Assembly (NCBI GenBank): GCA_964202905.1
Contig: CAXNJO010000002.1
Coordinates: 512,001 to 576,000 of the forward strand
Direction of reading: 5' to 3'
From: Polyangiales bacterium
GTDB lineage: Bacteria > Myxococcota_A > Polyangia > Polyangiales > JADJQN01
Length of the DNA: 64,000 nucleotides
The position numbers were made by a program, and so were the translations under genes. The notes beneath the pieces were generated by a model, which saw only the letters and a program-made list of their open reading frames with translations, was not told where the DNA came from and ran no database searches. Below, piece after piece: positions 1 through 64,000 of the stretch (position 1 is the first letter of the stretch; every line of letters begins with the position of its first letter).

Positions 1-522
1 CGCAACTTCGTCACCGACGAGAAGAACGACACCTGGGTCACCGACGTGACGTGCATCTGGACGCGCAGCGGCTGGCTGTTCCTCGCCGTGATGCTCGACT
101 TGTTCTCGCGCCGCGTCGTCGGCTGGGCGACGAGCGCGACGAACGACCGCTTCCTGGCGCTCGACGCGCTCCGCGACGCGATCACGACGAGGCGGCCACC
201 AGCGGGCCTCGTGCAGCACTCCGATCGCGGAAGCCCCTACGCCAGCGACGACTACCGCGCCGAGCTCGAGCGCTTCGCCATGATCGCGAGCATGAGCCGG
301 AAGGGCGACTGCTGGGACAACGCCGTCGCCGAGAGCTTCTTCAGCACCTTGAAGACCGAGTTCGTCGGCGAGCACATCTACACGTCGCACGACGCGGCGA
401 CCGTCGCGATCGGCGATTACATCGACAACTTCTACAACACGCGACGTCGTCACTCGCATCTCGGGTACATGAGTCCTATCGAGTTCGAATTGATGAGTCA
501 GATTCAAGGGCGGGCTGCATAG
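1..522 (+). CDS. IS3-family transposase OrfB (rve integrase core), 5' part outside window
   Basis: W.TD.T.I, LDLFSRRVVGW, HSDRGSPY, SRKGDCWDNAVAESFF, YNTRRRHSHLGYMSP motifs of IS3 DDE transposases. Confidence 0.95.
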   Translation, partial: RNFVTDEKNDTWVTDVTCIWTRSGWLFLAVMLDLFSRRVVGWATSATNDRFLALDALRDAITTRRPPAGLVQHSDRGSPYASDDYRAELERFAMIASMSRKGDCWDNAVAESFFSTLKTEFVGEHIYTSHDAATVAIGDYIDNFYNTRRRHSHLGYMSPIEFELMSQIQGRAA

Positions 523-553
523 TCAAACTGTCCGCAGAACGGGGGGAGGTTCA
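1..553 (+). mobile_element. Right end of an IS3-family insertion sequence; terminal IR ~525-553 ending in CA-3'
   Basis: AAACTGTCCGCAGAACGGGGGGAGGTTCA directly follows the transposase stop; IS3 ends are TG...CA. Confidence 0.8.
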
Positions 554-589
554 CTGCGCCATCAACATGCGTAACCAACCGAATTCGTT

Positions 590-626
590 GCGTTCGCGCT
601 GTTAACCAGCGGGTCACCAGCGGGTC
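590..626 (+). other. tRNA-Asn anticodon-arm-like att remnant (inverted relative to the tRNA) with an 11-bp tandem duplication
   Basis: GCGTTCGCGCTGTTAACC vs tRNA GCGTTCG-GCTGTTAACC; ACCAGCGGGTC at 605-615 and 616-626. Confidence 0.5.
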
Positions 627-1320
627 ACCCCTGCAGCGTATTCGGTCCGGCCGCGCGCAGGAGACGGTAGTCCTGCGCGGCCTGCCACGCGGTCGCGAAG
701 GAGCACGAGGCCTTCCGCGCGATGTCGGCGATGGACAGATCGGGCCCATGCTCGAGCGCGGTCCACACGTCGGCGCGAAACGACGGGCCCATCAGCACTC
801 GGTTTCGGTAGCCCGCGTGACGTCGCACCAGGACCTCCGGTGGAAGCACGTCCTCGTGGCGGTCGCGGAGGGTGCCCTTGGGCACGCGCAGCTTCGACCC
901 GGTGAAGCGCTCATCCTCGCCGCGTCGTTTGACCTGGAACTCGGTCCCCGTCGGCAAGAGCTCGATCGGCGCCCCGTCGTAGGCCCCTCCGAGACGGGCG
1001 AGACGACGGTCCTTCTTGAGCCACGTCGCGATGGCCGACCAGTAGGCCCGAACGCGCTCGGACGGATGGGCGCCCACGAGGCGCACGAGCCGGTCGGCGT
1101 TCACGTGCGTGTGATGCACGCCGAGCCAGGTGGTCAGCACGGCGAGCACGCGGAGATCACCGTCGTCCATGCCGAGGACTGAGGCGTGCAAGAGCGTGCT
1201 CTCGATCTCCGCGTCGGCCTCTGCCTTCGCGGCGAAGTTCATCCCGATGCCCACCATGCGCGCTGTCAGATCGCCCTGCGCGGGCGTCGGTTCGGGGGCG
1301 GTCGCGCGGCTAAACGCCAT
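625..1320 (-). CDS. Hypothetical protein with C-terminal HTH; probable antitoxin/regulator partner of the DUF6036 NTase
   Basis: Likely start MAFSRATAPE overlaps the upstream stop; C-terminus DLSIADIARKASCSFATAWQAA is HTH-like. Confidence 0.7.
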   Translation of the reverse strand: MAFSRATAPEPTPAQGDLTARMVGIGMNFAAKAEADAEIESTLLHASVLGMDDGDLRVLAVLTTWLGVHHTHVNADRLVRLVGAHPSERVRAYWSAIATWLKKDRRLARLGGAYDGAPIELLPTGTEFQVKRRGEDERFTGSKLRVPKGTLRDRHEDVLPPEVLVRRHAGYRNRVLMGPSFRADVWTALEHGPDLSIADIARKASCSFATAWQAAQDYRLLRAAGPNTLQG

Positions 1321-1849
1321 GACCGAGCCTCCGCGCGAGGTCGGCGACCGTCGCCCGCACATGCGCAGGCCACAGCTCGTTTCCGTCCTGCAGCTCGAGC
1401 CACGGCATGCACTCGGCAAGCTCCTCCGCGGTCGGCGCGAGCGCGATGCAGTCGGGCAGATCGGTGCCGCGATCACAGAGCGCGAACAGCTTGCTCTTGA
1501 GCAAGTCGGACCTGCCGAGCGTGCCGAGCACGAGGGCTTGCCCTTCGAAGATGCGCTGCACACGCTCGCGCCACCCAGCGGGCAGAACCTCGCCGAGCTG
1601 CATCGGACCGTTGTTGAGCCAGTCGTCCTGCAGGTCGACGCCGGCCTGGCGCTGCGCCTTCGCGAAGTCGCGCGCAGCCGAGGCGATCTCCCGCGGTAGC
1701 TCAGGCACCAGGATGTCGAAGTCGCGCGTCGGCCGCTGGATGACGCCCATGAGCCCGAGCGCCGAGCCACCGATGACGACGCCCTCGAAGCGCAGGCCGA
1801 GCCCGAGCAGGTGGCGGTCGAAGGCTTCGATGGTCGGGCGGGGCAGCAT
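1310..1849 (-). CDS. DUF6036-family nucleotidyltransferase (putative TA toxin)
   Basis: VVIGGSAL...RPTRDFDI pol-beta-like NTase motif; WLNNGP; KSKLFALCDRGTDLPD. Confidence 0.8.
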   Translation of the reverse strand: MLPRPTIEAFDRHLLGLGLRFEGVVIGGSALGLMGVIQRPTRDFDILVPELPREIASAARDFAKAQRQAGVDLQDDWLNNGPMQLGEVLPAGWRERVQRIFEGQALVLGTLGRSDLLKSKLFALCDRGTDLPDCIALAPTAEELAECMPWLELQDGNELWPAHVRATVADLARRLGHGV

Positions 1850-1864
1850 GGGTTTCTCGATCGA

Positions 1865-1883
1865 GTATCGGATAATCCGATAC
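1865..1883. promoter_or_regulatory. Perfect 9-bp inverted repeat, putative operator of the DUF6036 operon
   Basis: GTATCGGAT-A-ATCCGATAC just upstream of the ATG at 1849. Confidence 0.6.
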
Positions 1884-1987
1884 CACTCTGCGCCAGGCCG
1901 AGCCTTTCGTCAAGCGGCTGAGGCGAGAGGGCAGTTGCCCATGCCCGCGGCCCGCGGCGCGCCCTCGTTGGCGGACCACCCTGCTGG

Positions 1988-2057
1988 GCTAGTAACGTAT
2001 ACTTGACTAATGCTACATTCTAGTAAAGGATACGTTCCTAGCGCGTGGCGCTAGTAA
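1988..2057 (+). promoter_or_regulatory. AT-rich Fic promoter/operator region
   Basis: CTAGTAA at 1989, 2020 and 2051; 13-bp IR 1988-2000/2030-2042 (1 mismatch); TTGACT -35-like box at 2003. Confidence 0.6.
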
Positions 2058-2113
2058 CGCCGGCTTTCCCAGCCTGCGCGCCTGGTCAAGCGGGCGTTCC
2101 GAGCGGAGCCGAC

Positions 2114-3314
2114 ATGCGCATCCGAAGCACCGGACGATACGAGCGGACCACCGCGGGTGAGGAAGAGGTCGCGGCCTTCGTCCCGCACGCGTTGCCGCCC
2201 GCGGACCCGCCCATCGTCGTCGACGCCGCCTTGGCCGAGCGCCTCCGTGCAGCTGAGCAAGCCCTCGTTCGTCTCGAGCTGGCCGGGGAGATGGTCCCAT
2301 CACTCGACTGGTTCATCTACGCGTTCGTCCGCAAAGAGGCCGTGCTCTCGTCGCAGATCGAAGGGACACAGGCGACCCTCGTCGACCTGCTCACGTTCGA
2401 GGCCCAGGATGGCGGCGAAAACAGCGCCGCACCCAACGCCGACGTCGAGGAGGTGTGTAACTACCTCGACGCGCTCGCCTACGCACGCGCGCAGCTCGGC
2501 GACCCGAAGGGTCTGCCCCTTTCGATGCGCCTCCTGAGCGAGACGCACTCGCGCCTCATGCGCGGCGTCCGCGGCGCCGAGAAGCTGCCCGGCGAGGTGC
2601 GTCGCAGCCAGAACTGGATCGGCGGAAGCCGCCCCGGCAACGCCGCGTACGTGCCGCCACCTCCGCAGGCGCTCGGCGAGGTGCTGGGCGCGTTCGAGAA
2701 GTACCTGCACTGCGGACGACTCGCTGCCGCCGCTGGTGCGCGCGGGGCTGCTGCACGTGCAGTTCGAGACCATCCACCCGTACCTCGACGGCAACGGCCG
2801 CATCGGGCGCCTGCTCGTGACGTTGCTGCTCGAGGACTGGAAGCTGCTGACCAAGCCGCTCCTCTACCTGAGCCTCTTCTTCAAGCGGCACCGCGAGGAC
2901 TACTACCGTCGCCTCAACGCGGTCCGCATCGAGGGCGACTGGGAGGGCTGGCTCGACTTCTTCCTCGACGGGGTCGGGACGATCGCCGACGAAGCGGTCG
3001 CCTCCGCGCGGGAGCTGTTCGCGCTCGTGGCCGCGGACCGCGCGCGCGTGCTCGCGCACGAAGGGATGTCCGTCGTCGCCCTGAGGCTCTTCGAGCTGCT
3101 GCCGCGCCACCCGGTCGTGACCGTCGCATCGGTGATGAGGCTCGTGGACACGACCAAGCCCACCGCGGGACGGGCGATCGAGCTGCTCGTGGCCGCGGGC
3201 GTTCTCGTCGAGACGACCGGCAAGAAGCGCGACCGCTCCTTCGTGTACCGGGGCTACCTCGATCGACTCCGTGTCGGCACCGAGCTCGACGGCGCCTCGC
3301 GAACCAGGACGTAG
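2114..3314 (+). pseudogene. Fic-family protein (N-terminal inhibitory helix, Fic core, C-terminal HTH), frameshifted at ~2711
   Basis: SSQIEG motif in the first frame, HPYLDGNGRIGR in the next; removing one base at ~2711 gives ...YLHADDSLPPLVRAGLLHVQFETIHP...; could be an assembly error. Confidence 0.85.
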
Positions 3315-3417
3315 TTCCTCCAGCCCCTGTCCCACTTCGGTCGGGGATCCCGCGTTTGCCACGCGCGATGCCCGACCGCTCACCCTGCGCCCGTCCGCCC
3401 GCGATATCTTCACGGTC

Positions 3418-4683
3418 TTGGACGCCGAGCCCACCGACGACCTGCCGCTCATCCGCTGCGCCGTGTACACGCGGCAGTCGGTGGTGCGCGTCGGCGACGA
3501 TCCTGCCCTCGCGTCCTGCGTCGTGCAGCGCACCCTGTGTACCGAGTTCATCCGCTCGATGGCCTGGAGGGGCTGGTACCCGATCGGCGAGCGCTTCGAC
3601 GACGAGGGCTACAGCGGCGCGACCATCGAGCGCCCCGGCCTGGAGAAGCTCATCGCGCGCATCCAGGACGGCGACGTCCAGCGCGTCATCGTCTACCGGC
3701 TCGATCGCCTCACGCGGAAGCTCACCGACTGGGCGTTGCTCGTGCGGGTGTTCGAGCGGTTCAACGTCGGCCTCACCGTCGTGCACGGCGCCATCGACGC
3801 CGAGGCCGGCTCGCTCGCGCGGCTGCAGCTCAACCTGCTCGCGACCTTCGCCGAGCTGGAGCGCGACATGATCGGCGAGCGTCTGGCCGACGCCCGCGCC
3901 ACGAAGAAGGCCCGCGGAGAACGCGCCGCAGGTCGCGTGCCTCTTGGCTACGCCGCGGATCCGAAGACGAAGCAGCTCGTCATCCTCGAGTCGGAGGCCG
4001 CCGTCGTGCGTTGGTTCTTCACGGAGGCCGGGAGCGGCAAGTCGACCGCCGAGCTTGTCGCGCGAGCGAACGCGCTCCGGCTCATCGCGAAGAACGGCAA
4101 GCGGGGCGAGTGGTCAGCGCGCTCCGTTCTGCGCCTCCTGCAGAACCCCGTGTACGCCGGTCGTCGCCCCGATGGCGCGGCCGCAGTGCACACCGCGATC
4201 TTGCCTGTGGTCCTCTACGAGCGCGTGCAGGCAGCGATCGTCGCACGCAAGACGAGAGCCACCACGACGCGATCGAAGGTCGACGAGCGCGACGATCCTT
4301 TCCTCCTTCGCGGCCTGCTGGTCTGCGAAGGGTGCGGTCGCACGATGACGACCTCGATGAGCACCGCGCTCACCAAGAAGACCGCCCCGAAAGCGCCGCG
4401 CTACTACCGATGCCGCACAGAAGGCTGCGACGGCGGTCAGATCGCGGCCACCGATGTCGAAGGCATGGTCCTCGAGGCTCTCCGCAGGCCGCAATGGAAC
4501 TGGTCCGACGCAGCGAAGCAGCGGCTCGCGCAGCTCGCCTCGACGTGGGATGTGCTCTGGCCGCAGAACCGGCGCCGCGCGCTCGCCGACGCGTTCGAGA
4601 CGATGACGTGGCGGTCGCGAACGAAGCGGCTCCTGGTGCGGTTGCGCAGCGAGCCGAGCCCCGAAGGGCCCGCGGCTTCGTGA
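3418..4683 (+). CDS. Large serine recombinase (resolvase + recombinase + zinc-ribbon domains); start uncertain (frame open from 3271)
   Basis: CAVYTRQS catalytic Ser, DEGYSG..ERPGL, VYRLDRLTR, FAELERDMIGER, PLGY, LLRGLLVCEGCG...YYRC. Confidence 0.92.
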   Translation: MDAEPTDDLPLIRCAVYTRQSVVRVGDDPALASCVVQRTLCTEFIRSMAWRGWYPIGERFDDEGYSGATIERPGLEKLIARIQDGDVQRVIVYRLDRLTRKLTDWALLVRVFERFNVGLTVVHGAIDAEAGSLARLQLNLLATFAELERDMIGERLADARATKKARGERAAGRVPLGYAADPKTKQLVILESEAAVVRWFFTEAGSGKSTAELVARANALRLIAKNGKRGEWSARSVLRLLQNPVYAGRRPDGAAAVHTAILPVVLYERVQAAIVARKTRATTTRSKVDERDDPFLLRGLLVCEGCGRTMTTSMSTALTKKTAPKAPRYYRCRTEGCDGGQIAATDVEGMVLEALRRPQWNWSDAAKQRLAQLASTWDVLWPQNRRRALADAFETMTWRSRTKRLLVRLRSEPSPEGPAAS

Positions 4684-4797
4684 GGTCATCGACCCGATCG
4701 ACGACGTTGATGGGATCTCGTCGAGGACGCGTTCACCAGCGCCTGCGCCACTTGTCTCCCCGCTGGCCACGCACAGGAGCTCCCCGCGGCAACCTCG

Positions 4798-4931
4798 ACT
4801 TCACTAAAAACGCCTGGTTCACCTGAGCGGTAGACCTCGGTCTTTTAGTGAAGTAACCCGGTCCGGTTGGACATCAAGGTTCACTAAATCCGCCAGCTTC
4901 ACTTTCGGGTGAACCAGTGCTATTTAGTGAA
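4798..4931. promoter_or_regulatory. Two tandem inverted-repeat operators upstream of the AbiEi-like gene
   Basis: ACTTCACTAAAA 4798-4809 / TTTTAGTGAAGT 4843-4854; TTCACTAAAT 4880-4889 / ATTTAGTGAA 4922-4931; ATG at 4934. Confidence 0.75.
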
Positions 4932-4933
4932 GC

Positions 4934-5983
4934 ATGGCCGTCCGAACCATGGAAATGCAGCTCGTTGCGGAAGTCCCCGCGGCGCTGGCGAGCCTCCTGG
5001 ACGTACCCCAGGAGGACGTGAAGGTCGAGGCTGGAAGCGAGGCTGACCTGCGCGTGAGCGCGGCCGGGCACTCCTTCGTGGTCGAGGTGCTCGGTGCCGC
5101 GTCGCCTGGTGCGCTGGCGGCCCACGCCTCGCAGGTGGCCGCTTCTGCCCGCCGCCAGGGTCGAAAGGCCGTGCCGCTCCTGGTGGTGCCCTTCATGGGC
5201 GACGCGGGGCGCAGGGTCTGCGAGGACGCGAGCATCCCGTGGTTCGACCTCAGCGGGAACGCGCACATCGTCGCGCCCGGCATCCGAATCATCGTCGACG
5301 GACGGCCGAACCGCTTCCGTGGGCCCGGCCGCCCGGCGAGCATCTTTGCGCCCAAGAGCGCACGCGTCGTGCGCTGGCTGCTCGAGAACGAAGGTCGCGC
5401 CCTCACGCAGCGGGAGATCGCGCGCGCGACCGACATGACCGACGGCTTCGTCAGCCGCATCGCTTCTCGCCTCGAGGACGAGAGCTACGTCTTGCGAGAG
5501 CCGGGCGGCGCGCTCCGCGTGAAGGACCCGGCGCTCCTTCTCGATGCGTGGCGCGACGAGTACCGCTTCGACAAGCATGTGCTCCTCCAGGGGCACGTCG
5601 CCGCGCGCTCGGGCGACGCGCTCGCCCGCTTCGTCGGCGACACGCTCGCGGAAGGCTCGGTCGAGCACGCAGCCACCGGCCTCGCGGCGGCCTGGCAGAT
5701 GACGCACTTCGCTGCGTTTCGCATCGCGACCTTCTTCCTCGCCGAGTCCCCCTCGAAGGAGCTGCGTGAGAAGCTCGGCTTCCGCGAGGACGCGCGCGGT
5801 GCGAACCTCTGGCTCGTGCTTCCGAATGATGCCGGCGTCTTCCACGGAGCGGAGACGCGCGACGGCCTGCGGTGCGTCCACCCAGTTCAGGCTTACGTCG
5901 ATCTCAAGGCGCACCCCGAACGCGCGACGGAGGCGGCCGAGCGTCTGCGAAGCGAGCTGCTGAGCTGGAGGCATGATGGCTGA
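4934..5983 (+). CDS. Type IV TA AbiEi-like antitoxin / wHTH transcriptional regulator
   Basis: DLSGNAHI, HTH LTQREIARATDMTDGFVSRI, LLDAW, ATGLAAA, GANLWL, VHPVQAYVDL motifs; upstream of an NTase. Confidence 0.8.
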   Translation: MAVRTMEMQLVAEVPAALASLLDVPQEDVKVEAGSEADLRVSAAGHSFVVEVLGAASPGALAAHASQVAASARRQGRKAVPLLVVPFMGDAGRRVCEDASIPWFDLSGNAHIVAPGIRIIVDGRPNRFRGPGRPASIFAPKSARVVRWLLENEGRALTQREIARATDMTDGFVSRIASRLEDESYVLREPGGALRVKDPALLLDAWRDEYRFDKHVLLQGHVAARSGDALARFVGDTLAEGSVEHAATGLAAAWQMTHFAAFRIATFFLAESPSKELREKLGFREDARGANLWLVLPNDAGVFHGAETRDGLRCVHPVQAYVDLKAHPERATEAAERLRSELLSWRHDG

Positions 5984-6827
5984 GAAACCCAAGCACGCGT
6001 CGGAGTACAAGAGCGAGCAGGTCGAGCTCGTTCGCGCGATGTGCCTCTACGTCGCCACGAAGCTCGGCGACATGATGGACGACCTGCTCATCGTCGGCGG
6101 CTTGGTGCCGTCGCTGATCATCGACCAAGAGCACCTCGGCGAGGACGTGGATCCGCACGTCGGGACCATGGACCTCGACGTCGGACTTCAGGTCGCGTTG
6201 CTGAACGAGGGCCGCTACCGGCAGCTCACCGAGCGCCTGCGCGACGCGGGGTTCGAGATGGACAAGAACGACGCCGGGATCCCAACCCGTCAGCGCTGGG
6301 CCATCGCGAATGCGGAGCGCGTCACCATCGACTTCCTCATCCAGCCGACGCTCGAGGGGGACAAGGGCGGCAAGCTCCGCGACCTCGAGCCGGACTTCGC
6401 GGCGATCATCGCCCCGGGGCTGCGCTGCGCGTTCCGGGACCGCAAGCAAGTGACCATCAAGGGCACGACCCTCTTCGGCGAGAAGGCGACCCGGGACATC
6501 TGGGTGTGCGACGCCGGCGCGTACGTGGTGCTCAAGGCCCTCGCGTTCGATAGCCGCGGCGAGAACAAGGACGCCTACGACCTCTACTACGTTGTCCGGA
6601 ACTACGGCGCGGGCCCGACCGACGTCGCGTCGAAGCTGCAACCGCTGCTCGACGATGCCGACGCGCAGCGCGCCCTGACCATCCTGAAGCGCGACTTCTC
6701 CGAGCCAGACGCGGTCGGGCCGATGCGAGTCGCGGCCTTCGTCACCGGTGGAAGGGACGAGCAGCTTCAGGCGGATGTGGTCGGCTTCACCGGCCAGCTG
6801 CTCGCGAAGGTGAAAAGCGCGGGCTGA
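5973..6827 (+). CDS. AbiEii-like nucleotidyltransferase toxin
   Basis: LIVGGLVP, HVGTMDLDV, LKALA...KDAYDLYY; overlaps the antitoxin stop. Confidence 0.8.
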   Translation: MMAEKPKHASEYKSEQVELVRAMCLYVATKLGDMMDDLLIVGGLVPSLIIDQEHLGEDVDPHVGTMDLDVGLQVALLNEGRYRQLTERLRDAGFEMDKNDAGIPTRQRWAIANAERVTIDFLIQPTLEGDKGGKLRDLEPDFAAIIAPGLRCAFRDRKQVTIKGTTLFGEKATRDIWVCDAGAYVVLKALAFDSRGENKDAYDLYYVVRNYGAGPTDVASKLQPLLDDADAQRALTILKRDFSEPDAVGPMRVAAFVTGGRDEQLQADVVGFTGQLLAKVKSAG

Positions 6828-7153
6828 CCCGCCCGCACGAAACGGAACCAGCGGTTCCCTTCTGTGCGGCCCTGTCCCCGCAGCGCCTTCCGGCCGGCTT
6901 GCCCCCGAGACCGCCGGTCATCGAGCTGGAGCCGCTCATGAGTGCCGAGGAGCGCCTGGCCGATCTCCGACCCGGTCTTCGTCGGCTTGCAGTTCACGTA
7001 GGCGAGCAGGCAGTGCATGCGCAGGCGATCGGCCTGCCCGGTCAGCGACAGCATCGCCGGGCCGAGCGAGTCGAGGAACTTGCTCGACCACTGCGACGTC
7101 TCGGTGATCCTCCACCAGCCGTGGTACTCGGGCGGGATCGAGTCGAGGTCCAT
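6767..7153 (-). pseudogene. Truncated/chimeric small hypothetical protein
   Basis: N-terminus (GWWRITETSQW...LDSLGPAMLSL...VNCKPTKTG) looks protein-like; after ~6970 it reads into unrelated sequence and overlaps the convergent toxin gene. Confidence 0.45.
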
Positions 7154-7260
7154 GCGCGCATCACCATGCCATGAGCCCGGGCGTTCTTCGCGCGCGTTCT
7201 TTCCCCTGAGCGAGACCAGAGAGCGCGCGGTGGAACACGGCCTCGACGTCTTCGCCGGGC

Positions 7261-7571
7261 TGGTCAGTTAAACGTCAGCGGCTCCGTCCACCGAAAACCG
7301 GGCTCCGCTGTTAAACGCTCTCGGTTCCTCTCTCCCCGCGGGCCAGAAGAGAGAGCGCGAACGCCGTCCAGAGCACCCTCGACGCGTCGCTCCTTCGCGC
7401 CCGCGGCGCTCTCTGCGCGAACGCTGTCCACGCGCGCGGCGCGCTCGCCGAGCGTCGCAAGGTCGCGGAAACTGTCGGGGGAGAAACGCAAGCGGCCCCG
7501 GAGGATCGCTCTCCGGAGGCCGCTGTTTACTGACGCCTCTCGCGAAGTTCGCGACGAGGTAGAAATGGCTC
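7261..7571. repeat. Diverged direct-repeat copy of the ~310-bp tRNA-flanking element end (partner 12483-12785)
   Basis: Colinear blocks CAGTTAAACGT, GCTGTTAAACGCTCTCGGT, GAACGCTGTCCACGCGCGCGGCGCGCTCG, CTGTCGGGG, GAGGCCGCTGTT, CGAAGTTCGC, GAAATGGCTC. Confidence 0.92.
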
Positions 7572-7615
7572 TGGGACAGTTAATCGAACTCGCGACCGGC
7601 CGGCTAACAGCCGGC
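7566..7615 (-). pseudogene. Degenerate 3' half of tRNA-Asn (anticodon arm to CCA); att junction
   Basis: Ungapped 34/50 identity to 12780-12829 (counted by hand); keeps CCA, GTTCGA and a 5-bp stem GCCGG-CTGTTAG-CCGGC. Confidence 0.8.
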
Positions 7616-7767
7616 ACCGCAGGCGCCAGTAATATCAACCACTTGCGCGCTCTGGACGGCGTTCGCTTATCCGCCATGCGTGGCGGATATTTGGCGGAAG
7701 GCTCCGAATGCTCGCCCTTTGTGCTCCACCCCGGGACGGCTTCTCTGCGCTCGCAGCGTCCCATCGG

Positions 7768-8904
7768 TCACCCGCTCCCATCCCGCCCGGCCAGCGTGTA
7801 GACCGCGTTCTTCCGCGCCCCGCGTTTGGCGAGCACTCCGTCGCCGACCAGCTTCTGCAGCCGTCGCTGCACGGTGCGAAGGGGCGGCGCGTTCTTCCCG
7901 AGCCCCGCCACGATCGCCGCGCTGCCCGCCTGGCCGAGCCGCTCGACCACCTCGTACAGGTGCGCGTCGAGCGCGTCGGGTGGCGCGACGACCTTCCAGG
8001 GCAGGTGCTCCTCGTTGTCCCGCACGCGCCCGAGCGCCTCGAGCCGCTCCCAGAGCACGCGCAGCAGCGCCGAGGTGAACAGCTCGAAGTACTTCGTGAG
8101 GTCACCCTCGTCGGTCTCGAGCAGATTGATCCGCGCCGTGTCGAGAAGCTCGTGCTGCGCCACCGTCGCCTCGGTCAGCATCAAGAGTCCGTTGGCGTCG
8201 ACGTGTCCGGCGCGTAGCTCGTGGTGGAGGACGACGCTGACGGAACGCCAGCCGGGATACAGCAGCTTCAGCCCCCAGTAGAACGTCGCGGCTCGCAGCA
8301 CGGCCGACTTGGACACGAGCGGGTCCTGGTTCGTCCAGTCGAACATCGCCTTTTCCGATGGCGGCACTTTGCTCGCGTCCTTGTTCAGGTCGAGGAGCTT
8401 GCCCCGCTCACGCCTCGAATACGCCAGCCAACGCGCCTCCCTCAGACTGGGCGTGCCCTGGCTGGCGCGCTCGTACGCCATCGCTAGCTCCGGCGTGAGC
8501 CGGTTGTCGGAGCTACCTCGCGCTGTCGAGTAGTGGGCGAGCGCATCCTCGACGATCGCCGCGCGACGGATCGCCTCGGCGATGGGCTCGCGCTTGTCGA
8601 CGAGGCGCGCGCCACCAAGCACGGCCTCGACCTCTTCGAGCTTCACGCTCCGAAAGCTGCCGCCGACGACCCAGATGATCCGCATGAGCTTGGCCCGCGC
8701 CTCCAGCTCCTTGCGCCGGTAGTACGAGAGCGGGGCCGCCGTCATCTGGCCCGCGGCGTCAGCGATGCGGACGAGGCTGTCGACGAGGTTGGGCGTGATG
8801 GTGTACCGCCAGGGCTGCGGCGGCAGCTCGGTCAGCCGCGTGAGGAGGCGGACTTCCTCCTCCGAGAGGGTGGACGGAAGGCGTCGATCGCGCGGGCGTG
8901 TCAC
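7768..8904 (-). CDS. Fic-like protein lacking the catalytic HPFxDGNGR motif, with C-terminal winged helix
   Basis: YTITPNLVDSLVRIADAAG...LEEVEAVLGG Fic N-terminal pattern; GDLTKYFELF; LRTVQRRLQKLVGDGVL..RGARKNAVY wHTH; GTG start overlaps the upstream stop. Confidence 0.6.
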   Translation of the reverse strand: MTRPRDRRLPSTLSEEEVRLLTRLTELPPQPWRYTITPNLVDSLVRIADAAGQMTAAPLSYYRRKELEARAKLMRIIWVVGGSFRSVKLEEVEAVLGGARLVDKREPIAEAIRRAAIVEDALAHYSTARGSSDNRLTPELAMAYERASQGTPSLREARWLAYSRRERGKLLDLNKDASKVPPSEKAMFDWTNQDPLVSKSAVLRAATFYWGLKLLYPGWRSVSVVLHHELRAGHVDANGLLMLTEATVAQHELLDTARINLLETDEGDLTKYFELFTSALLRVLWERLEALGRVRDNEEHLPWKVVAPPDALDAHLYEVVERLGQAGSAAIVAGLGKNAPPLRTVQRRLQKLVGDGVLAKRGARKNAVYTLAGRDGSG

Positions 8905-9767
8905 CGCTCCCTCCGCTTCGTCGCCCGCTTCACGCGCGCCACGGCCTTCTTCAACCCCACGTCCTTCGGGTTGGAGAGATCTGCGACCACCGCGGTGACG
9001 GGGAGCTTGTTCCCGCGAGGCCCGAGAACGTCTCGGTAGACCTCCTCATCCTTTCGAAGGCGCGCGACGTCCTCGAGGACAGCATCGGCAGCGCGCCGAT
9101 CCGCGTCGGAGCGCACGTTCACGACGACGAACTGGGCGCGCTCGATTCCGGCGTAGCCGTCCTCGAGAGCCCAGTGCTCGGTGGGCGCCGGAGGCTTCGC
9201 GCGACGGACGTCGCCGAGCTTCGACTTCATCGAGCGACGCAGATCGTCGAGGACGCGTGGCTGCTTGAGCGCCATCGCCACGAGCGGCTCACCGAGCCCG
9301 CCGCCGAGGAGTCGCGCGAGCGCTTCCGGACTCTCGAGCGCCTCGGCGAAGTGCTCGATCGAGGCCTGGTGCGAAGCGGCGTGGTCGCGAACGACCCGAC
9401 GGAGCAGCGAGTGCCCCTTGGAGGGTACGGGCGCGACGAACACGGAGAGGTCGACGTAGTCGATGGGGCAGTCCCCTTCGATGAACACGGCCTCCGAGTA
9501 GTCCTGCATGAACGCGCTCGTGAAGAACGCATCCACGCTCGGCTCAGCGAATCGGTAGAGCGCCACGGCGCTCGCACCGGCGTCGCGGTAGCGACGAAGC
9601 TCGGCGTGGGTTTTCGGCGCAGACTCCTGCTCCTTGCGCAGCTTCGGGTCTCGCTCTGCCCGAACGCAGATGGCGAACGCGACCTCGGCGTCGAGCAGTC
9701 GCTCGACGAACGTCGTCTTACCCGCGCCGACGGGGCCCGCGGCGTGGATCAGCGCACGCTCCCTCAC
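8901..9767 (-). CDS. P-loop NTPase domain protein
   Basis: Walker A GPVGAGKTT near the N-terminus, VFIEG Walker-B-like; GTGA-coupled start. Confidence 0.75.
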   Translation of the reverse strand: MRERALIHAAGPVGAGKTTFVERLLDAEVAFAICVRAERDPKLRKEQESAPKTHAELRRYRDAGASAVALYRFAEPSVDAFFTSAFMQDYSEAVFIEGDCPIDYVDLSVFVAPVPSKGHSLLRRVVRDHAASHQASIEHFAEALESPEALARLLGGGLGEPLVAMALKQPRVLDDLRRSMKSKLGDVRRAKPPAPTEHWALEDGYAGIERAQFVVVNVRSDADRRAADAVLEDVARLRKDEEVYRDVLGPRGNKLPVTAVVADLSNPKDVGLKKAVARVKRATKRRER

Positions 9768-10972
9768 AGCCCCAACTCCCGGCCGAGCACCTTCGTCACG
9801 AAGCGTTCGCCCGCGCCTTCTGCGGCCACCAGCTTGCGCACGCGCTCCCGCACCTCGACCGCGCTGCCGTGGCGCTCCGCGGCCGCGAGCGTCGCGCGGT
9901 AGGCGTCCCACACGTCGACGCTCGTGATCTCGTAGCCGTAGCCCTGCACGAGCCAGTACAGCGACAGCAGCCCCGCAGAGGCCGCGAAGGCCGGCTGCTT
10001 CTCGGTGTAGTCCCGTGCGGCGCGCGCGAGCGTCTTCGGATCACAGGGCGTGCGGCTCGCGAGGGCGAGCGCCTCGTCGTACAGCCCCGCGTCCTTTGCG
10101 GCCGCGAACCACTTGCCCTCGTCACCGGGCGTGGTCTTCACGAGGTCCGCGAGGACTTCACCCGCCGCCTTGTGCGGGTACTTTTTCGAGACGGCGCGGA
10201 ACGTCGCGAGGTACGTGCCGCCCTGGTTCGCGCGCACGCCATACCGGGCGTAGGCCTCGTCAGCCATGCCCGACGAGAGGAGGATTTCCTCGCACACCGA
10301 GTCGACCTCGTGGTCGCTCGCCCATGGGCTTCGGCAGGACTCGGCGTAACGAAGCGCCTCGGCTTTCTTGCCGCTCGCTGCCATCGCCCGCACGGCCCAA
10401 TGCTTGTACGGCCAGATCGTATCGACGCGCAGCAGGTCGATGAGCTCGTCGAAGCGCTCGGCGCGGTAGAGCGCGCTCAAGCACGCCGAGGTCCCGTGGA
10501 AGTGGCCGCGCAGGGTCTTGTCCGGGCTCAGCGCCATGCGCGTGATGCCGACGAGCTTGTCCGCCCACGCGGACGCGACCTCCTTCGACGCGCACAGCTC
10601 GCCCCAATGATCGGCGAGCCGTTCGATGTACGGGATCTGATCGGCTTGATGCGCCTCGAACAGCCGCTCGAGCCAGGCGTCGCGCGTCTTCGCGTCGGCC
10701 GGCGCGCTGGCGATGATCGGCACCAGCTCCCCGATGGTGTTGCCAACCGCCGTACCGATGGAGCCCGACGAGCTGTCGACGTGCTCGAGCGCGGGCGACA
10801 CGCGCTCGAGGAATGCGATGGCCCCCTCGGCGGCGAGCACGGGGTCCTTCTTGGCGACCTTCTTGATCTCGGCGACGGCCTGCTTGATGCGCGTGATGGC
10901 CGGCTGCGATTTCCAGCCGAACGCATGCCGGCGGAAGCGCGCCTTGAACTCCCACTTGTGCGCCTCAGCCAT
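9764..10972 (-). CDS. Conserved hypothetical alpha-helical protein
   Basis: MAEAHKWEFKARFRRHAFGWKSQPA...; coding-like codon usage; overlaps both neighbours. Confidence 0.8.
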   Translation of the reverse strand: MAEAHKWEFKARFRRHAFGWKSQPAITRIKQAVAEIKKVAKKDPVLAAEGAIAFLERVSPALEHVDSSSGSIGTAVGNTIGELVPIIASAPADAKTRDAWLERLFEAHQADQIPYIERLADHWGELCASKEVASAWADKLVGITRMALSPDKTLRGHFHGTSACLSALYRAERFDELIDLLRVDTIWPYKHWAVRAMAASGKKAEALRYAESCRSPWASDHEVDSVCEEILLSSGMADEAYARYGVRANQGGTYLATFRAVSKKYPHKAAGEVLADLVKTTPGDEGKWFAAAKDAGLYDEALALASRTPCDPKTLARAARDYTEKQPAFAASAGLLSLYWLVQGYGYEITSVDVWDAYRATLAAAERHGSAVEVRERVRKLVAAEGAGERFVTKVLGRELGL

Positions 10973-12281
10973 CGCCGGGAACCTTCGCATCCGCCGCGAG
11001 CCGCAGCGAGCGCTCCGCAGCCTCACGCTCGCGGGCCAGCTCGGCGCGTAGCTCCTCCTCCGTGGGCAGGTACATCTGGTAGCGCGCGGCGAGGATCTGC
11101 TCGTTGTTCTCGGGCAGGGTGATCTTCGCCATCGCGTCGTTCTTCTCGGAGCAGAGGACGATGCCGATCGTCTTCGCCTCGTGCTCCGCGCGCTGGAAGC
11201 GGTCGAAGAAGTTCACGTACATCTGCATCTGCCCGAGGTCCTGGTGCGTGAGCTTGCCGAGCTTGAGATCGACGAGCACGAAGCAGCGGAGCAGGCGGTT
11301 GTAGAAGACGAGGTCGACGTAGAAGTGATCACCCTCGAGCGTCACGCGCTTCTGCCGCGCGACGAAGCAGAAGCCCTTGCCCAGCTCGAGGAGGAAGCCC
11401 TCGATGCGATCGATGATGGCCTGCTCGAGATCGCGCTCGCGCCAGTGAGACCGCTCGTCGAGCCCGAGGAACTCGAGCACGAAGGGATCCTTCAGCACGT
11501 CGGCGGGCACCTCGACTTCGTGTCCGCGCCGCGCGAGCGCGAGGACCTTCTCCTTGTCGCGGCTCTTCGCGAGCCGCTCGAAGAGGAGCGACGCGATCTG
11601 CCGCTCCAGCTCGCGGCTGGCCCAGCTCTCGCGCGCGGCCTCGATCTCGTAGAACGCGCGCGCCGTCGGGTTCGCGACCCGCATGAGGAGCAGGTAGTGC
11701 GTCCACCCGAGGTACGGCGGAAAGGGCGCGGGCCCGCCCGCAGTTTCGGTCAGCGCCGCTGTCCGGATGCCTCTGCGCGATTCGCTAGGCACTGCCGAGC
11801 GAATCTTCGACGACGCCGAAACGCTAGGCAGCGCCGAGCGTTTCTCGGGGCGACTCGCGGCGCCGCCAAGCGCCCCGGGCAGCGCCGACCCCTCGGGGTA
11901 CGTGAGGTAGAACTGCCGCATGTTGCGCAGGTTCGGGACGCTGAAGCCCTTGCCGACTCGACCCGCCAGACGCTTCGCGAGCCCCTCGATCACGCGCGCG
12001 CCATAGCCCGCGCGCTTCTCGCCGTGCTGCTCCACCTCGACGATCTCGCGCCCGATGAGCCAGTACGCCTGCACCGTCGCCGTGTTGACCGAGCGCGCGA
12101 CGTGACCGCGCGCCGCCTCGATGATGTCGACGACACGAGCGAAGAGCGCGTCCTCGTGGCGCGCGGTCGCTGGCTTCGTCGCCGCGACGGCCTTCTTGCG
12201 AGGCGGCTTCTTCACGACGCCACCGAGCACGCGCTGCCTGCGCGCCTGGTGTTCTTCCGGTGCTGGACGGTGCTCGCTCAT
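10965..12281 (-). CDS. DUF1016/YhcG PD-(D/E)XK nuclease-domain protein
   Basis: AYWLIGREIVE, GFSVPNLRNMRQFY, WTHY, KDPFVLEFL, FLLELGKGF, VDLVFYNRLLRCFVLVDLK, GQMQMY. Confidence 0.95.
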   Translation of the reverse strand: MSEHRPAPEEHQARRQRVLGGVVKKPPRKKAVAATKPATARHEDALFARVVDIIEAARGHVARSVNTATVQAYWLIGREIVEVEQHGEKRAGYGARVIEGLAKRLAGRVGKGFSVPNLRNMRQFYLTYPEGSALPGALGGAASRPEKRSALPSVSASSKIRSAVPSESRRGIRTAALTETAGGPAPFPPYLGWTHYLLLMRVANPTARAFYEIEAARESWASRELERQIASLLFERLAKSRDKEKVLALARRGHEVEVPADVLKDPFVLEFLGLDERSHWRERDLEQAIIDRIEGFLLELGKGFCFVARQKRVTLEGDHFYVDLVFYNRLLRCFVLVDLKLGKLTHQDLGQMQMYVNFFDRFQRAEHEAKTIGIVLCSEKNDAMAKITLPENNEQILAARYQMYLPTEEELRAELAREREAAERSLRLAADAKVPGDG

Positions 12282-12482
12282 GCTCTGGTGACCCGATGGA
12301 GGAGGCCCCGCGCAAGTCCCCGAAAGTCCAAGCGTTGGGCGTCGCTGCGCTCTTTGTTTCTCTCTGTTCGGCGACTTTATACGCCACCATGGTGGCGGAC
12401 ACCAAACGGAAAGAGCGCGAGCGACGTGGCGGCGGGGACCTCGCGCGCGACGACGGAGAGCGCGTCGGCGCTCTCGCGGCGG

Positions 12483-12785
12483 TGGCCAGTTAAACGTTCG
12501 CCGCCCCGTCCCGCCCGAAGGGGCCGAGCTGTTAAACGCTCTCGGTCTCTCTCTCCCCGGTGGCCAGCACTCGACGCCAAAACGCCGCCCCGCGCGGGAG
12601 AAACGAGCGCACGCGAGCGCGCTCTTCGCTCTCTGCTTGAACGCTGTCCACGCGCGCGGCGCGCTCGTCGAACGCGCAAAGCCGCGGAACTGTCGGGGAG
12701 AAAAAGAAGCGGCCTCGAGGATCTCTCCGCGAGGCCGCTGTTCACTGTCCGGTCGTCGAAGTTCGCACGACCGATGAAATGGCTC
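12483..12785. repeat. ~310-bp noncoding element end immediately downstream of tRNA-Asn (partner 7261-7571)
   Basis: Same colinear blocks as 7261-7571. Confidence 0.92.
12699..12739 (-). terminator. Intrinsic terminator downstream of tRNA-Asn
   Basis: 10-bp stem AGCGGCCTCG/CGAGGCCGCT followed on the minus strand by TCTTTTTCT. Confidence 0.75.
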
Positions 12786-12855
12786 CGAGACCTGGACTCG
12801 AACCAGGGACCATTCGGTTAACAGCCGAACGCTCTACCAACTGAGCTATCTCGGA
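12780..12855 (-). tRNA. tRNA-Asn(GTT), CCA encoded
   Basis: TCCGAGATAGCTCAGTTGGTAGAGCGTTCGGCTGTTAACCGAATGGTCCCTGGTTCGAGTCCAGGTCTCGGAGCCA, 76-nt cloverleaf. Confidence 0.98.
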
Positions 12856-12913
12856 ATGTGGGCCGCTTGTGTAGCGCGGCGCGGGGGACTGTCAAGAAGG
12901 AGGCGGTGACGGG

Positions 12914-13723
12914 TCAGGGGAGGCGCTTGACGAGGTGGAAGCCGAACTCGGTCTCGACCACGGGGCTGACCTGGCCGGGGGGGAGCGCGAAGGCCACGCG
13001 CTCGTATTCGGGGGCGAGGCGGCCGCGGCCGATGGTGCCGAGGTCGCCGCCGCGCTCGGCCGAGGCGTCGTCGCTGAGGGTGCGGGCGACCTGCGCGAAG
13101 TCGGCGCCGTCGAGGAGGGTGTTGCGGATCTCGGCGGCGCGGCGGGCGGCCTCCTCGCGCGTGCGGCGCACCTCGGGGCCCGCGTTCTTCGCGCCGCGAT
13201 ACCGCACGAGGATGTGGCGGGTGTGGACCTTCTCAACCGGACAGCGGCGCGCGAGGACGTAGCCGTAGGGCATGCGCACGACGTCGCTGAGACCGCCCAC
13301 CGGCAGCGCGAAGACGAGCGCGCGCAGACCGTCGTGGAGTGCGGGCCAATCGCTCTGACCGAAGGTGCCCATGAGCCCGCCGCGGGCGGCGCTCGTCGGC
13401 GCGTCCGACTCGGTGCGCGCGAGCGCGGTGAGGTCTTCGCCCGCCTCGACGCGCGCGCGCAGGGACTCGGCCCGCGCACGCGCCGCGCTCTCGTCGCGCG
13501 TGACCGTCGCCGGTGTGCGGTCCGCGCCCTGCCACGCGACCACGAGGATCTGCGCGCAGGCCTCGTCGTTGGCGGCGGGCGCGGCAGCGGGTGCGGGCAC
13601 GGCAGGCGGCGTCGCCGAAGGCGCAGCGACTGCGGCGCGCGATGGCTCCGCGGCGGGCTTGCATGCGGGCAGCACGACGAGCGCGAGGGCGACGAAGCGG
13701 GAGGACCGGGGCGACACGCGCAT
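12914..13723 (-). CDS. Parvulin/PpiC-type peptidyl-prolyl isomerase lipoprotein (two rotamase domains)
   Basis: Lipobox LPAC; RHILVRY, GADFAQVARTLSDD, GGDLG, ETEFGFHLVKR. Confidence 0.9.
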   Translation of the reverse strand: MRVSPRSSRFVALALVVLPACKPAAEPSRAAVAAPSATPPAVPAPAAAPAANDEACAQILVVAWQGADRTPATVTRDESAARARAESLRARVEAGEDLTALARTESDAPTSAARGGLMGTFGQSDWPALHDGLRALVFALPVGGLSDVVRMPYGYVLARRCPVEKVHTRHILVRYRGAKNAGPEVRRTREEAARRAAEIRNTLLDGADFAQVARTLSDDASAERGGDLGTIGRGRLAPEYERVAFALPPGQVSPVVETEFGFHLVKRLP

Positions 13724-13794
13724 GGGCGTGCAGCGTATCGCGGAGACGCTTGCGCGCCCATCGCCGGGGCTCTGCGACGCGGGTGCGCGCGCGG

Positions 13795-14526
13795 TCAGGG
13801 CGTCTCGAGCGGCGCGTCGACCTGGCCCATCTGCTCGTCGGTGGTGACGGGGAAGCGCTCGAAGTCGGCCTCCTGGACGGGGCGACAGCGGGCGCGCTGG
13901 AGCGAGCCGGCGATGGTCGCGTTGGGCGCGATGTAGAGCGTGAGCGAGACGCGCCCGCGGAAGATGAGGAAGACGTCCATCACCGTGAGCGCCGATTTGC
14001 GCCAGGTGAAGCGGCGCGTCGGCACACCGCCGGTGTCGGGGCAATCCCAATAGCCGGAGGGTCGCCCGTAGGTCTCGTTCATCGAGATGAGGTGGGGCGC
14101 GAGCGCCTCGGGCGTCGGCAACATCGAGAGGACCTGCAGCTGGACGAGGCGACCGGCCCGCCGGTCGAGCCCGTAGACGACGCTCGCGCCGTTGGGGAGG
14201 TCTTCTTTGCGGAAGAGCAGGACCGGGTCTTCGTTGCGGGGGTCGCGTGCGGAGGCCGGGCGCACTTCCTGGAGCTGCGCCTCGCTCATGCCCAGTTCGA
14301 CGCCTCGCAGGAGCGACGGCACGAGCGCGGCGGACTCCTCCCGCGCGCGATCGATGAGGCGCTGCGCGCGCGCACGCTCCTCGTCGGCATGGCGGGCATC
14401 GGCCGCGCGGCGGGCCTCCGCCTCGTGCGCCTCGGACACGCGCAGATAGACGACGGCGCCCGCGGCGAGGAGCGCGAAGGCGAGGAACGAGAGCGCGGGG
14501 ACGAGGCGGTTGCGCGGCGCGGACAC
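13795..14526 (-). CDS. Hypothetical protein with N-terminal membrane anchor
   Basis: Hydrophobic helix LSFLAFALLAAGAVVYL followed by a globular region; start uncertain. Confidence 0.65.
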   Translation of the reverse strand: MSAPRNRLVPALSFLAFALLAAGAVVYLRVSEAHEAEARRAADARHADEERARAQRLIDRAREESAALVPSLLRGVELGMSEAQLQEVRPASARDPRNEDPVLLFRKEDLPNGASVVYGLDRRAGRLVQLQVLSMLPTPEALAPHLISMNETYGRPSGYWDCPDTGGVPTRRFTWRKSALTVMDVFLIFRGRVSLTLYIAPNATIAGSLQRARCRPVQEADFERFPVTTDEQMGQVDAPLETP

Positions 14527-14645
14527 GGGTGGGCGAGCGTAGCGCAAACGCCGCGCAGGTCGCGGTCCGCGGCGTGTCGCGGGCACACGCGACGGCACCC
14601 CGCGGGGCGCGGGATCCGATCGCGCGACGTCCGGCGGCGTGCGCT

Positions 14646-15578
14646 TCAGCGCGCGAGCACGTGGCGGAGCGCGCCCGTGAGGTCCGGGAACGCGAACGAA
14701 TACGCATGCTCGGCGAGGACCCGCGGGCGCACGTGCTGGCCGTGCAGCAGCGCCTCGTCGGCCATCGCGCCGAGCGCGGCGCGGAGCGCGAACGCCGGCA
14801 CGGGGAAGAACGCGGGGCGCGAGAGCACCGACGCGAGCGCGCGCGTGAAGTCGGCGTTCGTCGTGTGCGCGGGCGCGACGAGGTTGACCGGACCGCGCAG
14901 CGTGTCGTCGCGGAGCGCGAGCGCGAGCGCGCCGAGCACGTCGTCGATGGCGATCCAGGGGAACCCCTGACGGCCGTCGCCGAGTCGCCCGCCGGCGCCC
15001 AACCGGAAGATCGGCACGAGCCGCTCGAGCGCGCCTCCGCGCGGCGCGAGCACGACGCCGATGCGCGGGTGCACCACACGGACGCCCGCGTCACGCGCGG
15101 GCTGCGCGGCGGCCTCCCACGCCTCGCACACCTCGGCGAGGAAGCCCTCGCCGCGCGCCGCGGACTCGTCGACCTCGCGCTCGCCCGTGTCGCCGTAGAA
15201 GCCGACTGCCGACGCGCTCACGAGCACACGCGGTCCGGCGCGTCGCGCGGCGATCGCGCGCGCGAGCAGCCCCGTGCCGTCCACACGGCTGCCGCGGATG
15301 CGCGCCTTGCGCGCCGGCGTCCAGCGCCCCTCGGCGACGCTCTCGCCCGCGAGGTGCACCACGGCATCGACGCCTTCGAGCGCCTCGGCGTCGAGCTCGC
15401 CGCGCGCCGGGTCCCAGCGGATCGCCCCCGTGGGAGACGCGCCGCCGCCACGCACGAAGGGCAGCACCGTGTAGCCACGCTCGGCGAGGTGGGCGCGCAA
15501 CGCGGTGCCGATCAACCCGCTCGCGCCGGTGATGGCGACCCGCCCCGCTTCCTGCTTCCGATCTTGCGCATCACTCAT
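14646..15578 (-). CDS. TIGR01777-family NAD-dependent epimerase/oxidoreductase
   Basis: ITGASGLIG, VHLAGE, SASAVGFYG, FLAEVCEAWE, PWIAIDD. Confidence 0.93.
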   Translation of the reverse strand: MSDAQDRKQEAGRVAITGASGLIGTALRAHLAERGYTVLPFVRGGGASPTGAIRWDPARGELDAEALEGVDAVVHLAGESVAEGRWTPARKARIRGSRVDGTGLLARAIAARRAGPRVLVSASAVGFYGDTGEREVDESAARGEGFLAEVCEAWEAAAQPARDAGVRVVHPRIGVVLAPRGGALERLVPIFRLGAGGRLGDGRQGFPWIAIDDVLGALALALRDDTLRGPVNLVAPAHTTNADFTRALASVLSRPAFFPVPAFALRAALGAMADEALLHGQHVRPRVLAEHAYSFAFPDLTGALRHVLAR

Positions 15579-15694
15579 CGCTACCTGCCTTCCGCGCCAC
15601 GACGTGCGCGCGGCGTCGGGCCGCGCAAACCCCCGAAAACATACGTCCTGCGCGCGGTGGCCCGGCGCACCCGCTTCGTGTAGCTTCCGGCCCC

Positions 15695-17140
15695 ATGGAA
15701 ATCCTCTTCGTGACCTCCGAGGTCGCCCCCTACAGCAAGGCGACCGGCCTCGCCGAGGTGTGCGGCGCGCTGCCGAAGGCGCTGCGCGGGCTCGGACACA
15801 AGGTCACCGTCCTCTCGCCCCTCTACGCGCACATCGATCCGGCGGCCCGCTCGCTCGCGCGCCGCCTGATGAAGATCGAGGTGATGCTCGGCGGCAAGAA
15901 GGTCGCCTGCGAACTCTACGACGGCCGCACCTCCGGCGGCGTCGATCTGCTCTTCCTCGGCCACGAGGAGTTGTTCCGCCGCGTGCCGCACCTCTACGGC
16001 GAGGGCGAGGCGTACGCGCTCGACGCCCAGCGCTTCGCGCTGCTCTCGCTCGGCGCGCTCGAGCTGATCAAGAAGCGTGAGCCGCGCTTCGACGTGCTGC
16101 ATGCGCACGACTGGCCCGCCGCGCTCGCGGTCTTTCTCGCGAAGCGCGATCCGGCGCTCGCAGGCCTGCCCACGGTGCTCACCGTCCACGATCTCGCGCG
16201 TCAAGGCAGCTTCCCGAAGGGCACGATGGAGACGCTGGGGCTCCCGTGGGAGCTCTTCAACCCCGAAGGCCTCGAGTTCTACGGGCTGCTCAACCTCCTG
16301 AAGGGCGGTGTCCTCGCCGCAGATCGTGTGACGACGGTGTCGCCCTCGTACGCCGCGGAGGTCCGCACCCCCGAGGGCGGTCACGGGCTCGACGGCGTGC
16401 TGCGCGCGCGCGGCCGCGACCTCGTCGGCATCCTCGACGGCGTGGACGTCGCGGTGTGGAACCCCGCGACCGACGCCGCCCTCCCCGCCCGCTTCGATCC
16501 CATCGACCTCACGGGCAAGGCGCGCAGCAAGAGCGAGCTGCAGCGCGCGCTCGGGCTCCCGCAGCGCGCGGACGTCCCGCTCGTCGGCGCGACGGGCAAG
16601 CCCGTGGCGGCGCGCGGCTTCGATCTGCTCGTGAAGGCGCTCCCGCAGATCCTCCGCAACGATGTGCAGGTGGTCGTGCACGCCGAGGAGGGCGGCGACG
16701 CGGAGCTCCTCGACGTGCTCGCCGAGCTCGCGACGCGCTGGCCCGATCGCCTCGCCGTGCTGCACGCCGACGACTCCGGCACGCACCGCGTGCTCGGCGG
16801 CGCAGACCTGCTCGTCGTCCCCTCGCGCACCGAACCGAGCGGTCACCTCCAGCGCTACGCGCACCGCTACGGCGCGCTGCCGATCTGCCGGCGCACGGGC
16901 GGTCACGTCGACACGGTCGTCGACGCGGACGCCAAGCTCGAGAGCGGCAGCGGCTTCCTCTACGACGACGCCACGCCGCAGGCGCTGCTCGGCGCGGTGC
17001 GCCGCGGGCTCGCGGCTTTCACGCTCGGTGCCCCGTTCGACGGCATGCGCCGACGCGCGATGCGCATCGACCACTCGTGGGAGCGCAGCGCACGGCTCTA
17101 CGAGGCGCTCTACCGCGACCTGACGACGCCCGCGCAGTGA
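15695..17140 (+). CDS. glgA: Glycogen synthase-like GT5 glycosyltransferase
   Basis: ILFVTSEVAPYSK..GLA, HAHDW, TTVSPSYA.E, WNPATD, PSRTEPSG, SWERSA..Y. Confidence 0.85.
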   Translation: MEILFVTSEVAPYSKATGLAEVCGALPKALRGLGHKVTVLSPLYAHIDPAARSLARRLMKIEVMLGGKKVACELYDGRTSGGVDLLFLGHEELFRRVPHLYGEGEAYALDAQRFALLSLGALELIKKREPRFDVLHAHDWPAALAVFLAKRDPALAGLPTVLTVHDLARQGSFPKGTMETLGLPWELFNPEGLEFYGLLNLLKGGVLAADRVTTVSPSYAAEVRTPEGGHGLDGVLRARGRDLVGILDGVDVAVWNPATDAALPARFDPIDLTGKARSKSELQRALGLPQRADVPLVGATGKPVAARGFDLLVKALPQILRNDVQVVVHAEEGGDAELLDVLAELATRWPDRLAVLHADDSGTHRVLGGADLLVVPSRTEPSGHLQRYAHRYGALPICRRTGGHVDTVVDADAKLESGSGFLYDDATPQALLGAVRRGLAAFTLGAPFDGMRRRAMRIDHSWERSARLYEALYRDLTTPAQ

Positions 17141-17185
17141 GCGTCGACAGCGGGGCCCGGCGTGCCGCGCAGCGCGCGCGCCGGA

Positions 17186-17671
17186 TCACTCGCGGAAGTT
17201 GGTGAACTGCAGATCGGCCTTGAAATCCTCGGCCTTCAGGGCGGCGATGGCCTCCTGGAGGTCGTCGCGCTTCTTGCCCGCGACGCGCACCTGATCGGCC
17301 TGGATCGACGCCTGCACCTTGAGCTTGGTGTCCTTGATGTGCTTGACGATCTCCCGGGCCTTCTCGATCGAGATGCCCTGCTGGAGCTTGATCACCTGAC
17401 GGAACGTGCCCTTCGTCGCGGGCTCGACCTTCTGCGGGTCGAGCGAGCGCACGGACACGCCGCGCTTGATCAGCTTCTCTAGCAGGACCGTGCGGGCAGC
17501 CTCGAGGCGCCCTTCGCTCGACGAGCGCAGGAGCATGCCCTCGTCGGTCTTCTCGATCTCGGTGCCCGTGTCCTTGAAATCGAAGCGTGAGCCGATCTCC
17601 TTCTGCGCTTGGAGGACGGCGTTGTCGACCTCGTTCATGGAGACCTTCGAGACGATGTCGAACGACGGCAT
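17186..17671 (-). CDS. yajQ: YajQ-family nucleotide/c-di-GMP-binding protein
   Basis: MPSFDIVSK..EVDNA, RFDFK, KVQASIQ.DQVRV.GKKRDDLQ, QFTNFRE. Confidence 0.95.
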   Translation of the reverse strand: MPSFDIVSKVSMNEVDNAVLQAQKEIGSRFDFKDTGTEIEKTDEGMLLRSSSEGRLEAARTVLLEKLIKRGVSVRSLDPQKVEPATKGTFRQVIKLQQGISIEKAREIVKHIKDTKLKVQASIQADQVRVAGKKRDDLQEAIAALKAEDFKADLQFTNFRE

Positions 17672-17739
17672 GCGATCAGTCCTCCGCGTGGATGTGGCGC
17701 GCGACGATAGGGACCTCGCCGCGCCGACGCAAGCGTGGC

Positions 17740-18453
17740 TCAACGAGACGGGAGCGTGATGTCCGGCGCGCGCACGTAGAGCGGCTCGAGCGCGCCGAGC
17801 GCATCCGCGCCGCGCCGCGCGTAGAGACGCGCCGCCTCGCGCGCGAGGGCCGCAGCCCCAGGGAATCCAGCGCCTTTCGGCCCCGCGACCACCACACGAC
17901 CCGCGACAACGAGCGCGGCCTCGAGCGGACCGCGCAGCGATGGGGGCGCGTCGCCGACGAGCACGAGCGCGCCCGCGTCCGCGGGAAGCCCCGCGAGGAT
18001 CCGCGCCGCGGCGTCCTCGGGCGACGCGTGAAAGGGCGCGATCCGCTCGACCAGGTCGCCAGCGGCGTCCTCCGCGTAGGCCGCGCCGAAGACCTCCTGC
18101 TTGTGGGCGTCGAGGAGCGTGACGGCGATGCGCGCGCCCGGCTCGACGCCTCGCGCGAGCACGCGCAGCGAGCACACCCCGACGAGCGGCGTGCCCCGCG
18201 CGAGCGCGAGCCCCTTCACGGTCGCGAGGGCCACGCGCACGCCCGTGAACGAGCCCGGCCCGAGACCGACCGCGAAGAGCTCCACTTCGGCGATCCCGAC
18301 GCCGGCCTCCTCGAGCACGCGCACGACGTTCGGGAGCAGCGTCTCGCCGTGCTTCGCGCTCACGCGGGCCGCGAGCTCCGCGCGCACCTCCCCTCGCTCG
18401 ACGAGCGCCACCGAGCCGACCGCCGTCGAGGTGTCCACAGCGAGGACGAGCAC
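17740..18453 (-). CDS. tsaB: tRNA threonylcarbamoyladenosine biosynthesis protein TsaB
   Basis: LAVDTST, HGETLLP, GPGSFTGVR, LEPLYVR. Confidence 0.93.
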   Translation of the reverse strand: MLVLAVDTSTAVGSVALVERGEVRAELAARVSAKHGETLLPNVVRVLEEAGVGIAEVELFAVGLGPGSFTGVRVALATVKGLALARGTPLVGVCSLRVLARGVEPGARIAVTLLDAHKQEVFGAAYAEDAAGDLVERIAPFHASPEDAAARILAGLPADAGALVLVGDAPPSLRGPLEAALVVAGRVVVAGPKGAGFPGAAALAREAARLYARRGADALGALEPLYVRAPDITLPSR

Positions 18454-18596
18454 GACCGCGCGTATAGCACCCACGCCGCGCCCGCGGGGCCCCCCAACGC
18501 GCCGCGACGGATACCGCAACCTCCTTGCGATCTTGACCCCGCGATCGCCGGGCCATACCGTGCGTTCCTTTCTTCGCGCCGCAGGACCCCGAGCCG

Positions 18597-19199
18597 ATGA
18601 CCGACACACGCGCGATGCTCGGCCTGCTCGTGCCGACCGATCCCACGTGGGTGTCGGCGGTCGAGCGTGACTTGCCGGGCATGCTCTCCGACCACGCGCA
18701 CTGCGAGCTGAAGGCCGCGCAGAGCGCGCTCTCGCTCGTCGGCAAGTACGGCGGGCCGCACCCGGAGCTGGTCGCGCCGCTGCTCGCGCTCGCGCACGAG
18801 GAGACCGAACACTTCGCCGAGGTCGAGCGTCGGCTCGCGGCCTCGGGGCGCCGGCTCGGCGAACCACGCACGGACGACTACGTCGGCGCGCTGCGGAAGG
18901 TCGCGCGCCGCGACGGCGCTTCGTCACCCGCGCTGCTCGATCGGCTGCTGGTCGCGAGCCTCGTCGAGGCGCGGAGCTGCGAGCGCTTCCGGCTGCTCTC
19001 GACGCACCTCGCCGACACGGCGCTGCGCGCGTTCTACGCGGAGTTGATGGCCTCCGAGGCGCGGCACTACCGCCTCTTCGCGGGGCTTGCCGAGAAGCTC
19101 TTCGGCGTGGAGGATGCGCGCGCCCGGCTCGGTGAACTCGCCGCGCGCGAGGCCCTGATCGCCGGGCGGCTGCCGCTCGGCCCGACCGTGCACGGCTGA
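18597..19199 (+). CDS. miaE: tRNA-(ms2io6A37) hydroxylase MiaE
   Basis: DHAHCELKAA, EETEHF, LVEARSCERF, SEARHY diiron ligands. Confidence 0.92.
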   Translation: MTDTRAMLGLLVPTDPTWVSAVERDLPGMLSDHAHCELKAAQSALSLVGKYGGPHPELVAPLLALAHEETEHFAEVERRLAASGRRLGEPRTDDYVGALRKVARRDGASSPALLDRLLVASLVEARSCERFRLLSTHLADTALRAFYAELMASEARHYRLFAGLAEKLFGVEDARARLGELAAREALIAGRLPLGPTVHG

Positions 19200-19242
19200 C
19201 CGCGCGATCCGAGCACCCGACCCCCCGCGAGATCGGAACGAG

Positions 19243-20004
19243 ATGAGCGAGTCCAGCGAACAGAGCTCCGAGAAAGCGCGCGAGCACGAGCCCCCGGCGG
19301 CGCAGACGCACGCGGCGCCGGCCGAGACGAGCTGGCAGCGGACGAGCGCCAACCTGAAGACGATCGGCGGCGCGGTGCTGCTCGCCTTCTTCATCCGGAT
19401 CGTGCTGTTCGAGCCGTTCGAGATCGAGGGCCCGTCGATGGAGCCGACGTTGCTCAACCGCGACCGCGTCGTCGTCGCGAAGTTCATGTACGGGCTCTTC
19501 CTGCCCTTCATGGACGACGCCGCGCTCACCTGGGGCGTGCCCGAGCTCGGCGACGTCGTCATCGTGAAGAGCCCCGCGGACAACATCGACATCGTCAAGC
19601 GCGTGATCGGCCTCCCGGGTGACCGCGTCGAGCTCCGCGAGGACGTCGTCTGGCGCAACGGCCGCCCCATCACCCATCGGCCCGCGGGCCCGTGCGACGC
19701 CGGGCTGCGCTCGTTCGACCCGGACGAGGAGGCGAACTGCGAGTGGACGGAGGAGTCCCTCGGCGACGAGACCTACCGCACGAGCCACGACCCCGCGTAC
19801 GCGCCCTTCACGAGCGCGTCGGTGACGACGGTGCCGCCGGGCCATGTGTTCATCCTCGGCGACCACCGCGACCGTTCGAACGACAGCCGCTACTTCGGCC
19901 CCGTGCCGATCGCGCGCGTGAAGGGCAAGGCGCTCGCGATCTACTGGTCGAGCGACGAGAGCGGCGCATTCCGCGGCGATCGCTTCTTCAAAGTCCTGCA
20001 CTGA
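19243..20004 (+). CDS. lepB: Signal peptidase I
   Basis: GPSMEPTL, VKRVIGLPGD, GDHRDRSNDSRYFG. Confidence 0.95.
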   Translation: MSESSEQSSEKAREHEPPAAQTHAAPAETSWQRTSANLKTIGGAVLLAFFIRIVLFEPFEIEGPSMEPTLLNRDRVVVAKFMYGLFLPFMDDAALTWGVPELGDVVIVKSPADNIDIVKRVIGLPGDRVELREDVVWRNGRPITHRPAGPCDAGLRSFDPDEEANCEWTEESLGDETYRTSHDPAYAPFTSASVTTVPPGHVFILGDHRDRSNDSRYFGPVPIARVKGKALAIYWSSDESGAFRGDRFFKVLH

Positions 20005-20095
20005 CCCGATCCCGCGCTGCCCGGATTCGTCTGCGCCAGGCGACCGTGCGCGCGCGCCGTGCCGCGGCGCGGCGCAGCGCTATACTCGCGCGCCC

Positions 20096-21586
20096 TTGAG
20101 CTTCATCGACGACATGCGCGGCCTCGTCGGCACCCGACTCGCCGAGGAGACCGGGACGCTCTACAGCGAGGCCCCCGAGCGCGTCGCCCTGCTCTACCCG
20201 AGCCCGTACTCCGCGGGGATGTCGTCGCTCGGCTTCCAGACGATCTACCGAGAAATCCACCGCAGCGGTCGCGGTGCCGATCGTGCCTTCCTGCCCGACG
20301 ACGTCGCCGCGTGGCGCGCGTCGCGGGCGCCGCTCTTCACGTACGAGGCCGCGCGGCCGGTCGGTGACTACACGGTGGTCGCGGTCTCGGTGGCCTACGA
20401 GCTCGAGCTCGCCGGGCTCGTCGACGCGCTCGGCCTCGCGGGGATCCCGCTGCTCGCCGCGGAGCGCACCGGGCGACACCCCTTCGTGCTCGCGGGCGGT
20501 CCGCTCACGTTCTCCAATCCGCTCCCGCTCGGCCCCTTCGCCGACGCGGTGCTCATGGGCGAAGCGGACGAGACGATCCACACCGCGCTCGACGTGATCT
20601 TCGCGGCGGACGGCGATCGACGCCGCATCCTCGAGACGCTCGCGCGCGAGGTGCCTTCGGCCTGGATCCCCTCGATGCATGGGGATCAGATGCCGCCGGT
20701 CGCGCAGTGCAGCGACACGCTGCTGCCCGCGTACGCGCAGATCACGACGCCGAACACCGAGCTGCGCGACATGTTCCTCGTGGAGACGTCGCGCGGCTGC
20801 TCGCGCGGCTGCCACTACTGCGTGATGCGCCGCTCGACGAACGGCGGCATGCGCATCGTGCCCGTCGACGACATCTTCGCGCGCATCCCGGAGACCGCGA
20901 AGCGCGTGGGGCTCGTCGGCGCGGCGGTGAGCGATCACCCGCGCATCGCCGACATCGTCGAGCGGCTCGCGGACGAAGGGCGCGGCGTCGGGCTCTCGTC
21001 GCTGCGCCCCGATCGCCTCAACGACCGCTTCGTCGCCGCGCTCAAGCGCGGCGGCTATCGCACGCTCACCACCGCAGGAGATGGTGCCAGCGAGCGAATG
21101 CGCGAGTCCATCCAGCGCAAGACACGCGAGCGGCACCTCGTGAAGGCGGCCGAACTTGCGCGCGCGCACGGCATGGACCGGATGAAGCTCTACATGATGT
21201 GCGGGCTCCCCGGCGAGGACGAGACCGACATCGACGAGCTCGTTCGCTTCTCGACCGAGCTGTCGAAGATCATCCCGCTCGCGCTCGGCATCGGCCCCTT
21301 CGTCGCGAAGCGCAACACGCCGCTCGATGGCGCCCCGTTTGCGGGGATCCCCGTCGTCGAGGCGCGGCTCGAGCGGCTGCGGCGCGGCGTGCGCGGGCGC
21401 GTCGACGTGCGCGCGACGAGCGCACGCTGGGGCTGGGTCGAGCACGTGCTCGCGCAGGGCGGGCAGGCCGAGGGCCGCGCCGTGATCGACGCCGTCAAGG
21501 CGGGCGGGCGGTTCGCGGACTGGAAGCGCGCGTTCAATGCGCTGCCCGCGGAGCGACCGCGGCGCGCGCTCGCGATCGTGGGCTGA
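20096..21586 (+). CDS. Radical SAM protein (B12-binding/TIGR03960-like)
   Basis: YPSPYSAGMSSLGFQ; ETSRGCSRGCHYC CxxxCxxC; KLYMMCGLPGE. Confidence 0.88.
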   Translation: MSFIDDMRGLVGTRLAEETGTLYSEAPERVALLYPSPYSAGMSSLGFQTIYREIHRSGRGADRAFLPDDVAAWRASRAPLFTYEAARPVGDYTVVAVSVAYELELAGLVDALGLAGIPLLAAERTGRHPFVLAGGPLTFSNPLPLGPFADAVLMGEADETIHTALDVIFAADGDRRRILETLAREVPSAWIPSMHGDQMPPVAQCSDTLLPAYAQITTPNTELRDMFLVETSRGCSRGCHYCVMRRSTNGGMRIVPVDDIFARIPETAKRVGLVGAAVSDHPRIADIVERLADEGRGVGLSSLRPDRLNDRFVAALKRGGYRTLTTAGDGASERMRESIQRKTRERHLVKAAELARAHGMDRMKLYMMCGLPGEDETDIDELVRFSTELSKIIPLALGIGPFVAKRNTPLDGAPFAGIPVVEARLERLRRGVRGRVDVRATSARWGWVEHVLAQGGQAEGRAVIDAVKAGGRFADWKRAFNALPAERPRRALAIVG

Positions 21587-21657
21587 GTCGCTTCACACGG
21601 CGCACGCGTTGTGAGAGGATACAACCCCGTGCGGGGCATTCCCCGCCGGGGAGGCCC

Positions 21658-22629
21658 ATGTTTGCACAAGGCTTGTCGCGTGTCCGTCTCGTCGTCGCCC
21701 TGCTCGCCGCGCTACCGACTCTGATGCTCGTCGCGCCCGCGTCCGCGCGCGTGGGGGCGCACATGCAGCGGTTCCGCGGCGACTACCTGATCGTCAACTC
21801 CGACTGGGAGGAACAGGCGCCCGTGACGCGCGGGCGGCGCACGACGCTGCTCTTCCGCACCAGCCGCAGCCTCCCGGGCTCGGAACTGCGCGTCGACGTG
21901 GACGCCAACGGTTACGTCAGCGCCGCGACGGCGAGGTTTCCGCGCGCGGAAGCGCTGCCCTGGGTCGACGCCGACGAGGCACACCGCGCGGGGCGCCTGC
22001 CGCGGGCCGGTCGAAGCGCCGGGCGATGCCGACTGAACTGGCCCGTGCGGAGCTTCCTGGAGTTCGGCGTCCCGGTCGACGACGAGGACGAAATCGCCGC
22101 CATCGTGGAAGAAGACATTCACCTGCCCTGCCGCGAACCCGCCGTCGCCCCCGTCTCCCAACTCGGCCAGTTCCTCGTGGGCACCCGGGCCACCGCGCGT
22201 GCGCGTTTCGGCAAGTCGGAGGTCACGGCGCGCTTGAGCCGCAACGGCACCACCGAGTTCGTCGACTTGACGATCACCCTGCGGGGGCGCCCGACCCGCG
22301 ACGCGTTCGCGGAGGCCCTCCCGCCGCGACCGACCTCTCGCCCCGATGGGCTCGCTCTCGAGCGCATGCCCACGCGCGAAGAGCTCATCGCCGGCAGCAC
22401 CCGGATGGCGGAGGCGCTCGGCGCCTGCGTGGCCCAGGGCGCCCCGCCCGGCGCAGCGCTCGTCGCCCTCGAACTCGACTGGACGGGCCACGTCCGTCGC
22501 GTCGTGATGCCGCCCGAGTGGAGCGCGTCACCGGGCGCCGCCTGCCTCGACGACGCCGCGAAGCGCTTCGAAGTTCCCCCGTTCAGGCTCGCGAGCCACA
22601 CCGTGCGCTTCCCCGTCACGCTGCGCTGA
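21658..22629 (+). CDS. Secreted hypothetical protein with TonB-C/AgmX-like C-terminal domain
   Basis: Signal peptide ending APASA; C-terminal C...GHV...ACL..AAKRF.VPPF...VRFPV. Confidence 0.6.
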
Positions 22630-22642
22630 GCGTCTCCGCGCG

Positions 22643-23239
22643 ATGCGCACCGTGCGGCTCGCACTCCCCGCGGAACGCCCGCTGTGGCTCGGCGTCGTCG
22701 CCGACACGCACGGGCGTCCGCACCCACGCGCGGCTTCGCTGCTCGCGCGGTCCCCCGACGACACGCCGCTCGACGCCATCCTCCATGGCGGTGATGTCGG
22801 CGACCTCGCCGTGCTCGACGCGCTCGCGGCATGCGCGCCCGTCCACGCGGTGCGCGGCAACATCGACGGAACACGCACCGCGCTGCCCGACACGCTGCTG
22901 CTCGTGGTGGACGATGGCGTCGTGCCCGTGCTGCGCGTGCTGCTGACCCACATCGCGGTGAACGGCCCCCGCGTCCGCGCCGAGGTCGCCGCACTCGCGA
23001 CGTCCCACGACGCCGCGATCGTGGTCTGCGGACACTCGCACGTGCCCTTTCTCGGGCGCGATCGCGGCCTCACGCTCTTCAACCCCGGTTCCATCGGGCC
23101 GCGTCGGCTGCGACTCCCCATCACGCTCGGGATGATGCGCATCGCCCGCGACGGCGTGCGCTTCTCGCATCTCGATTGCGAGACGGGCGAGCGCTGGATC
23201 CCCGTTCCGCGAGCGGGCGCATCACGGACGAGATGCTGA
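22643..23239 (+). CDS. YfcE-like metallophosphoesterase
   Basis: ADTHG, HGGD, VRGNID, GHSHVP, NPGS. Confidence 0.9.
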
Positions 23240-23343
23240 GTTCGCACCACACGAGAATGGGATTCTCACGAGCGCGAGCGACGGTGTTCGAATCGCGCAA
23301 ACAGGGCATCGACGCGCGACACGCGTGATGCCCGACGTCGCGC

Positions 23344-24552
23344 TCAGCCGAGGATCATCGTCTCGCGCACGAGCGCGCCCGTGCGGAAGCGCCGGAAGTT
23401 CCACTTCTCGAAGACGGGATCGCCCTGCCCGCCCGCGAGGTGCTCGGCCGCGAGCTTGCCCATGATGGGCGCCATCATGAAGCCGTGGCCCATGAAGCCA
23501 CAGAGCTGATAGAAACCCTCGATCTCGTCGATGAAACCGACGATCGGGCTCCCGTCCGGCGTGAGGTCGTAACAGCCCCCCCACTGGCGCAGCACGCGCA
23601 CGGCGCCGAGCACGGGCATCGCGCGCACGAGCGCGCTCGCGTAAAGGCCCAGAAAATCCGCGGAAGAGCCCTGATCGAGGCCCTCGGGGACGTGCTCGTT
23701 CGAGATGCCGCCGACGATCTCACCGCGCATCGACTGCGAGAAATAGAGCCCGCTCGCGAGGTCGGCCACCAACGGACGCAGAAACGGTTTGAGCGGCTCG
23801 GTCGAGCAGATCTCGTGGCGGTGCGGGTGGTTCGGCAACGCGACGCCGACGAGCTTCGCGAGCTGCGGGCTCCAGGCGCCCGTCGCGTTCACCACGAGCG
23901 GCGCGCGGATCGTGCCGTGCGGCGTCACCACGCCCGCGATGCGGCGGCCGCCGCCCGACGTCTCGAGCGCGATGACCTCCGTGAAGGTGTGCACCGCGAC
24001 GCCGTGCTGCGCGCAGGCGCGCGCGTAGCCCCACACGAAGGGCCATGGGAACACGACACCGTCGTCCGGGTTGTAGCTCGCGGCGACGACGGTCGCGGCG
24101 TCGAGCTCGGGCACGATGCGCTTGGCCTCGCGCGCGTCGATCATCCGTGTGCGCAGTCCATGCTCGCGCTGCAGGGCCGCCGAGGCGGCAAGCTCGCGGG
24201 CACGTGCGTCGGTGTGCGCGAGGAAGAGATAACCGCCCTGTCGAAACCAGACGTTGATCCGCATCTCCGTCGCGAACTCCGCGCAGAGGCGCACCGACTC
24301 CTTCATCAGGCGGATGTTGGTCTCGCTCGACCATTGCGCGCGCACGCCACCGCCGTTGCGCCCGCTCGCGCCGCCGCAGAGATAGCCCTTGTCGAGCACG
24401 ACGATGCGGCGGGACCGGTCGAGGCGCGCGAGGTGGTACGCGGTCGCGAGGCCCATGATGCCGCCGCCGACGATGACGACGTCGGCCTCTTGCGGCAGAG
24501 GCGCGCCGACGGGCGGGACCGGCGGCGGAACGGACGGCGCGTGCGCGGGCAT
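23344..24552 (-). CDS. FAD-dependent oxidoreductase (sarcosine oxidase beta / proline dehydrogenase beta-like)
   Basis: IVGGGIMG, GASGRNGGGVRAQ, YDLTPDGSPIVG, GFMGHGFMMAP. Confidence 0.9.
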   Translation of the reverse strand: MPAHAPSVPPPVPPVGAPLPQEADVVIVGGGIMGLATAYHLARLDRSRRIVVLDKGYLCGGASGRNGGGVRAQWSSETNIRLMKESVRLCAEFATEMRINVWFRQGGYLFLAHTDARARELAASAALQREHGLRTRMIDAREAKRIVPELDAATVVAASYNPDDGVVFPWPFVWGYARACAQHGVAVHTFTEVIALETSGGGRRIAGVVTPHGTIRAPLVVNATGAWSPQLAKLVGVALPNHPHRHEICSTEPLKPFLRPLVADLASGLYFSQSMRGEIVGGISNEHVPEGLDQGSSADFLGLYASALVRAMPVLGAVRVLRQWGGCYDLTPDGSPIVGFIDEIEGFYQLCGFMGHGFMMAPIMGKLAAEHLAGGQGDPVFEKWNFRRFRTGALVRETMILG

Positions 24553-24839
24553 CAGCGCTCCCCCCCGTCGCGACGAGGACGCGCGAGCCCCGCGAGGTGC
24601 GCGAGCGGCACGGGATGGAACGGCGGGCGCGGCGTGATGGGGCCGGTCGGCGGCTCCCCCCCCGCGGCGACGAGCACGCGCGCGCAGAGCGCGACGCACT
24701 GCTTGCCCTGACACCAACCGGTGCCGAAGCCCGTGAACCGCTTCACGGACTCGAGGTCGCGGTAGCCGCGCGCGACCGCCTCCTCGACGTCGTGCGCGCT
24801 CACGTCCTCGCAACGGCAGACGATCACCTTATCCGCCAC
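24552..24839 (-). CDS. BFD-like (2Fe-2S)-binding subunit
   Basis: VCRCEDV...KRFTGFGTGWCQGKQC...TPRPP. Confidence 0.85.
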   Translation of the reverse strand: MADKVIVCRCEDVSAHDVEEAVARGYRDLESVKRFTGFGTGWCQGKQCVALCARVLVAAGGEPPTGPITPRPPFHPVPLAHLAGLARPRRDGGER

Positions 24840-26196
24840 GTCGCGCCCCCTCTCCGACATGAACCGCGGCGGCGTGGCCGGCAGCGCGTCCCTGCGCGAG
24901 GGCGGCGCGCAGATCCCGCACGCCCGCGCACTCGCCCACCGCGTACACGCCCGGCGCAGCGGTCTGGCCGTCCTGCGCCGAGGCGGTGACCACGAAGGCC
25001 TCGCCCGAAAACGCGACCGCCGCCCCCGCCTGCTCCGCGAGCTCGTACGCCGGCGATGGCGGCGGCGCGATCGCCACACCATCACAGACGATGGTCTCTA
25101 CGTCGGAGCGCTCCCCGTCGCGTCGGTGGCCGAGGTCGGCCGCACCGGCAACACGATGCACGTCGAGGGCGCGCACGCTCGGCCGTCCCCGCGCGCGCCG
25201 TGCGGCCTCCGCGGCGAAGGGGCCTAGCACCTCGGCGCGTCGGGCGCGGAGGGCGGCCGCGAGCGCGTCGCTCCAGAGCCCGGTGCCGACGATGGCGATG
25301 CGCTCCCCGGGAAGCACGCCGTGACGCAAGAGCACGCAGGCCGCGCGAACGCCCATCACACCCGGGAGGTCGGCGCCTTCGAACGCCATCGCCCCCTCGT
25401 GCGAACCGGTCGCGACGACGAGGCGTCCGAACGACACCCGCACGACGTGATCCTTCGCGTGCGCGAGGACTTCCGCGCCGTACACGCCGATCGCCGCGTG
25501 CCGCGTGAGGACACGGACGCCCGCCGCCTCTGCCTCACGCAAGAGCGCGTCGGCCACCGTCGGCGCGTTCTGCTCGCGGCCGCGCTCGTCGATCACCCCG
25601 CCCGGGAACACGAGGAGTTGGCCGCCGGTCTCGGGCGCCTCCTCGAGCAGGACCGTCGTCGCGCCGCCCCGCGCCGCCTCCGTCGCCGCGGCGAGTCCGG
25701 GCGCGCCGCCGCCGATCACGAGCACGTCGCACGCCACCTCGCGTGGAGGCGTGCTCGGCACGAGGCGCGTGGGGAGCTCGCCGATGCCGGCGATTCGGCG
25801 CGCAACCTTCTGCATCGCGCGGTTCACGAGCTTGTTCGCCGTGAACATCTCGTGGTGGTTCATGCCGCCCGGGAAGAACCAGTCCGTCGCGGCGAGCAGA
25901 TCCGACTCGGCTGAGCCGAGCACGTTCTGCGTCTCGACGTGCATCCCGTCGCGCGCGGGCGCACGGCAGGTCATGACGTTGGCGATCCCGTCGATGCGCA
26001 TCAAGCAGCCATCACACCGGCCCGCAAAACACGCCGGGCCACGGGGACGGTGGTATTTCACGCTCCGTGCGAGGAGCGTTCTGCCGGTGGCCACGAGGGC
26101 CACGGCGACCGGCTCGCCGGCGACGGCGGGGACATCGCGTCCATCGACGTGAAGCGTGATCGTCTTCGCGGGATCGACGAGCCGCCGGGTAGGCAC
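24829..26196 (-). CDS. 2Fe-2S + FAD/NAD oxidoreductase (sarcosine oxidase alpha N-terminal / proline dehydrogenase alpha-like)
   Basis: RSVKYHRPRG, CFAGRCDGC..TC, IGGGAPGLAAA, VATGSHE...DLPGV. Confidence 0.85.
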   Translation of the reverse strand: MPTRRLVDPAKTITLHVDGRDVPAVAGEPVAVALVATGRTLLARSVKYHRPRGPACFAGRCDGCLMRIDGIANVMTCRAPARDGMHVETQNVLGSAESDLLAATDWFFPGGMNHHEMFTANKLVNRAMQKVARRIAGIGELPTRLVPSTPPREVACDVLVIGGGAPGLAAATEAARGGATTVLLEEAPETGGQLLVFPGGVIDERGREQNAPTVADALLREAEAAGVRVLTRHAAIGVYGAEVLAHAKDHVVRVSFGRLVVATGSHEGAMAFEGADLPGVMGVRAACVLLRHGVLPGERIAIVGTGLWSDALAAALRARRAEVLGPFAAEAARRARGRPSVRALDVHRVAGAADLGHRRDGERSDVETIVCDGVAIAPPPSPAYELAEQAGAAVAFSGEAFVVTASAQDGQTAAPGVYAVGECAGVRDLRAALAQGRAAGHAAAVHVGEGARRGG

Positions 26197-26348
26197 GCGC
26201 GGACCCTAGCACGCGCCCATTCCCGGTCGTGGGCTCCGTGGTGCTCGTCCGCGCGCAGAAGGCCTGACGCCCTTCGCCCGGCCCTCCCTCGCGAGAGAGG
26301 CGTCGTTCGATCCGTGGACGTGGTCGTCGCGCAGACAGCGACGCGCGC

Positions 26349-27248
26349 TCAGTGGATGTCGCCCTCGCGCGGATCGCGCGGCGGGCCTGGCGGCGCGGCG
26401 GGCGGCGCCTGCACCGTCGCGGGCCGCACGACGAACTCGAGCGTCTTCGTCTCACCGGGCGCGAGCCGCACGGTCTGCACGGACTCCTCGACGAGCGGGT
26501 TCCACGCGTGGACACGGAGTTCGACGTTCGCCTGGACGCGCTCGATCCGGAAGCGCCCGTCCGCGCCCGACACCGCGTGCAGCGGGTGGACGAGCGTCAT
26601 CACGTCGGTACGCCCGCACGCGGCACCGAAGGCGTTGCACGCGAGCGTCCGCGGCCCGACGCGGCCGAGCGTGAACTCGCGCGTCTGCCCTTTCACGAGG
26701 GCCTGCGTGATGCCGGGCCCCTCACCGCCCGTGGGCAGGAACGGATAGTCCGTCTCGTTGGTCAGCCGTACGCGGTCGCCCACGGTCGCATCGAGAAAGG
26801 GAATGTCGAGCATGCAATCGCGGATCGCGACCTCATGCGTGACGGGCGTCGGAGGCGGGGCCCAGCTGAAACCCGTCGGCGCGATGAGCACACCGGAGAC
26901 GGCCCGCGTGGCGGGGTCAGCGACGCGCGCCGATTGCGTGTCGACGAGTTTCGGAGGCCCGCACACCTCGGGTCGCTGCACGGGCGATCCAGGGGGCCGT
27001 GGCATCAGCGCCTCGGGCCACGAGGACGGCGCCGTGCCCTCGGCGAATCGCACGACCCCGACGAGCGTGCCAGTGGGCGGCGGCGCGGGAGGCGGCGGCT
27101 CGGGTGCCTTCGCCGGCGCGTTGGCAGCGGCCCCCGAAGCCGGGGTCGGGGTCCCCGAAGCCGGCGCCTCGCGCGGGCCGCACGCCGCGAAGGACAGGCA
27201 GAGGCAGAGTGACAAGGCGAGGCCGGACAGTGCGTTGCGTGCGCGCAT
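26349..27248 (-). CDS. Lipoprotein with cupredoxin/carboxypeptidase-regulatory-like domains
   Basis: Lipobox FAAC, Pro/Ala linker, GTLVGVVRF, HPLHAVSGADGRFRI. Confidence 0.7.
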   Translation of the reverse strand: MRARNALSGLALSLCLCLSFAACGPREAPASGTPTPASGAAANAPAKAPEPPPPAPPPTGTLVGVVRFAEGTAPSSWPEALMPRPPGSPVQRPEVCGPPKLVDTQSARVADPATRAVSGVLIAPTGFSWAPPPTPVTHEVAIRDCMLDIPFLDATVGDRVRLTNETDYPFLPTGGEGPGITQALVKGQTREFTLGRVGPRTLACNAFGAACGRTDVMTLVHPLHAVSGADGRFRIERVQANVELRVHAWNPLVEESVQTVRLAPGETKTLEFVVRPATVQAPPAAPPGPPRDPREGDIH

Positions 27249-27301
27249 TGGCGGCGTTCTAGCAGGGATTCACGACCATCGCGCGCCCGGACGCGCGGGG
27301 C

Positions 27302-28336
27302 TCACCAGCGCACGAGCGCGCTCCCCCACGCGATGCCGCCACCCAGCGCGCAGAAGAGGAGCGTCTGCCCGGACCGCACCGAGCCGCCGCGGACCGCCTC
27401 GTCGAGCGCGATGGGAATCGAGGCGCTCGAGGTGTTGCCGTAGCGCTCGATGTTCAAGAAGAAGCGCTCGAGCGGGATGCCGCAGCGCTTCGCGACGACG
27501 TCGAGGATGCGGAGGTTGGCCTGATGCGGCACCACCCAGGCGACGTCGTCCGCGCCCAGCCCGTTCGCCTCGAGCGCGGTGAGGCTCGCCGACGACAGGT
27601 TCTTCACCGCGATCTTGAAGATCTCCGAGCCGACCATGTGCACGAGGTGTTGACCGGCGCGCACCGTGTCGAGCGTGGTGGGGCATGCCGAGCCGCCCGC
27701 AGGGATGTTCAGCGTCTCTGCGAGCGAGCCATCCGCGAAGAGATGCGTCGAGAGAATGCCCGCGCCGTCACCGCGAGCGGCGCTGACGACGACCGCGCCT
27801 GCGCCATCACCGAAGAGGATGCACGTGCCACGGTCGGACCAGTTCACGACGCGCGAGAGGAGCTCGACCCCGACGACGAGGACATGCCGCGCGGCGCCCG
27901 CCGACACGAACTGATCGGCGACCGAGAGTCCGTAGAGAAAACCCGCACAGGCGGCGCCGAGATCGAAGCCGGGACAATCCGCGCGCGCACCGATCTTTCG
28001 CTGCACGAACATGGCCGTCGACGGGAGCGGCATGTCGGGCGTCACCGTGCACACGATGATGAGGTCCAACTCCGTCGCCGCGATCCCCGCTGCCTCGAGC
28101 GCACTGCGTGCCGCCGCCGCCGCCATGTCGCTCGTCAGCTCGCCCTCGGCCGCGACGCGCCGCTCGCGGATCCCCGTGCGCTCGACGATCCAGGCGTCGG
28201 AGGTGTCGACCATCCGCTCGAGATCCGCGTTCGAGCGGACCTGCGCAGGTACATACTTGCCCGTGCCCGCGATGCGGGAGCGCGGAGTTCGCGGGGCGCG
28301 CGCGCCCGCGTGGTTGCTCGACGGCGTGTCGTCCAT
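27302..28336 (-). CDS. fabH: 3-oxoacyl-ACP synthase III
   Basis: WIVERTGIRERR, AACAGF, LFGDGAGA, PHQAN, YGNTSSAS. Confidence 0.96.
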   Translation of the reverse strand: MDDTPSSNHAGARAPRTPRSRIAGTGKYVPAQVRSNADLERMVDTSDAWIVERTGIRERRVAAEGELTSDMAAAAARSALEAAGIAATELDLIIVCTVTPDMPLPSTAMFVQRKIGARADCPGFDLGAACAGFLYGLSVADQFVSAGAARHVLVVGVELLSRVVNWSDRGTCILFGDGAGAVVVSAARGDGAGILSTHLFADGSLAETLNIPAGGSACPTTLDTVRAGQHLVHMVGSEIFKIAVKNLSSASLTALEANGLGADDVAWVVPHQANLRILDVVAKRCGIPLERFFLNIERYGNTSSASIPIALDEAVRGGSVRSGQTLLFCALGGGIAWGSALVRW

Positions 28337-28567
28337 GTCGGGCGTGACTCTAACCGCGGCGGCCCGCACAGGATAGACGCGAAGTGGCGATTCAACCGCG
28401 GCGAGAGAGCGCCGCGCCAAGTCCAACAGCGCGAGGTGCTCCGCGTCGCACACCACGCCGCGGAACGACTGCGTGAACCTCACGAACAGGGCGCGGGGAC
28501 TCCACCGACGAGGGCCGCAAACACTGCGCTGCAGGCGGCCGCGAACGCGGCCACCGTGGGTCCGGGC

Positions 28568-30076
28568 TCAGGCGGGCGCGCCGACGAGGCGACGCGCAGC
28601 CTCGAGCGCCCACGAGAGGTACGCATCCGGCGCGAGGCCCATGCGCAGGACGAAGTACGCGGCCAGCAGCAGCGCCACGGCCACGTAGCCCGACTTCATC
28701 GGAATGGCGATGGTCTGACCCTCGCGCGGGTCCTTCATGAACATCATGACGACCACACGAAGGTAGTAATACGCGCCGACCACGGAGGACAGCACGCCGA
28801 GCACGGCGAGGGCGATCATGCCGCCGCCCGCCTGCACCGCGGCGTTGAACACGTAGTACTTCGCGAAGAAGCCCGCCGTCGGGGGGAAGCCCATCAGCGA
28901 CAAGACGCCAAGGATGAACGGGAGCGCGACGAGCGGGTGACGACGTCCAACGCCGGCGAGGTCGTCGTAGCTCACGGCCTCACGGCCCCGGCTGCCCACG
29001 AGCACGAGCGAACCGAACGCGAGCGCGTTCGAGACGGTGTACGCGGCGAGGTAGAAGAGCACCGCGCTGACGGCCACTGCGCCCTGTGAGGGCAGCGCGA
29101 CGAAGCCGACCAGAACGTATCCCGCGTGCGCGATCGAGGAATACGCCAGCATGCGCTTGACGTTCGTCTGCACTGCCGCCGCGAGGTTTCCGACGACCAT
29201 CGTCAGCGCGGCGAGCGCCGCGAGGACCGTCGGCCAACCCGTCGTGACACTGGCGGTGAGCGGGTCGGAGAAGCCGGTGACCAACACACGGAGCAGCACC
29301 GCGAACGCCGCCGTCTTGACGGCCACGCTCATGAACGTGGTGACCGGGGTGATCGCGCCCTCGTAGGCGTCGGGTGTCCACTGGTGGAAGGGCACCGCGC
29401 TCACCTTGAACACGAGCCCGACGATCACGAGCAGCATGCCGAAGAGAACGAGCCGCGAGTCCGCATCGCCACCACGGATGGCGGCGCCGATGCCCGCGAA
29501 ATCGGTGTGCCCGGTCGCGCCGTAGAGGAGCGCGCTTCCGAACAGCAGGATGGCGGCCGCGAACGACCCGAGCAGGAAGTACTTGAGCGCGCCCTCGGCC
29601 GACCGCGGGCTCGTGCGGCGGAAGGCGACGAGTGAGTACACTCCGAGCGACATCGTCTCGAGGCCGATGAACAGCGTGAGCATGTCGGTCGCGCGTGCGA
29701 GCACGATGGCGCCGAACGCGCTGAAGAGAATGAGCGGATAGAACTCACCGCGCTCGAGCTCGTGCTCACGCAGGTAGCCGCCCGCCAGCAACACCGAGAA
29801 GGCCGCACCGGCGCAGATGACCACGTCGAAGAAGAGCGACACGCGGTCCGTGGCGATCCACGCGACGATCCAGTCGGGGCCGCGCGTTGCGCCCTTCACC
29901 CAGAGCGCGACCGACAGCCCGCCCGCGGCGAGCAGCACGACCGTGGTGAGCGTCGCCAGTTCGGCGCGCTGCGCGTTGGCGCCCTTCGGCGCGAACGCAT
30001 CGACCATCATGATCGCGAGACCGCCGAAGAGGAGGCAGAGGAGCGGGGCGAGGTACAGCAGGTCCGCGGCGGTCAC
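28568..30076 (-). CDS. nuoN: NADH-quinone oxidoreductase subunit N
   Basis: EGALKYFLLGS, FKVSAVPFHQWTPDAYEGA, KRMLAYSSIAHAGY. Confidence 0.96.
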   Translation of the reverse strand: MTAADLLYLAPLLCLLFGGLAIMMVDAFAPKGANAQRAELATLTTVVLLAAGGLSVALWVKGATRGPDWIVAWIATDRVSLFFDVVICAGAAFSVLLAGGYLREHELERGEFYPLILFSAFGAIVLARATDMLTLFIGLETMSLGVYSLVAFRRTSPRSAEGALKYFLLGSFAAAILLFGSALLYGATGHTDFAGIGAAIRGGDADSRLVLFGMLLVIVGLVFKVSAVPFHQWTPDAYEGAITPVTTFMSVAVKTAAFAVLLRVLVTGFSDPLTASVTTGWPTVLAALAALTMVVGNLAAAVQTNVKRMLAYSSIAHAGYVLVGFVALPSQGAVAVSAVLFYLAAYTVSNALAFGSLVLVGSRGREAVSYDDLAGVGRRHPLVALPFILGVLSLMGFPPTAGFFAKYYVFNAAVQAGGGMIALAVLGVLSSVVGAYYYLRVVVMMFMKDPREGQTIAIPMKSGYVAVALLLAAYFVLRMGLAPDAYLSWALEAARRLVGAPA

Positions 30077-31692
30077 TGCGCACCTCCGGGGGCGATCACT
30101 CGGACCTCGGCGCGCGCGCCAGCAGCGCCGGGCAGAGCCGGCGCGAGCCGGGCATCCGCGAGGTCGACCGTTGCGTTTCGCTTCTGCACATAGCCCTCGA
30201 TGAAGGCGTTCACACTCGGCTCCATCCGCGAAAGGAACATGCCCGGATAGAGACCAATCCAGAAGATGAGGACCACGAGCGGCGCGAGCGCGAAGGCCTC
30301 GCGGCGCGTGAGATCCGGCAGGGCGCGGTTCTCGGCCTTGTCGAGCGGGCCCCAGAACATCTTGAGAACCGCGTGCAGCATGTAGACCGCTGCGAGGACC
30401 ACACCGGTCGCGGCCGACGCGGAGAAGACGCGCGCGTACGGCAGCGCCTCGCTCGAGAAGGCCCCGCTCAGGATCATGAACTCGCCGACAAAACCGTTCG
30501 TGCCGGGGAGACCGACCGAACTCATCGTGACGATGACGAACACGACGGCGTAATACGGCATCACCTTCGCGAGGCCGCCGAAGGCGTCGAGATCACGTGT
30601 GTGGCGGCGCTCGTAGATGACGCCCACGAGGAGGAACAGGGCGCCGGTGGAGACGCCGTGGGACACCATCTGAAGGATGGCTCCCGAGATACCCTGCGTG
30701 GTGAGGGAGAAGAGGCCGAGCATCACGAAGCCGAGGTGGCTCACGGAACTGTAGGCGACGAGCTTCTTGACGTCCTTCTGCACCCAGGCGCAGTAGGCTC
30801 CGTACACGATTCCGATGACGGCGAACACCGCGAGCGTCGGCCCGAGGAAGTGGCTGGCCACCGGGAAGAGCGGCATCGCGAAGCGAAGGAAGCCGTAGGC
30901 GCCCATCTTGAGCAGGACGGCCGCCAGGATCACCGAGCCGCCCGTCGGCGCCTGCACGTGCGCATCCGGAAGCCAGGTGTGAAACGGAAACATGGGGACT
31001 TTGACCGCGAAGGCGAGCGCGAAGGCACCGAAGCACAGGTACTGGACCGCAGGCGGCAGCTGCACGCGCCCGAGCTCGGCGAGGTCGAAGCTGTAGTTGC
31101 CGGCGAGGCGCTCGTATTCGGAGACGAGGTAAAGCAGCGCCACGAGCATCAGCAAGGAGCCGACCATCGTGTAGATGAAGAACTTCACGGCCGCGTACAC
31201 GCGGTCCTTGCCGCCCCAGATGCCGATGATGAGATACATCGGCACCAGCATCAGCTCCCAAAACACATAGAAGAGGAAGAGATCGAGGGAGACGAAGGCG
31301 CCGATCATCCCGCACTCGAGCAGGAGGAAGGCGATCGCAAACTCCTTGATCTTCGTCTCCACCGACTGCCAGGAGCCGTAGAGCGCGATGGGCGTCAGGG
31401 CCGTGGTCAAGACCACGAGCCAGAGCGAGATACCGTCCACGCCCAGCTTGTACTGGATGCCGAGTCCCTCGACCCACGTGTGCGCCTCTACGAACTGATA
31501 GCCCGCGCTCGACCAGTCCACCGGGTCGAGGTGCCGGGTGATCAGCAGGCGGAGACTGAGCACGAACTCGACGAGCATCACGCCCACCGAGAACCCGCGC
31601 AGGGTGCGAAGGTACTGCCGCGGCGTGAACATCGCGACGAGCGCGCCAAAGAGCGGCAGAAACAGCAGGATCGAGAGCAGATGGCGGCTCAT
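30073..31692 (-). CDS. nuoM: NADH-quinone oxidoreductase subunit M
   Basis: FYVFWELMLVPMY, KVPMFPFHTWLPDAHVQAP, KKLVAYSSVSHLG. Confidence 0.96.
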   Translation of the reverse strand: MSRHLLSILLFLPLFGALVAMFTPRQYLRTLRGFSVGVMLVEFVLSLRLLITRHLDPVDWSSAGYQFVEAHTWVEGLGIQYKLGVDGISLWLVVLTTALTPIALYGSWQSVETKIKEFAIAFLLLECGMIGAFVSLDLFLFYVFWELMLVPMYLIIGIWGGKDRVYAAVKFFIYTMVGSLLMLVALLYLVSEYERLAGNYSFDLAELGRVQLPPAVQYLCFGAFALAFAVKVPMFPFHTWLPDAHVQAPTGGSVILAAVLLKMGAYGFLRFAMPLFPVASHFLGPTLAVFAVIGIVYGAYCAWVQKDVKKLVAYSSVSHLGFVMLGLFSLTTQGISGAILQMVSHGVSTGALFLLVGVIYERRHTRDLDAFGGLAKVMPYYAVVFVIVTMSSVGLPGTNGFVGEFMILSGAFSSEALPYARVFSASAATGVVLAAVYMLHAVLKMFWGPLDKAENRALPDLTRREAFALAPLVVLIFWIGLYPGMFLSRMEPSVNAFIEGYVQKRNATVDLADARLAPALPGAAGARAEVRVIAPGGAQ

Positions 31693-34688
31693 CGTGCACC
31701 TCCGGGAGCGTCCGCACGGGCTTCGGTGGCGGGGCGCTCCGGCTGAACCACGACGTCGACCGTGTCATCCACCGTGTACCCAAAGGCGTTGCGAACCTCG
31801 ACCGTCGCGCTGACGACCGCCGCGACACGCACGAGCGCGTTGCCGACCTGCGCGACCTCGCCCGGGCGCAGCCGCGTCTCCGGCTCGGTGACCTCGGCCC
31901 CGCGGACGCGTACGCGAGCACCGTTCGGCCGGAGGATGGCCTCGCCCGAGTCGAGCGCGACCACGTGGACGCCCCGCGCGGTCTCGGCGACCGCCACCCG
32001 CGCACCGCGCTCGAAGTGGACGTCTGTCCCGTCTGCGAGCTTCACGTGACCATCGACCCCGTCTTCGCCAGCCATCGCGCCGAGCCGCGTTCGCTCCTCG
32101 TCGTTGGTGGCTCGGGCGCGGGCGATCTCGACGGTGCTCTCGCCCGACGCGATGCGCTCGGCGAGCGACTCGGCCTCCTCGAGGGTCGCCGAGTGCGCGA
32201 GGCCGCCGCGCGGCGCGAAGGGCAGGAACAGGTCGCGCACGGGGACGGTCCACCGGATCGCGGGGACGGTGTCGTCCACCGGAGCGGTGCCCCCAGCGGC
32301 TGCCGCGGCGCCATCGGCCGCGGGGCCGCGTACCCAGTCGGGCCCAAGGTCGGCGGCGTCGAACGCGTGCGGCTCGCCGCCATGGAGCACGATCTCGCGG
32401 TCGCGCTGCCCCGGGCGCAGCGTCGTGAGGACGATCGCGCCCCCTCGGAAGTCGCTCGGCTGGTAGTTCCCGTCGACCGCGCGCTCGGCGCTCCAAGGCG
32501 TCTCGAACTCGCCGTCGGCGTTCGTGTCGAAGCGGTACTCGTAGCCCAGGCCGCTCGCCGCTTGGAGTTTCACCTGCGTCCCGCGCACCACGTGTTGAAG
32601 ACCCGGATGCGGGACCACAAACCACCAGACGATGCCAGCGAGCCCCACGACCATCACCGCGCCATACATGGAGACAGCGCCGGTCTGCACGCGCGTCACG
32701 AGCCAGCCGGCGGCGAGCGCGAGAGACGACGTGGCCTTCGTCAGGAGCGTGTCGATGAACAATTTGTCGAAGTTCGCGGCGAACCGCGCGAGCCACGCCA
32801 TCGGGCGGATGAGGACCAACGCGTAGAGTTCGTCGACGCGCCACTTGTCCATCAGCAACGCCTGCAGACGCGGGAGCGACGCCGCGATGCGGGCGGGGGT
32901 CGAGCCGTCTTCCTTCACATACCAGACGTACGCGAGACCGATCCCGCCGAGCCCGACCAAGGTGCCGACGCCCATCGCCGTCGCGCCAATCGCGGCGGAC
33001 ACGTGCGCCCCCTCCGCGAGGGGCAGCCGGGCAATCGAGGGCTCGAGCCAATGCTCCCACACGTTCGGGAGACCGAGCCAGTGGGGCAGCCCGAGGAAGC
33101 CGACGAAGCCCGCGCCCGCCGCGAGCACGACGAGCGGCAAAGTCATCGCCCAAGGAGACTCGTGCGGCTCGGCGTGGCCGTGATCGTCGTGGCCGTGCGC
33201 GTGGTCCGCGTGGCCCTGGCCGCCTCGGAACTCGCCTTCGAATGCGAGGAAGTAGAGCCGAAACATGTAGAAGGCGGTCATGAATGCCGCGACCGCGAGC
33301 ATCGCGAACACCACCCAGCCGACCCAACGCGGGTAATCGGCCCAGGGCCCCGTGCCGATGAACGCGGCGCCGAGGAGGATGTCGTCCTTCGAGAAGAAGC
33401 CGCTCGTGAGCGGGAACCCCGCGATCGCGAAACAGCTGAGGAGGAAGGTCCAGCGCGTCACCGGCATGAACTTCTTCATCCCGCCGAGCTCGCGAAGATC
33501 CGCGTCGCCGTGCGCGTGCACCGCGTGCATCACGGAGCCCGCGCCGAGGAAGAGACAGGCCTTGAAGAAGGCGTGCGTGAAGACGTGGAAGAAGCCGCCG
33601 GCAAAAGCGCCGACGCCGACGCCCGCGAACATGAAGCCCAGCTGACTCACGGTGGAGTACGCCAAGATCTTCTTCATCTGGTTCTGCACGAGCGCGATCG
33701 AGGCGGCGAAGAGCGCCGTCGTGGCGCCGACGAGGGCGATGAACGCCATCGCGCCCGGCGACATCAGGAAGACACCCGAGAGGCGCACCACGAGGTAGAC
33801 GCCCGCGGTGACCATCGTCGCGGCGTGGATGAGCGCGGAGACGGGCGTCGGGCCGGCCATCGCGTCCGGAAGCCAGACGTAGAGGGGGAGTTGGGCGCTC
33901 TTGCCGGCGCAGCCGAGGAAGAGGAAGAGGCACGCGGCGGTGCCGGTCGTCAGGAACGCGATCGTGTGCGTTTGATCGAGCTTGAGCGGGATCGCGAGGC
34001 TGCTCGCGTTGGCGTTGATCTCGGCGAACTCGAAGGACGCCGTGGTGGCGACCAAGAGGAACATGCCGAGCAGCACGCCGAAGTCACCGATGCGGTTGAC
34101 GATGAACGCCTTCTTGCCCGCGGCGGCGTAGGTCGGGTTCTCCCACCAGAAACCGATCAGCAGGTACGAGCAGAGGCCGACGCCCTCCCAGCCCACGAAC
34201 ATGAGCGGCATGTTCGAGGCGAGCACCAGGATGAGCATGCTCGCGGTGAACAGATTGAGATACGTGAAGAACCGCGCGTAGGACGGGTCCTCTTCCATGT
34301 ACGAGCTGGCGTACAGGTGGATGAGGAGGCCAATCCCCGTGATGACGAGCGTCATCACGGCGCTGAGGTGGTCCATCAGCAGCGCGACGCGCACGGGGAT
34401 CACGGCGTCGCCGACGCGGACGCTGAACCAGTCGTAGACGACGTTGACCAGCTTGGTCGTCGCCTCAACCTCGCCATCGGCCGCGGCGTGCCCCGACAGG
34501 GAGACGAGCTTCGCGAAGCACGCGAGCGCGAGCGCGAAGGAGAGCCCCACGGAACCGATGGCGATGGCGCGTACGAGGCCGCGCGAGGCGTAGCGACCAC
34601 TGATGCCGTTGACGAGCGCGCCGAGTAGCGGCAGCAGCACGATCCACATCAGCGCGCGGCCGAAGTCCCAGCCGAAGGCGAAGTCCAT
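31689..34688 (-). CDS. nuoL: NADH-quinone oxidoreductase subunit L with ~300-aa C-terminal soluble extension
   Basis: GWEGVGLCSYLLIGF, GKSAQLPLYVWLPDAMAGPTPVSALIHAATMV; 999 aa. Confidence 0.95.
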   Translation of the reverse strand: MDFAFGWDFGRALMWIVLLPLLGALVNGISGRYASRGLVRAIAIGSVGLSFALALACFAKLVSLSGHAAADGEVEATTKLVNVVYDWFSVRVGDAVIPVRVALLMDHLSAVMTLVITGIGLLIHLYASSYMEEDPSYARFFTYLNLFTASMLILVLASNMPLMFVGWEGVGLCSYLLIGFWWENPTYAAAGKKAFIVNRIGDFGVLLGMFLLVATTASFEFAEINANASSLAIPLKLDQTHTIAFLTTGTAACLFLFLGCAGKSAQLPLYVWLPDAMAGPTPVSALIHAATMVTAGVYLVVRLSGVFLMSPGAMAFIALVGATTALFAASIALVQNQMKKILAYSTVSQLGFMFAGVGVGAFAGGFFHVFTHAFFKACLFLGAGSVMHAVHAHGDADLRELGGMKKFMPVTRWTFLLSCFAIAGFPLTSGFFSKDDILLGAAFIGTGPWADYPRWVGWVVFAMLAVAAFMTAFYMFRLYFLAFEGEFRGGQGHADHAHGHDDHGHAEPHESPWAMTLPLVVLAAGAGFVGFLGLPHWLGLPNVWEHWLEPSIARLPLAEGAHVSAAIGATAMGVGTLVGLGGIGLAYVWYVKEDGSTPARIAASLPRLQALLMDKWRVDELYALVLIRPMAWLARFAANFDKLFIDTLLTKATSSLALAAGWLVTRVQTGAVSMYGAVMVVGLAGIVWWFVVPHPGLQHVVRGTQVKLQAASGLGYEYRFDTNADGEFETPWSAERAVDGNYQPSDFRGGAIVLTTLRPGQRDREIVLHGGEPHAFDAADLGPDWVRGPAADGAAAAAGGTAPVDDTVPAIRWTVPVRDLFLPFAPRGGLAHSATLEEAESLAERIASGESTVEIARARATNDEERTRLGAMAGEDGVDGHVKLADGTDVHFERGARVAVAETARGVHVVALDSGEAILRPNGARVRVRGAEVTEPETRLRPGEVAQVGNALVRVAAVVSATVEVRNAFGYTVDDTVDVVVQPERPATEARADAPGGAR

Positions 34689-34700
34689 GGTCAGTCTCTC

Positions 34701-35009
34701 TCAGTGCTTCAGCAGGTCGACCGAATCGCTCTGAACGGACTTCTTCAGGCGATAGACGCTGATGACGATCGCGAGGCCGACCGCGGCCTCTGCAGCGGCG
34801 ATCGCGATGTTGAAAAACGCGAAGACCTGCCCCGCGTGGTTGCCCGGCATCCAACGATTGATGGCGACGAGCGTGAGGTTCACCGCGTTGAGCATCAGCT
34901 CGATGCTCATCAGCTGGATGAGAACGTTGCGACGAACGAGAAAGCCGATCGCGCCGATCCCGAAGAGGACCGACGCGAGGCCGATGAAGTGTCCGAGGCT
35001 GAGGTCCAT
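34701..35009 (-). CDS. nuoK: NADH-quinone oxidoreductase subunit K
   Basis: RRN...MSIELMLNAVN, AAAEAAVGLAI. Confidence 0.96.
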   Translation of the reverse strand: MDLSLGHFIGLASVLFGIGAIGFLVRRNVLIQLMSIELMLNAVNLTLVAINRWMPGNHAGQVFAFFNIAIAAAEAAVGLAIVISVYRLKKSVQSDSVDLLKH

Positions 35010-35022
35010 CAGTTCCTTGCCT

Positions 35023-35616
35023 TCACTGGCCGCCCGCCGACGCGCGGGCGAGCTTCCGGGCCTTCAGCGCCTCGGTCTCGTCGGCCGAGCGCCCCCGCGC
35101 GACCGCGATCGCGCCGAGGATCGCGACGAGCAGCAACACCGACACGAGCTCGAACGGGAGGGCGGCCGCGCCGTAGAGGACGCCGCCGAGGGCCTTCACG
35201 CCGCCGTACTGACCGCACTCCGCGCCGGCTCCGGGCGGGCAGTTCTCGACGCCGGCGAGCATGCGTGGTGCGTAATCGATCAGGGCGAACGAGATCGCGC
35301 CCATGACGAGCGCCATCAAGCCGCCGGAAGCCGTTCGGACGAGGAGGCCGCGGGTGCCGAGCCCCGTCTCCGCGGACGGGCCGATGAGCATGATGACGAA
35401 GACGAAGAGCACGACGACCGCGCCCGCGTAGACGATCAGCTGGATCGCCGCGAGCAGGTGGGCGTGCAGGACGAGGTACATCCCCGCGAGCGAAATGATG
35501 TGGAAGAGCAGCCCGACCGCGGCGCGGATGGGGCTGCGCATCGCGACGGTGGCGATGGCGGACAGGACCGCGAGCGCCGCCGCGAACCAGAAGACCAACT
35601 CACCCGAGCCGCTCAT
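35023..35616 (-). CDS. nuoJ: NADH-quinone oxidoreductase subunit J
   Basis: QLIVYAGAVVVLFVFVIML, PFELVSVLLLVAILGA. Confidence 0.95.
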   Translation of the reverse strand: MSGSGELVFWFAAALAVLSAIATVAMRSPIRAAVGLLFHIISLAGMYLVLHAHLLAAIQLIVYAGAVVVLFVFVIMLIGPSAETGLGTRGLLVRTASGGLMALVMGAISFALIDYAPRMLAGVENCPPGAGAECGQYGGVKALGGVLYGAAALPFELVSVLLLVAILGAIAVARGRSADETEALKARKLARASAGGQ

Positions 35617-36998
35617 GCAGCCCTCCCACCGAGGAGCGAGACGACCGCGCGGTCGAGGCGACCGTCGGCGACGCCGCCCTTGCGCGCCGCCTCGAGGAAC
35701 TCGCCCCGGAACTTCCGCACGAAGGCGAGCATCGGCATCGCGGTTCCGTCGGCGAGCGCGCAGATCGTGTTGCCCATCATGTTGTTGGAGACGTCGACGA
35801 GGAGGTCGACGTCGGCCTCGGTCGCCTCGCCATCGACGATCCGATCGCAGATCTCAGCGAGCCAGCCCGTGCCCTCGCGGCAGGGCGTGCACTGCCCGCA
35901 CGATTCGTGGTGGTAGAAGCGCATGAGGTTGCGCGCGGCCTCGACCATGTTGACCGAGGAGTCCATCACGATGGCGCAGCAGGTACCGAGCATCGTGCCG
36001 AGGCCACGCATGGTGTCGACGCCCATGGGGACGTCGATGTGCGACTTGCCGTGCCACGCGTGGAGCGGGTGCGCTGCATCGGGGGCGTGGACGACGTCCT
36101 CGGGACGCAGCACGGGGGTCGAGGAGCCACCGGGGATCACCGCCTTGAGCGGGCGGGCGGGGTCCAACATGCCGCCGCAACGCTCGATCATCTCGCGGAG
36201 CGTGAGGCCGACGGGCCCCTCGAAGACGTGCGGGTTCTTGACGTGGCCGCTCACGCCGTAGAGACGCGTGCCACCGTCGTTCGGGAGACGCGAGAGCGCC
36301 GACCACGCGGCGCCGCCGAGCTTGAGGATGTCAGGGACCGAGGCGATCGTCTCGACGTTGTTGACGATCGTCGGCATGCCAAACGCGCCGGACACCGCCG
36401 GGAAAGGCGGCTTGAGGCGCGGCTCGCCGCGGTAGCCCTCGAGCGAGTTGAGGAGAGAGGTCTCCTCGCCGCAGATGTAGGCGCCGGCGCCGGGGTGGAC
36501 GTGAATGTCCATCGGGTGATCGACGCCGAAGGGCTTCGGACCGAGGAGTCCGCGCGCCCGGAGGTCCCGAATGCCCTGCTCGAGTCGCTGGATCGAGACG
36601 ACGAGCTCGCAGCGGACGTAGATGTACGTGACGTTAGCCCCGATCGCGCGCATCGCGATCATGCACCCCTCGAGCAGGCGGTGCGGGTCGTTCTCCATGA
36701 GCGTGCGGTCTTTGAACGTCCCGGGCTCGCCCTCGTCGGCGTTGATGACGAGATAGACGGGCTTGTTCGGGTCCTTCGGTGGGAGGAAGCCCCACTTCAC
36801 GCCGGCGGGGAAGCCGGCGCCTCCGCGGCCGCGGATGTTGGCGGCCTTGACCTCCGCCTTGATGGCGTCGGGCTGCATGGTCGTCAGCGCCGTGCGAGCG
36901 GTCGCGTAGGCGCCCGCCTTTTCGGCGGCGGCGAGCGTGTGGCTCCCGGGGAGTCCGTAGCGGTCGGTGAGGAGGCGCGAGGTGTCGATCGCGGACAT
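35613..36998 (-). CDS. nuoF: NADH-quinone oxidoreductase subunit F
   Basis: RGRGGAGFP, NADEGEPGTFKDR, GAGAYICGEETSL, ESCGQCTPCREG. Confidence 0.96.
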   Translation of the reverse strand: MSAIDTSRLLTDRYGLPGSHTLAAAEKAGAYATARTALTTMQPDAIKAEVKAANIRGRGGAGFPAGVKWGFLPPKDPNKPVYLVINADEGEPGTFKDRTLMENDPHRLLEGCMIAMRAIGANVTYIYVRCELVVSIQRLEQGIRDLRARGLLGPKPFGVDHPMDIHVHPGAGAYICGEETSLLNSLEGYRGEPRLKPPFPAVSGAFGMPTIVNNVETIASVPDILKLGGAAWSALSRLPNDGGTRLYGVSGHVKNPHVFEGPVGLTLREMIERCGGMLDPARPLKAVIPGGSSTPVLRPEDVVHAPDAAHPLHAWHGKSHIDVPMGVDTMRGLGTMLGTCCAIVMDSSVNMVEAARNLMRFYHHESCGQCTPCREGTGWLAEICDRIVDGEATEADVDLLVDVSNNMMGNTICALADGTAMPMLAFVRKFRGEFLEAARKGGVADGRLDRAVVSLLGGRAA

Positions 36999-37003
36999 GG
37001 CGG

Positions 37004-37549
37004 TCACTCCTTGCTTCCAGCGGTGCCGTGGGCGCCCGCGAGGTGCGGTGCCGAGGCCGGGGGCGCGGGGGTGCGCGTGGCGACGGCGTCGAGGATGCGG
37101 TCGAGTGACGCGAGGGTGAGATTCTCGTGCAACTCGTCGTTGAGCTGAATCATCGGCGCCTGGCCGCAGCCGGCGAGGCACTCGGCCTTCTTCAGGGAGA
37201 ACTTGCCGTCCTTGCTGACGCCGCCCACGTGGCAGCCGAGGCGCTCCTCGAGGTGCTCTTGGATGCGCTTGGCGCCCCGGATCTCGCAGGACAGCGTGCG
37301 ACAGACCCACACGACGTTCGGCGCGACAGGCTGTTGGTGGAACATCGTGTAGAACGTCACGACGCCTTGCACCTGGGCGGTGGTCAGGCCGAGCCGCTCA
37401 GCCGCGAACGCGATCACGTCCTCGCCGATCCAGCCGTTCTGCTCCTGACAGAGGTGCAGCAGCGGAATGCATGCGGCCCGACGTGTCGGGTAGCGGGTGA
37501 AGAGTTCGGCTGCGTGCTTCTCGCGGTCGGGGGTGAGCTGGAACGGCAT
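37004..37549 (-). CDS. nuoE: NADH-quinone oxidoreductase subunit E
   Basis: VVTFYTMF, VCRTLSC, ECLAGCGQAP. Confidence 0.95.
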   Translation of the reverse strand: MPFQLTPDREKHAAELFTRYPTRRAACIPLLHLCQEQNGWIGEDVIAFAAERLGLTTAQVQGVVTFYTMFHQQPVAPNVVWVCRTLSCEIRGAKRIQEHLEERLGCHVGGVSKDGKFSLKKAECLAGCGQAPMIQLNDELHENLTLASLDRILDAVATRTPAPPASAPHLAGAHGTAGSKE

Positions 37550-37916
37550 GGCGGTGTGCCCGCGTCACGCACGCCCGAGAACACGGATCGCTGAAAACAG
37601 GCGAAATCCGCGTTGTGGGGCGGGGCGGGCGGCGAGACGCTAGGCTGCGACCCGTCCGATGTCAAGCTCGAACGGGGCGGCGCGCGGCGCGTATCGCAGC
37701 GGGCGGCACGGGCTGCGGCGCACGGGTCGGGCGTACTCGGCGATGGCCACGGCGTGCGCGGTTTCCCGCTTCCCTCGGGGGGTCTTCTCCGCTACCTTCG
37801 CGCCGCCGTCCGCGCTTTGGGGGGAGTGGACCCGAGCCGGTCGTGCGAGTGCCGCAACCGTGCGAGTGCCGCAACGCAGGGGCAGTGTGCTCCCGTTCCG
37901 CGGCGGAGGAGATCTC

Positions 37917-38856
37917 GTGACCGTCTTCTGTCCGAACTGCGGAACCCCGAACACCGACGAAGCCACCGCCTGCGCGAAGTGCGGTACCGCGCTGAAGGCC
38001 GCCGGGCCGAAGGTCGCCCCCTCGAAGTTCAAGGGAACCATGATGATGTCGGGCGTGACCCCTCCGAAGCCGCAAGCGCCCGGGGCGGGCCTCCCGCCCC
38101 CCGCTGCCGCACCGCCTCCCGCGGCGGCCCCCGAGGCCAAGCAGAACCTCGCCTTCCAGGCGACGATGTTGGGCCCGATGACGCCGCCGCCGGGCTTTCC
38201 GGCAGCGGGACCCGCCCCCTTCCCTGCATCCGGCTTCGGCGCGGCGACGCCCTCCGGCGATGCCGGTTTTGGAGCGACGGCGCCCGCAGCGGACGCAGGC
38301 TTCGGCGCGCAGCCGCCCGCTGCAAGCGGCTTCGGCGCGCAGCCGCCCGCTGCAAGCGGCTTCGGCGCGCAGCCGCCCGCTGCAAGCGGCTTCGGCGCGC
38401 AGCCGCCCGCTGCGAGCCGGTGGGGGGTTCAGTCCGCCGCCTGCCGGTGGCGGTGGGGGGTTCGGCCCGCCGCCCGGCGGCGAGGGCGGCGGCGCGGCGC
38501 CTGCGCCCAAGAAGAACAACACGCTGAAGTACGTCGGCATCGGCTGCGGTGCACTGGTGCTGCTTTCATGCCTCTGCGGCGTCGGGCTCAATCTCTTCGG
38601 GAACTCCCTCGCGACGTATAGACAGTCCGCGCAGGAGGCCAGCGAGGTGGGCGCGGCGCCCGAAGCGGGTGGGACGTGCGCGCGCGCGAAGGCCTGCTGT
38701 GAGGCGATCTATTCGCAGCCCATGTTCCAGGGTCAGGGCGCGCAGGCGTGCGCAGCCGTCGACCAAGTGGCGGGCAGCGCGTGCACGGCGCAGCTCGATG
38801 CGTTCAAGCAGGCCGGCGCGAACCTGCCGGGCGGGCTGCCGGCAGCCTGCAACTGA
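37917..38856 (+). CDS. Zinc-ribbon / Pro-Gly repeat / single TM / Cys-rich protein, frameshifted at ~38418
   Basis: GGAGGA RBS + GTG; FCPNCG...CAKCG; a second frame continues PKKNNTLKYVGIGCG..TM..CARAKACC. Confidence 0.7.
38298..38417 (+). repeat. 30-bp tandem repeat x4 (GFGAQPPAAS)
   Basis: GGCTTCGGCGCGCAGCCGCCCGCTGCAAGC units. Confidence 0.95.
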
Positions 38857-39111
38857 ACGCGCCTCCACGCGGGGGACGCGTCGGCAGGAGGCATCCGAGG
38901 GGCCGCTGGCGCCCCCGGCGCCTCCCTCGAGTACGCGCGATGACGTGCGCCACGGCGGATGGCTGACCGGGAGGCGGTGGGTGGTTCGACCCTCCGCCTC
39001 CCGTTTTTTCAGGGTTCTGTTGGATGGAATCGGGGACGATACGCTCCCGTTCGAGGCGGGCGGGGCAGGCATGCGAAGCGCGCCGCGGCGCGCCGGAGAG
39101 GAACGACCACG

Positions 39112-39780
39112 ATGCAGGCGCAGCAGGGCACGACGAAGCAGGCGAGTGGGTTCGGGGCACCGCCCCCGGGCGGGGGCGGGTTTGGTTCACCCCCGGGGGG
39201 CGGCAGTTTCGGTCCGCCGCCGGGTGGAGGTGGGTTCGGCCCGCCGCCGGGCGGGGGTGGCTTCGGCCCGCCGCCGGGCGGGGGTGGCTTCGGCCCGCCG
39301 CCGGGTGGGCCCGGGCCGGGGGCTCCGCCTCCGAAGAAGAGCAACACCCTGATGTATGTCGGCATCGGCTGCGCAGCGCTGGTGTTTCTGAGCTGCGTGT
39401 GCGGGGGCGGTGTCTATTGGTTCGTGTCGTCGCGCGCGGAAGCGGGCCTCGAGTCGCTCCGCGACTATCAGGTGCCCGTCGATCCGGCTGCGGACCCGAG
39501 CAGCGACCCGATGTTGGGGTCCAAGCCTGACCAGCCGTTCGGCTCAGGCGTCGCGGAGCCCACCGCGGGCGGCGAGACCTGCGCCAAGATCGACCGCTGT
39601 TGCCCGGCCTTCTATGTGGCGCGCGGGCTTGGCGCCGACCAGGCGGCGTCGACGTGCGGCCAGATGGCCGCGGCACGCGCGCAGGCCGCGGGTCCGATGC
39701 TCGAGACGATCTGTGCGGCGCAGCTGCAAGCCTTCGCCTCGGCCGGCGGCGGCGTCCCGCTCCCGCCTGAGTGCCAGTGA
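39112..39780 (+). CDS. Paralog of the preceding gene: Gly/Pro repeats, TM, Cys-rich C-terminal domain
   Basis: GGGFGPPP repeats, PPKKSNTLMYVGIGCAAL, TCAKIDRCC...CAAQLQAF...LPPECQ. Confidence 0.75.
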   Translation: MQAQQGTTKQASGFGAPPPGGGGFGSPPGGGSFGPPPGGGGFGPPPGGGGFGPPPGGGGFGPPPGGPGPGAPPPKKSNTLMYVGIGCAALVFLSCVCGGGVYWFVSSRAEAGLESLRDYQVPVDPAADPSSDPMLGSKPDQPFGSGVAEPTAGGETCAKIDRCCPAFYVARGLGADQAASTCGQMAAARAQAAGPMLETICAAQLQAFASAGGGVPLPPECQ

Positions 39781-39983
39781 TGGCGGACACGCCCGCGGGC
39801 AGGCCCTCGGGACTGTCGCGGGCGGACGGCGGCGCGTCGGTGTGACCCGTCTCGCGCGCAGCGCGCCCCGCTTCGCCCACGGCGGATCGAGCTCGAGCGT
39901 CGCCACGAGTCCGCCACGAACGCTCCTCGAAAGCTCCCCGCGCGCGCCCGGTCGGCGCCGCGGGGGCCGGGTACCTCCGCAGC

Positions 39984-40781
39984 ATGGAGGTCCCGATGAA
40001 CACGACATTCTCCGAGCCGCAGCGGTTCCACGGCTGCGCCATACCCCTCGCATCCGCCCCGCCATCGACGAACGAGCCCGCCGGCCCGACCCTGCCGGCG
40101 TCCACGCAAACCGCGCACGGCGCTGATTGGGATGCAGCGGATCGCGACGCAGGTTCGGCCGCACACGCGCCGACCGCGGGCGACGAGACGGATGACCCAC
40201 GGGGGCTCGGCGGCCTTCTCCTCGCGCACGAGCCGCCGGCGCACATTCCATCTTGGCGGGCGGAGAGCCTGCGCTTTGGAAGTGGGCTGGGACTCTCCGC
40301 GGTCTACGGGCTCGCGCTCGGGTCACGCGACGGCGGAGCGTCCCTCGTCGGACACGCGCTTGGGACGCCCGCGGCGCTGCTGGCCGTCGGCGCCGTTGGC
40401 GTGCCGGCTTTCGCGATCGTGCTCGCGCTGATGAACGCCCCCGTCGATGGTGCGCGCCTCGCGGCGGTCACCGCGCGCGCCACGGCGGCGACGGGCCTCG
40501 TGCTCGCCGGGCTCGCGCCGGCGGCGCTCCTGTTCGCGCTCACGAGCAGCACGCGTGAGGCGGCCGCGGGCACCGCGCTGGTCGGGCTCGTGGTCGCCGG
40601 GGGCATCGGGATCGCCCAGCTGATCGGGGGACTGCGGCGCACACTCTCACGCGCGGACAGCGCGACGCGCCTGCTCGCGCTGCTGGCGTCGCTCGGTTTC
40701 GGGCTCTTCGCGGTCGCGCTGGCGGCGCGCGTCTGGTCCGCGACGCTGCCCGCGCTCGCGCGCGTCGGGGGTGCCTCGTGA
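39984..40781 (+). CDS. Multi-pass membrane hypothetical protein
   Basis: Several hydrophobic helices; coupled to the next gene. Confidence 0.7.
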   Translation: MEVPMNTTFSEPQRFHGCAIPLASAPPSTNEPAGPTLPASTQTAHGADWDAADRDAGSAAHAPTAGDETDDPRGLGGLLLAHEPPAHIPSWRAESLRFGSGLGLSAVYGLALGSRDGGASLVGHALGTPAALLAVGAVGVPAFAIVLALMNAPVDGARLAAVTARATAATGLVLAGLAPAALLFALTSSTREAAAGTALVGLVVAGGIGIAQLIGGLRRTLSRADSATRLLALLASLGFGLFAVALAARVWSATLPALARVGGAS

Positions 40782-41620
40782 GCGCGGGCGGACAGGCGGC
40801 CTCGCGGGGCGTCGCGGGGTCTGCGAGCGCGACGCGGCGCGACGCACAGACCGAGATGGCGATCGCGGCTGAGATCGCGCTCCTGCTCCGCGATCCGCAG
40901 CGCGTAGCGGCGCGCTGTCGACGGGAGGACACGCTGCCCTCGCTCGCGGCCGCATCGCTGCTCGCGACCCTCGCGGGCGCGGCGGTGTTCGGCGGCGTAC
41001 TCGGCTCGTTCCGCGGGGGATGGCAGATCGCGACAGGCGCCGCGAAGGTCCCGCTCGCCCTCGTCGCGACGCTCGCGGTGACCGTTCCGGCCTTCTACGC
41101 GCTCGCGGCGGCGCTCGGTCGGGCGTGGACGATGCGCACCGCGATCGCGGTCACGCTCGGGGCTGCGGGGCGCGCCTCGCTGGTGCTGCTCGCCGCCGCG
41201 CCGGTGTTGTGGCTCGCGATGTCGTCGGGACTCTCGTACCACGCAGCGACGGTGGCCGCGGCCGCCGCGTACGGGCTCGCCGGGCTGGCCGCGCTCGGCG
41301 TGCTGCTGCGCGCGCTCGAGGGCCGCGCGCACGGCGTGCCGACGGCGCTCGCGTTCATCGCGGTGTTCGCCGCGGTCGGTGGCCAGACGGCGTGGACCCT
41401 CCGCCCCTATCTCGGCAGGCCGAGCCATTCGCGCGTACCGCTGCTGCGGGCCAACGAGGGCTCCTTCGCCGACGCGGTCGTGACGAGCCTGCGCTCGTCC
41501 GCGGGGATCTACGCGCACGCGGCGGACGCGTGGGACGAGACGGAAAGCCATGTCCGCGCGGCGAACCCTGCGCCGCGACGTGCACGCCGTGGAGACGCCG
41601 CGGGCGGGGGTCGACGGTGA
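40778..41620 (+). CDS. Multi-pass membrane hypothetical protein
   Basis: KVPL...PAFY, GQTAWTLRPYLGRP motif, ~5 TM. Confidence 0.75.
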   Translation: MSAGGQAASRGVAGSASATRRDAQTEMAIAAEIALLLRDPQRVAARCRREDTLPSLAAASLLATLAGAAVFGGVLGSFRGGWQIATGAAKVPLALVATLAVTVPAFYALAAALGRAWTMRTAIAVTLGAAGRASLVLLAAAPVLWLAMSSGLSYHAATVAAAAAYGLAGLAALGVLLRALEGRAHGVPTALAFIAVFAAVGGQTAWTLRPYLGRPSHSRVPLLRANEGSFADAVVTSLRSSAGIYAHAADAWDETESHVRAANPAPRRARRGDAAGGGRR

Positions 41621-42321
41621 GGCTGCTCGACGTCGCGTGGCTCTACCTGCTCGTCGGGCTCGCGTGCGGGCTCGCGGTCGTCGTGCGGCGCGGGCGGCGG
41701 GATGCCCAGACGCTGGCCACCGCTGCGCTCACGGCGCTGATCTGGCCGCTCTGGGCGCCCTTCGCGCTCGACGATCCGCGCCTCGGCGCATCGCGGGGCG
41801 CGCGCGGCGCGGGCACGTCGGTGTTGCCCGATCCGCGCATCACCGACGCTGCGCAGCGGATCGACGCCGCACTGCGCGAGGCCGTCGAATCGGCGCGCGA
41901 GGGCGCGCTCGCGTCGGTGCTCCCCGGCGCGGCGGCGGAGCGCATCCTCGCGGAGGTCGCGCGCGTCGCGGGACGGCACGCGGCGCTGGCGTCGATCCTG
42001 CGCACGCCGGAGCACGACCCCGTCCGCGCGGAGGCGCGCGTCGGCGAGCTCGAAGCACGCGGCGACAACCCGCGCGCGGTCGCGACGGCGCGCCTCCACG
42101 CCGAGAACGTGCAGCGCCTCGCGCGCCTCCGGGACCGCGATCTGCGCGCGCTGGAGGAGCTCGCCGAGCTCACCGCCGCGCTGCGCACCCAGCTCCTGCT
42201 CGCGCGCTTCGCGGGCACGGCGGTCGAGGGAGCGTCTGATATCGTCGGCGAGGTGTGGGCGCGCGTGGAGGGGCTCGGTGAGGCCCTCGACGCGACCGGC
42301 ACGACGGATCGGCACACATGA
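41617..42321 (+). CDS. Membrane-anchored coiled-coil hypothetical protein
   Basis: GTGA-coupled start; two N-terminal TM helices (…WPLWAPF) then a helical domain. Confidence 0.7.
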   Translation: MRLLDVAWLYLLVGLACGLAVVVRRGRRDAQTLATAALTALIWPLWAPFALDDPRLGASRGARGAGTSVLPDPRITDAAQRIDAALREAVESAREGALASVLPGAAAERILAEVARVAGRHAALASILRTPEHDPVRAEARVGELEARGDNPRAVATARLHAENVQRLARLRDRDLRALEELAELTAALRTQLLLARFAGTAVEGASDIVGEVWARVEGLGEALDATGTTDRHT

Positions 42322-42334
42322 CCACGGAGCCCCG

Positions 42335-43033
42335 ATGACCCGCGCCCGCACGGTGCTCGTCGCCGACGACGAGCAGCACATCCGCGACGTCGTCCAATAC
42401 GCGCTCGAGCGCGAGGGCTTCGGCGTCGCGCTCGCAGAGGACGGCGCGGCGGCCCTCGCCCGGCACGCGCGTGGCGGCATCGACGCGGTCGTGCTCGACG
42501 TCTCGATGCCCGGCATGGACGGCCTCGAAGCGTGCCGTCGCCTCCGCGCGCAAGGCCGCACGCCGATCCTTTTCCTCTCGGCGCGCGGCGACGAGCTCGA
42601 CCGCGTGCTCGGCCTCGAGCTCGGTGGGGACGACTACCTCGTGAAGCCCTTCTCGCCACGCGAGCTCGTCGCGCGGCTGCGCGCGGTGCTGCGGCGCGCG
42701 GATTCGCAGGGCGATGCAGCGAGCGTGAGCGACGCCGTGCGCACGCTGCGGCACGGCGTGATCGCCCTCGACGTCGAGCGCCACGAAGTGCGCGCGGGCG
42801 CAGCGGCGATCGCGCTCACCGCCACCGAACTCGGCGTGCTCGCGGCGCTCCTCGAGCGCCCCGGCGTGGTGCTCTCGCGGACGCAACTGATGCAGCGCGC
42901 GTATGCGTGGGACAACCTCGTCACCGAGCGGACCATCGACACCCACGTGAAGCGGATCCGCGCGAAGTTCCGCGAGGCCGCGGGCGTCGACCCCATCGCG
43001 ACGGTGCACGGCGTCGGCTACAAGGCCTGCTGA
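42335..43033 (+). CDS. OmpR-family response regulator
   Basis: VADDE, LDVSMPGMDG, DDYLVKPFSPREL, RTIDTHVKRIR, TVHGVGY. Confidence 0.95.
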   Translation: MTRARTVLVADDEQHIRDVVQYALEREGFGVALAEDGAAALARHARGGIDAVVLDVSMPGMDGLEACRRLRAQGRTPILFLSARGDELDRVLGLELGGDDYLVKPFSPRELVARLRAVLRRADSQGDAASVSDAVRTLRHGVIALDVERHEVRAGAAAIALTATELGVLAALLERPGVVLSRTQLMQRAYAWDNLVTERTIDTHVKRIRAKFREAAGVDPIATVHGVGYKAC

Positions 43034-44589
43034 TGCCCGTTGGCCTCGCGCGCGCGCTCGGGCGCCTCCGCGTGCGGCTGCTCGCGGTGAACCTCGTGGT
43101 GCTGCTCGTCCCGGTCGCGGGGCTCGAGTTCGCGCGTGTCTACGAGCGGCAGCTGCTCGGCGCGCTCGAGCGCGACATGCGCAACCAGGCCGTGCTCGTG
43201 CGCGCACTGCTCAGCGACCGCGCAGAACGCGGCGAGCCCCTCGACGCCGCGCGGCTCGAGGCGATGCTCGCGCGTGCGGCGACACGCACCCGCACACGCA
43301 TCCGCGTGCTCGACGCGCGCGGCGACGTGCGGCTCGACTCGCACGCGAACGGCCCGCCCGAGGGCCCCGAGCCGCCGCCCCCCAGCGTGCTGCACACGTC
43401 GATCAGCGACGCGTCCAGGCGCGCGTACGGGGCGACGCGCGGCGCGGACGTGGGGCCGTGGCGCAGCGACGCGACGGAGAGTTGGCCCGCCCTCGCCGCG
43501 CGCGGCGAAGTCCGGGACGCGCTCGCCGGACGACCGAGCGCACGCACCCGCATCCGGCGCGCGCCCGCCGGCGTCTTCCTGTTCGTCACCGAGCCCGCGC
43601 GGCTCGTGCTCGGCCCGCCGCCCGCTGCCGCGACGCGCGGCGCGGTGTACGTCGTGCGCTCGACGCAGCCCGTGCTCGTCGAGCTGTACCGCATCCGCGC
43701 CGGCCTGCGCGGCGTGCTGCTCGTCGCGCTCGTGCTCACCGCGCTTCTGACGCTCGCGCTCGCGTGGACGATCTCGCGCCCCCTCGCGCGGCTCGCACGC
43801 GCCGCGAAGCGCATCGCCGCGGGAGAGCGCGACATCGCGGTGCCCGTGGGCGGCGGCGGCGAGATCCGCGACCTCGGTGACGCCGTCGCGCAGATGAAGC
43901 AGCGCCTCGAGGACCGGCTTCGCTACATCGAGGGCTTCGCGGCCGACGTCGCGCACGAGTTCAAGTCGCCGCTCACCGCGATCCGCGGCGCGGCGGAGCT
44001 CCTCGACGAGGGGGCCGCGGACGATCCGGCCGCGCGGCGGCGCTTCCTGCAGAACATCGGGCACGACGTGGAGAGGCTCGATCGGCTCGTCTCGCGGCTG
44101 CTCGAGCTCTCGCGGCTCGAGGCGTCGCAGGAGCCGCCCGCCCTGGTGGACGTCGAGGCCGTGGTGCGGCGCGCGGCGGCGCGCGCGGAGACGCCCGACG
44201 TGCCCATGCACGTCGCGTGGCACGCGCGTGACGCTCGGCTGCGGGCGCGCGAGGTGGACCTCGAGACCGCGCTCTTCAATCTCTTCGACAACGCGGTGCG
44301 GTTCTCCCCGGCGGGCGTCGGGGTCCGCGTCACGGCGCAGGGCGCGGCGGGGGGCGCGCTCGAGATCGTGATCGAAGACCGCGGCCCCGGCATCGCCCCC
44401 GAGAACCTCACGCGCATCTTCGACCGCTTCTTCACGACCGATCGCGCGCGCCAGGGCACGGGCCTCGGCCTCGCCATCGTGCAGAGCGTCATCCGCGCGC
44501 ACGGCGGGAACGTGACGGCGACGAGCGCGCACGGACACGGCGCGTGCTTCCGCGTTCGACTCCCCGGCCTGCGCGCGGGACGGGGCTGA
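43033..44589 (+). CDS. HAMP sensor histidine kinase (CreC/ChvG-like)
   Basis: Two TM, HAMP, DVAHEFKSPL, NLFDNAVRF, DRGPG, GTGLGL. Confidence 0.93.
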   Translation: MPVGLARALGRLRVRLLAVNLVVLLVPVAGLEFARVYERQLLGALERDMRNQAVLVRALLSDRAERGEPLDAARLEAMLARAATRTRTRIRVLDARGDVRLDSHANGPPEGPEPPPPSVLHTSISDASRRAYGATRGADVGPWRSDATESWPALAARGEVRDALAGRPSARTRIRRAPAGVFLFVTEPARLVLGPPPAAATRGAVYVVRSTQPVLVELYRIRAGLRGVLLVALVLTALLTLALAWTISRPLARLARAAKRIAAGERDIAVPVGGGGEIRDLGDAVAQMKQRLEDRLRYIEGFAADVAHEFKSPLTAIRGAAELLDEGAADDPAARRRFLQNIGHDVERLDRLVSRLLELSRLEASQEPPALVDVEAVVRRAAARAETPDVPMHVAWHARDARLRAREVDLETALFNLFDNAVRFSPAGVGVRVTAQGAAGGALEIVIEDRGPGIAPENLTRIFDRFFTTDRARQGTGLGLAIVQSVIRAHGGNVTATSAHGHGACFRVRLPGLRAGRG

Positions 44590-44617
44590 GCGCCGGCCCC
44601 TTGAACTCAGCGGCGAC

Positions 44618-45378
44618 GTGGCAACGCCTGCCGTCGATGCCGGCGATGCCGACGCAGGCGTCTCGGACTCGGGTTCTGCGGACCTCGGAGGCGCGGACAT
44701 CGGGATACCCGATCTCGGAGAATACGATTCTGGCGTCCCCAATCTTGGAGAACCGGAGTTGGGATCGACGAATTTGGCTGCTCTCGACTCTGGTCCCGCG
44801 GACCTCTGCCCCAACGATCTCGGAACACCCGATCTCGGAACACCCGATCTCGGAACACCCGATCTCGGAACACCCGATTTCGGCACCGACGCCGGGCCAG
44901 CCCGGCCCGTCCTGCGTGCGCCGCGTCGCCTGAGCGCCGCCTACCACTTGCTCGCCATCCGCCCGACGGGGTGGCTCGAGGCCTGGGGCGACAACCGCGC
45001 GGTGGCGACACCGACCGGACGACGGCCTCGACCGGCAGCCTCGACGCGTGCGCGGCGCACAACGGCGGCGTGCACCGCTGGGGTGACGGCGAGGGCGCGA
45101 GCCCGGCGCGCGTCGGCGCGGGCAGCGATTGGTGGCATGTCACCGCCGCGCGGCACCACGCGTCCGGTCTCCGCGGCGCGCTCGGGGACGGCACGTTCAC
45201 CGACCGCACGACACCGACCCGCGTCGGCGGCGACAGCGACTGGACGGCGCTCGCGGTGGGCTTCGAGCAGACCTGCGGGCTCCGCGCGGGCGGCACGCTG
45301 CACTGCTGGGGCGACGCCGAGGGCCTGACGCTCGGCGACGGCGGCGCAGTCGCCACGCTCCCGCGGAGCGTCGACTGA
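44618..45378 (+). pseudogene. Decayed RCC1-repeat protein with PDLG linker repeats
   Basis: No signal peptide; frameshift near 45000; WGDN, TDRTTPTRVGGDSDWTALAVG..TCGL..GTLHCWG repeats. Confidence 0.7.
44815..44887 (+). repeat. 15-bp tandem repeat x4 plus a degenerate copy (PDLGT)
   Basis: CGATCTCGGAACACC units. Confidence 0.95.
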
Positions 45379-45439
45379 GAACGAGCAGGTATCCCGCGTG
45401 GGGCGTCTTCGGTATACTCGCGGGGTTCCCGGAGGACCG

Positions 45440-46885
45440 ATGCGCGCCCGTCTCGTCATGGCCTTGTTCGTCCTGTCCCTCGCGAGCCTCAGCGGGTGCA
45501 GCTGCAGCGCGCCTGCGGGGATGACCCGCCGCGATGGCGGCGCGGCGGGCGGCGACGCCGCACCCGAGATCGACGCCTCACCAGACGTCGATGGCGCGCG
45601 CCCGCCTGTCCCCGACGCGGACGGGCCGGTCGACCTCGGCTTCGACGCGCGCATCGACCGCACGGCGTTCTGCATGGGCATGGGACCGCCCGTGCTCGTC
45701 GGCGACGCGGTCACCGGCACGACCACGTGCGCGGGCGCGATCGCGACGCGCGTGTTCAACAACGCGGTCTGCTCGTGCGCGAACACCAACGTCGTCGGGT
45801 ATCTGCGCACGCGTTCGTTCGATTCGGGCATGGGGACGGGAGAGACGGAGTCGGGCGCGCCCGTCGGCGTGAACCGCGACTACCTCACTGGCGGCTACGC
45901 GGACATCGGCGGCAGCTTCGTCGTCGGGGGCGCGAGCGGCGTGACCTTCGGCGGCTACCTGAAAGTCGGCGGCGACGCGCGCTTCGCGGGGAGCATCACC
46001 GCGCTCGGCTACATCAACGTCGCGCGCGATCTCTGGGTGCTCGGCAACGTCACGATCCCCGCGCTCACCGTCGGGCGCGATCTGCACCAGCCTTCGGGCG
46101 GCCTCGTGCTCGCGTTCTCCGATGTCGGCGGCGACACGATCCGCACGCCCTTCACCGTCGAGGCCCCGTGCGCCTGCGACCCGGATGAGCTGATCGACGT
46201 GGCGGCGATCGTCGCCGACGGCCGGGCCAACAACGACAACGACGACATCGGGCTCTCCACCTCACGGCTCACGAACGTCGTCGGGATCGGCGTCGACATC
46301 GCGCTGCCGTGCGGCCGCTTCTACGTCGACGACATCGGTGGACTCGGCTCGATCACCCTGCGCGTCCCCGGCCGGACGGCGCTCTTCGTCGGCGGCGACG
46401 TCAACGCGCTCGGCGTCTTCGACGTCGACCTCGGCCCCGAGGGCGAGCTCGACCTCTTCATCGCAGGCAACCTCGTCTCGATCGGCGCGGGCTCGTACGG
46501 CGATCGCGCGCGGCCGGCGCGCACGCGCATCTACGTGGGCGGCGGCAGCGACGTCACCGTCGTCGGCGCGTCGGGCTTCGTCGGCAACGTGTACGCACCC
46601 TACGCGCGCGTCACGGCGCTCGGCGCGACCACCGTCTACGGCTCGCTCTTCGGCCGGCAGATCGACATGCCCGGCTACCTCGACGTCCGCTACGACCGCG
46701 CGATCCTCGACGTGGCCGAGGACTGCCCGCCCCCGCCTGGCGGCTGCGAGATGTGCGGGGGTGATGTGTGTCCCGATCGGCGCGCCTGCATCGGCGGCGC
46801 CTGCGCCGCATGCACGGCGGACAGCGACTGCTGCGCGCCGCTCGTCTGCTACCCCGACGGGACCTGCGGGTCGCTCCTGATCTGA
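45440..46885 (+). CDS. Lipoprotein with beta-rich domain and Cys-rich C-terminus
   Basis: GGAGG RBS; lipobox LSGC; FVGNVYAPYA..VYGSLF; C-terminal Cys cluster. Confidence 0.8.
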   Translation: MRARLVMALFVLSLASLSGCSCSAPAGMTRRDGGAAGGDAAPEIDASPDVDGARPPVPDADGPVDLGFDARIDRTAFCMGMGPPVLVGDAVTGTTTCAGAIATRVFNNAVCSCANTNVVGYLRTRSFDSGMGTGETESGAPVGVNRDYLTGGYADIGGSFVVGGASGVTFGGYLKVGGDARFAGSITALGYINVARDLWVLGNVTIPALTVGRDLHQPSGGLVLAFSDVGGDTIRTPFTVEAPCACDPDELIDVAAIVADGRANNDNDDIGLSTSRLTNVVGIGVDIALPCGRFYVDDIGGLGSITLRVPGRTALFVGGDVNALGVFDVDLGPEGELDLFIAGNLVSIGAGSYGDRARPARTRIYVGGGSDVTVVGASGFVGNVYAPYARVTALGATTVYGSLFGRQIDMPGYLDVRYDRAILDVAEDCPPPPGGCEMCGGDVCPDRRACIGGACAACTADSDCCAPLVCYPDGTCGSLLI

Positions 46886-46972
46886 CGGGCGCGGCGGGGC
46901 CGAGGGGCGCTGTCGGGCGCCTTTCGATCGGGACACCGCCGCGACCTCCGCCGCGCAGACGGCCTGCCGACC

Positions 46973-47521
46973 TCACTCCGGGGCGAGCAGGTACGCGACG
47001 ACGACCCTCACCATCGCGCCGTCCTCGATGGCGGCCTCGTGCGCGACGAGCACGCAGGGGCGCTCCCTGCCGCTCGTCCCGACCGGCCCGCGCGGGGGGA
47101 GCGCCGCGAGCGCGACCTCGATGGCGCCTAGCTCCGCGTGCCGCATCGGCACCCAACGCGCGGCGGGCCACGCCGGCGACGGCTCGTGCATCGCCAGGGT
47201 GCGCGCGTGCGGCCCGCGCCGCTCGATCCACGCGCTCCCGACCGCGTCCTGCTCACGGAGCGGCGCGAAGGCCGCCTCGCGGAACGCGCGGTCGTCGCGG
47301 AACGCCGGATCACCGAGCGCCGCGCGCCGCGCCCACGCGTCGAACTCGACGAACGCCGCGAGGTGCAGCGCCGCGCTCGCCTTCACGTCGGCCGCCGCGG
47401 GGCCGCGCGCACCGCAGGCCGCGACGACGAGCGCGAAGCCCATCAGCGCCAATGCCCCCGGCGCGCGGCGCGCGGCGCGCTCGCGATCCAGTGACGCGCG
47501 CGACGCGAGGCACGGCCTCAC
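46973..47521 (-). CDS. Hypothetical lipoprotein
   Basis: GTGA-coupled start; lipobox-like VAAC. Confidence 0.55.
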   Translation of the reverse strand: MRPCLASRASLDRERAARRAPGALALMGFALVVAACGARGPAAADVKASAALHLAAFVEFDAWARRAALGDPAFRDDRAFREAAFAPLREQDAVGSAWIERRGPHARTLAMHEPSPAWPAARWVPMRHAELGAIEVALAALPPRGPVGTSGRERPCVLVAHEAAIEDGAMVRVVVAYLLAPE

Positions 47522-48120
47522 AGATCGAAGGTGAGGCCGATCTGAAGCCCCGCCGGCCAGCCGACGCGCACCAACAGCGCGTTCGCATTGCTGAAATGCC
47601 AACGGAACCCGAGCTGGCCGACCGGCGCGACATACGACGCGTAGTAATCACGATTCCAGTTCGCCGGCCCCATCAGCACGGCGAGGCCCGCCTCGAGCAT
47701 GAAGCTCCAGCGTTCCGCGAAATAGATGTTCCACTGAGCCATCACCATCGGGATGAAGCCGATGCCCTCGTAGCGCGGCGTGTACCACCAGAAGAGCTCG
47801 GCCCCGGGGCTGAGCGAGAGATCGTCCCGCACGCCGCGCGCGCGCAGGAAGCCCTCGCGCACGATCGGGATGTCGACGCGCACGCCGAGGCCGCCGTTCT
47901 TGTACCAACCGAGGTCGCCGTGGACGTCGAGCCTCACGCTCGGGGGCGGACCGGCCTGCGCCTCCGCGGGGGCGGGGGCGGCGACGAGCGCGGTGAGCGC
48001 GACGAAGAGGATGGCCAGACGAGCGGGGGGGGCCAGACGAGCGGGGGGGGCCAGACGAGCGGGGGGGGCCAGACGAACGGGCGGGGCCAGACGAGCGGGG
48101 GGGGCCAGACGAGTGGGCAT
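47518..48120 (-). CDS. Small outer-membrane beta-barrel-like protein with RLAPPA repeats in the signal n-region
   Basis: Signal peptide ending AEA-Q; alternating strands rich in W/Y/F/G; ends LQIGLTFDL. Confidence 0.7.
   Translation of the reverse strand: MPTRLAPPARLAPPVRLAPPARLAPPARLAPPARLAILFVALTALVAAPAPAEAQAGPPPSVRLDVHGDLGWYKNGGLGVRVDIPIVREGFLRARGVRDDLSLSPGAELFWWYTPRYEGIGFIPMVMAQWNIYFAERWSFMLEAGLAVLMGPANWNRDYYASYVAPVGQLGFRWHFSNANALLVRVGWPAGLQIGLTFDL
48013..48113. repeat. 18-bp tandem repeat (~5.5 copies) containing G8 tracts
   Basis: GGCCAGACGAGCGGGGGG units; G8 at 48025, 48043, 48061 and 48097. Confidence 0.95.
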
Positions 48121-48267
48121 GCGGAATCTCCGAGCGCGATGGGTAGCCCGTAAGCGCGGATCCGTCGACCACCAGCGCACTCCGCCCCACGCACCGGCAC
48201 GATGGCGAACTCGTCGCGCATCCCGACGCGTGCCCGGCGAGGCGCGCGCGCTACATTGCGCTCCCCG

Positions 48268-49041
48268 ATGGCGCTGATCGAATTCCGCGGCGTGAAGAAA
48301 GCCTTCGGTTCGAAGGTCGTCTATCGCGACCTCAGCCTCGACATCCACCGGGGCGAGTCCCTCACGATCATCGGCGGATCGGGCCAGGGCAAGAGCGTCA
48401 TGCTCAAGATGCTCATCGGCCTGCTGAAGCCCGACGAGGGCTCCATCCGCTTCGAGGGCGAGGAGATCACGACCCTCCCGGAGAAGCGCTACGCGCGCAT
48501 CCGCAAGCACATCGGCATGGTCTTCCAGGGCGCGGCGCTCTTCGACTCGCTGACGGTGCGCGAGAACGTCGCGTACGGGCTGCGCGAGCACGGCCGCCCC
48601 ACCGAGGAGGAGGTCGACCGCGCGGTGCACGAGGCGCTCACGTACGTCGGCCTGCCGGGGATCGAGCAGATGTGGCCGAGCGACCTCTCCGGCGGCATGA
48701 AGAAGCGCGTCGGCCTCGCGCGCACGATCGCGCTGAAGCCCGACGTCGTGCTCTACGATGAGCCCACCACGGGCCTCGATCCGATCAACACCACGCGCAT
48801 CAACCAGCTGATGTTGAAGCTGAAGCGCACGCTGAACATCACATCCGTCGCGGTCACCCACGACATGTCGAGCGCCTTCACGATCAGCGATCGCATCGTG
48901 ATGATCCGCGACGGGGGCGTCGTGTATTCGGGCACCCCCGACGAGATCCGCGCGGCCCGTGACCCTTACGTGCGCGACTTCATCGAGGGCAACGCGCCGC
49001 AGGACGAAGACACCCAGACCCTGCTGCGCAGCGCAGGCTGA
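48268..49041 (+). CDS. mlaF: MlaF/Mkl-type ABC transporter ATPase
   Basis: GGSGQGKS, FQGAALFDSLTV, LSGGMKKRVGLAR, YDEPTTGLDP. Confidence 0.92.
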   Translation: MALIEFRGVKKAFGSKVVYRDLSLDIHRGESLTIIGGSGQGKSVMLKMLIGLLKPDEGSIRFEGEEITTLPEKRYARIRKHIGMVFQGAALFDSLTVRENVAYGLREHGRPTEEEVDRAVHEALTYVGLPGIEQMWPSDLSGGMKKRVGLARTIALKPDVVLYDEPTTGLDPINTTRINQLMLKLKRTLNITSVAVTHDMSSAFTISDRIVMIRDGGVVYSGTPDEIRAARDPYVRDFIEGNAPQDEDTQTLLRSAG

Positions 49042-49056
49042 GTCCACAGGAAGAGC

Positions 49057-50151
49057 ATGCAGAAGAACCGGATGGTCGAGCTGAGGGTCGGGGTCTTCGT
49101 GGTCGCCGCCATCACCGTGGGCGCGATCGTGGTGTTCACGATCGGCTCGCGGAAGAACATGTTCGGCTCGAAGCAGCCGTTCCGCGCCACGTTCGCGTCG
49201 GTCGGTGGGTTGCGGCCCGGCAGCCAGGTCTCGATGGCGGGCGTCGACGTCGGCGCCGTCGGCGAGGTCGAGCTCCGCAGCGACGGACGCATCCACGTCC
49301 GGCTCGACGTCAACGACGCCTACGTGCCGCTCCTGCGCGCCGACACCGTCGCGTCGATCGGCGCGAAGGGCCTCCTCGGCGACAAGCTCGTCGACCTCAG
49401 CGTCGGTCACGGCACGCCGCTCGCGTCGGGCGGTGAGCTGCGCACCGAGGAGCCCCTCGACATCGCCCGCATGACGGCGAAGGCGGGCGCGATCATGGCG
49501 CAGGCCGAAGAGGTCGTCGGCAACCTGCGCGCGGCGACGGGCGTGCTCGGCGAGCCCGGCTTCCAGCAAGACGTGCGCAGCTCGATGCACAGCGTCGCCG
49601 AGCTCCTGCGCATGACCGAGCAGAGCGACGGGACCGTGCGGCGGCTGCTCACCGACCCGCAGCTCGCCGATCAGGTCGAGCGCACCCTCGCCAACGCGCA
49701 GGTCGCGAGCGACGAGCTCGCGCGCACCGCGCGCAGCGCGCGCAACATCGCCGAGGAGGTCGAGCGCGGTGACGGCACCGCGCACGAGCTCATCTACGGG
49801 CAGGAGGGCACGCGCCTCGTGCGCGGTCTCGCGGACACCGCCGGCGAGACGACGCAGCTCCTCGCGGCCGTCCGCACCGGCGACGGCACGCTCCACGACC
49901 TGCTCTACGAGGACGAGGCCGACGCGCTCCTCGAGAACGTCACCGGCGCGGCCGCCGAGCTCAACACGATCCTCCGCAACATCCGCGAGGGCCGCGGGAC
50001 GATCGGCGCGCTGCTCACAGACTCCACCATCTACGAAGATGTCAAGAGGCTGGTCGGCGACCTGCAGCGCAACGAGATCCTCCGCGCCCTCGTGCGCTAC
50101 TCGATCCGCAGCGACGAGGCGCGCCCTCAGCCGGCCGCCGCGCCGCGCTGA
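49057..50151 (+). CDS. mlaD: MlaD/MCE-family protein
   Basis: VGVFV TM, GGLRPGSQVSMAGVDVG, GLLGDK, helical C-terminus. Confidence 0.9.
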   Translation: MQKNRMVELRVGVFVVAAITVGAIVVFTIGSRKNMFGSKQPFRATFASVGGLRPGSQVSMAGVDVGAVGEVELRSDGRIHVRLDVNDAYVPLLRADTVASIGAKGLLGDKLVDLSVGHGTPLASGGELRTEEPLDIARMTAKAGAIMAQAEEVVGNLRAATGVLGEPGFQQDVRSSMHSVAELLRMTEQSDGTVRRLLTDPQLADQVERTLANAQVASDELARTARSARNIAEEVERGDGTAHELIYGQEGTRLVRGLADTAGETTQLLAAVRTGDGTLHDLLYEDEADALLENVTGAAAELNTILRNIREGRGTIGALLTDSTIYEDVKRLVGDLQRNEILRALVRYSIRSDEARPQPAAAPR

Positions 50152-50160
50152 TCGACTCCG

Positions 50161-51555
50161 TCAATCACGGCGGGAAGCGAGGATCACGCGGAGCGATTGG
50201 CAGGCCATGCGCGCCTGGAAGTCGCTCTCGAACGGATCGCCGGGCGCCGCACCGGGCTGAGCGCCGCGGCGGATCTCACCGGGTCCCGGCGGCGCCGCCA
50301 CGGGTGCGGCGGGCGCGGTCGACGCGTCGTTCTCGAGGTGGCGCGCGAGGCTCGCCTCGCTGAAGGCATCGCGCGCGCCGGCGCCGCGGGCCGCGCGGAG
50401 CGTCGCCGGGTCGAGTTGCTCGACGAGCACGTCGGGCTCGATGCCCTCGGCCTGGATGGAGCGCCCGCTCGGCGTGTAGTAGCGCGCGATCGTGAGCTTG
50501 AGCGCGCTCTGATCAGGCAGCTCGATGACGTTCTGCACGCTGCCCTTGCCCCACGTGCGCGTGCCGAGGATCACCGCGCGGCGGTGGTCCTGCAGCGCGC
50601 CCGCGACGATCTCGGCGGCGCTCGCGGTGAAGCCGTTCACGAGGACGACGATCGGCCAGTCGGGGCGCGTGCCCGAGTCACGCGCGCCGACCTCGTCGAG
50701 CAGCTGACCGCTGCGGCCGCGCGTCGAGACGATCGTCCCGCGCGCGAGGAATTCGTCCGAGACGAGCACGGCCTGCTCGAGCAGGCCGCCCGGGTTGTCG
50801 CGCAGATCGAGCACGACGCCGCGCACGCCGCCCTCGCGTTCGGCCGTCGCGCGATCGAGCGCGCGCCGCAGCTCCGCAGCCGAGGTCTCCTGAAAGGCGC
50901 GGAGCTTCACGTAGAGCACGCCATCGGAGAGCAGCCGAGACGTGACGGCCTGCACGCGGATGAGCTCGCGCCGCATCGTGACCTCGATCGCCGCGTCGAC
51001 GCCCGGGCGCCGCAGCCGCGCGTGCACCTCCGTCGCCGGCTCGCCGCGCATCACGCGCACGGCCTCGTCGATCGGCAGATCGCGCGCGCCGCGCCCCTCG
51101 ATCGCGAGGAACTGGTCGCCCGGGCGCAGCCCCGCGCGCTCGGCCGGCCCGCCCTCGAAGCAGCCCGTGACGGTGAGCCAGCCGTCGCGGATGTCGATCT
51201 CGACGCCGATCCCGCCGAAGCGTCCCGCGGTGTCACTGGTCAGGACGCGGAGTTCTTCCGGGTCGAGGTACGCGCTGTGCGGATCGAGCGTCGCGACCAT
51301 CCCGCGGATCGCGCCCCGCACGAGCGCGTCCTGGTCGACCTCCTCGACGTAGCTCGACTCGATGTGCGCGAGCGCCCGCGCGAGCACACCGAGATTGCGG
51401 AAGGGGCTCGCCCGCTCGGGCACCGCGCGCGCGACCGGCGAGAGGAGCAGTCCGCCCACCGCGGCGCCGCCGCACACCGCGCCGATCGCCATGGCGCCCA
51501 GCCGCGCGCGGCGCTCGCGGCGACCCGCACGCCGCGCGTCCTCGTGCTTCGCCAT
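50161..51555 (-). CDS. S41 C-terminal processing peptidase (PDZ)
   Basis: LDPHSAY, GGIG, LDLRDNPGGLL, TASAAEIVAGALQD, GKGSVQ, YYTPSGRSIQ. Confidence 0.95.
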   Translation of the reverse strand: MAKHEDARRAGRRERRARLGAMAIGAVCGGAAVGGLLLSPVARAVPERASPFRNLGVLARALAHIESSYVEEVDQDALVRGAIRGMVATLDPHSAYLDPEELRVLTSDTAGRFGGIGVEIDIRDGWLTVTGCFEGGPAERAGLRPGDQFLAIEGRGARDLPIDEAVRVMRGEPATEVHARLRRPGVDAAIEVTMRRELIRVQAVTSRLLSDGVLYVKLRAFQETSAAELRRALDRATAEREGGVRGVVLDLRDNPGGLLEQAVLVSDEFLARGTIVSTRGRSGQLLDEVGARDSGTRPDWPIVVLVNGFTASAAEIVAGALQDHRRAVILGTRTWGKGSVQNVIELPDQSALKLTIARYYTPSGRSIQAEGIEPDVLVEQLDPATLRAARGAGARDAFSEASLARHLENDASTAPAAPVAAPPGPGEIRRGAQPGAAPGDPFESDFQARMACQSLRVILASRRD

Positions 51556-51728
51556 CGACTCGCCTCCCGGAGACGCGGCGCCCGCAGGCCCGCGCGCGTT
51601 GCATTGACAGCCCGACACGTCCGCGTGTAGTACCACGAGGCACACGCGGTTGCGGTGACCGACACGGGCCCACCGTGGCGCGCCGCAAGCCGTTCCGAGG
51701 CAGACGCACCGGGAAGAGGACGGCACCC

Positions 51729-51941
51729 ATGGCTGGCACCGACAAGCGAAAGCAGAGTCTCTACTTCCCCGAGTCGATGCTGCAGGACATCCAGAAGGAG
51801 GCCGCGCGGCTCGACCGCTCGCTCTCGTGGATCGTGCAGCGCTGCGTGAAGATCGGCCTCTCCGACATCCGCAAACTCCCGAGCGTCAACGAGCCGGACG
51901 ACGCCGACGGCGAGGACGACCGCGGCCGCGACGACGAGTAG
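51729..51941 (+). CDS. TIGR04563-like myxobacterial small RHH-type protein
   Basis: DKRKQSLYFPESMLQDI..EAARLDRSLSWIVQ. Confidence 0.85.
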   Translation: MAGTDKRKQSLYFPESMLQDIQKEAARLDRSLSWIVQRCVKIGLSDIRKLPSVNEPDDADGEDDRGRDDE

Positions 51942-51958
51942 CCCCGGCCCCGCAGGCG

Positions 51959-52846
51959 ATGGACTACGACCGCACCGGCTTCGCGACAGCCCCCGACGGG
52001 ACGCGCCTCTTTTTCGGCGTGCGCGGGCGCGGCCCCGCGATGGTGCTCGACGACGGCATCGGCTGCGAGGGTTGGGCCTGGGAGCACGTGCAGCCGCACT
52101 TCGCGGCGACGCACACCGTCGTGCACTGGCACTACCGCGGGCACGGGCGCAGCGGCGCGCCGCGCGATCGGAGCCGCATCGCCATCCCGGACCTCGCGGA
52201 CGATCTCGTCGCGGTCCTCGATGCGGTCGGCGTCGAGCGCGCCGTGCACATCGGCCACTCGATGGGCACGCAGGTGTGCCTCGAGACGTGGCGTCGACAC
52301 GCGCCGCGCACCGCCGCGCTGGTGCTCGTGTCGGGGAGCTACGGGCGGGTGACACGCACCTTCCACGGCAGCGACACGCTCGACAACGTGTTGCCTGGCA
52401 TCATCGATTTCGTCCGAAAAAACAAGGGTTTGGCGCGCGGTCTCTGGGGCCGCATGCCCCCGCGGCTCTCCTTCCGGATGGCGAAGCTGCTCGGCGAGGT
52501 CGATGGGCTCGCGCTCCCCGAGGAGGACTTCGTGCGGTACATGGAGCACCTCGCGAGCATGGACCCGGACCTCTTCCTCGAGATGCTCGAGCGCGCGGGC
52601 GAGCACACCGCGGAGGATGCCCTCGCGCACATCGACGTCCCCGTGCTCGTCGTGTCGGGCGAGCGCGACACGTTCACGCCGCCGGCGCTCTCGCGCTTCA
52701 TGGCCGAGCACATCCCGGCGGCCGAGTACTTCGAGCTGCGCGGCGCGACCCACGCCGCACCGATCGAACAGCCCACCTCGCTCGCGCTGCGCATCGAGAA
52801 ATTCCTCCGCGATCGCGTGCGGTCGGCCCCCGTCCCCGCGGCATGA
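51959..52846 (+). CDS. Alpha/beta hydrolase
   Basis: YRGHGRS, GHSMG, GERDTFTP, ATHAAPIE. Confidence 0.92.
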   Translation: MDYDRTGFATAPDGTRLFFGVRGRGPAMVLDDGIGCEGWAWEHVQPHFAATHTVVHWHYRGHGRSGAPRDRSRIAIPDLADDLVAVLDAVGVERAVHIGHSMGTQVCLETWRRHAPRTAALVLVSGSYGRVTRTFHGSDTLDNVLPGIIDFVRKNKGLARGLWGRMPPRLSFRMAKLLGEVDGLALPEEDFVRYMEHLASMDPDLFLEMLERAGEHTAEDALAHIDVPVLVVSGERDTFTPPALSRFMAEHIPAAEYFELRGATHAAPIEQPTSLALRIEKFLRDRVRSAPVPAA

Positions 52847-53427
52847 CGCGCCGACCCGCGGCCCGCGCGGCGGCTCCGCTCGGTGCGCTCGTGCTTGCCA
52901 CGGCTGCGCTCATGCTCGCGGGCCGGGTCCCCGCGCAGCGACGCGGACGCCCATCGCCGGCGTCGCTCGGCGTCGTCATCCCGCCGGAAAACGACGCACG
53001 CCTCGCGCAGCCCGCGCCACGCCCGCCGGTCGGCGATCTCGAGGCGCGCGCGGCCCGCCTCTTCGCAGCAGTCGTGCGCGACGCGCCCGAAGCCGCGATG
53101 GACGCATTCTTCCCACGCGGGCCCTTCCTCGTGTTGAAGGGCATCGACGACCCGGGCCACTACCACGGCGTGCTCGTGCGCCACTACGTGCGCGACATCC
53201 ACGCGCTGCACGCCTCGCTCCCGGACCTCGCGCGCGCGCGCTTCGTGGGGCTCGAACTCTCGCGGCGCTGGACCTGGCAGACCGTGCGCAGCGAAGCAAA
53301 CGCCCTACCCTACTGGGCCGTCCGCCACTCGCTGCTGCGCTACACCGTCGATGGCCAGCCGCGCAGCCTCGAGATCAAAACGCTGATCCACTGGGGCCAG
53401 CGCTGGTACATCACGCACTTGAGCTGA
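52843..53427 (+). CDS. Hypothetical exported protein
   Basis: ATGA-coupled start, hydrophobic N-terminus, FFP...WYITHL. Confidence 0.7.
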   Translation: MTRRPAARAAAPLGALVLATAALMLAGRVPAQRRGRPSPASLGVVIPPENDARLAQPAPRPPVGDLEARAARLFAAVVRDAPEAAMDAFFPRGPFLVLKGIDDPGHYHGVLVRHYVRDIHALHASLPDLARARFVGLELSRRWTWQTVRSEANALPYWAVRHSLLRYTVDGQPRSLEIKTLIHWGQRWYITHLS

Positions 53428-53470
53428 CCGCGCACGCACGAGCCCGGCACGCGCCGGGCACGCGACGGGC

Positions 53471-54658
53471 TCAGTAGTCAGCGCGGAAGAGCTGCTGGCC
53501 CATGAGCAGCAGCGCCCCGCGCTTCACGGCGCGCTCGCCGCGGACGCGCACGAACGTACCGTTCGAGCTGCCGACGTCCGTGAGCCAGACCTGCCCGCCC
53601 TCGGCGTGGATGCGGCAGTGGAGCCCGGACACGTAGCCATCCTCGGGGAAGATGATGTCGCCGCGCTCGCGCCCGAGGTGCATCCCGCCCGCTTGGATCG
53701 CGTACGAGTTGCCGGTGGTGTCACGGCCGATCACGAGGCTGATGCGGCCGATCAGACCGGAGTTCGGGCTGCCCATCACTTCGACGCCATCGGCGCCGCG
53801 CGCGGGCGCAGGGACGGGCTCGAAGCGGAGGATCTCCTGGCCAACGCGGAAGATCGCGCCGGGCTCGAGCGCGACGGGCGTGTCGCGCTCGATCCGGACG
53901 AAGACGCCGTTGAGGCTCCCCTCGTCCTTCACCCAGAGTTCCGCGCCGCGGAGGGTGAACTCCGCGTGCCGCGGCGAAAGGTAGCTGTCGGTGGCGAAGG
54001 GGCCTCCGGCGTCACGGCCGATGGGCGTGTGGTCGTGGAGCGGGACGCTCTCGCCCTCGGAGCCGTCCGGGCGGATCAGCGTCAGCGACCCGCGGACCTG
54101 CACCGCGGCCACAGGAGCAGGGGCCGGAGGCACACCCGTCGGTGCGAGGGCCCCGGCGAGCGCGGACATGTCGTAGCCGCACGTGCCACAGAACTTGAAG
54201 CCGACCGGCACCATCGTCGCGCACTGCGGACAGCGCGTGGGCTGCGCGGCCGCCGGCGCGGGGGCGGAGGGAGGGGCCGCAGCGCCGCCGAACTGGGGCT
54301 GTTTCACAGGCGCAGGTGCCGCGCCGAAGCCCACAGGCGCAGGCGCCGCACCGAAGCCCGCAGGCGGCGCGCCAAAGCCCGCAGGGGCTTGCGCTGCGCC
54401 GAAGCCCGCAGGCGGCGCGCCGAAGCCAGCGGGGGCTGGCGGTGCGCCGAAGCCCGACGGCGCAGCCGGCGTCGCGAACCCCGCAGGCGCGGGCGCCGTG
54501 CCGAAGCCGGGCGACGCGACGGGCACACCGGCCGGCGGCGTCGGCGCGGTGAAGCTCTTCGGCGCGTGCGCCGCGTCGCGCGGCAGCTCTGCGCCGCAGC
54601 CGAGGCAGAACTTGTAGTGATCCTGATTCTCCTTGCTGCAGCGCGGACAGACGATCAC
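53471..54658 (-). CDS. Zinc-ribbon + tandem FHA domain protein
   Basis: CPRC..FCLGCG, CPQC..FCGTCG; IGR..SPRH..SLNG and LGR..SGLH..SSNGT. Confidence 0.9.
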   Translation of the reverse strand: MIVCPRCSKENQDHYKFCLGCGAELPRDAAHAPKSFTAPTPPAGVPVASPGFGTAPAPAGFATPAAPSGFGAPPAPAGFGAPPAGFGAAQAPAGFGAPPAGFGAAPAPVGFGAAPAPVKQPQFGGAAAPPSAPAPAAAQPTRCPQCATMVPVGFKFCGTCGYDMSALAGALAPTGVPPAPAPVAAVQVRGSLTLIRPDGSEGESVPLHDHTPIGRDAGGPFATDSYLSPRHAEFTLRGAELWVKDEGSLNGVFVRIERDTPVALEPGAIFRVGQEILRFEPVPAPARGADGVEVMGSPNSGLIGRISLVIGRDTTGNSYAIQAGGMHLGRERGDIIFPEDGYVSGLHCRIHAEGGQVWLTDVGSSNGTFVRVRGERAVKRGALLLMGQQLFRADY

Positions 54659-54804
54659 GAGGGTCCTCCTGACGGACTCTGAGAAGACGTGCAGGATAGG
54701 AGGCTCATGCCTCTCGGGTCAAGCACCGCCGCGCCGCGGCGACCGCACGCAGCGCGTTGGGCGTCAGCCCCTCGCGAACACATCCTCGCGGCCGCCGGAG
54801 TACC

Positions 54805-55611
54805 GTGACGCAAGGCACCTCACCCGCGGTCGGCGCGACGCCGATCGGGGCGCGCGACATCGAGACGACCTACAAGGGGATCGCCCTCGTCGCCCGCGGT
54901 CCCGAGCCGATGCCAGATCCCTTCGAGACGCAGATGCTCAGCGCCGTGCTCGTGCGCTGGCACGAGCTGCGTCGACTGTCGCTCGTCGATCCGTGGCCAT
55001 GCTTTCGGATCCGCTGGAGCAGCAGGGGCGTGCGCGCCGAGGACGCCTACGGCCCGCGCGGCGACGCGGACGCCCACGACTTCGCGCGTGCCGTCGAGCG
55101 CCTCGTCGAGGTGACCCGCGTGCACGCCGAGCACCTCATCGATCAGGGCTGGCTCGCTGCGCCGGACACGCCGTGGGAGCCGACGGCCGGGCTGCCGCAC
55201 GCCGACGCCCCGCCCGCCGCGCCCGCCCTCGGCGCGTTCCGCACGGCGGCGCGAGACGCGGCACGTCCCGAGCACACGGTCATCGCGCAACGCGGCGCAC
55301 CGCCGACGTTCGAGGCGCTCGTCGTGTGGCTGCGCTCCGGCCCCGCGCGCCCCCTCACGGTGCTGCCACGCGAGGTGAGGGTCACCGCAGACGACACGGT
55401 GCACGTGCGCTGGCGAGACGGCCGCTGCGCGCGCGTGCCGCTCGACGCGTTGCGCTGCCGCCTCGACGTGCCGCTCGACGCGGAGGACTCGGCGGACGCC
55501 GTCTACGTGTTCGGACGCGCGACGCGTCTGCTGCTGCTCGGACGACACGCCTGCGAGGTCGCGCAGCTCTTCGACCGTCGCCTCGCGGTCATGGGGCGCG
55601 CGTCAGGCTGA
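54805..55611 (+). CDS. Hypothetical protein
   Basis: Open frame with coding-like codon usage between two FHA genes; start uncertain. Confidence 0.55.
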   Translation: MTQGTSPAVGATPIGARDIETTYKGIALVARGPEPMPDPFETQMLSAVLVRWHELRRLSLVDPWPCFRIRWSSRGVRAEDAYGPRGDADAHDFARAVERLVEVTRVHAEHLIDQGWLAAPDTPWEPTAGLPHADAPPAAPALGAFRTAARDAARPEHTVIAQRGAPPTFEALVVWLRSGPARPLTVLPREVRVTADDTVHVRWRDGRCARVPLDALRCRLDVPLDAEDSADAVYVFGRATRLLLLGRHACEVAQLFDRRLAVMGRASG

Positions 55612-55778
55612 GGCCCGCTGTGCGCCCTCAGGCGGCAGTGGAGACGCCGGCGCCGCCGGGCGGCGTGGATGGCCCCCCCCGGAAGGCAACGCTGCACGGG
55701 CGCGACGCGTTCGGCCTCCATGCGGCACCTCGCGGAGGCCCGGCGCGGTCCGCCGAGCCTTCAGCGCGCGCGCCGCCG

Positions 55779-56819
55779 TCAGGCCGTCATGTCGACGCGG
55801 AGTAGCTGCTTTCCGAGGAAGAGGTAGTCGCCGTTGGTGAGCTCACGCTCGCCGTGCACGCGGGCGTAAGTGCCGTTCTTCGAGCCGAGGTCCGTGAGCG
55901 CGTAGCGGCCCTGCGCCGACACCTCGACCCGCGCGTGCGCCCCGGACATGAAGACGTCTTCGGGGAAGTTGAGGTCGTTCTCCTCGCGTCCGATCGTGAG
56001 CGCCGACTCGCGCGCGCAGATGACGATGCCCGGGCTCCCGCCGCGCAAGATCTGCGTGACGCGGAAAGGGCTCGGACGCTTCGGCGACGAGTAGAAGTAG
56101 GTCATGTCGGGGTCGGGACCGGACGTGTCCTTCGGCGTCGCGTCGAGGCGGAAGACCTGCTCGCCGCAGAGGAAGAGGTCGCCGGGCTCGATCGGCGCGG
56201 GCTCCCGCAGGCGCACGTAGAGGCCGTTGAGGCTGCCCTCGTCGCGCACGAAGAGTTTGTCGCCGCGGTAGACGAAATTCGCGTGCCGGGCCGAGAGCCA
56301 GTGATCGTCGGGGAAGAGGATCTGTCCGTCATCGCGACCGGCGATGTGCTCCGTACCCTGCAGGGAGTAGCTCAGGCCCTCGACGCCGCCCTCACCACGA
56401 ACGAGGATGAGGCGCGCCTTGCCCGGGGACTGCATCGCGCCAAAGAATCGCACGTGGAGTTCGACGACCTCCTGAGGGACGCCCGCGCCGCAGCGGCCGC
56501 AAAACTTGTGGCCGGAGGGGACCGGGGTCGAGCACTCCTTGCAGACGTAGTTACGGGCTTGCTCCATCAGCTCCTCCTGGGACGGCGCGCGTGGGACATC
56601 CAGCCTGGGCGCGGGCGGGACTGCTGCCCGCCACACGCCGAGATCGCCCGCGGGTATGACGAGGACCGGCCTCGCCGGCTCCACCGCCCCCGCGCCCACC
56701 TCGGGCGCTCCGAGGTGAAGGTCGGCAAGGAGAGCACGACCGCAGCGAGGGCACAAGGTCGTGCCGAGGGGACTGAACGTGTCGCAGTCCCCACACGCGA
56801 TGCCGACCTCGTGCTCCAT
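55779..56819 (-). CDS. Zinc-ribbon + tandem FHA domain protein
   Basis: CGDC..CPRCG, CKEC..FCGRCG; AGR..SARH..SLNG and IGR..SGAH..SKNGT. Confidence 0.9.
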   Translation of the reverse strand: MEHEVGIACGDCDTFSPLGTTLCPRCGRALLADLHLGAPEVGAGAVEPARPVLVIPAGDLGVWRAAVPPAPRLDVPRAPSQEELMEQARNYVCKECSTPVPSGHKFCGRCGAGVPQEVVELHVRFFGAMQSPGKARLILVRGEGGVEGLSYSLQGTEHIAGRDDGQILFPDDHWLSARHANFVYRGDKLFVRDEGSLNGLYVRLREPAPIEPGDLFLCGEQVFRLDATPKDTSGPDPDMTYFYSSPKRPSPFRVTQILRGGSPGIVICARESALTIGREENDLNFPEDVFMSGAHARVEVSAQGRYALTDLGSKNGTYARVHGERELTNGDYLFLGKQLLRVDMTA

Positions 56820-56891
56820 CTCGATGGAGCTTTGTAGGCCACGGGCCCGCAGCGCGTCAACGCCGCCGAAGCGCCACCTCTTGTGCGCCCG

Positions 56892-59800
56892 TCACGGCGG
56901 GGACGGGCTGCCGAGCGCGGTCGCCGCGGCCTCCCGGACGCGCGGCTCCGGATCGCCCGCCGCCGCGTCCCGCAGCGCGCGACCCGCACCGAGGCAGCCC
57001 GCCCCTGCGAGCGCGGTCGCGGCAGCTTCCCGCACGAAGGCGTAGTCATCGACGCGCAGCGCCGCCTCGAGCCCTTCGCATGCCGACGGGGCGCCCGCGA
57101 ACCGCCCGAGCGCCCTCGCGGCGCGTGCGCGCATGGCCCACTCGCCGTCGACCCGCGCGATCCGGGCGACCTCCGCGAGCGCTGCGTCCCCCTCGAGACG
57201 CGACACCACCTCGAGCGCGCTCCGCCTCACCTCCGCCGCATCGTCGAGGAGCGCTGCCGCGACGGTTGCGCGCGCCTCCGCGCCGTCGATGCGCCCGAGC
57301 ACCGCGACAGCCGAGGCACGCACAGCCGCGTCCGGGTGACGCGCGACGCCGAGCAGGTCCGGGAGCACACCTTGCGCGACGAGGGCGAGCGCGGCGTCCG
57401 CCTCACGCTGCGCGGGCGCAGACCACGCGTCGAACCGCGCCGTGAGCGCACCGGCGCCAAGCCGCGCCCCGGGGGCGGTCCCGAGGGCGTCGAGCGCGCC
57501 GCGCACCTGCTCGAGGGGGCCGCTCAGCCCGCCGCGCGCGCCCTCGACGAGCGCATCGACCAGCGCCCCGAGCGCGACCGGCGCGTCCCCGAGCGCCGCA
57601 GAGGCATCCACGACGCGCGCGAGGTACGCCCGCGTGGAGATTGGCAGCGACGGCACCGGCAGCGCCCCCGCGGGCGACGCGCGCCCGCCCGCGAGCGCCG
57701 CCGCCGACGCCCCGCGCGTGGCCGCATCCGCCCCGAAGAGCGCCTGCGCGAGGGCCGCCTGCGCGCGCGGCTCGCGCAGTCCGCCGAGCGCCACGGCCGC
57801 GGACCGCGCCACGAGCCCGGCGGGCGACTGCAGCGCAGCCACGAGCGGCGCGACGCTCTCGGGGCGCGCGAGGCGCCCGAGGGACCACGCGGCGGCGGCC
57901 TTCACGTCGAGGCTCGGATCGCGGGCGAGCAGCGCCTCGAGCCCGTCGCGCGACTCACCATCACGCGCGACGCCGAGACCGATCACGGCGAACGCGCGAA
58001 CGGCCGGGTCTCCATGCGAGGTCAACCCGCGGAGCAGGCCGGACTGGGCACGCGTCGCCGTCGACGCGAGCGCCCACGCTGCCGCATCGCGGAGGCGCGC
58101 CTCGGGCCCCCCTGCGATCGCGGCCAACCGCGAGGCGGCCCCGACGGCGACGGGGCCGAGCGCGCCGACGGCGACGAGCGCGCGGGCGCGGAGGGCGATG
58201 TCGGCCTCCGACTCCGCGAGCGCGAGCAGCGGCCCGAGGGCGTTCGGGTTGCGGGTCTCGGCGAGCAGCGTGACCGCCGCGCCGCGCTGCGTCGGGTCGG
58301 CGTCCGCGAGCGCCTCGAGCAGGGGCTTGAGGGCGCGTGCGCCGATGCGCTCCAGTGCGGTGCGCGCAGCCTCGGCTGCCGGGCCGGGGCGCCGCGCGGC
58401 GACCGCGAGCGGTTCGACGAGCGCCTGGTAGAGCTCGACGACGAGGCGCCGCAGCACCGGCCGCTGCGGGCTCGCGAGCGCGAGCGCGAGCAGCTCGTGC
58501 TCGAGCGACTCGAGGGTCCCCGCGCCGAGGTGAATCTGGATGGACGCGCGCGCAGCCCGCGCGACCAACTCGTCGTCGGGCGAGGCGCGCAACACCCGCC
58601 GATAGAGCGCGTCCGCCTCCGCGGGCCGCCCCGCTGCGAGGTGCAACTCCGCGAGCTCGAAGTAGGTCGGGAAGAGACGGGCGTCGAGCTCGATCGCGCG
58701 ACGGTACGCGGCGACCGCGTGCGTCGGATCCTGCCGGGCACGGAAGAGATCGCCGAGTCGTCGATGCCCCGCGGCGTCGTCCGGGTTGCGCTCCGCGGCC
58801 CGGCGCGCGTACGCGATCGCCTCGTCGTCCCGGTAGAGCGCCAGCGCGTGCTCGGCCATCCGCTGCAGGTACGCCGCGGCCCGACGCGCGTCGGCTTCCA
58901 CGAGCCGCTCGAGCACGGCGAGCGCGCCCGCGAGGTCGCCTCGCGCCGCGCGCAGCCGCTCGAGCGCGACGAGCGACTCGACGTCGCCGGGCGCGAGCGC
59001 GACGAGCCGCTCGAGGATGCGCTCGGCATCGGCATTGCGCGTCGGCGTCGCGCGGAGCCACGCCTCGGCGAGGAACCGCCCCGCCTCGAGATCCGGCGGC
59101 TCGGCGCGGAACGCCCGCTCGAGTTCGGCGAGCCGGCGTGGGAGTTCGCGCGTACGCCCCCAGGCCGCGACGATCCGCTGCCGGGCCTCGCGACGCTCGG
59201 CGCGGTCCGGCGAGGCCGCGAGCACGCGCTCCCACAACTCTGCCGCGCGCGCGCTCTCCCCGAGTCGCTCACGCACGCCCGCGAGCCCGCGCAGCGCGTC
59301 GATGTCCGTCGGCGCGAGACGCAGCGACTCCTCGTACGCGCTCGCCGCGTCAGGCAGAAAATCATGGTCCGCGTACAGCCCGCCGAGCGTCGCGTGCGCG
59401 CGGACCGAATCGGGCTCGACCGTGAGGATCCGCCGCCAGGTCGCGCGCGCCGCGTCGGCGTCGCCCGCCTCGAGCTGCTGCGTTCCGAGCGCCACGAGGT
59501 GCGTCGGGTCGTTCGGCTCGAGACGCGCGAGCAGCGCGACCTCTGCGGCCGCGAGCGCATCTTCCCGCCAGCGCGCGTAGAGTTCGGCGAGGGCGCGGTG
59601 CACGCGGGCTTCACGCGGGTGGCGCCGGCTCGTCTCTGCCGCGAGGCGCCGGGCCTCGTCGCGTCGCCCCTGCTGCACGAGCAATTGTGCAAGCTCGACG
59701 ACGAACCGCGGTTCACCCGGCACGGCGCGGAGCAGCGCGCGGTACTCGGCGATGACCGCGTCGAGCTGCCCGGAGCGCGAAAGCACCTGCACGACCCGGA

Positions 59801-61058
59801 GCCGCGTGTCGACGTCGCGCGGGTTCGCGCCGAGGACGCGGCGGTACGCCACGAGCGCTTCCGCGTCGTGACCGAGCTCATCCTCGATCGCGGCGCGGGC
59901 CGCGATCGCGTCCGTGCGTGCGTCGGCGCGCAAGGTCTCGGCGAGCTCGGGCAGCCTGCCCGCCCGTCGGTACGTGTCCGTGAGCAGCTCGAAGAGCTCA
60001 CGCCGCAGACCGCCCTCCCGCGTCGATCGGAGGGCATCATTCAGAATGGCAAGCGCACGCTCCGGATCGCCCGCGTCACGGTAAGCGCGACCCAGATCGC
60101 GCAAGATCGGCCCGAGCACACGCCCGTCACCGCGCAACCGCCCCCGCACCCGCTCCAGCTCGGCCGCCGCCCGCGAATGCTCGCCCCGCGCTGCGAGCGC
60201 ACGCGCGTATTCCGTCGACAGGAACACGCTCGCGCCCCGCGTCGGCACGAGCGCGTCGTAGTCGGCGCGCGCAGCCTCGAAGTCTCCCGAATCCATCGCG
60301 AGCGTGGCCGACTCGCGCACCAGCTCCTGCCGCGCCGCGTCGGTGCGCGCACGCGCGAGCGCCTCCCGATAGAGCGCGCGCGCCGCCTGCGCATCGCCGT
60401 CGGCCCGGACGAGTGCGGCAAGCGCGGCGAGCGGCTCGTGCGCCTCGGGCCGCAGCGCGCCGGCCTCTCGGTAGAGACGCTGCGCGTCCGCCCCACGCCC
60501 CTGCGCGCGGGCCAGCGCGCCGAGCAGCATCCGCGACGCGTAGCCCGGCGGCTCGGCGGCGATCGCGGCGACGAGCCCGTCGAGCCCGCCGTCGCGCTCG
60601 CGCGCGAGGTCGAAGAGCCGCTGCAACGCGAACGCCGCCGTCGGTTCGGCGTCGAGAACGCGTCGGTAGCGGGCGATCATCGCGTCGCGGCGCGCAGCCT
60701 CGGCGTTCGGGGCAGCAGGCGCGGGGATCGTCGTCGCTTGAACCGACCGCGTCGCCGTGCGCCCATGCCCCGGACTACGCCCCCCCGGGCGGCGCGCCCC
60801 GGGACGCGGCCCGCCGGGACGCGTGATCGACCAATCGTCCTGCGCGCGCGCGTGCTGCTCGAGGACGGGCGCCAGGGCGAGCACGGTCGCGAGCAGCCCG
60901 CCGGCGAGCAGGCCCGGTCCCCGGAAACGCAGCGCCGCATGCCGTGCCCGTCGCTCCCCGCGGAACACGCTCAGGTCCCGACCACAGAGCGCCGGCGCGC
61001 GCCCCTCCGCCCGCGGGTTCGACGCTGTCGGGGCCTCGCCGGGCATCGCCGCGATCAT
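56892..61058 (-). CDS. Large exported TPR + HEAT-repeat protein; start uncertain
   Basis: Signal-like LLAGGLLATVLALA..ARA-Q; many TPR repeats followed by HEAT repeats (VRAAAA.ALG). Confidence 0.85.
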   Translation of the reverse strand: MIAAMPGEAPTASNPRAEGRAPALCGRDLSVFRGERRARHAALRFRGPGLLAGGLLATVLALAPVLEQHARAQDDWSITRPGGPRPGARRPGGRSPGHGRTATRSVQATTIPAPAAPNAEAARRDAMIARYRRVLDAEPTAAFALQRLFDLARERDGGLDGLVAAIAAEPPGYASRMLLGALARAQGRGADAQRLYREAGALRPEAHEPLAALAALVRADGDAQAARALYREALARARTDAARQELVRESATLAMDSGDFEAARADYDALVPTRGASVFLSTEYARALAARGEHSRAAAELERVRGRLRGDGRVLGPILRDLGRAYRDAGDPERALAILNDALRSTREGGLRRELFELLTDTYRRAGRLPELAETLRADARTDAIAARAAIEDELGHDAEALVAYRRVLGANPRDVDTRLRVVQVLSRSGQLDAVIAEYRALLRAVPGEPRFVVELAQLLVQQGRRDEARRLAAETSRRHPREARVHRALAELYARWREDALAAAEVALLARLEPNDPTHLVALGTQQLEAGDADAARATWRRILTVEPDSVRAHATLGGLYADHDFLPDAASAYEESLRLAPTDIDALRGLAGVRERLGESARAAELWERVLAASPDRAERREARQRIVAAWGRTRELPRRLAELERAFRAEPPDLEAGRFLAEAWLRATPTRNADAERILERLVALAPGDVESLVALERLRAARGDLAGALAVLERLVEADARRAAAYLQRMAEHALALYRDDEAIAYARRAAERNPDDAAGHRRLGDLFRARQDPTHAVAAYRRAIELDARLFPTYFELAELHLAAGRPAEADALYRRVLRASPDDELVARAARASIQIHLGAGTLESLEHELLALALASPQRPVLRRLVVELYQALVEPLAVAARRPGPAAEAARTALERIGARALKPLLEALADADPTQRGAAVTLLAETRNPNALGPLLALAESEADIALRARALVAVGALGPVAVGAASRLAAIAGGPEARLRDAAAWALASTATRAQSGLLRGLTSHGDPAVRAFAVIGLGVARDGESRDGLEALLARDPSLDVKAAAAWSLGRLARPESVAPLVAALQSPAGLVARSAAVALGGLREPRAQAALAQALFGADAATRGASAAALAGGRASPAGALPVPSLPISTRAYLARVVDASAALGDAPVALGALVDALVEGARGGLSGPLEQVRGALDALGTAPGARLGAGALTARFDAWSAPAQREADAALALVAQGVLPDLLGVARHPDAAVRASAVAVLGRIDGAEARATVAAALLDDAAEVRRSALEVVSRLEGDAALAEVARIARVDGEWAMRARAARALGRFAGAPSACEGLEAALRVDDYAFVREAAATALAGAGCLGAGRALRDAAAGDPEPRVREAAATALGSPSPP

Positions 61059-61206
61059 GCGGCGCGCATCAGGCAGTGTCGACCGCGCGCGGCGCACGCC
61101 CGCTCCTCCCCGCGAACACGGCGACCACGCGGCCCGCGCTGTCCGACGCCGCCCCGCTCTCCGAGTGCCCGCGCAGCGCGTGGACGCGCCCCTCGCGGCG
61201 TACCGG

Positions 61207-62082
61207 TTAAGGCGTACAGAACGCGGATTCGCAGATCTGCGCAGCGTCGAAACACTCGACGCCGGTCGCGCACGGCGCGGCGCACACGCTCGCGCGGCAG
61301 CTCCCCGGGAAGAGGAAGTCGTCCGGCGTCGCGCCGCGGGGCGCGCAATCCCCGTCGCCCGCGCACGTGCGGCGCTGCAAGGCCGCGAAAAACGTCGTGC
61401 ACGTGCCGATCCGCGGGAGGCAGCGGTTCGACGCGGTGTCGCACGCCGTGCCCTGCGGGCATGAGCCGTCGCTGGCGCAGACCGCGACACAGACTCGCTC
61501 GAGGGGGCTCTCGCGCTGCAGGCACCGCGCGTCGAAGGTGCCGATCGCGCCGCGGCAATCGACGTCGAGCTTGCACGGCGCGCACTGCGCCGGGACGAAC
61601 GCGCGGCACACCCCGAACGCGACGTCGCAGACGGGGGCGGCCAGGCCGCAATCCTCGCTGGTGCGGCACTCGACGCAATCGCCGGTGCGCGGGTAGCAGT
61701 AGGGCGTCAGCGAATCGCTGCAGGTGACGCCCTCGCAGGGGTCGGTCGTCCCGAGATCGCGGGGGCCCATGTCCGGCCGCGGCATCGTGCGCACCACGCA
61801 CGCCCCGCGCCGACACTCCTCACCGGCCGTACACTCGTCGTCCGCCGCGCACCCCTCGTAGCAGCGTCCCTGCAGGCACACCTCGCCGTCGGCGCAGCCG
61901 CTCCCGGGCGCGGTGGTCGCGCCACCATCCGGGTCGGACGCCGCGGGCGTGCACGCGACGCCGAGATCGCGCGGCGTCGCGGGGAAGCGCGGGAGGTCCT
62001 CGCCACAGCCGGATAGGGCGACGAGCGCGGTGGTCGCGAGACCGCAGAACCGAACCGCGACGAGAAGGCGAAGGCGCGTCAT
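61207..62082 (-). CDS. Cys-rich lipoprotein
   Basis: Lipobox LSGC; repeated C-x4-C motifs. Confidence 0.8.
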   Translation of the reverse strand: MTRLRLLVAVRFCGLATTALVALSGCGEDLPRFPATPRDLGVACTPAASDPDGGATTAPGSGCADGEVCLQGRCYEGCAADDECTAGEECRRGACVVRTMPRPDMGPRDLGTTDPCEGVTCSDSLTPYCYPRTGDCVECRTSEDCGLAAPVCDVAFGVCRAFVPAQCAPCKLDVDCRGAIGTFDARCLQRESPLERVCVAVCASDGSCPQGTACDTASNRCLPRIGTCTTFFAALQRRTCAGDGDCAPRGATPDDFLFPGSCRASVCAAPCATGVECFDAAQICESAFCTP

Positions 62083-62150
62083 GGGGCCTGCAATGTACCA
62101 CGACGATCGCCCATTGCGCGGGCGGCCACGCCCGATACCCTACGCCCCCC

Positions 62151-63007
<857 letters not shown>

Positions 63008-63011
<4 letters not shown>

Positions 63012-64000
63012 CCCTGGACCCGTGCGACGCGCTCGCGGCACTTGCGGGCGCGCGCGTGCGACGCATCGATGGGCTCGGCCCGCGCCTGCTCGCGGTCTCG
63101 CTGGACGCCGGGTGCGCGATCGTGGTCGGCACCGCGCGCGGGGCGCGTGGCGTGGGCCTTCTCGGGCGTGCCCCGCGGGGCAGCGTGACCAACGCGCTCA
63201 TGCATGCGCTCCGCGTCCACCTGGGGAACGCCACGCTCACCGACGCGCGGCGTGAAGGCGCCTGCCTGCTGCTCGATTTCACCGGGGAGCAGGGACCCGC
63301 GACGCTCGCCTGCGTGTTCGATGGAGCCATGGGCGCGCTCGTCCTCTGCGACGCGGGCGCCCGCGTGCTCCAGTCCTCGAACGCCGGAGGCCCACCGCGG
63401 TCGGCGCCGTGTTCGAGCCGCCCGAGGCGCGTCGCCCGCTCCTCCTCGCGGACACGCTGGACGCCCTCGAGGCCGCCGGCGCTGCACTCCTCGCGTCACA
63501 CGCCGCGGCGGAGGTCGAGGCGCGTCGACGGGCGGTCACGCAGGCGATCCACCGCGCCCACGCGCGCGCCGAGCGGAGACTCGCCGCGATCGCGAAGGAT
63601 CTCTCCGCGAGCGCCGAGGCCGCCACGCTCCGGCACCGCGCCTCGCTCGTGTTGGCGTGCGCCCACGCCACGCCGCGCGACGCCGCCGAGATGCGCGTGC
63701 TCGACGAATCGGGCGATCCCCCGGCCGAACACATCGTCGCGCTTGCCCCGCAGCCGGGGGGAGTCACGGGCCCCCGCGCCGCGGTCGCGGCCGCCGAGGC
63801 GCTCTTCACGCGTGCCCGCAAGCTTGACACCGCCGCGCGCATCGCCGCCGACCGCCGCGACGCGACGACGCGCGCCCTCTCCGCCCTCGCCACCCTCATG
63901 GCCCGCGCCGAGGCGATGCCGGACATCGGCGCGTTGCGGGTGCTCTCGGAGGAGGCGCACGCCCTCGGCGTACCGGGTGCCCGCGCCGCGCTCTCAGGCC
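63008..64000 (+). CDS. NFACT/RqcH (FbpA)-like protein, 5' part, apparent frameshift at ~63391; runs off the window
   Basis: Own translation: LAGARARRID...LRVHLGNATL...GALVLCD, then in the shifted frame ERRLAAIAKDL...AEALFTRARKL; probable CTG start overlapping the upstream TGA. Confidence 0.6.

Follow-up and report, generated by a model that had tools for sequence, protein, structure and literature searches.

How a 5.2-kb unit without a recombinase gene came to lie between a tRNA-Asn gene and a diverged copy of its own tRNA-proximal end is the question raised by this locus. In the window (the whole 64,000-nucleotide stretch analysed), 12445-12827 recurs at 7223-7613 with 281 of 392 positions identical (72%; E 8e-61), which bears out the colinear repeat reported in a preliminary description, and the spacing from copy to copy is 5214 bp. 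The 5.68-Mb assembly (94% complete) holds only two full copies, together with a 52-nt fragment at C13:107283-107333; repeat finders run on positions 1-20000 recovered the repeat in fragments only. The first copy reaches into the tRNA-Asn(GTT) gene (12780-12855, minus strand; loop motif CTGTTAA at 12818-12824), and the second contains a tRNA-like stretch, 7566-7615 matching 12780-12829 at 34 of 50 ungapped positions (binomial p 9e-10 at local composition) and, with core and loop set aside, at 19 of 33 (p 1e-4). An Rfam scan returned the tRNA as its sole match and gave no tRNA score to the inner part of this stretch, here called psi (7572-7610, minus strand).

We propose, with a probability of about 0.7, that the locus is a tRNA-Asn accretion system resembling SCC or ssrA islands, in which the 5.2-kb unit is a widespread recombinase-less member moved by a neighbouring large serine recombinase (LSR). 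The tRNA-Asn 3' end would be the attachment site of a site-specific island family of Myxococcota with a common left arm of ~330 bp, the islands recombining at a ~6-bp core, GAGCCA, and the autonomous members carrying an LSR gene toward their far end. A newcomer would enter at the junction of tRNA and arm and displace older units outward, leaving junctions in which a right end is followed by GAGCCA and an older arm. The recombinase-less cassette (7572-12785) would have been inserted last, on top of an older unit B (554-7571), with a right end that imitates the tRNA half-site, and would be moved by the LSR of its neighbour (here 3418-4683), either by itself or within a composite, putatively through a circular intermediate.

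The boundaries of these units were located by comparison of loci. The arm pattern occurs at 69 loci in genome contigs, 59 of which have GAGCCA 41-47 nt upstream; the 10 left out comprise two clipped at a contig start and eight lacking GAGCCA at that spacing, four of which still follow tRNA-Asn. Thirty-six of the core-bearing loci lie at an intact tRNA-Asn end and 23 are internal junctions. The 3' halves of the 36 tRNA-Asn loci fall into 31 distinct sequences and the 5' acceptor strands into 17, with the acceptor stem fully paired in 34, and twelve loci whose first 36 nt of arm are identical have 11 different tRNA 3' halves. Pairwise identity averages 0.73 left of the core versus 0.94 right of it (25 loci), several arm loci being near-identical or related and hence not independent. 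Since element sequence begins just past GAGCCA and the tRNA 3' halves are matched to their hosts, this comparison locates the crossover at the 3' end of tRNA-Asn, with GAGCCA (~6 bp) as the probable core, and not at the anticodon loop, where the preliminary description had put it. In the window the core stands on the minus strand at 12780-12785, which is both the tRNA 3' end and the left boundary of the cassette, and again at 7566-7571, its right boundary, and metagenome contigs lose their match at both (X3-23 at 12787, X1-3 at 7562). One internal junction of a related cassette, in G004, favours the loop, as its host-identical 3' half starts there; the G004 island also has a tyrosine recombinase. 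Neither a circle nor an empty site, both anticipated earlier, was encountered: no circle junction at the cores appeared among the joints listed for four contig sets (low-share runs left out), and no syntenic relative had an empty tRNA-Asn site (G001, 80% complete, gave no tRNA-Asn match, and G039 is arm-free but not syntenic). G002 carries another arm type behind the same tRNA.

The stretch 7566-7615 had been read as a decayed 3' half of the host tRNA, a reading of which the likeness stands but the host origin does not, since psi moves with the cassette among hosts. Psi carries CTGTTAG at 7604-7610, spaced from its core just as the loop motif is in the tRNA, and five copies are identical to one another at 36-40 of 40 positions, versus 26 of 40 to the host tRNA. 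GAGCCA is kept in nine of 11 copies, and what follows it is the main arm in six, two other arm types in one each and a 5'-truncated GGACT ORF in one. Window and G263 agree at 38 of 40 psi positions, and the start of the arm behind psi in the window (armB) is 0.93 identical to the tRNA-adjacent arm of L159 and 0.58 to the arm of G263. Psi-like ends with non-tRNA spacers are present in G004, G025 and L154. Carried among hosts in this way, psi is, on sequence comparison, the cassette's own att-like right end and not a host half decayed in place. Its conservation is about that of the cassette body (92-95%) and so is not evidence for selection on psi.

The interval between the two cores is filled by four overlapping minus-strand ORFs, in agreement with the recombinase-free four-gene operon first described. 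Behind the conserved non-coding left end, armA (12445-12779, minus strand; two hairpins and a T-rich run), lie genes for a YhcG/DUF1016 PD-(D/E)XK nuclease-family protein (10965-12230, alternative start 12281; PADLOC candidate PDC-S02), a 402-aa alpha-solenoid protein of a very widespread family with a DUF6880-related lead (9764-10972), a 288-aa protein with an N-terminal P-loop motif (8901-9767), which is accessory and missing in the G035 and G263 copies, and a 378-aa Fic-fold and winged-helix-like protein whose sequence has no canonical Fic motif (7768-8904). These are followed by endL (7611-7770, minus strand), a conserved subterminal right-end region with 81-87% identity in G263, G035, G108 and G279. 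No recombinase was found in the operon by Pfam, NCBIfam or PADLOC, and none as a relic in complete cassette copies. Predicted folds make neither the 378-aa nor the 402-aa protein a hidden recombinase: the former is predicted to have a Fic fold with a C-terminal winged-helix-like domain, and a specific fold match sought for the latter was not found. Homologues of the YhcG and 402-aa genes adjoin LSRs in G089, G257 and G345, and the cargo may serve in defence. The earlier notion of a recombinase-less cassette family with a conserved tRNA-proximal end, arranged in tandem at tRNA-Asn, bearing varied defence-type cargo and needing an outside recombinase, is thereby retained. Its integron-like mechanism is not, as no IntI reached the cut-off (best TIGR02249, 80.6 vs 265). 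The integron attC core is GTTRRRY, which GTTAAAC in the arm fits, yet GTTAAAC recurs there in the form of direct repeats. Viral contigs gave no match to the arm pattern, plasmid and phage records none to the cassette ends, no relaxase family was listed among window and island-region protein hits, and a promoter/terminator scan gave nothing above shuffles, leaving the arm hairpins uncalled.

An integrase had been expected left of the window, but a recombinase is already inside it. Unit B has as its left end armB (7223-7565, minus strand), the variant that stands directly behind tRNA-Asn in L159, followed by a 128-aa gene of unknown function (6767-7153, minus strand), an AbiE-like antitoxin (HTH) and nucleotidyltransferase pair recognised by weak matches (4934-6827, plus strand), and, in this unit adjoining the cassette, a full-length LSR gene (3418-4683, plus strand; 421 aa) that encodes Resolvase, Recombinase and Zn ribbon domains with the catalytic Ser motif and points toward the tRNA. 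Further out are a SoFic-type Fic gene (2114-3314, plus strand) with a frameshift between ~2600 and 2715, a DUF6036 nucleotidyltransferase (1310-1849) with its 231-aa partner (625-1320; both minus strand, 625-1849), and a right end of the 'end600' type (554-640, minus strand). A multi-copy insertion sequence (1-553, plus strand), presumably IS3-like, cuts unit B before the GAGCCA core of that end and continues left of the window.

In many Myxococcota, the region downstream of the arm or of tRNA-Asn contains an LSR belonging to one of two clades. Fourteen of 34 arm-bearing genomes carry a full-length LSR with 58% or higher identity to a 514-aa type, and in 11 of the 14 it is on the same contig, 5-32 kb downstream of the arm and pointing at it; 16 of the 34 genomes gave no match to the 514-aa LSR at E<=1e-20. 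Among homologues of the window LSR, 17 of 20 were usable (two from the own genome and one unpublished were dropped): seven lie at most 35 kb behind tRNA-Asn, three in arm arrays and two behind tRNA-Arg, and five could be linked to neither a tRNA nor an arm. The 514-aa LSR belongs to a DUF2924/61-aa/514-aa LSR/150-aa module, of which the DUF2924 and 150-aa members could not be located in the own genome, and the Phage_integrase family was not listed among 237 island-region proteins. The cargo at the tRNA-Asn site comprises, among others, genes for restriction-modification, ABC-3C, MrcB-like, TA-type and Cas proteins, as well as operons for metal efflux. The association of LSRs with this site across genomes points to an LSR as the probable enzyme moving the cassette.

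It could be argued that the 5.2-kb unit, a decayed island (CIME), joined the locus in a single accretion and now travels only with the LSR unit behind it, differences among neighbours having arisen by later deletion or homologous exchange in the common arm. Such a fixed composite would suit the 93-99.7% identity at which the window and G035 have the cassette, the 128-aa gene and the LSR in common, the 93% match of G263 across 7259-8910 and the frequent junction-spanning deletions (G035, L200, L110, L149). We consider it unlikely, since the sequence switches exactly at GAGCCA and not within the arm, and the comparison places the cassette on different neighbours: this right end also occurs next to a third arm type and next to a truncated ORF that is unrelated, and in G108 the neighbour has an LSR of the other clade with restriction-modification cargo.

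The mechanism of the preliminary description, a tyrosine integrase acting in trans at the anticodon loop with 7566-7615 as the displaced host half, is largely refuted and now quite improbable, given that the tRNA halves beside armA vary by host and are paired with the 5' strand of that host (31 host-matched halves at 36 sites), that psi is common to hosts with differing tRNAs, and that the genome's three tyrosine recombinases are on other contigs, none on C2. In its favour are the tRNA register of psi, the G004 junction and a separate tyrosine-integrase element in G429 that does use the loop, its integrase adjoining the intact tRNA and the displaced half lying 40 kb on; psi may descend from such a loop-insertion relic. 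A target-specific DDE transposon (Tn7-like) behind tRNA-Asn, with GAGCCA as a 5-6-bp target duplication, appears the least plausible account. While the short duplicated core, the long conserved ends with repeated motifs, the fixed orientation and one rve+AAA protein near the arm in L068 would agree with it, terminal inverted repeats are absent at 23 junction ends, an inverted subterminal motif exceeded the threshold in only one of 24 right ends, no TniQ/TnsD family was listed among the 237 island-region proteins, and the consistent neighbour is an LSR.

Accretion by an LSR may be taken one step further, though doubtfully: the cassette could be a dedicated satellite, at no time in need of an integrase of its own, with a right end that mimics the half-site of the target and an unusually wide dyad of ~90 bp that is read by the LSR or by a partner. 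ArmA has three TTAACAG-like motif copies, the first of which, 35 nt past the core, mirrors the anticodon-loop motif, so that a wide dyad would set this invariant motif on one side and the arm mirror on the other, around GAGC. An LSR reading it would be indifferent to stem sequence and could find tRNA-Asn in any host, which would account for one arm in many genera, possibly phyla. The loop motif is in register at just four of the 23 internal junctions, and the CTGTTAA/TTAACAG dyad is thus not general; where present, it may contribute to recognition. The subterminal motif named above, GGAC[AG]GCGTTCGC, was on that count (one of 24 right ends) rejected as an inverted end repeat.

No published account of the arm or cassette family came up in a search of mainly open-access main texts. 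Two resources, the LSR surveys (Durrant 2023) and TIGER (Mageeney 2020), reportedly may list tRNA-targeting serine integrases. The present comparison defines a tRNA-Asn cargo hotspot in Myxococcota, seemingly run by serine recombinases, and with precise ends and a candidate enzyme at hand, the mobilisation of recombinase-less cassettes in trans is open to direct test; a related question for SCC composites, whether non-cognate inner elements are excised, is called unknown in PMC13739063. The cassette ends and the LSR could also yield a site-specific integration system for natural-product myxobacteria, and the wide-dyad reading, if true, would reveal a new way for serine integrases to recognise their targets and supply a tool ready for use in myxobacterial integration.

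Serine integrases were not known at tRNA genes according to the 2014 Islander paper, whose search requires a tyrosine integrase and a tRNA fragment (PMC4383910) and would therefore miss or mis-border such units. Islander-type islands and tycheposons (PMC4383910; bioRxiv 10.1101/2020.12.28.424599) likewise form tRNA tandem arrays in which newcomers displace older units outward, but there the tRNA is restored by an element-borne fragment and the enzymes are mostly of the tyrosine type (910 of 937 in the tycheposon set), whereas the host tRNA here stays whole, with the terminal core alone in common. CIMEs (PMC5704250) resemble the cassette in having att ends, no integrase or transfer genes and a recombinase-bearing unit in tandem; they are described as decayed, older residents, unlike the cassette, which is target-proximal, 92-95% conserved across families and free of a recombinase relic. 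Mobilisation in cis by the neighbour, as expected of a CIME, would agree with the recurrence of the same neighbour in G035. According to the same source, IMEs of the serine type insert within genes and those of the tyrosine type at gene ends.

SCC/SCCmec composites and ccr-less cassette islands (PMC13739063) are likewise LSR cassettes at a gene 3' end with degenerate-dyad att sites; some members have no recombinase, and the composites contain att sites internally. Here, by contrast, the target is tRNA-Asn and not rlmH, a single LSR is present, the host is a myxococcote, and the dyad motif is 32-36 nt from the core. The window LSR scored 103.6 bits with the CcrB model (cut-off 900), 68.9 with CcrA (700) and 56.2 with CcrC (900). 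An LSR, a short core at a gene 3' end and tandem units with putative internal att sites are associated here as in an SCC-like mode. In the Dehalococcoides ssrA islands (PMC3146451), DsiB is a CcrB-like serine recombinase and 15 of 31 members have no integration module, so that tandem arrangement at a stable-RNA gene end, an LSR as putative integrase and many module-less members are common to both systems. Unlike those islands, which use tmRNA, a 20-bp repeat and an LSR at attL, the present ones use tRNA-Asn, a ~6-bp core and an LSR far from the target, and have a ~330-bp common arm with no DsiA/ParB/Mom module seen. The genome's own tmRNA lies at C2:720830, ~196 kb from the site.

The repeated left end noted in the preliminary description was recovered, with 12445-12827 and 7223-7613 identical at 281 of 392 positions, as were the tRNA-like piece (34/50 identical to tRNA-Asn, p 9e-10), the 5214 bp between that piece and tRNA-Asn, and the four-gene operon without a recombinase, four overlapping minus-strand genes occupying the interval. 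These encode a YhcG/DUF1016 protein (a predicted PD-(D/E)XK nuclease in the consulted portion of PMC1189080), a 402-aa alpha-solenoid protein (9764-10972), a 288-aa P-loop protein, and a 378-aa protein with a Fic fold and a winged-helix-like end, in which the canonical Fic motif is absent. The alpha-solenoid protein belongs to a very large and hardly annotated family (6660 of 8000 scored candidates). A search of the 5.68-Mb assembly found only two full copies of the non-coding left end (armA, 12445-12779; armB, 7223-7565) and a 52-nt fragment on contig C13. The expected family of such cassettes does exist: homologous copies with variable gene content occur in six other genomes, 88-95% identical in G035, G263, G108 and G279 and 70-77% in G092 and G004. 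The 288-aa gene is missing from the G035 and G263 copies, an extra gene of ~510 aa is present in G108, G092 and G004, and in G004 a third arm bears a tandem of two related cassettes, with the caveat of assembly quality because this bin has three near-identical tRNA-Asn loci and many frameshifts. The cassette (7572-12785) is real, well-bounded and widespread.

At E<=1e-6, 33 of the 401 genomes searched in the order carry the arm, counting the genome studied here and one unpublished genome. A pattern search of genome_contigs returned 69 loci, most of them in records titled Myxococcota or Deltaproteobacteria (Sorangium cellulosum So ce26 and one Myxococcus isolate are among them); the few titled as other phyla are possibly binning errors. 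GAGCCA, the core (12780-12785 and 7566-7571), precedes the pattern by 41-47 nt in 59 of them, while the other 10 comprise two clipped at the contig start and eight without the core at the expected distance (four of these behind tRNA-Asn). The core ends an intact tRNA-Asn at 36 loci and marks an internal junction at 23, where the ends mostly have no tRNA likeness and form several families. These 36 tRNA-Asn sites have 31 distinct 3' halves, with acceptor stems fully paired in 34. An identical arm start at 12 loci is nevertheless joined to 11 different 3' halves, armA-type starts show the same independence of arm and half, and identity rises from 0.73 left of the core to 0.94 right of it. Because halves vary under like arms and identity jumps at the core, the crossover is placed, by sequence comparison, at the 3' end of tRNA-Asn. 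Other elements insert into tRNA-Asn at its T-loop and its anticodon loop (loci L148, L174 and L163), so at least three crossover positions are used in these bacteria.

An integrase had been expected left of the window; instead, an overlooked 421-aa large serine recombinase (LSR) is encoded within it, at 3418-4683, with Resolvase, Recombinase and Zn-ribbon domains and TP901-1 integrase as best solved relative. It looks intact, since a homologue matches it at 89% across 398 residues. The gene is part of a second unit, unit B. Between armB (7565) and a right end (554-640) that a multi-copy IS has shortened, this unit carries, in order, a 128-aa gene, a pair resembling AbiE, the LSR itself, a Fic gene with a frameshift and a DUF6036 pair. 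Whole-genome LSR searches covered 34 of the 69 arm loci, picked for longer contigs, and in 14 of these 34 genomes a full-length LSR was found that shares 58% identity or more with a second, 514-aa type. In 11 of the 14 it lies on the same contig, 5-32 kb downstream of the arm and always oriented toward it, with no tyrosine recombinase between the two among the matches listed; DUF2924 and a 150-aa gene usually accompany it as a module. The 16 genomes without a match to the 514-aa query fit frequent recombinase-less units but also incomplete assemblies. Among 17 usable matches to the window LSR, seven lie behind tRNA-Asn, three in arm arrays, two behind tRNA-Arg and five with no assignable tRNA or arm. 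Genomic association with the arm and tRNA-Asn makes the LSR the candidate enzyme. Relatives of the window LSR at 58-60% identity stand behind tRNA-Arg in L234 (genome G257) and L231 (G366), suggesting a target switch inside this clade. The conserved module of L034 (6191-10375) and its homologues places an IrrE-like peptidase and HTH gene divergent from DUF2924, a 61-aa gene, the 514-aa LSR and the 150-aa gene, the small genes being candidates for a directionality factor. L179 (5419-7850) has an LSR module with a run of three RIT-like tyrosine recombinase genes in tandem, inserted at its DUF2924 end.

We therefore favour, with a probability of about 0.7, accretion at the 3' end of tRNA-Asn, in which LSRs would add units site-specifically and the cassette would have joined last, without a recombinase of its own, moved by the LSR of the neighbouring unit. 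That cassette and neighbour form a fixed composite is unlikely; the neighbouring unit carries the 421-aa LSR in the window and G035, and in G108 the 514-aa type together with restriction-modification genes. A tyrosine integrase acting at the anticodon loop is very improbable: the crossover proposed there, with an element-supplied 3' half, predicts like halves with like arms, and the opposite was found; the three tyrosine recombinases of this genome all lie on contigs other than the window's. A DDE transposon is scarcely credible. Of the checks named earlier, metagenome contigs compared with the window gave no circle junction among the joints listed and the relatives examined no empty orthologous tRNA-Asn site; comparison of the cassette ends with plasmid and phage records revealed no transfer route.

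The tRNA-like piece (7566-7615) had been taken for a host 3' half decayed in place, a view not supported by its copies, which are more alike across hosts than they are to tRNAs: the part of it called psi (7572-7610) is 36-40/40 identical across five copies, against 26/40 for the window tRNA and no more than 28/40 for any of the 37 tRNA halves compared. Because the copies match each other far better than any tRNA half, psi travels with the cassette. GAGCCA is retained in nine of 11 psi copies, some near-identical and hence non-independent, and is followed by the main arm in six (with different cargo), by another two arm types in one copy each and, in L198, by a GGACT ORF without its first half, for which deletion is a possible alternative origin. 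The window armB start is 0.93 identical to the tRNA-adjacent arm of L159 and 0.58 to the G263 arm. A lake-metagenome contig, from a run that is possibly the window's source sample, matches 7562-7957 at 100% while its first 92 letters do not align with the adjoining window sequence; the match of a second metagenome contig ends at 12787. A tRNA half that an anticodon-loop element once displaced may be the ancestor of psi, since such elements occur at tRNA-Asn (G429) and a host-identical half stands at one G004 junction. The triple array at tRNA-Asn in G004 (L045, 4409-19061), with two YhcG cassettes, has this half at one junction and a non-tRNA spacer at the next. The loop motif (CTGTTAA in the tRNA, CTGTTAG in psi) is equidistant from the core in both, with its mirror in the arm 35-36 nt across the core. 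The same layout recurs with unrelated spacers at far ends of units in G004, G025 and L154, as a clean mirror in G175, and four times in the 5.68-Mb genome, tRNA and psi included. A wide, tRNA-mimicking recognition site is conceivable but rather doubtful, and retention of the motif in only 4 of 23 internal junctions counts against its generality.

In the consulted portions of the sources, the Dehalococcoides ssrA islands (PMC3146451) and SCC composites with ccr-less members (PMC13739063) work in a similar mode, but the cassette belongs to neither ssrA-GI nor SCC; it has the structure that defines a CIME (PMC5704250). Nor does it count among the classical tRNA-restoring islands, and the proposed integron-like array finds no counterpart here, none of the three tyrosine recombinases of the genome reaching the IntI cut-off. 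Serine integrases were not known to target tRNAs as of 2014, according to the part of PMC4383910 consulted, and the consulted part of bioRxiv 10.1101/2025.09.16.676606 holds nothing on them at tRNAs. The pairing of LSR and tRNA is uncommon but not unheard of, because 27 of 937 elements in the tycheposon set lack a tyrosine integrase and carry an LSR (bioRxiv 10.1101/2020.12.28.424599, in part). A literature search of incomplete coverage, supplements lying outside it, found no published account of this tRNA-Asn cassette family.

Elsewhere in the genome, C13:102960-108207 (L075) is a second remnant of a 421-aa-LSR unit, with a 5'-truncated LSR (94% identical), three cargo genes common to G191, the 52-nt arm fragment and transposase-like ORFs on its flanks, and no tRNA nearby. 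A further island at C6:241417-253305 carries a small serine recombinase besides two unrelated LSRs, and the ORF of one LSR extends into a tRNA-Glu/tRNA-Lys pair. In the window, ARAGORN reports a tRNA-Thr(CGT) at 57783-57879, of unusual length (97 nt) and possibly spurious.
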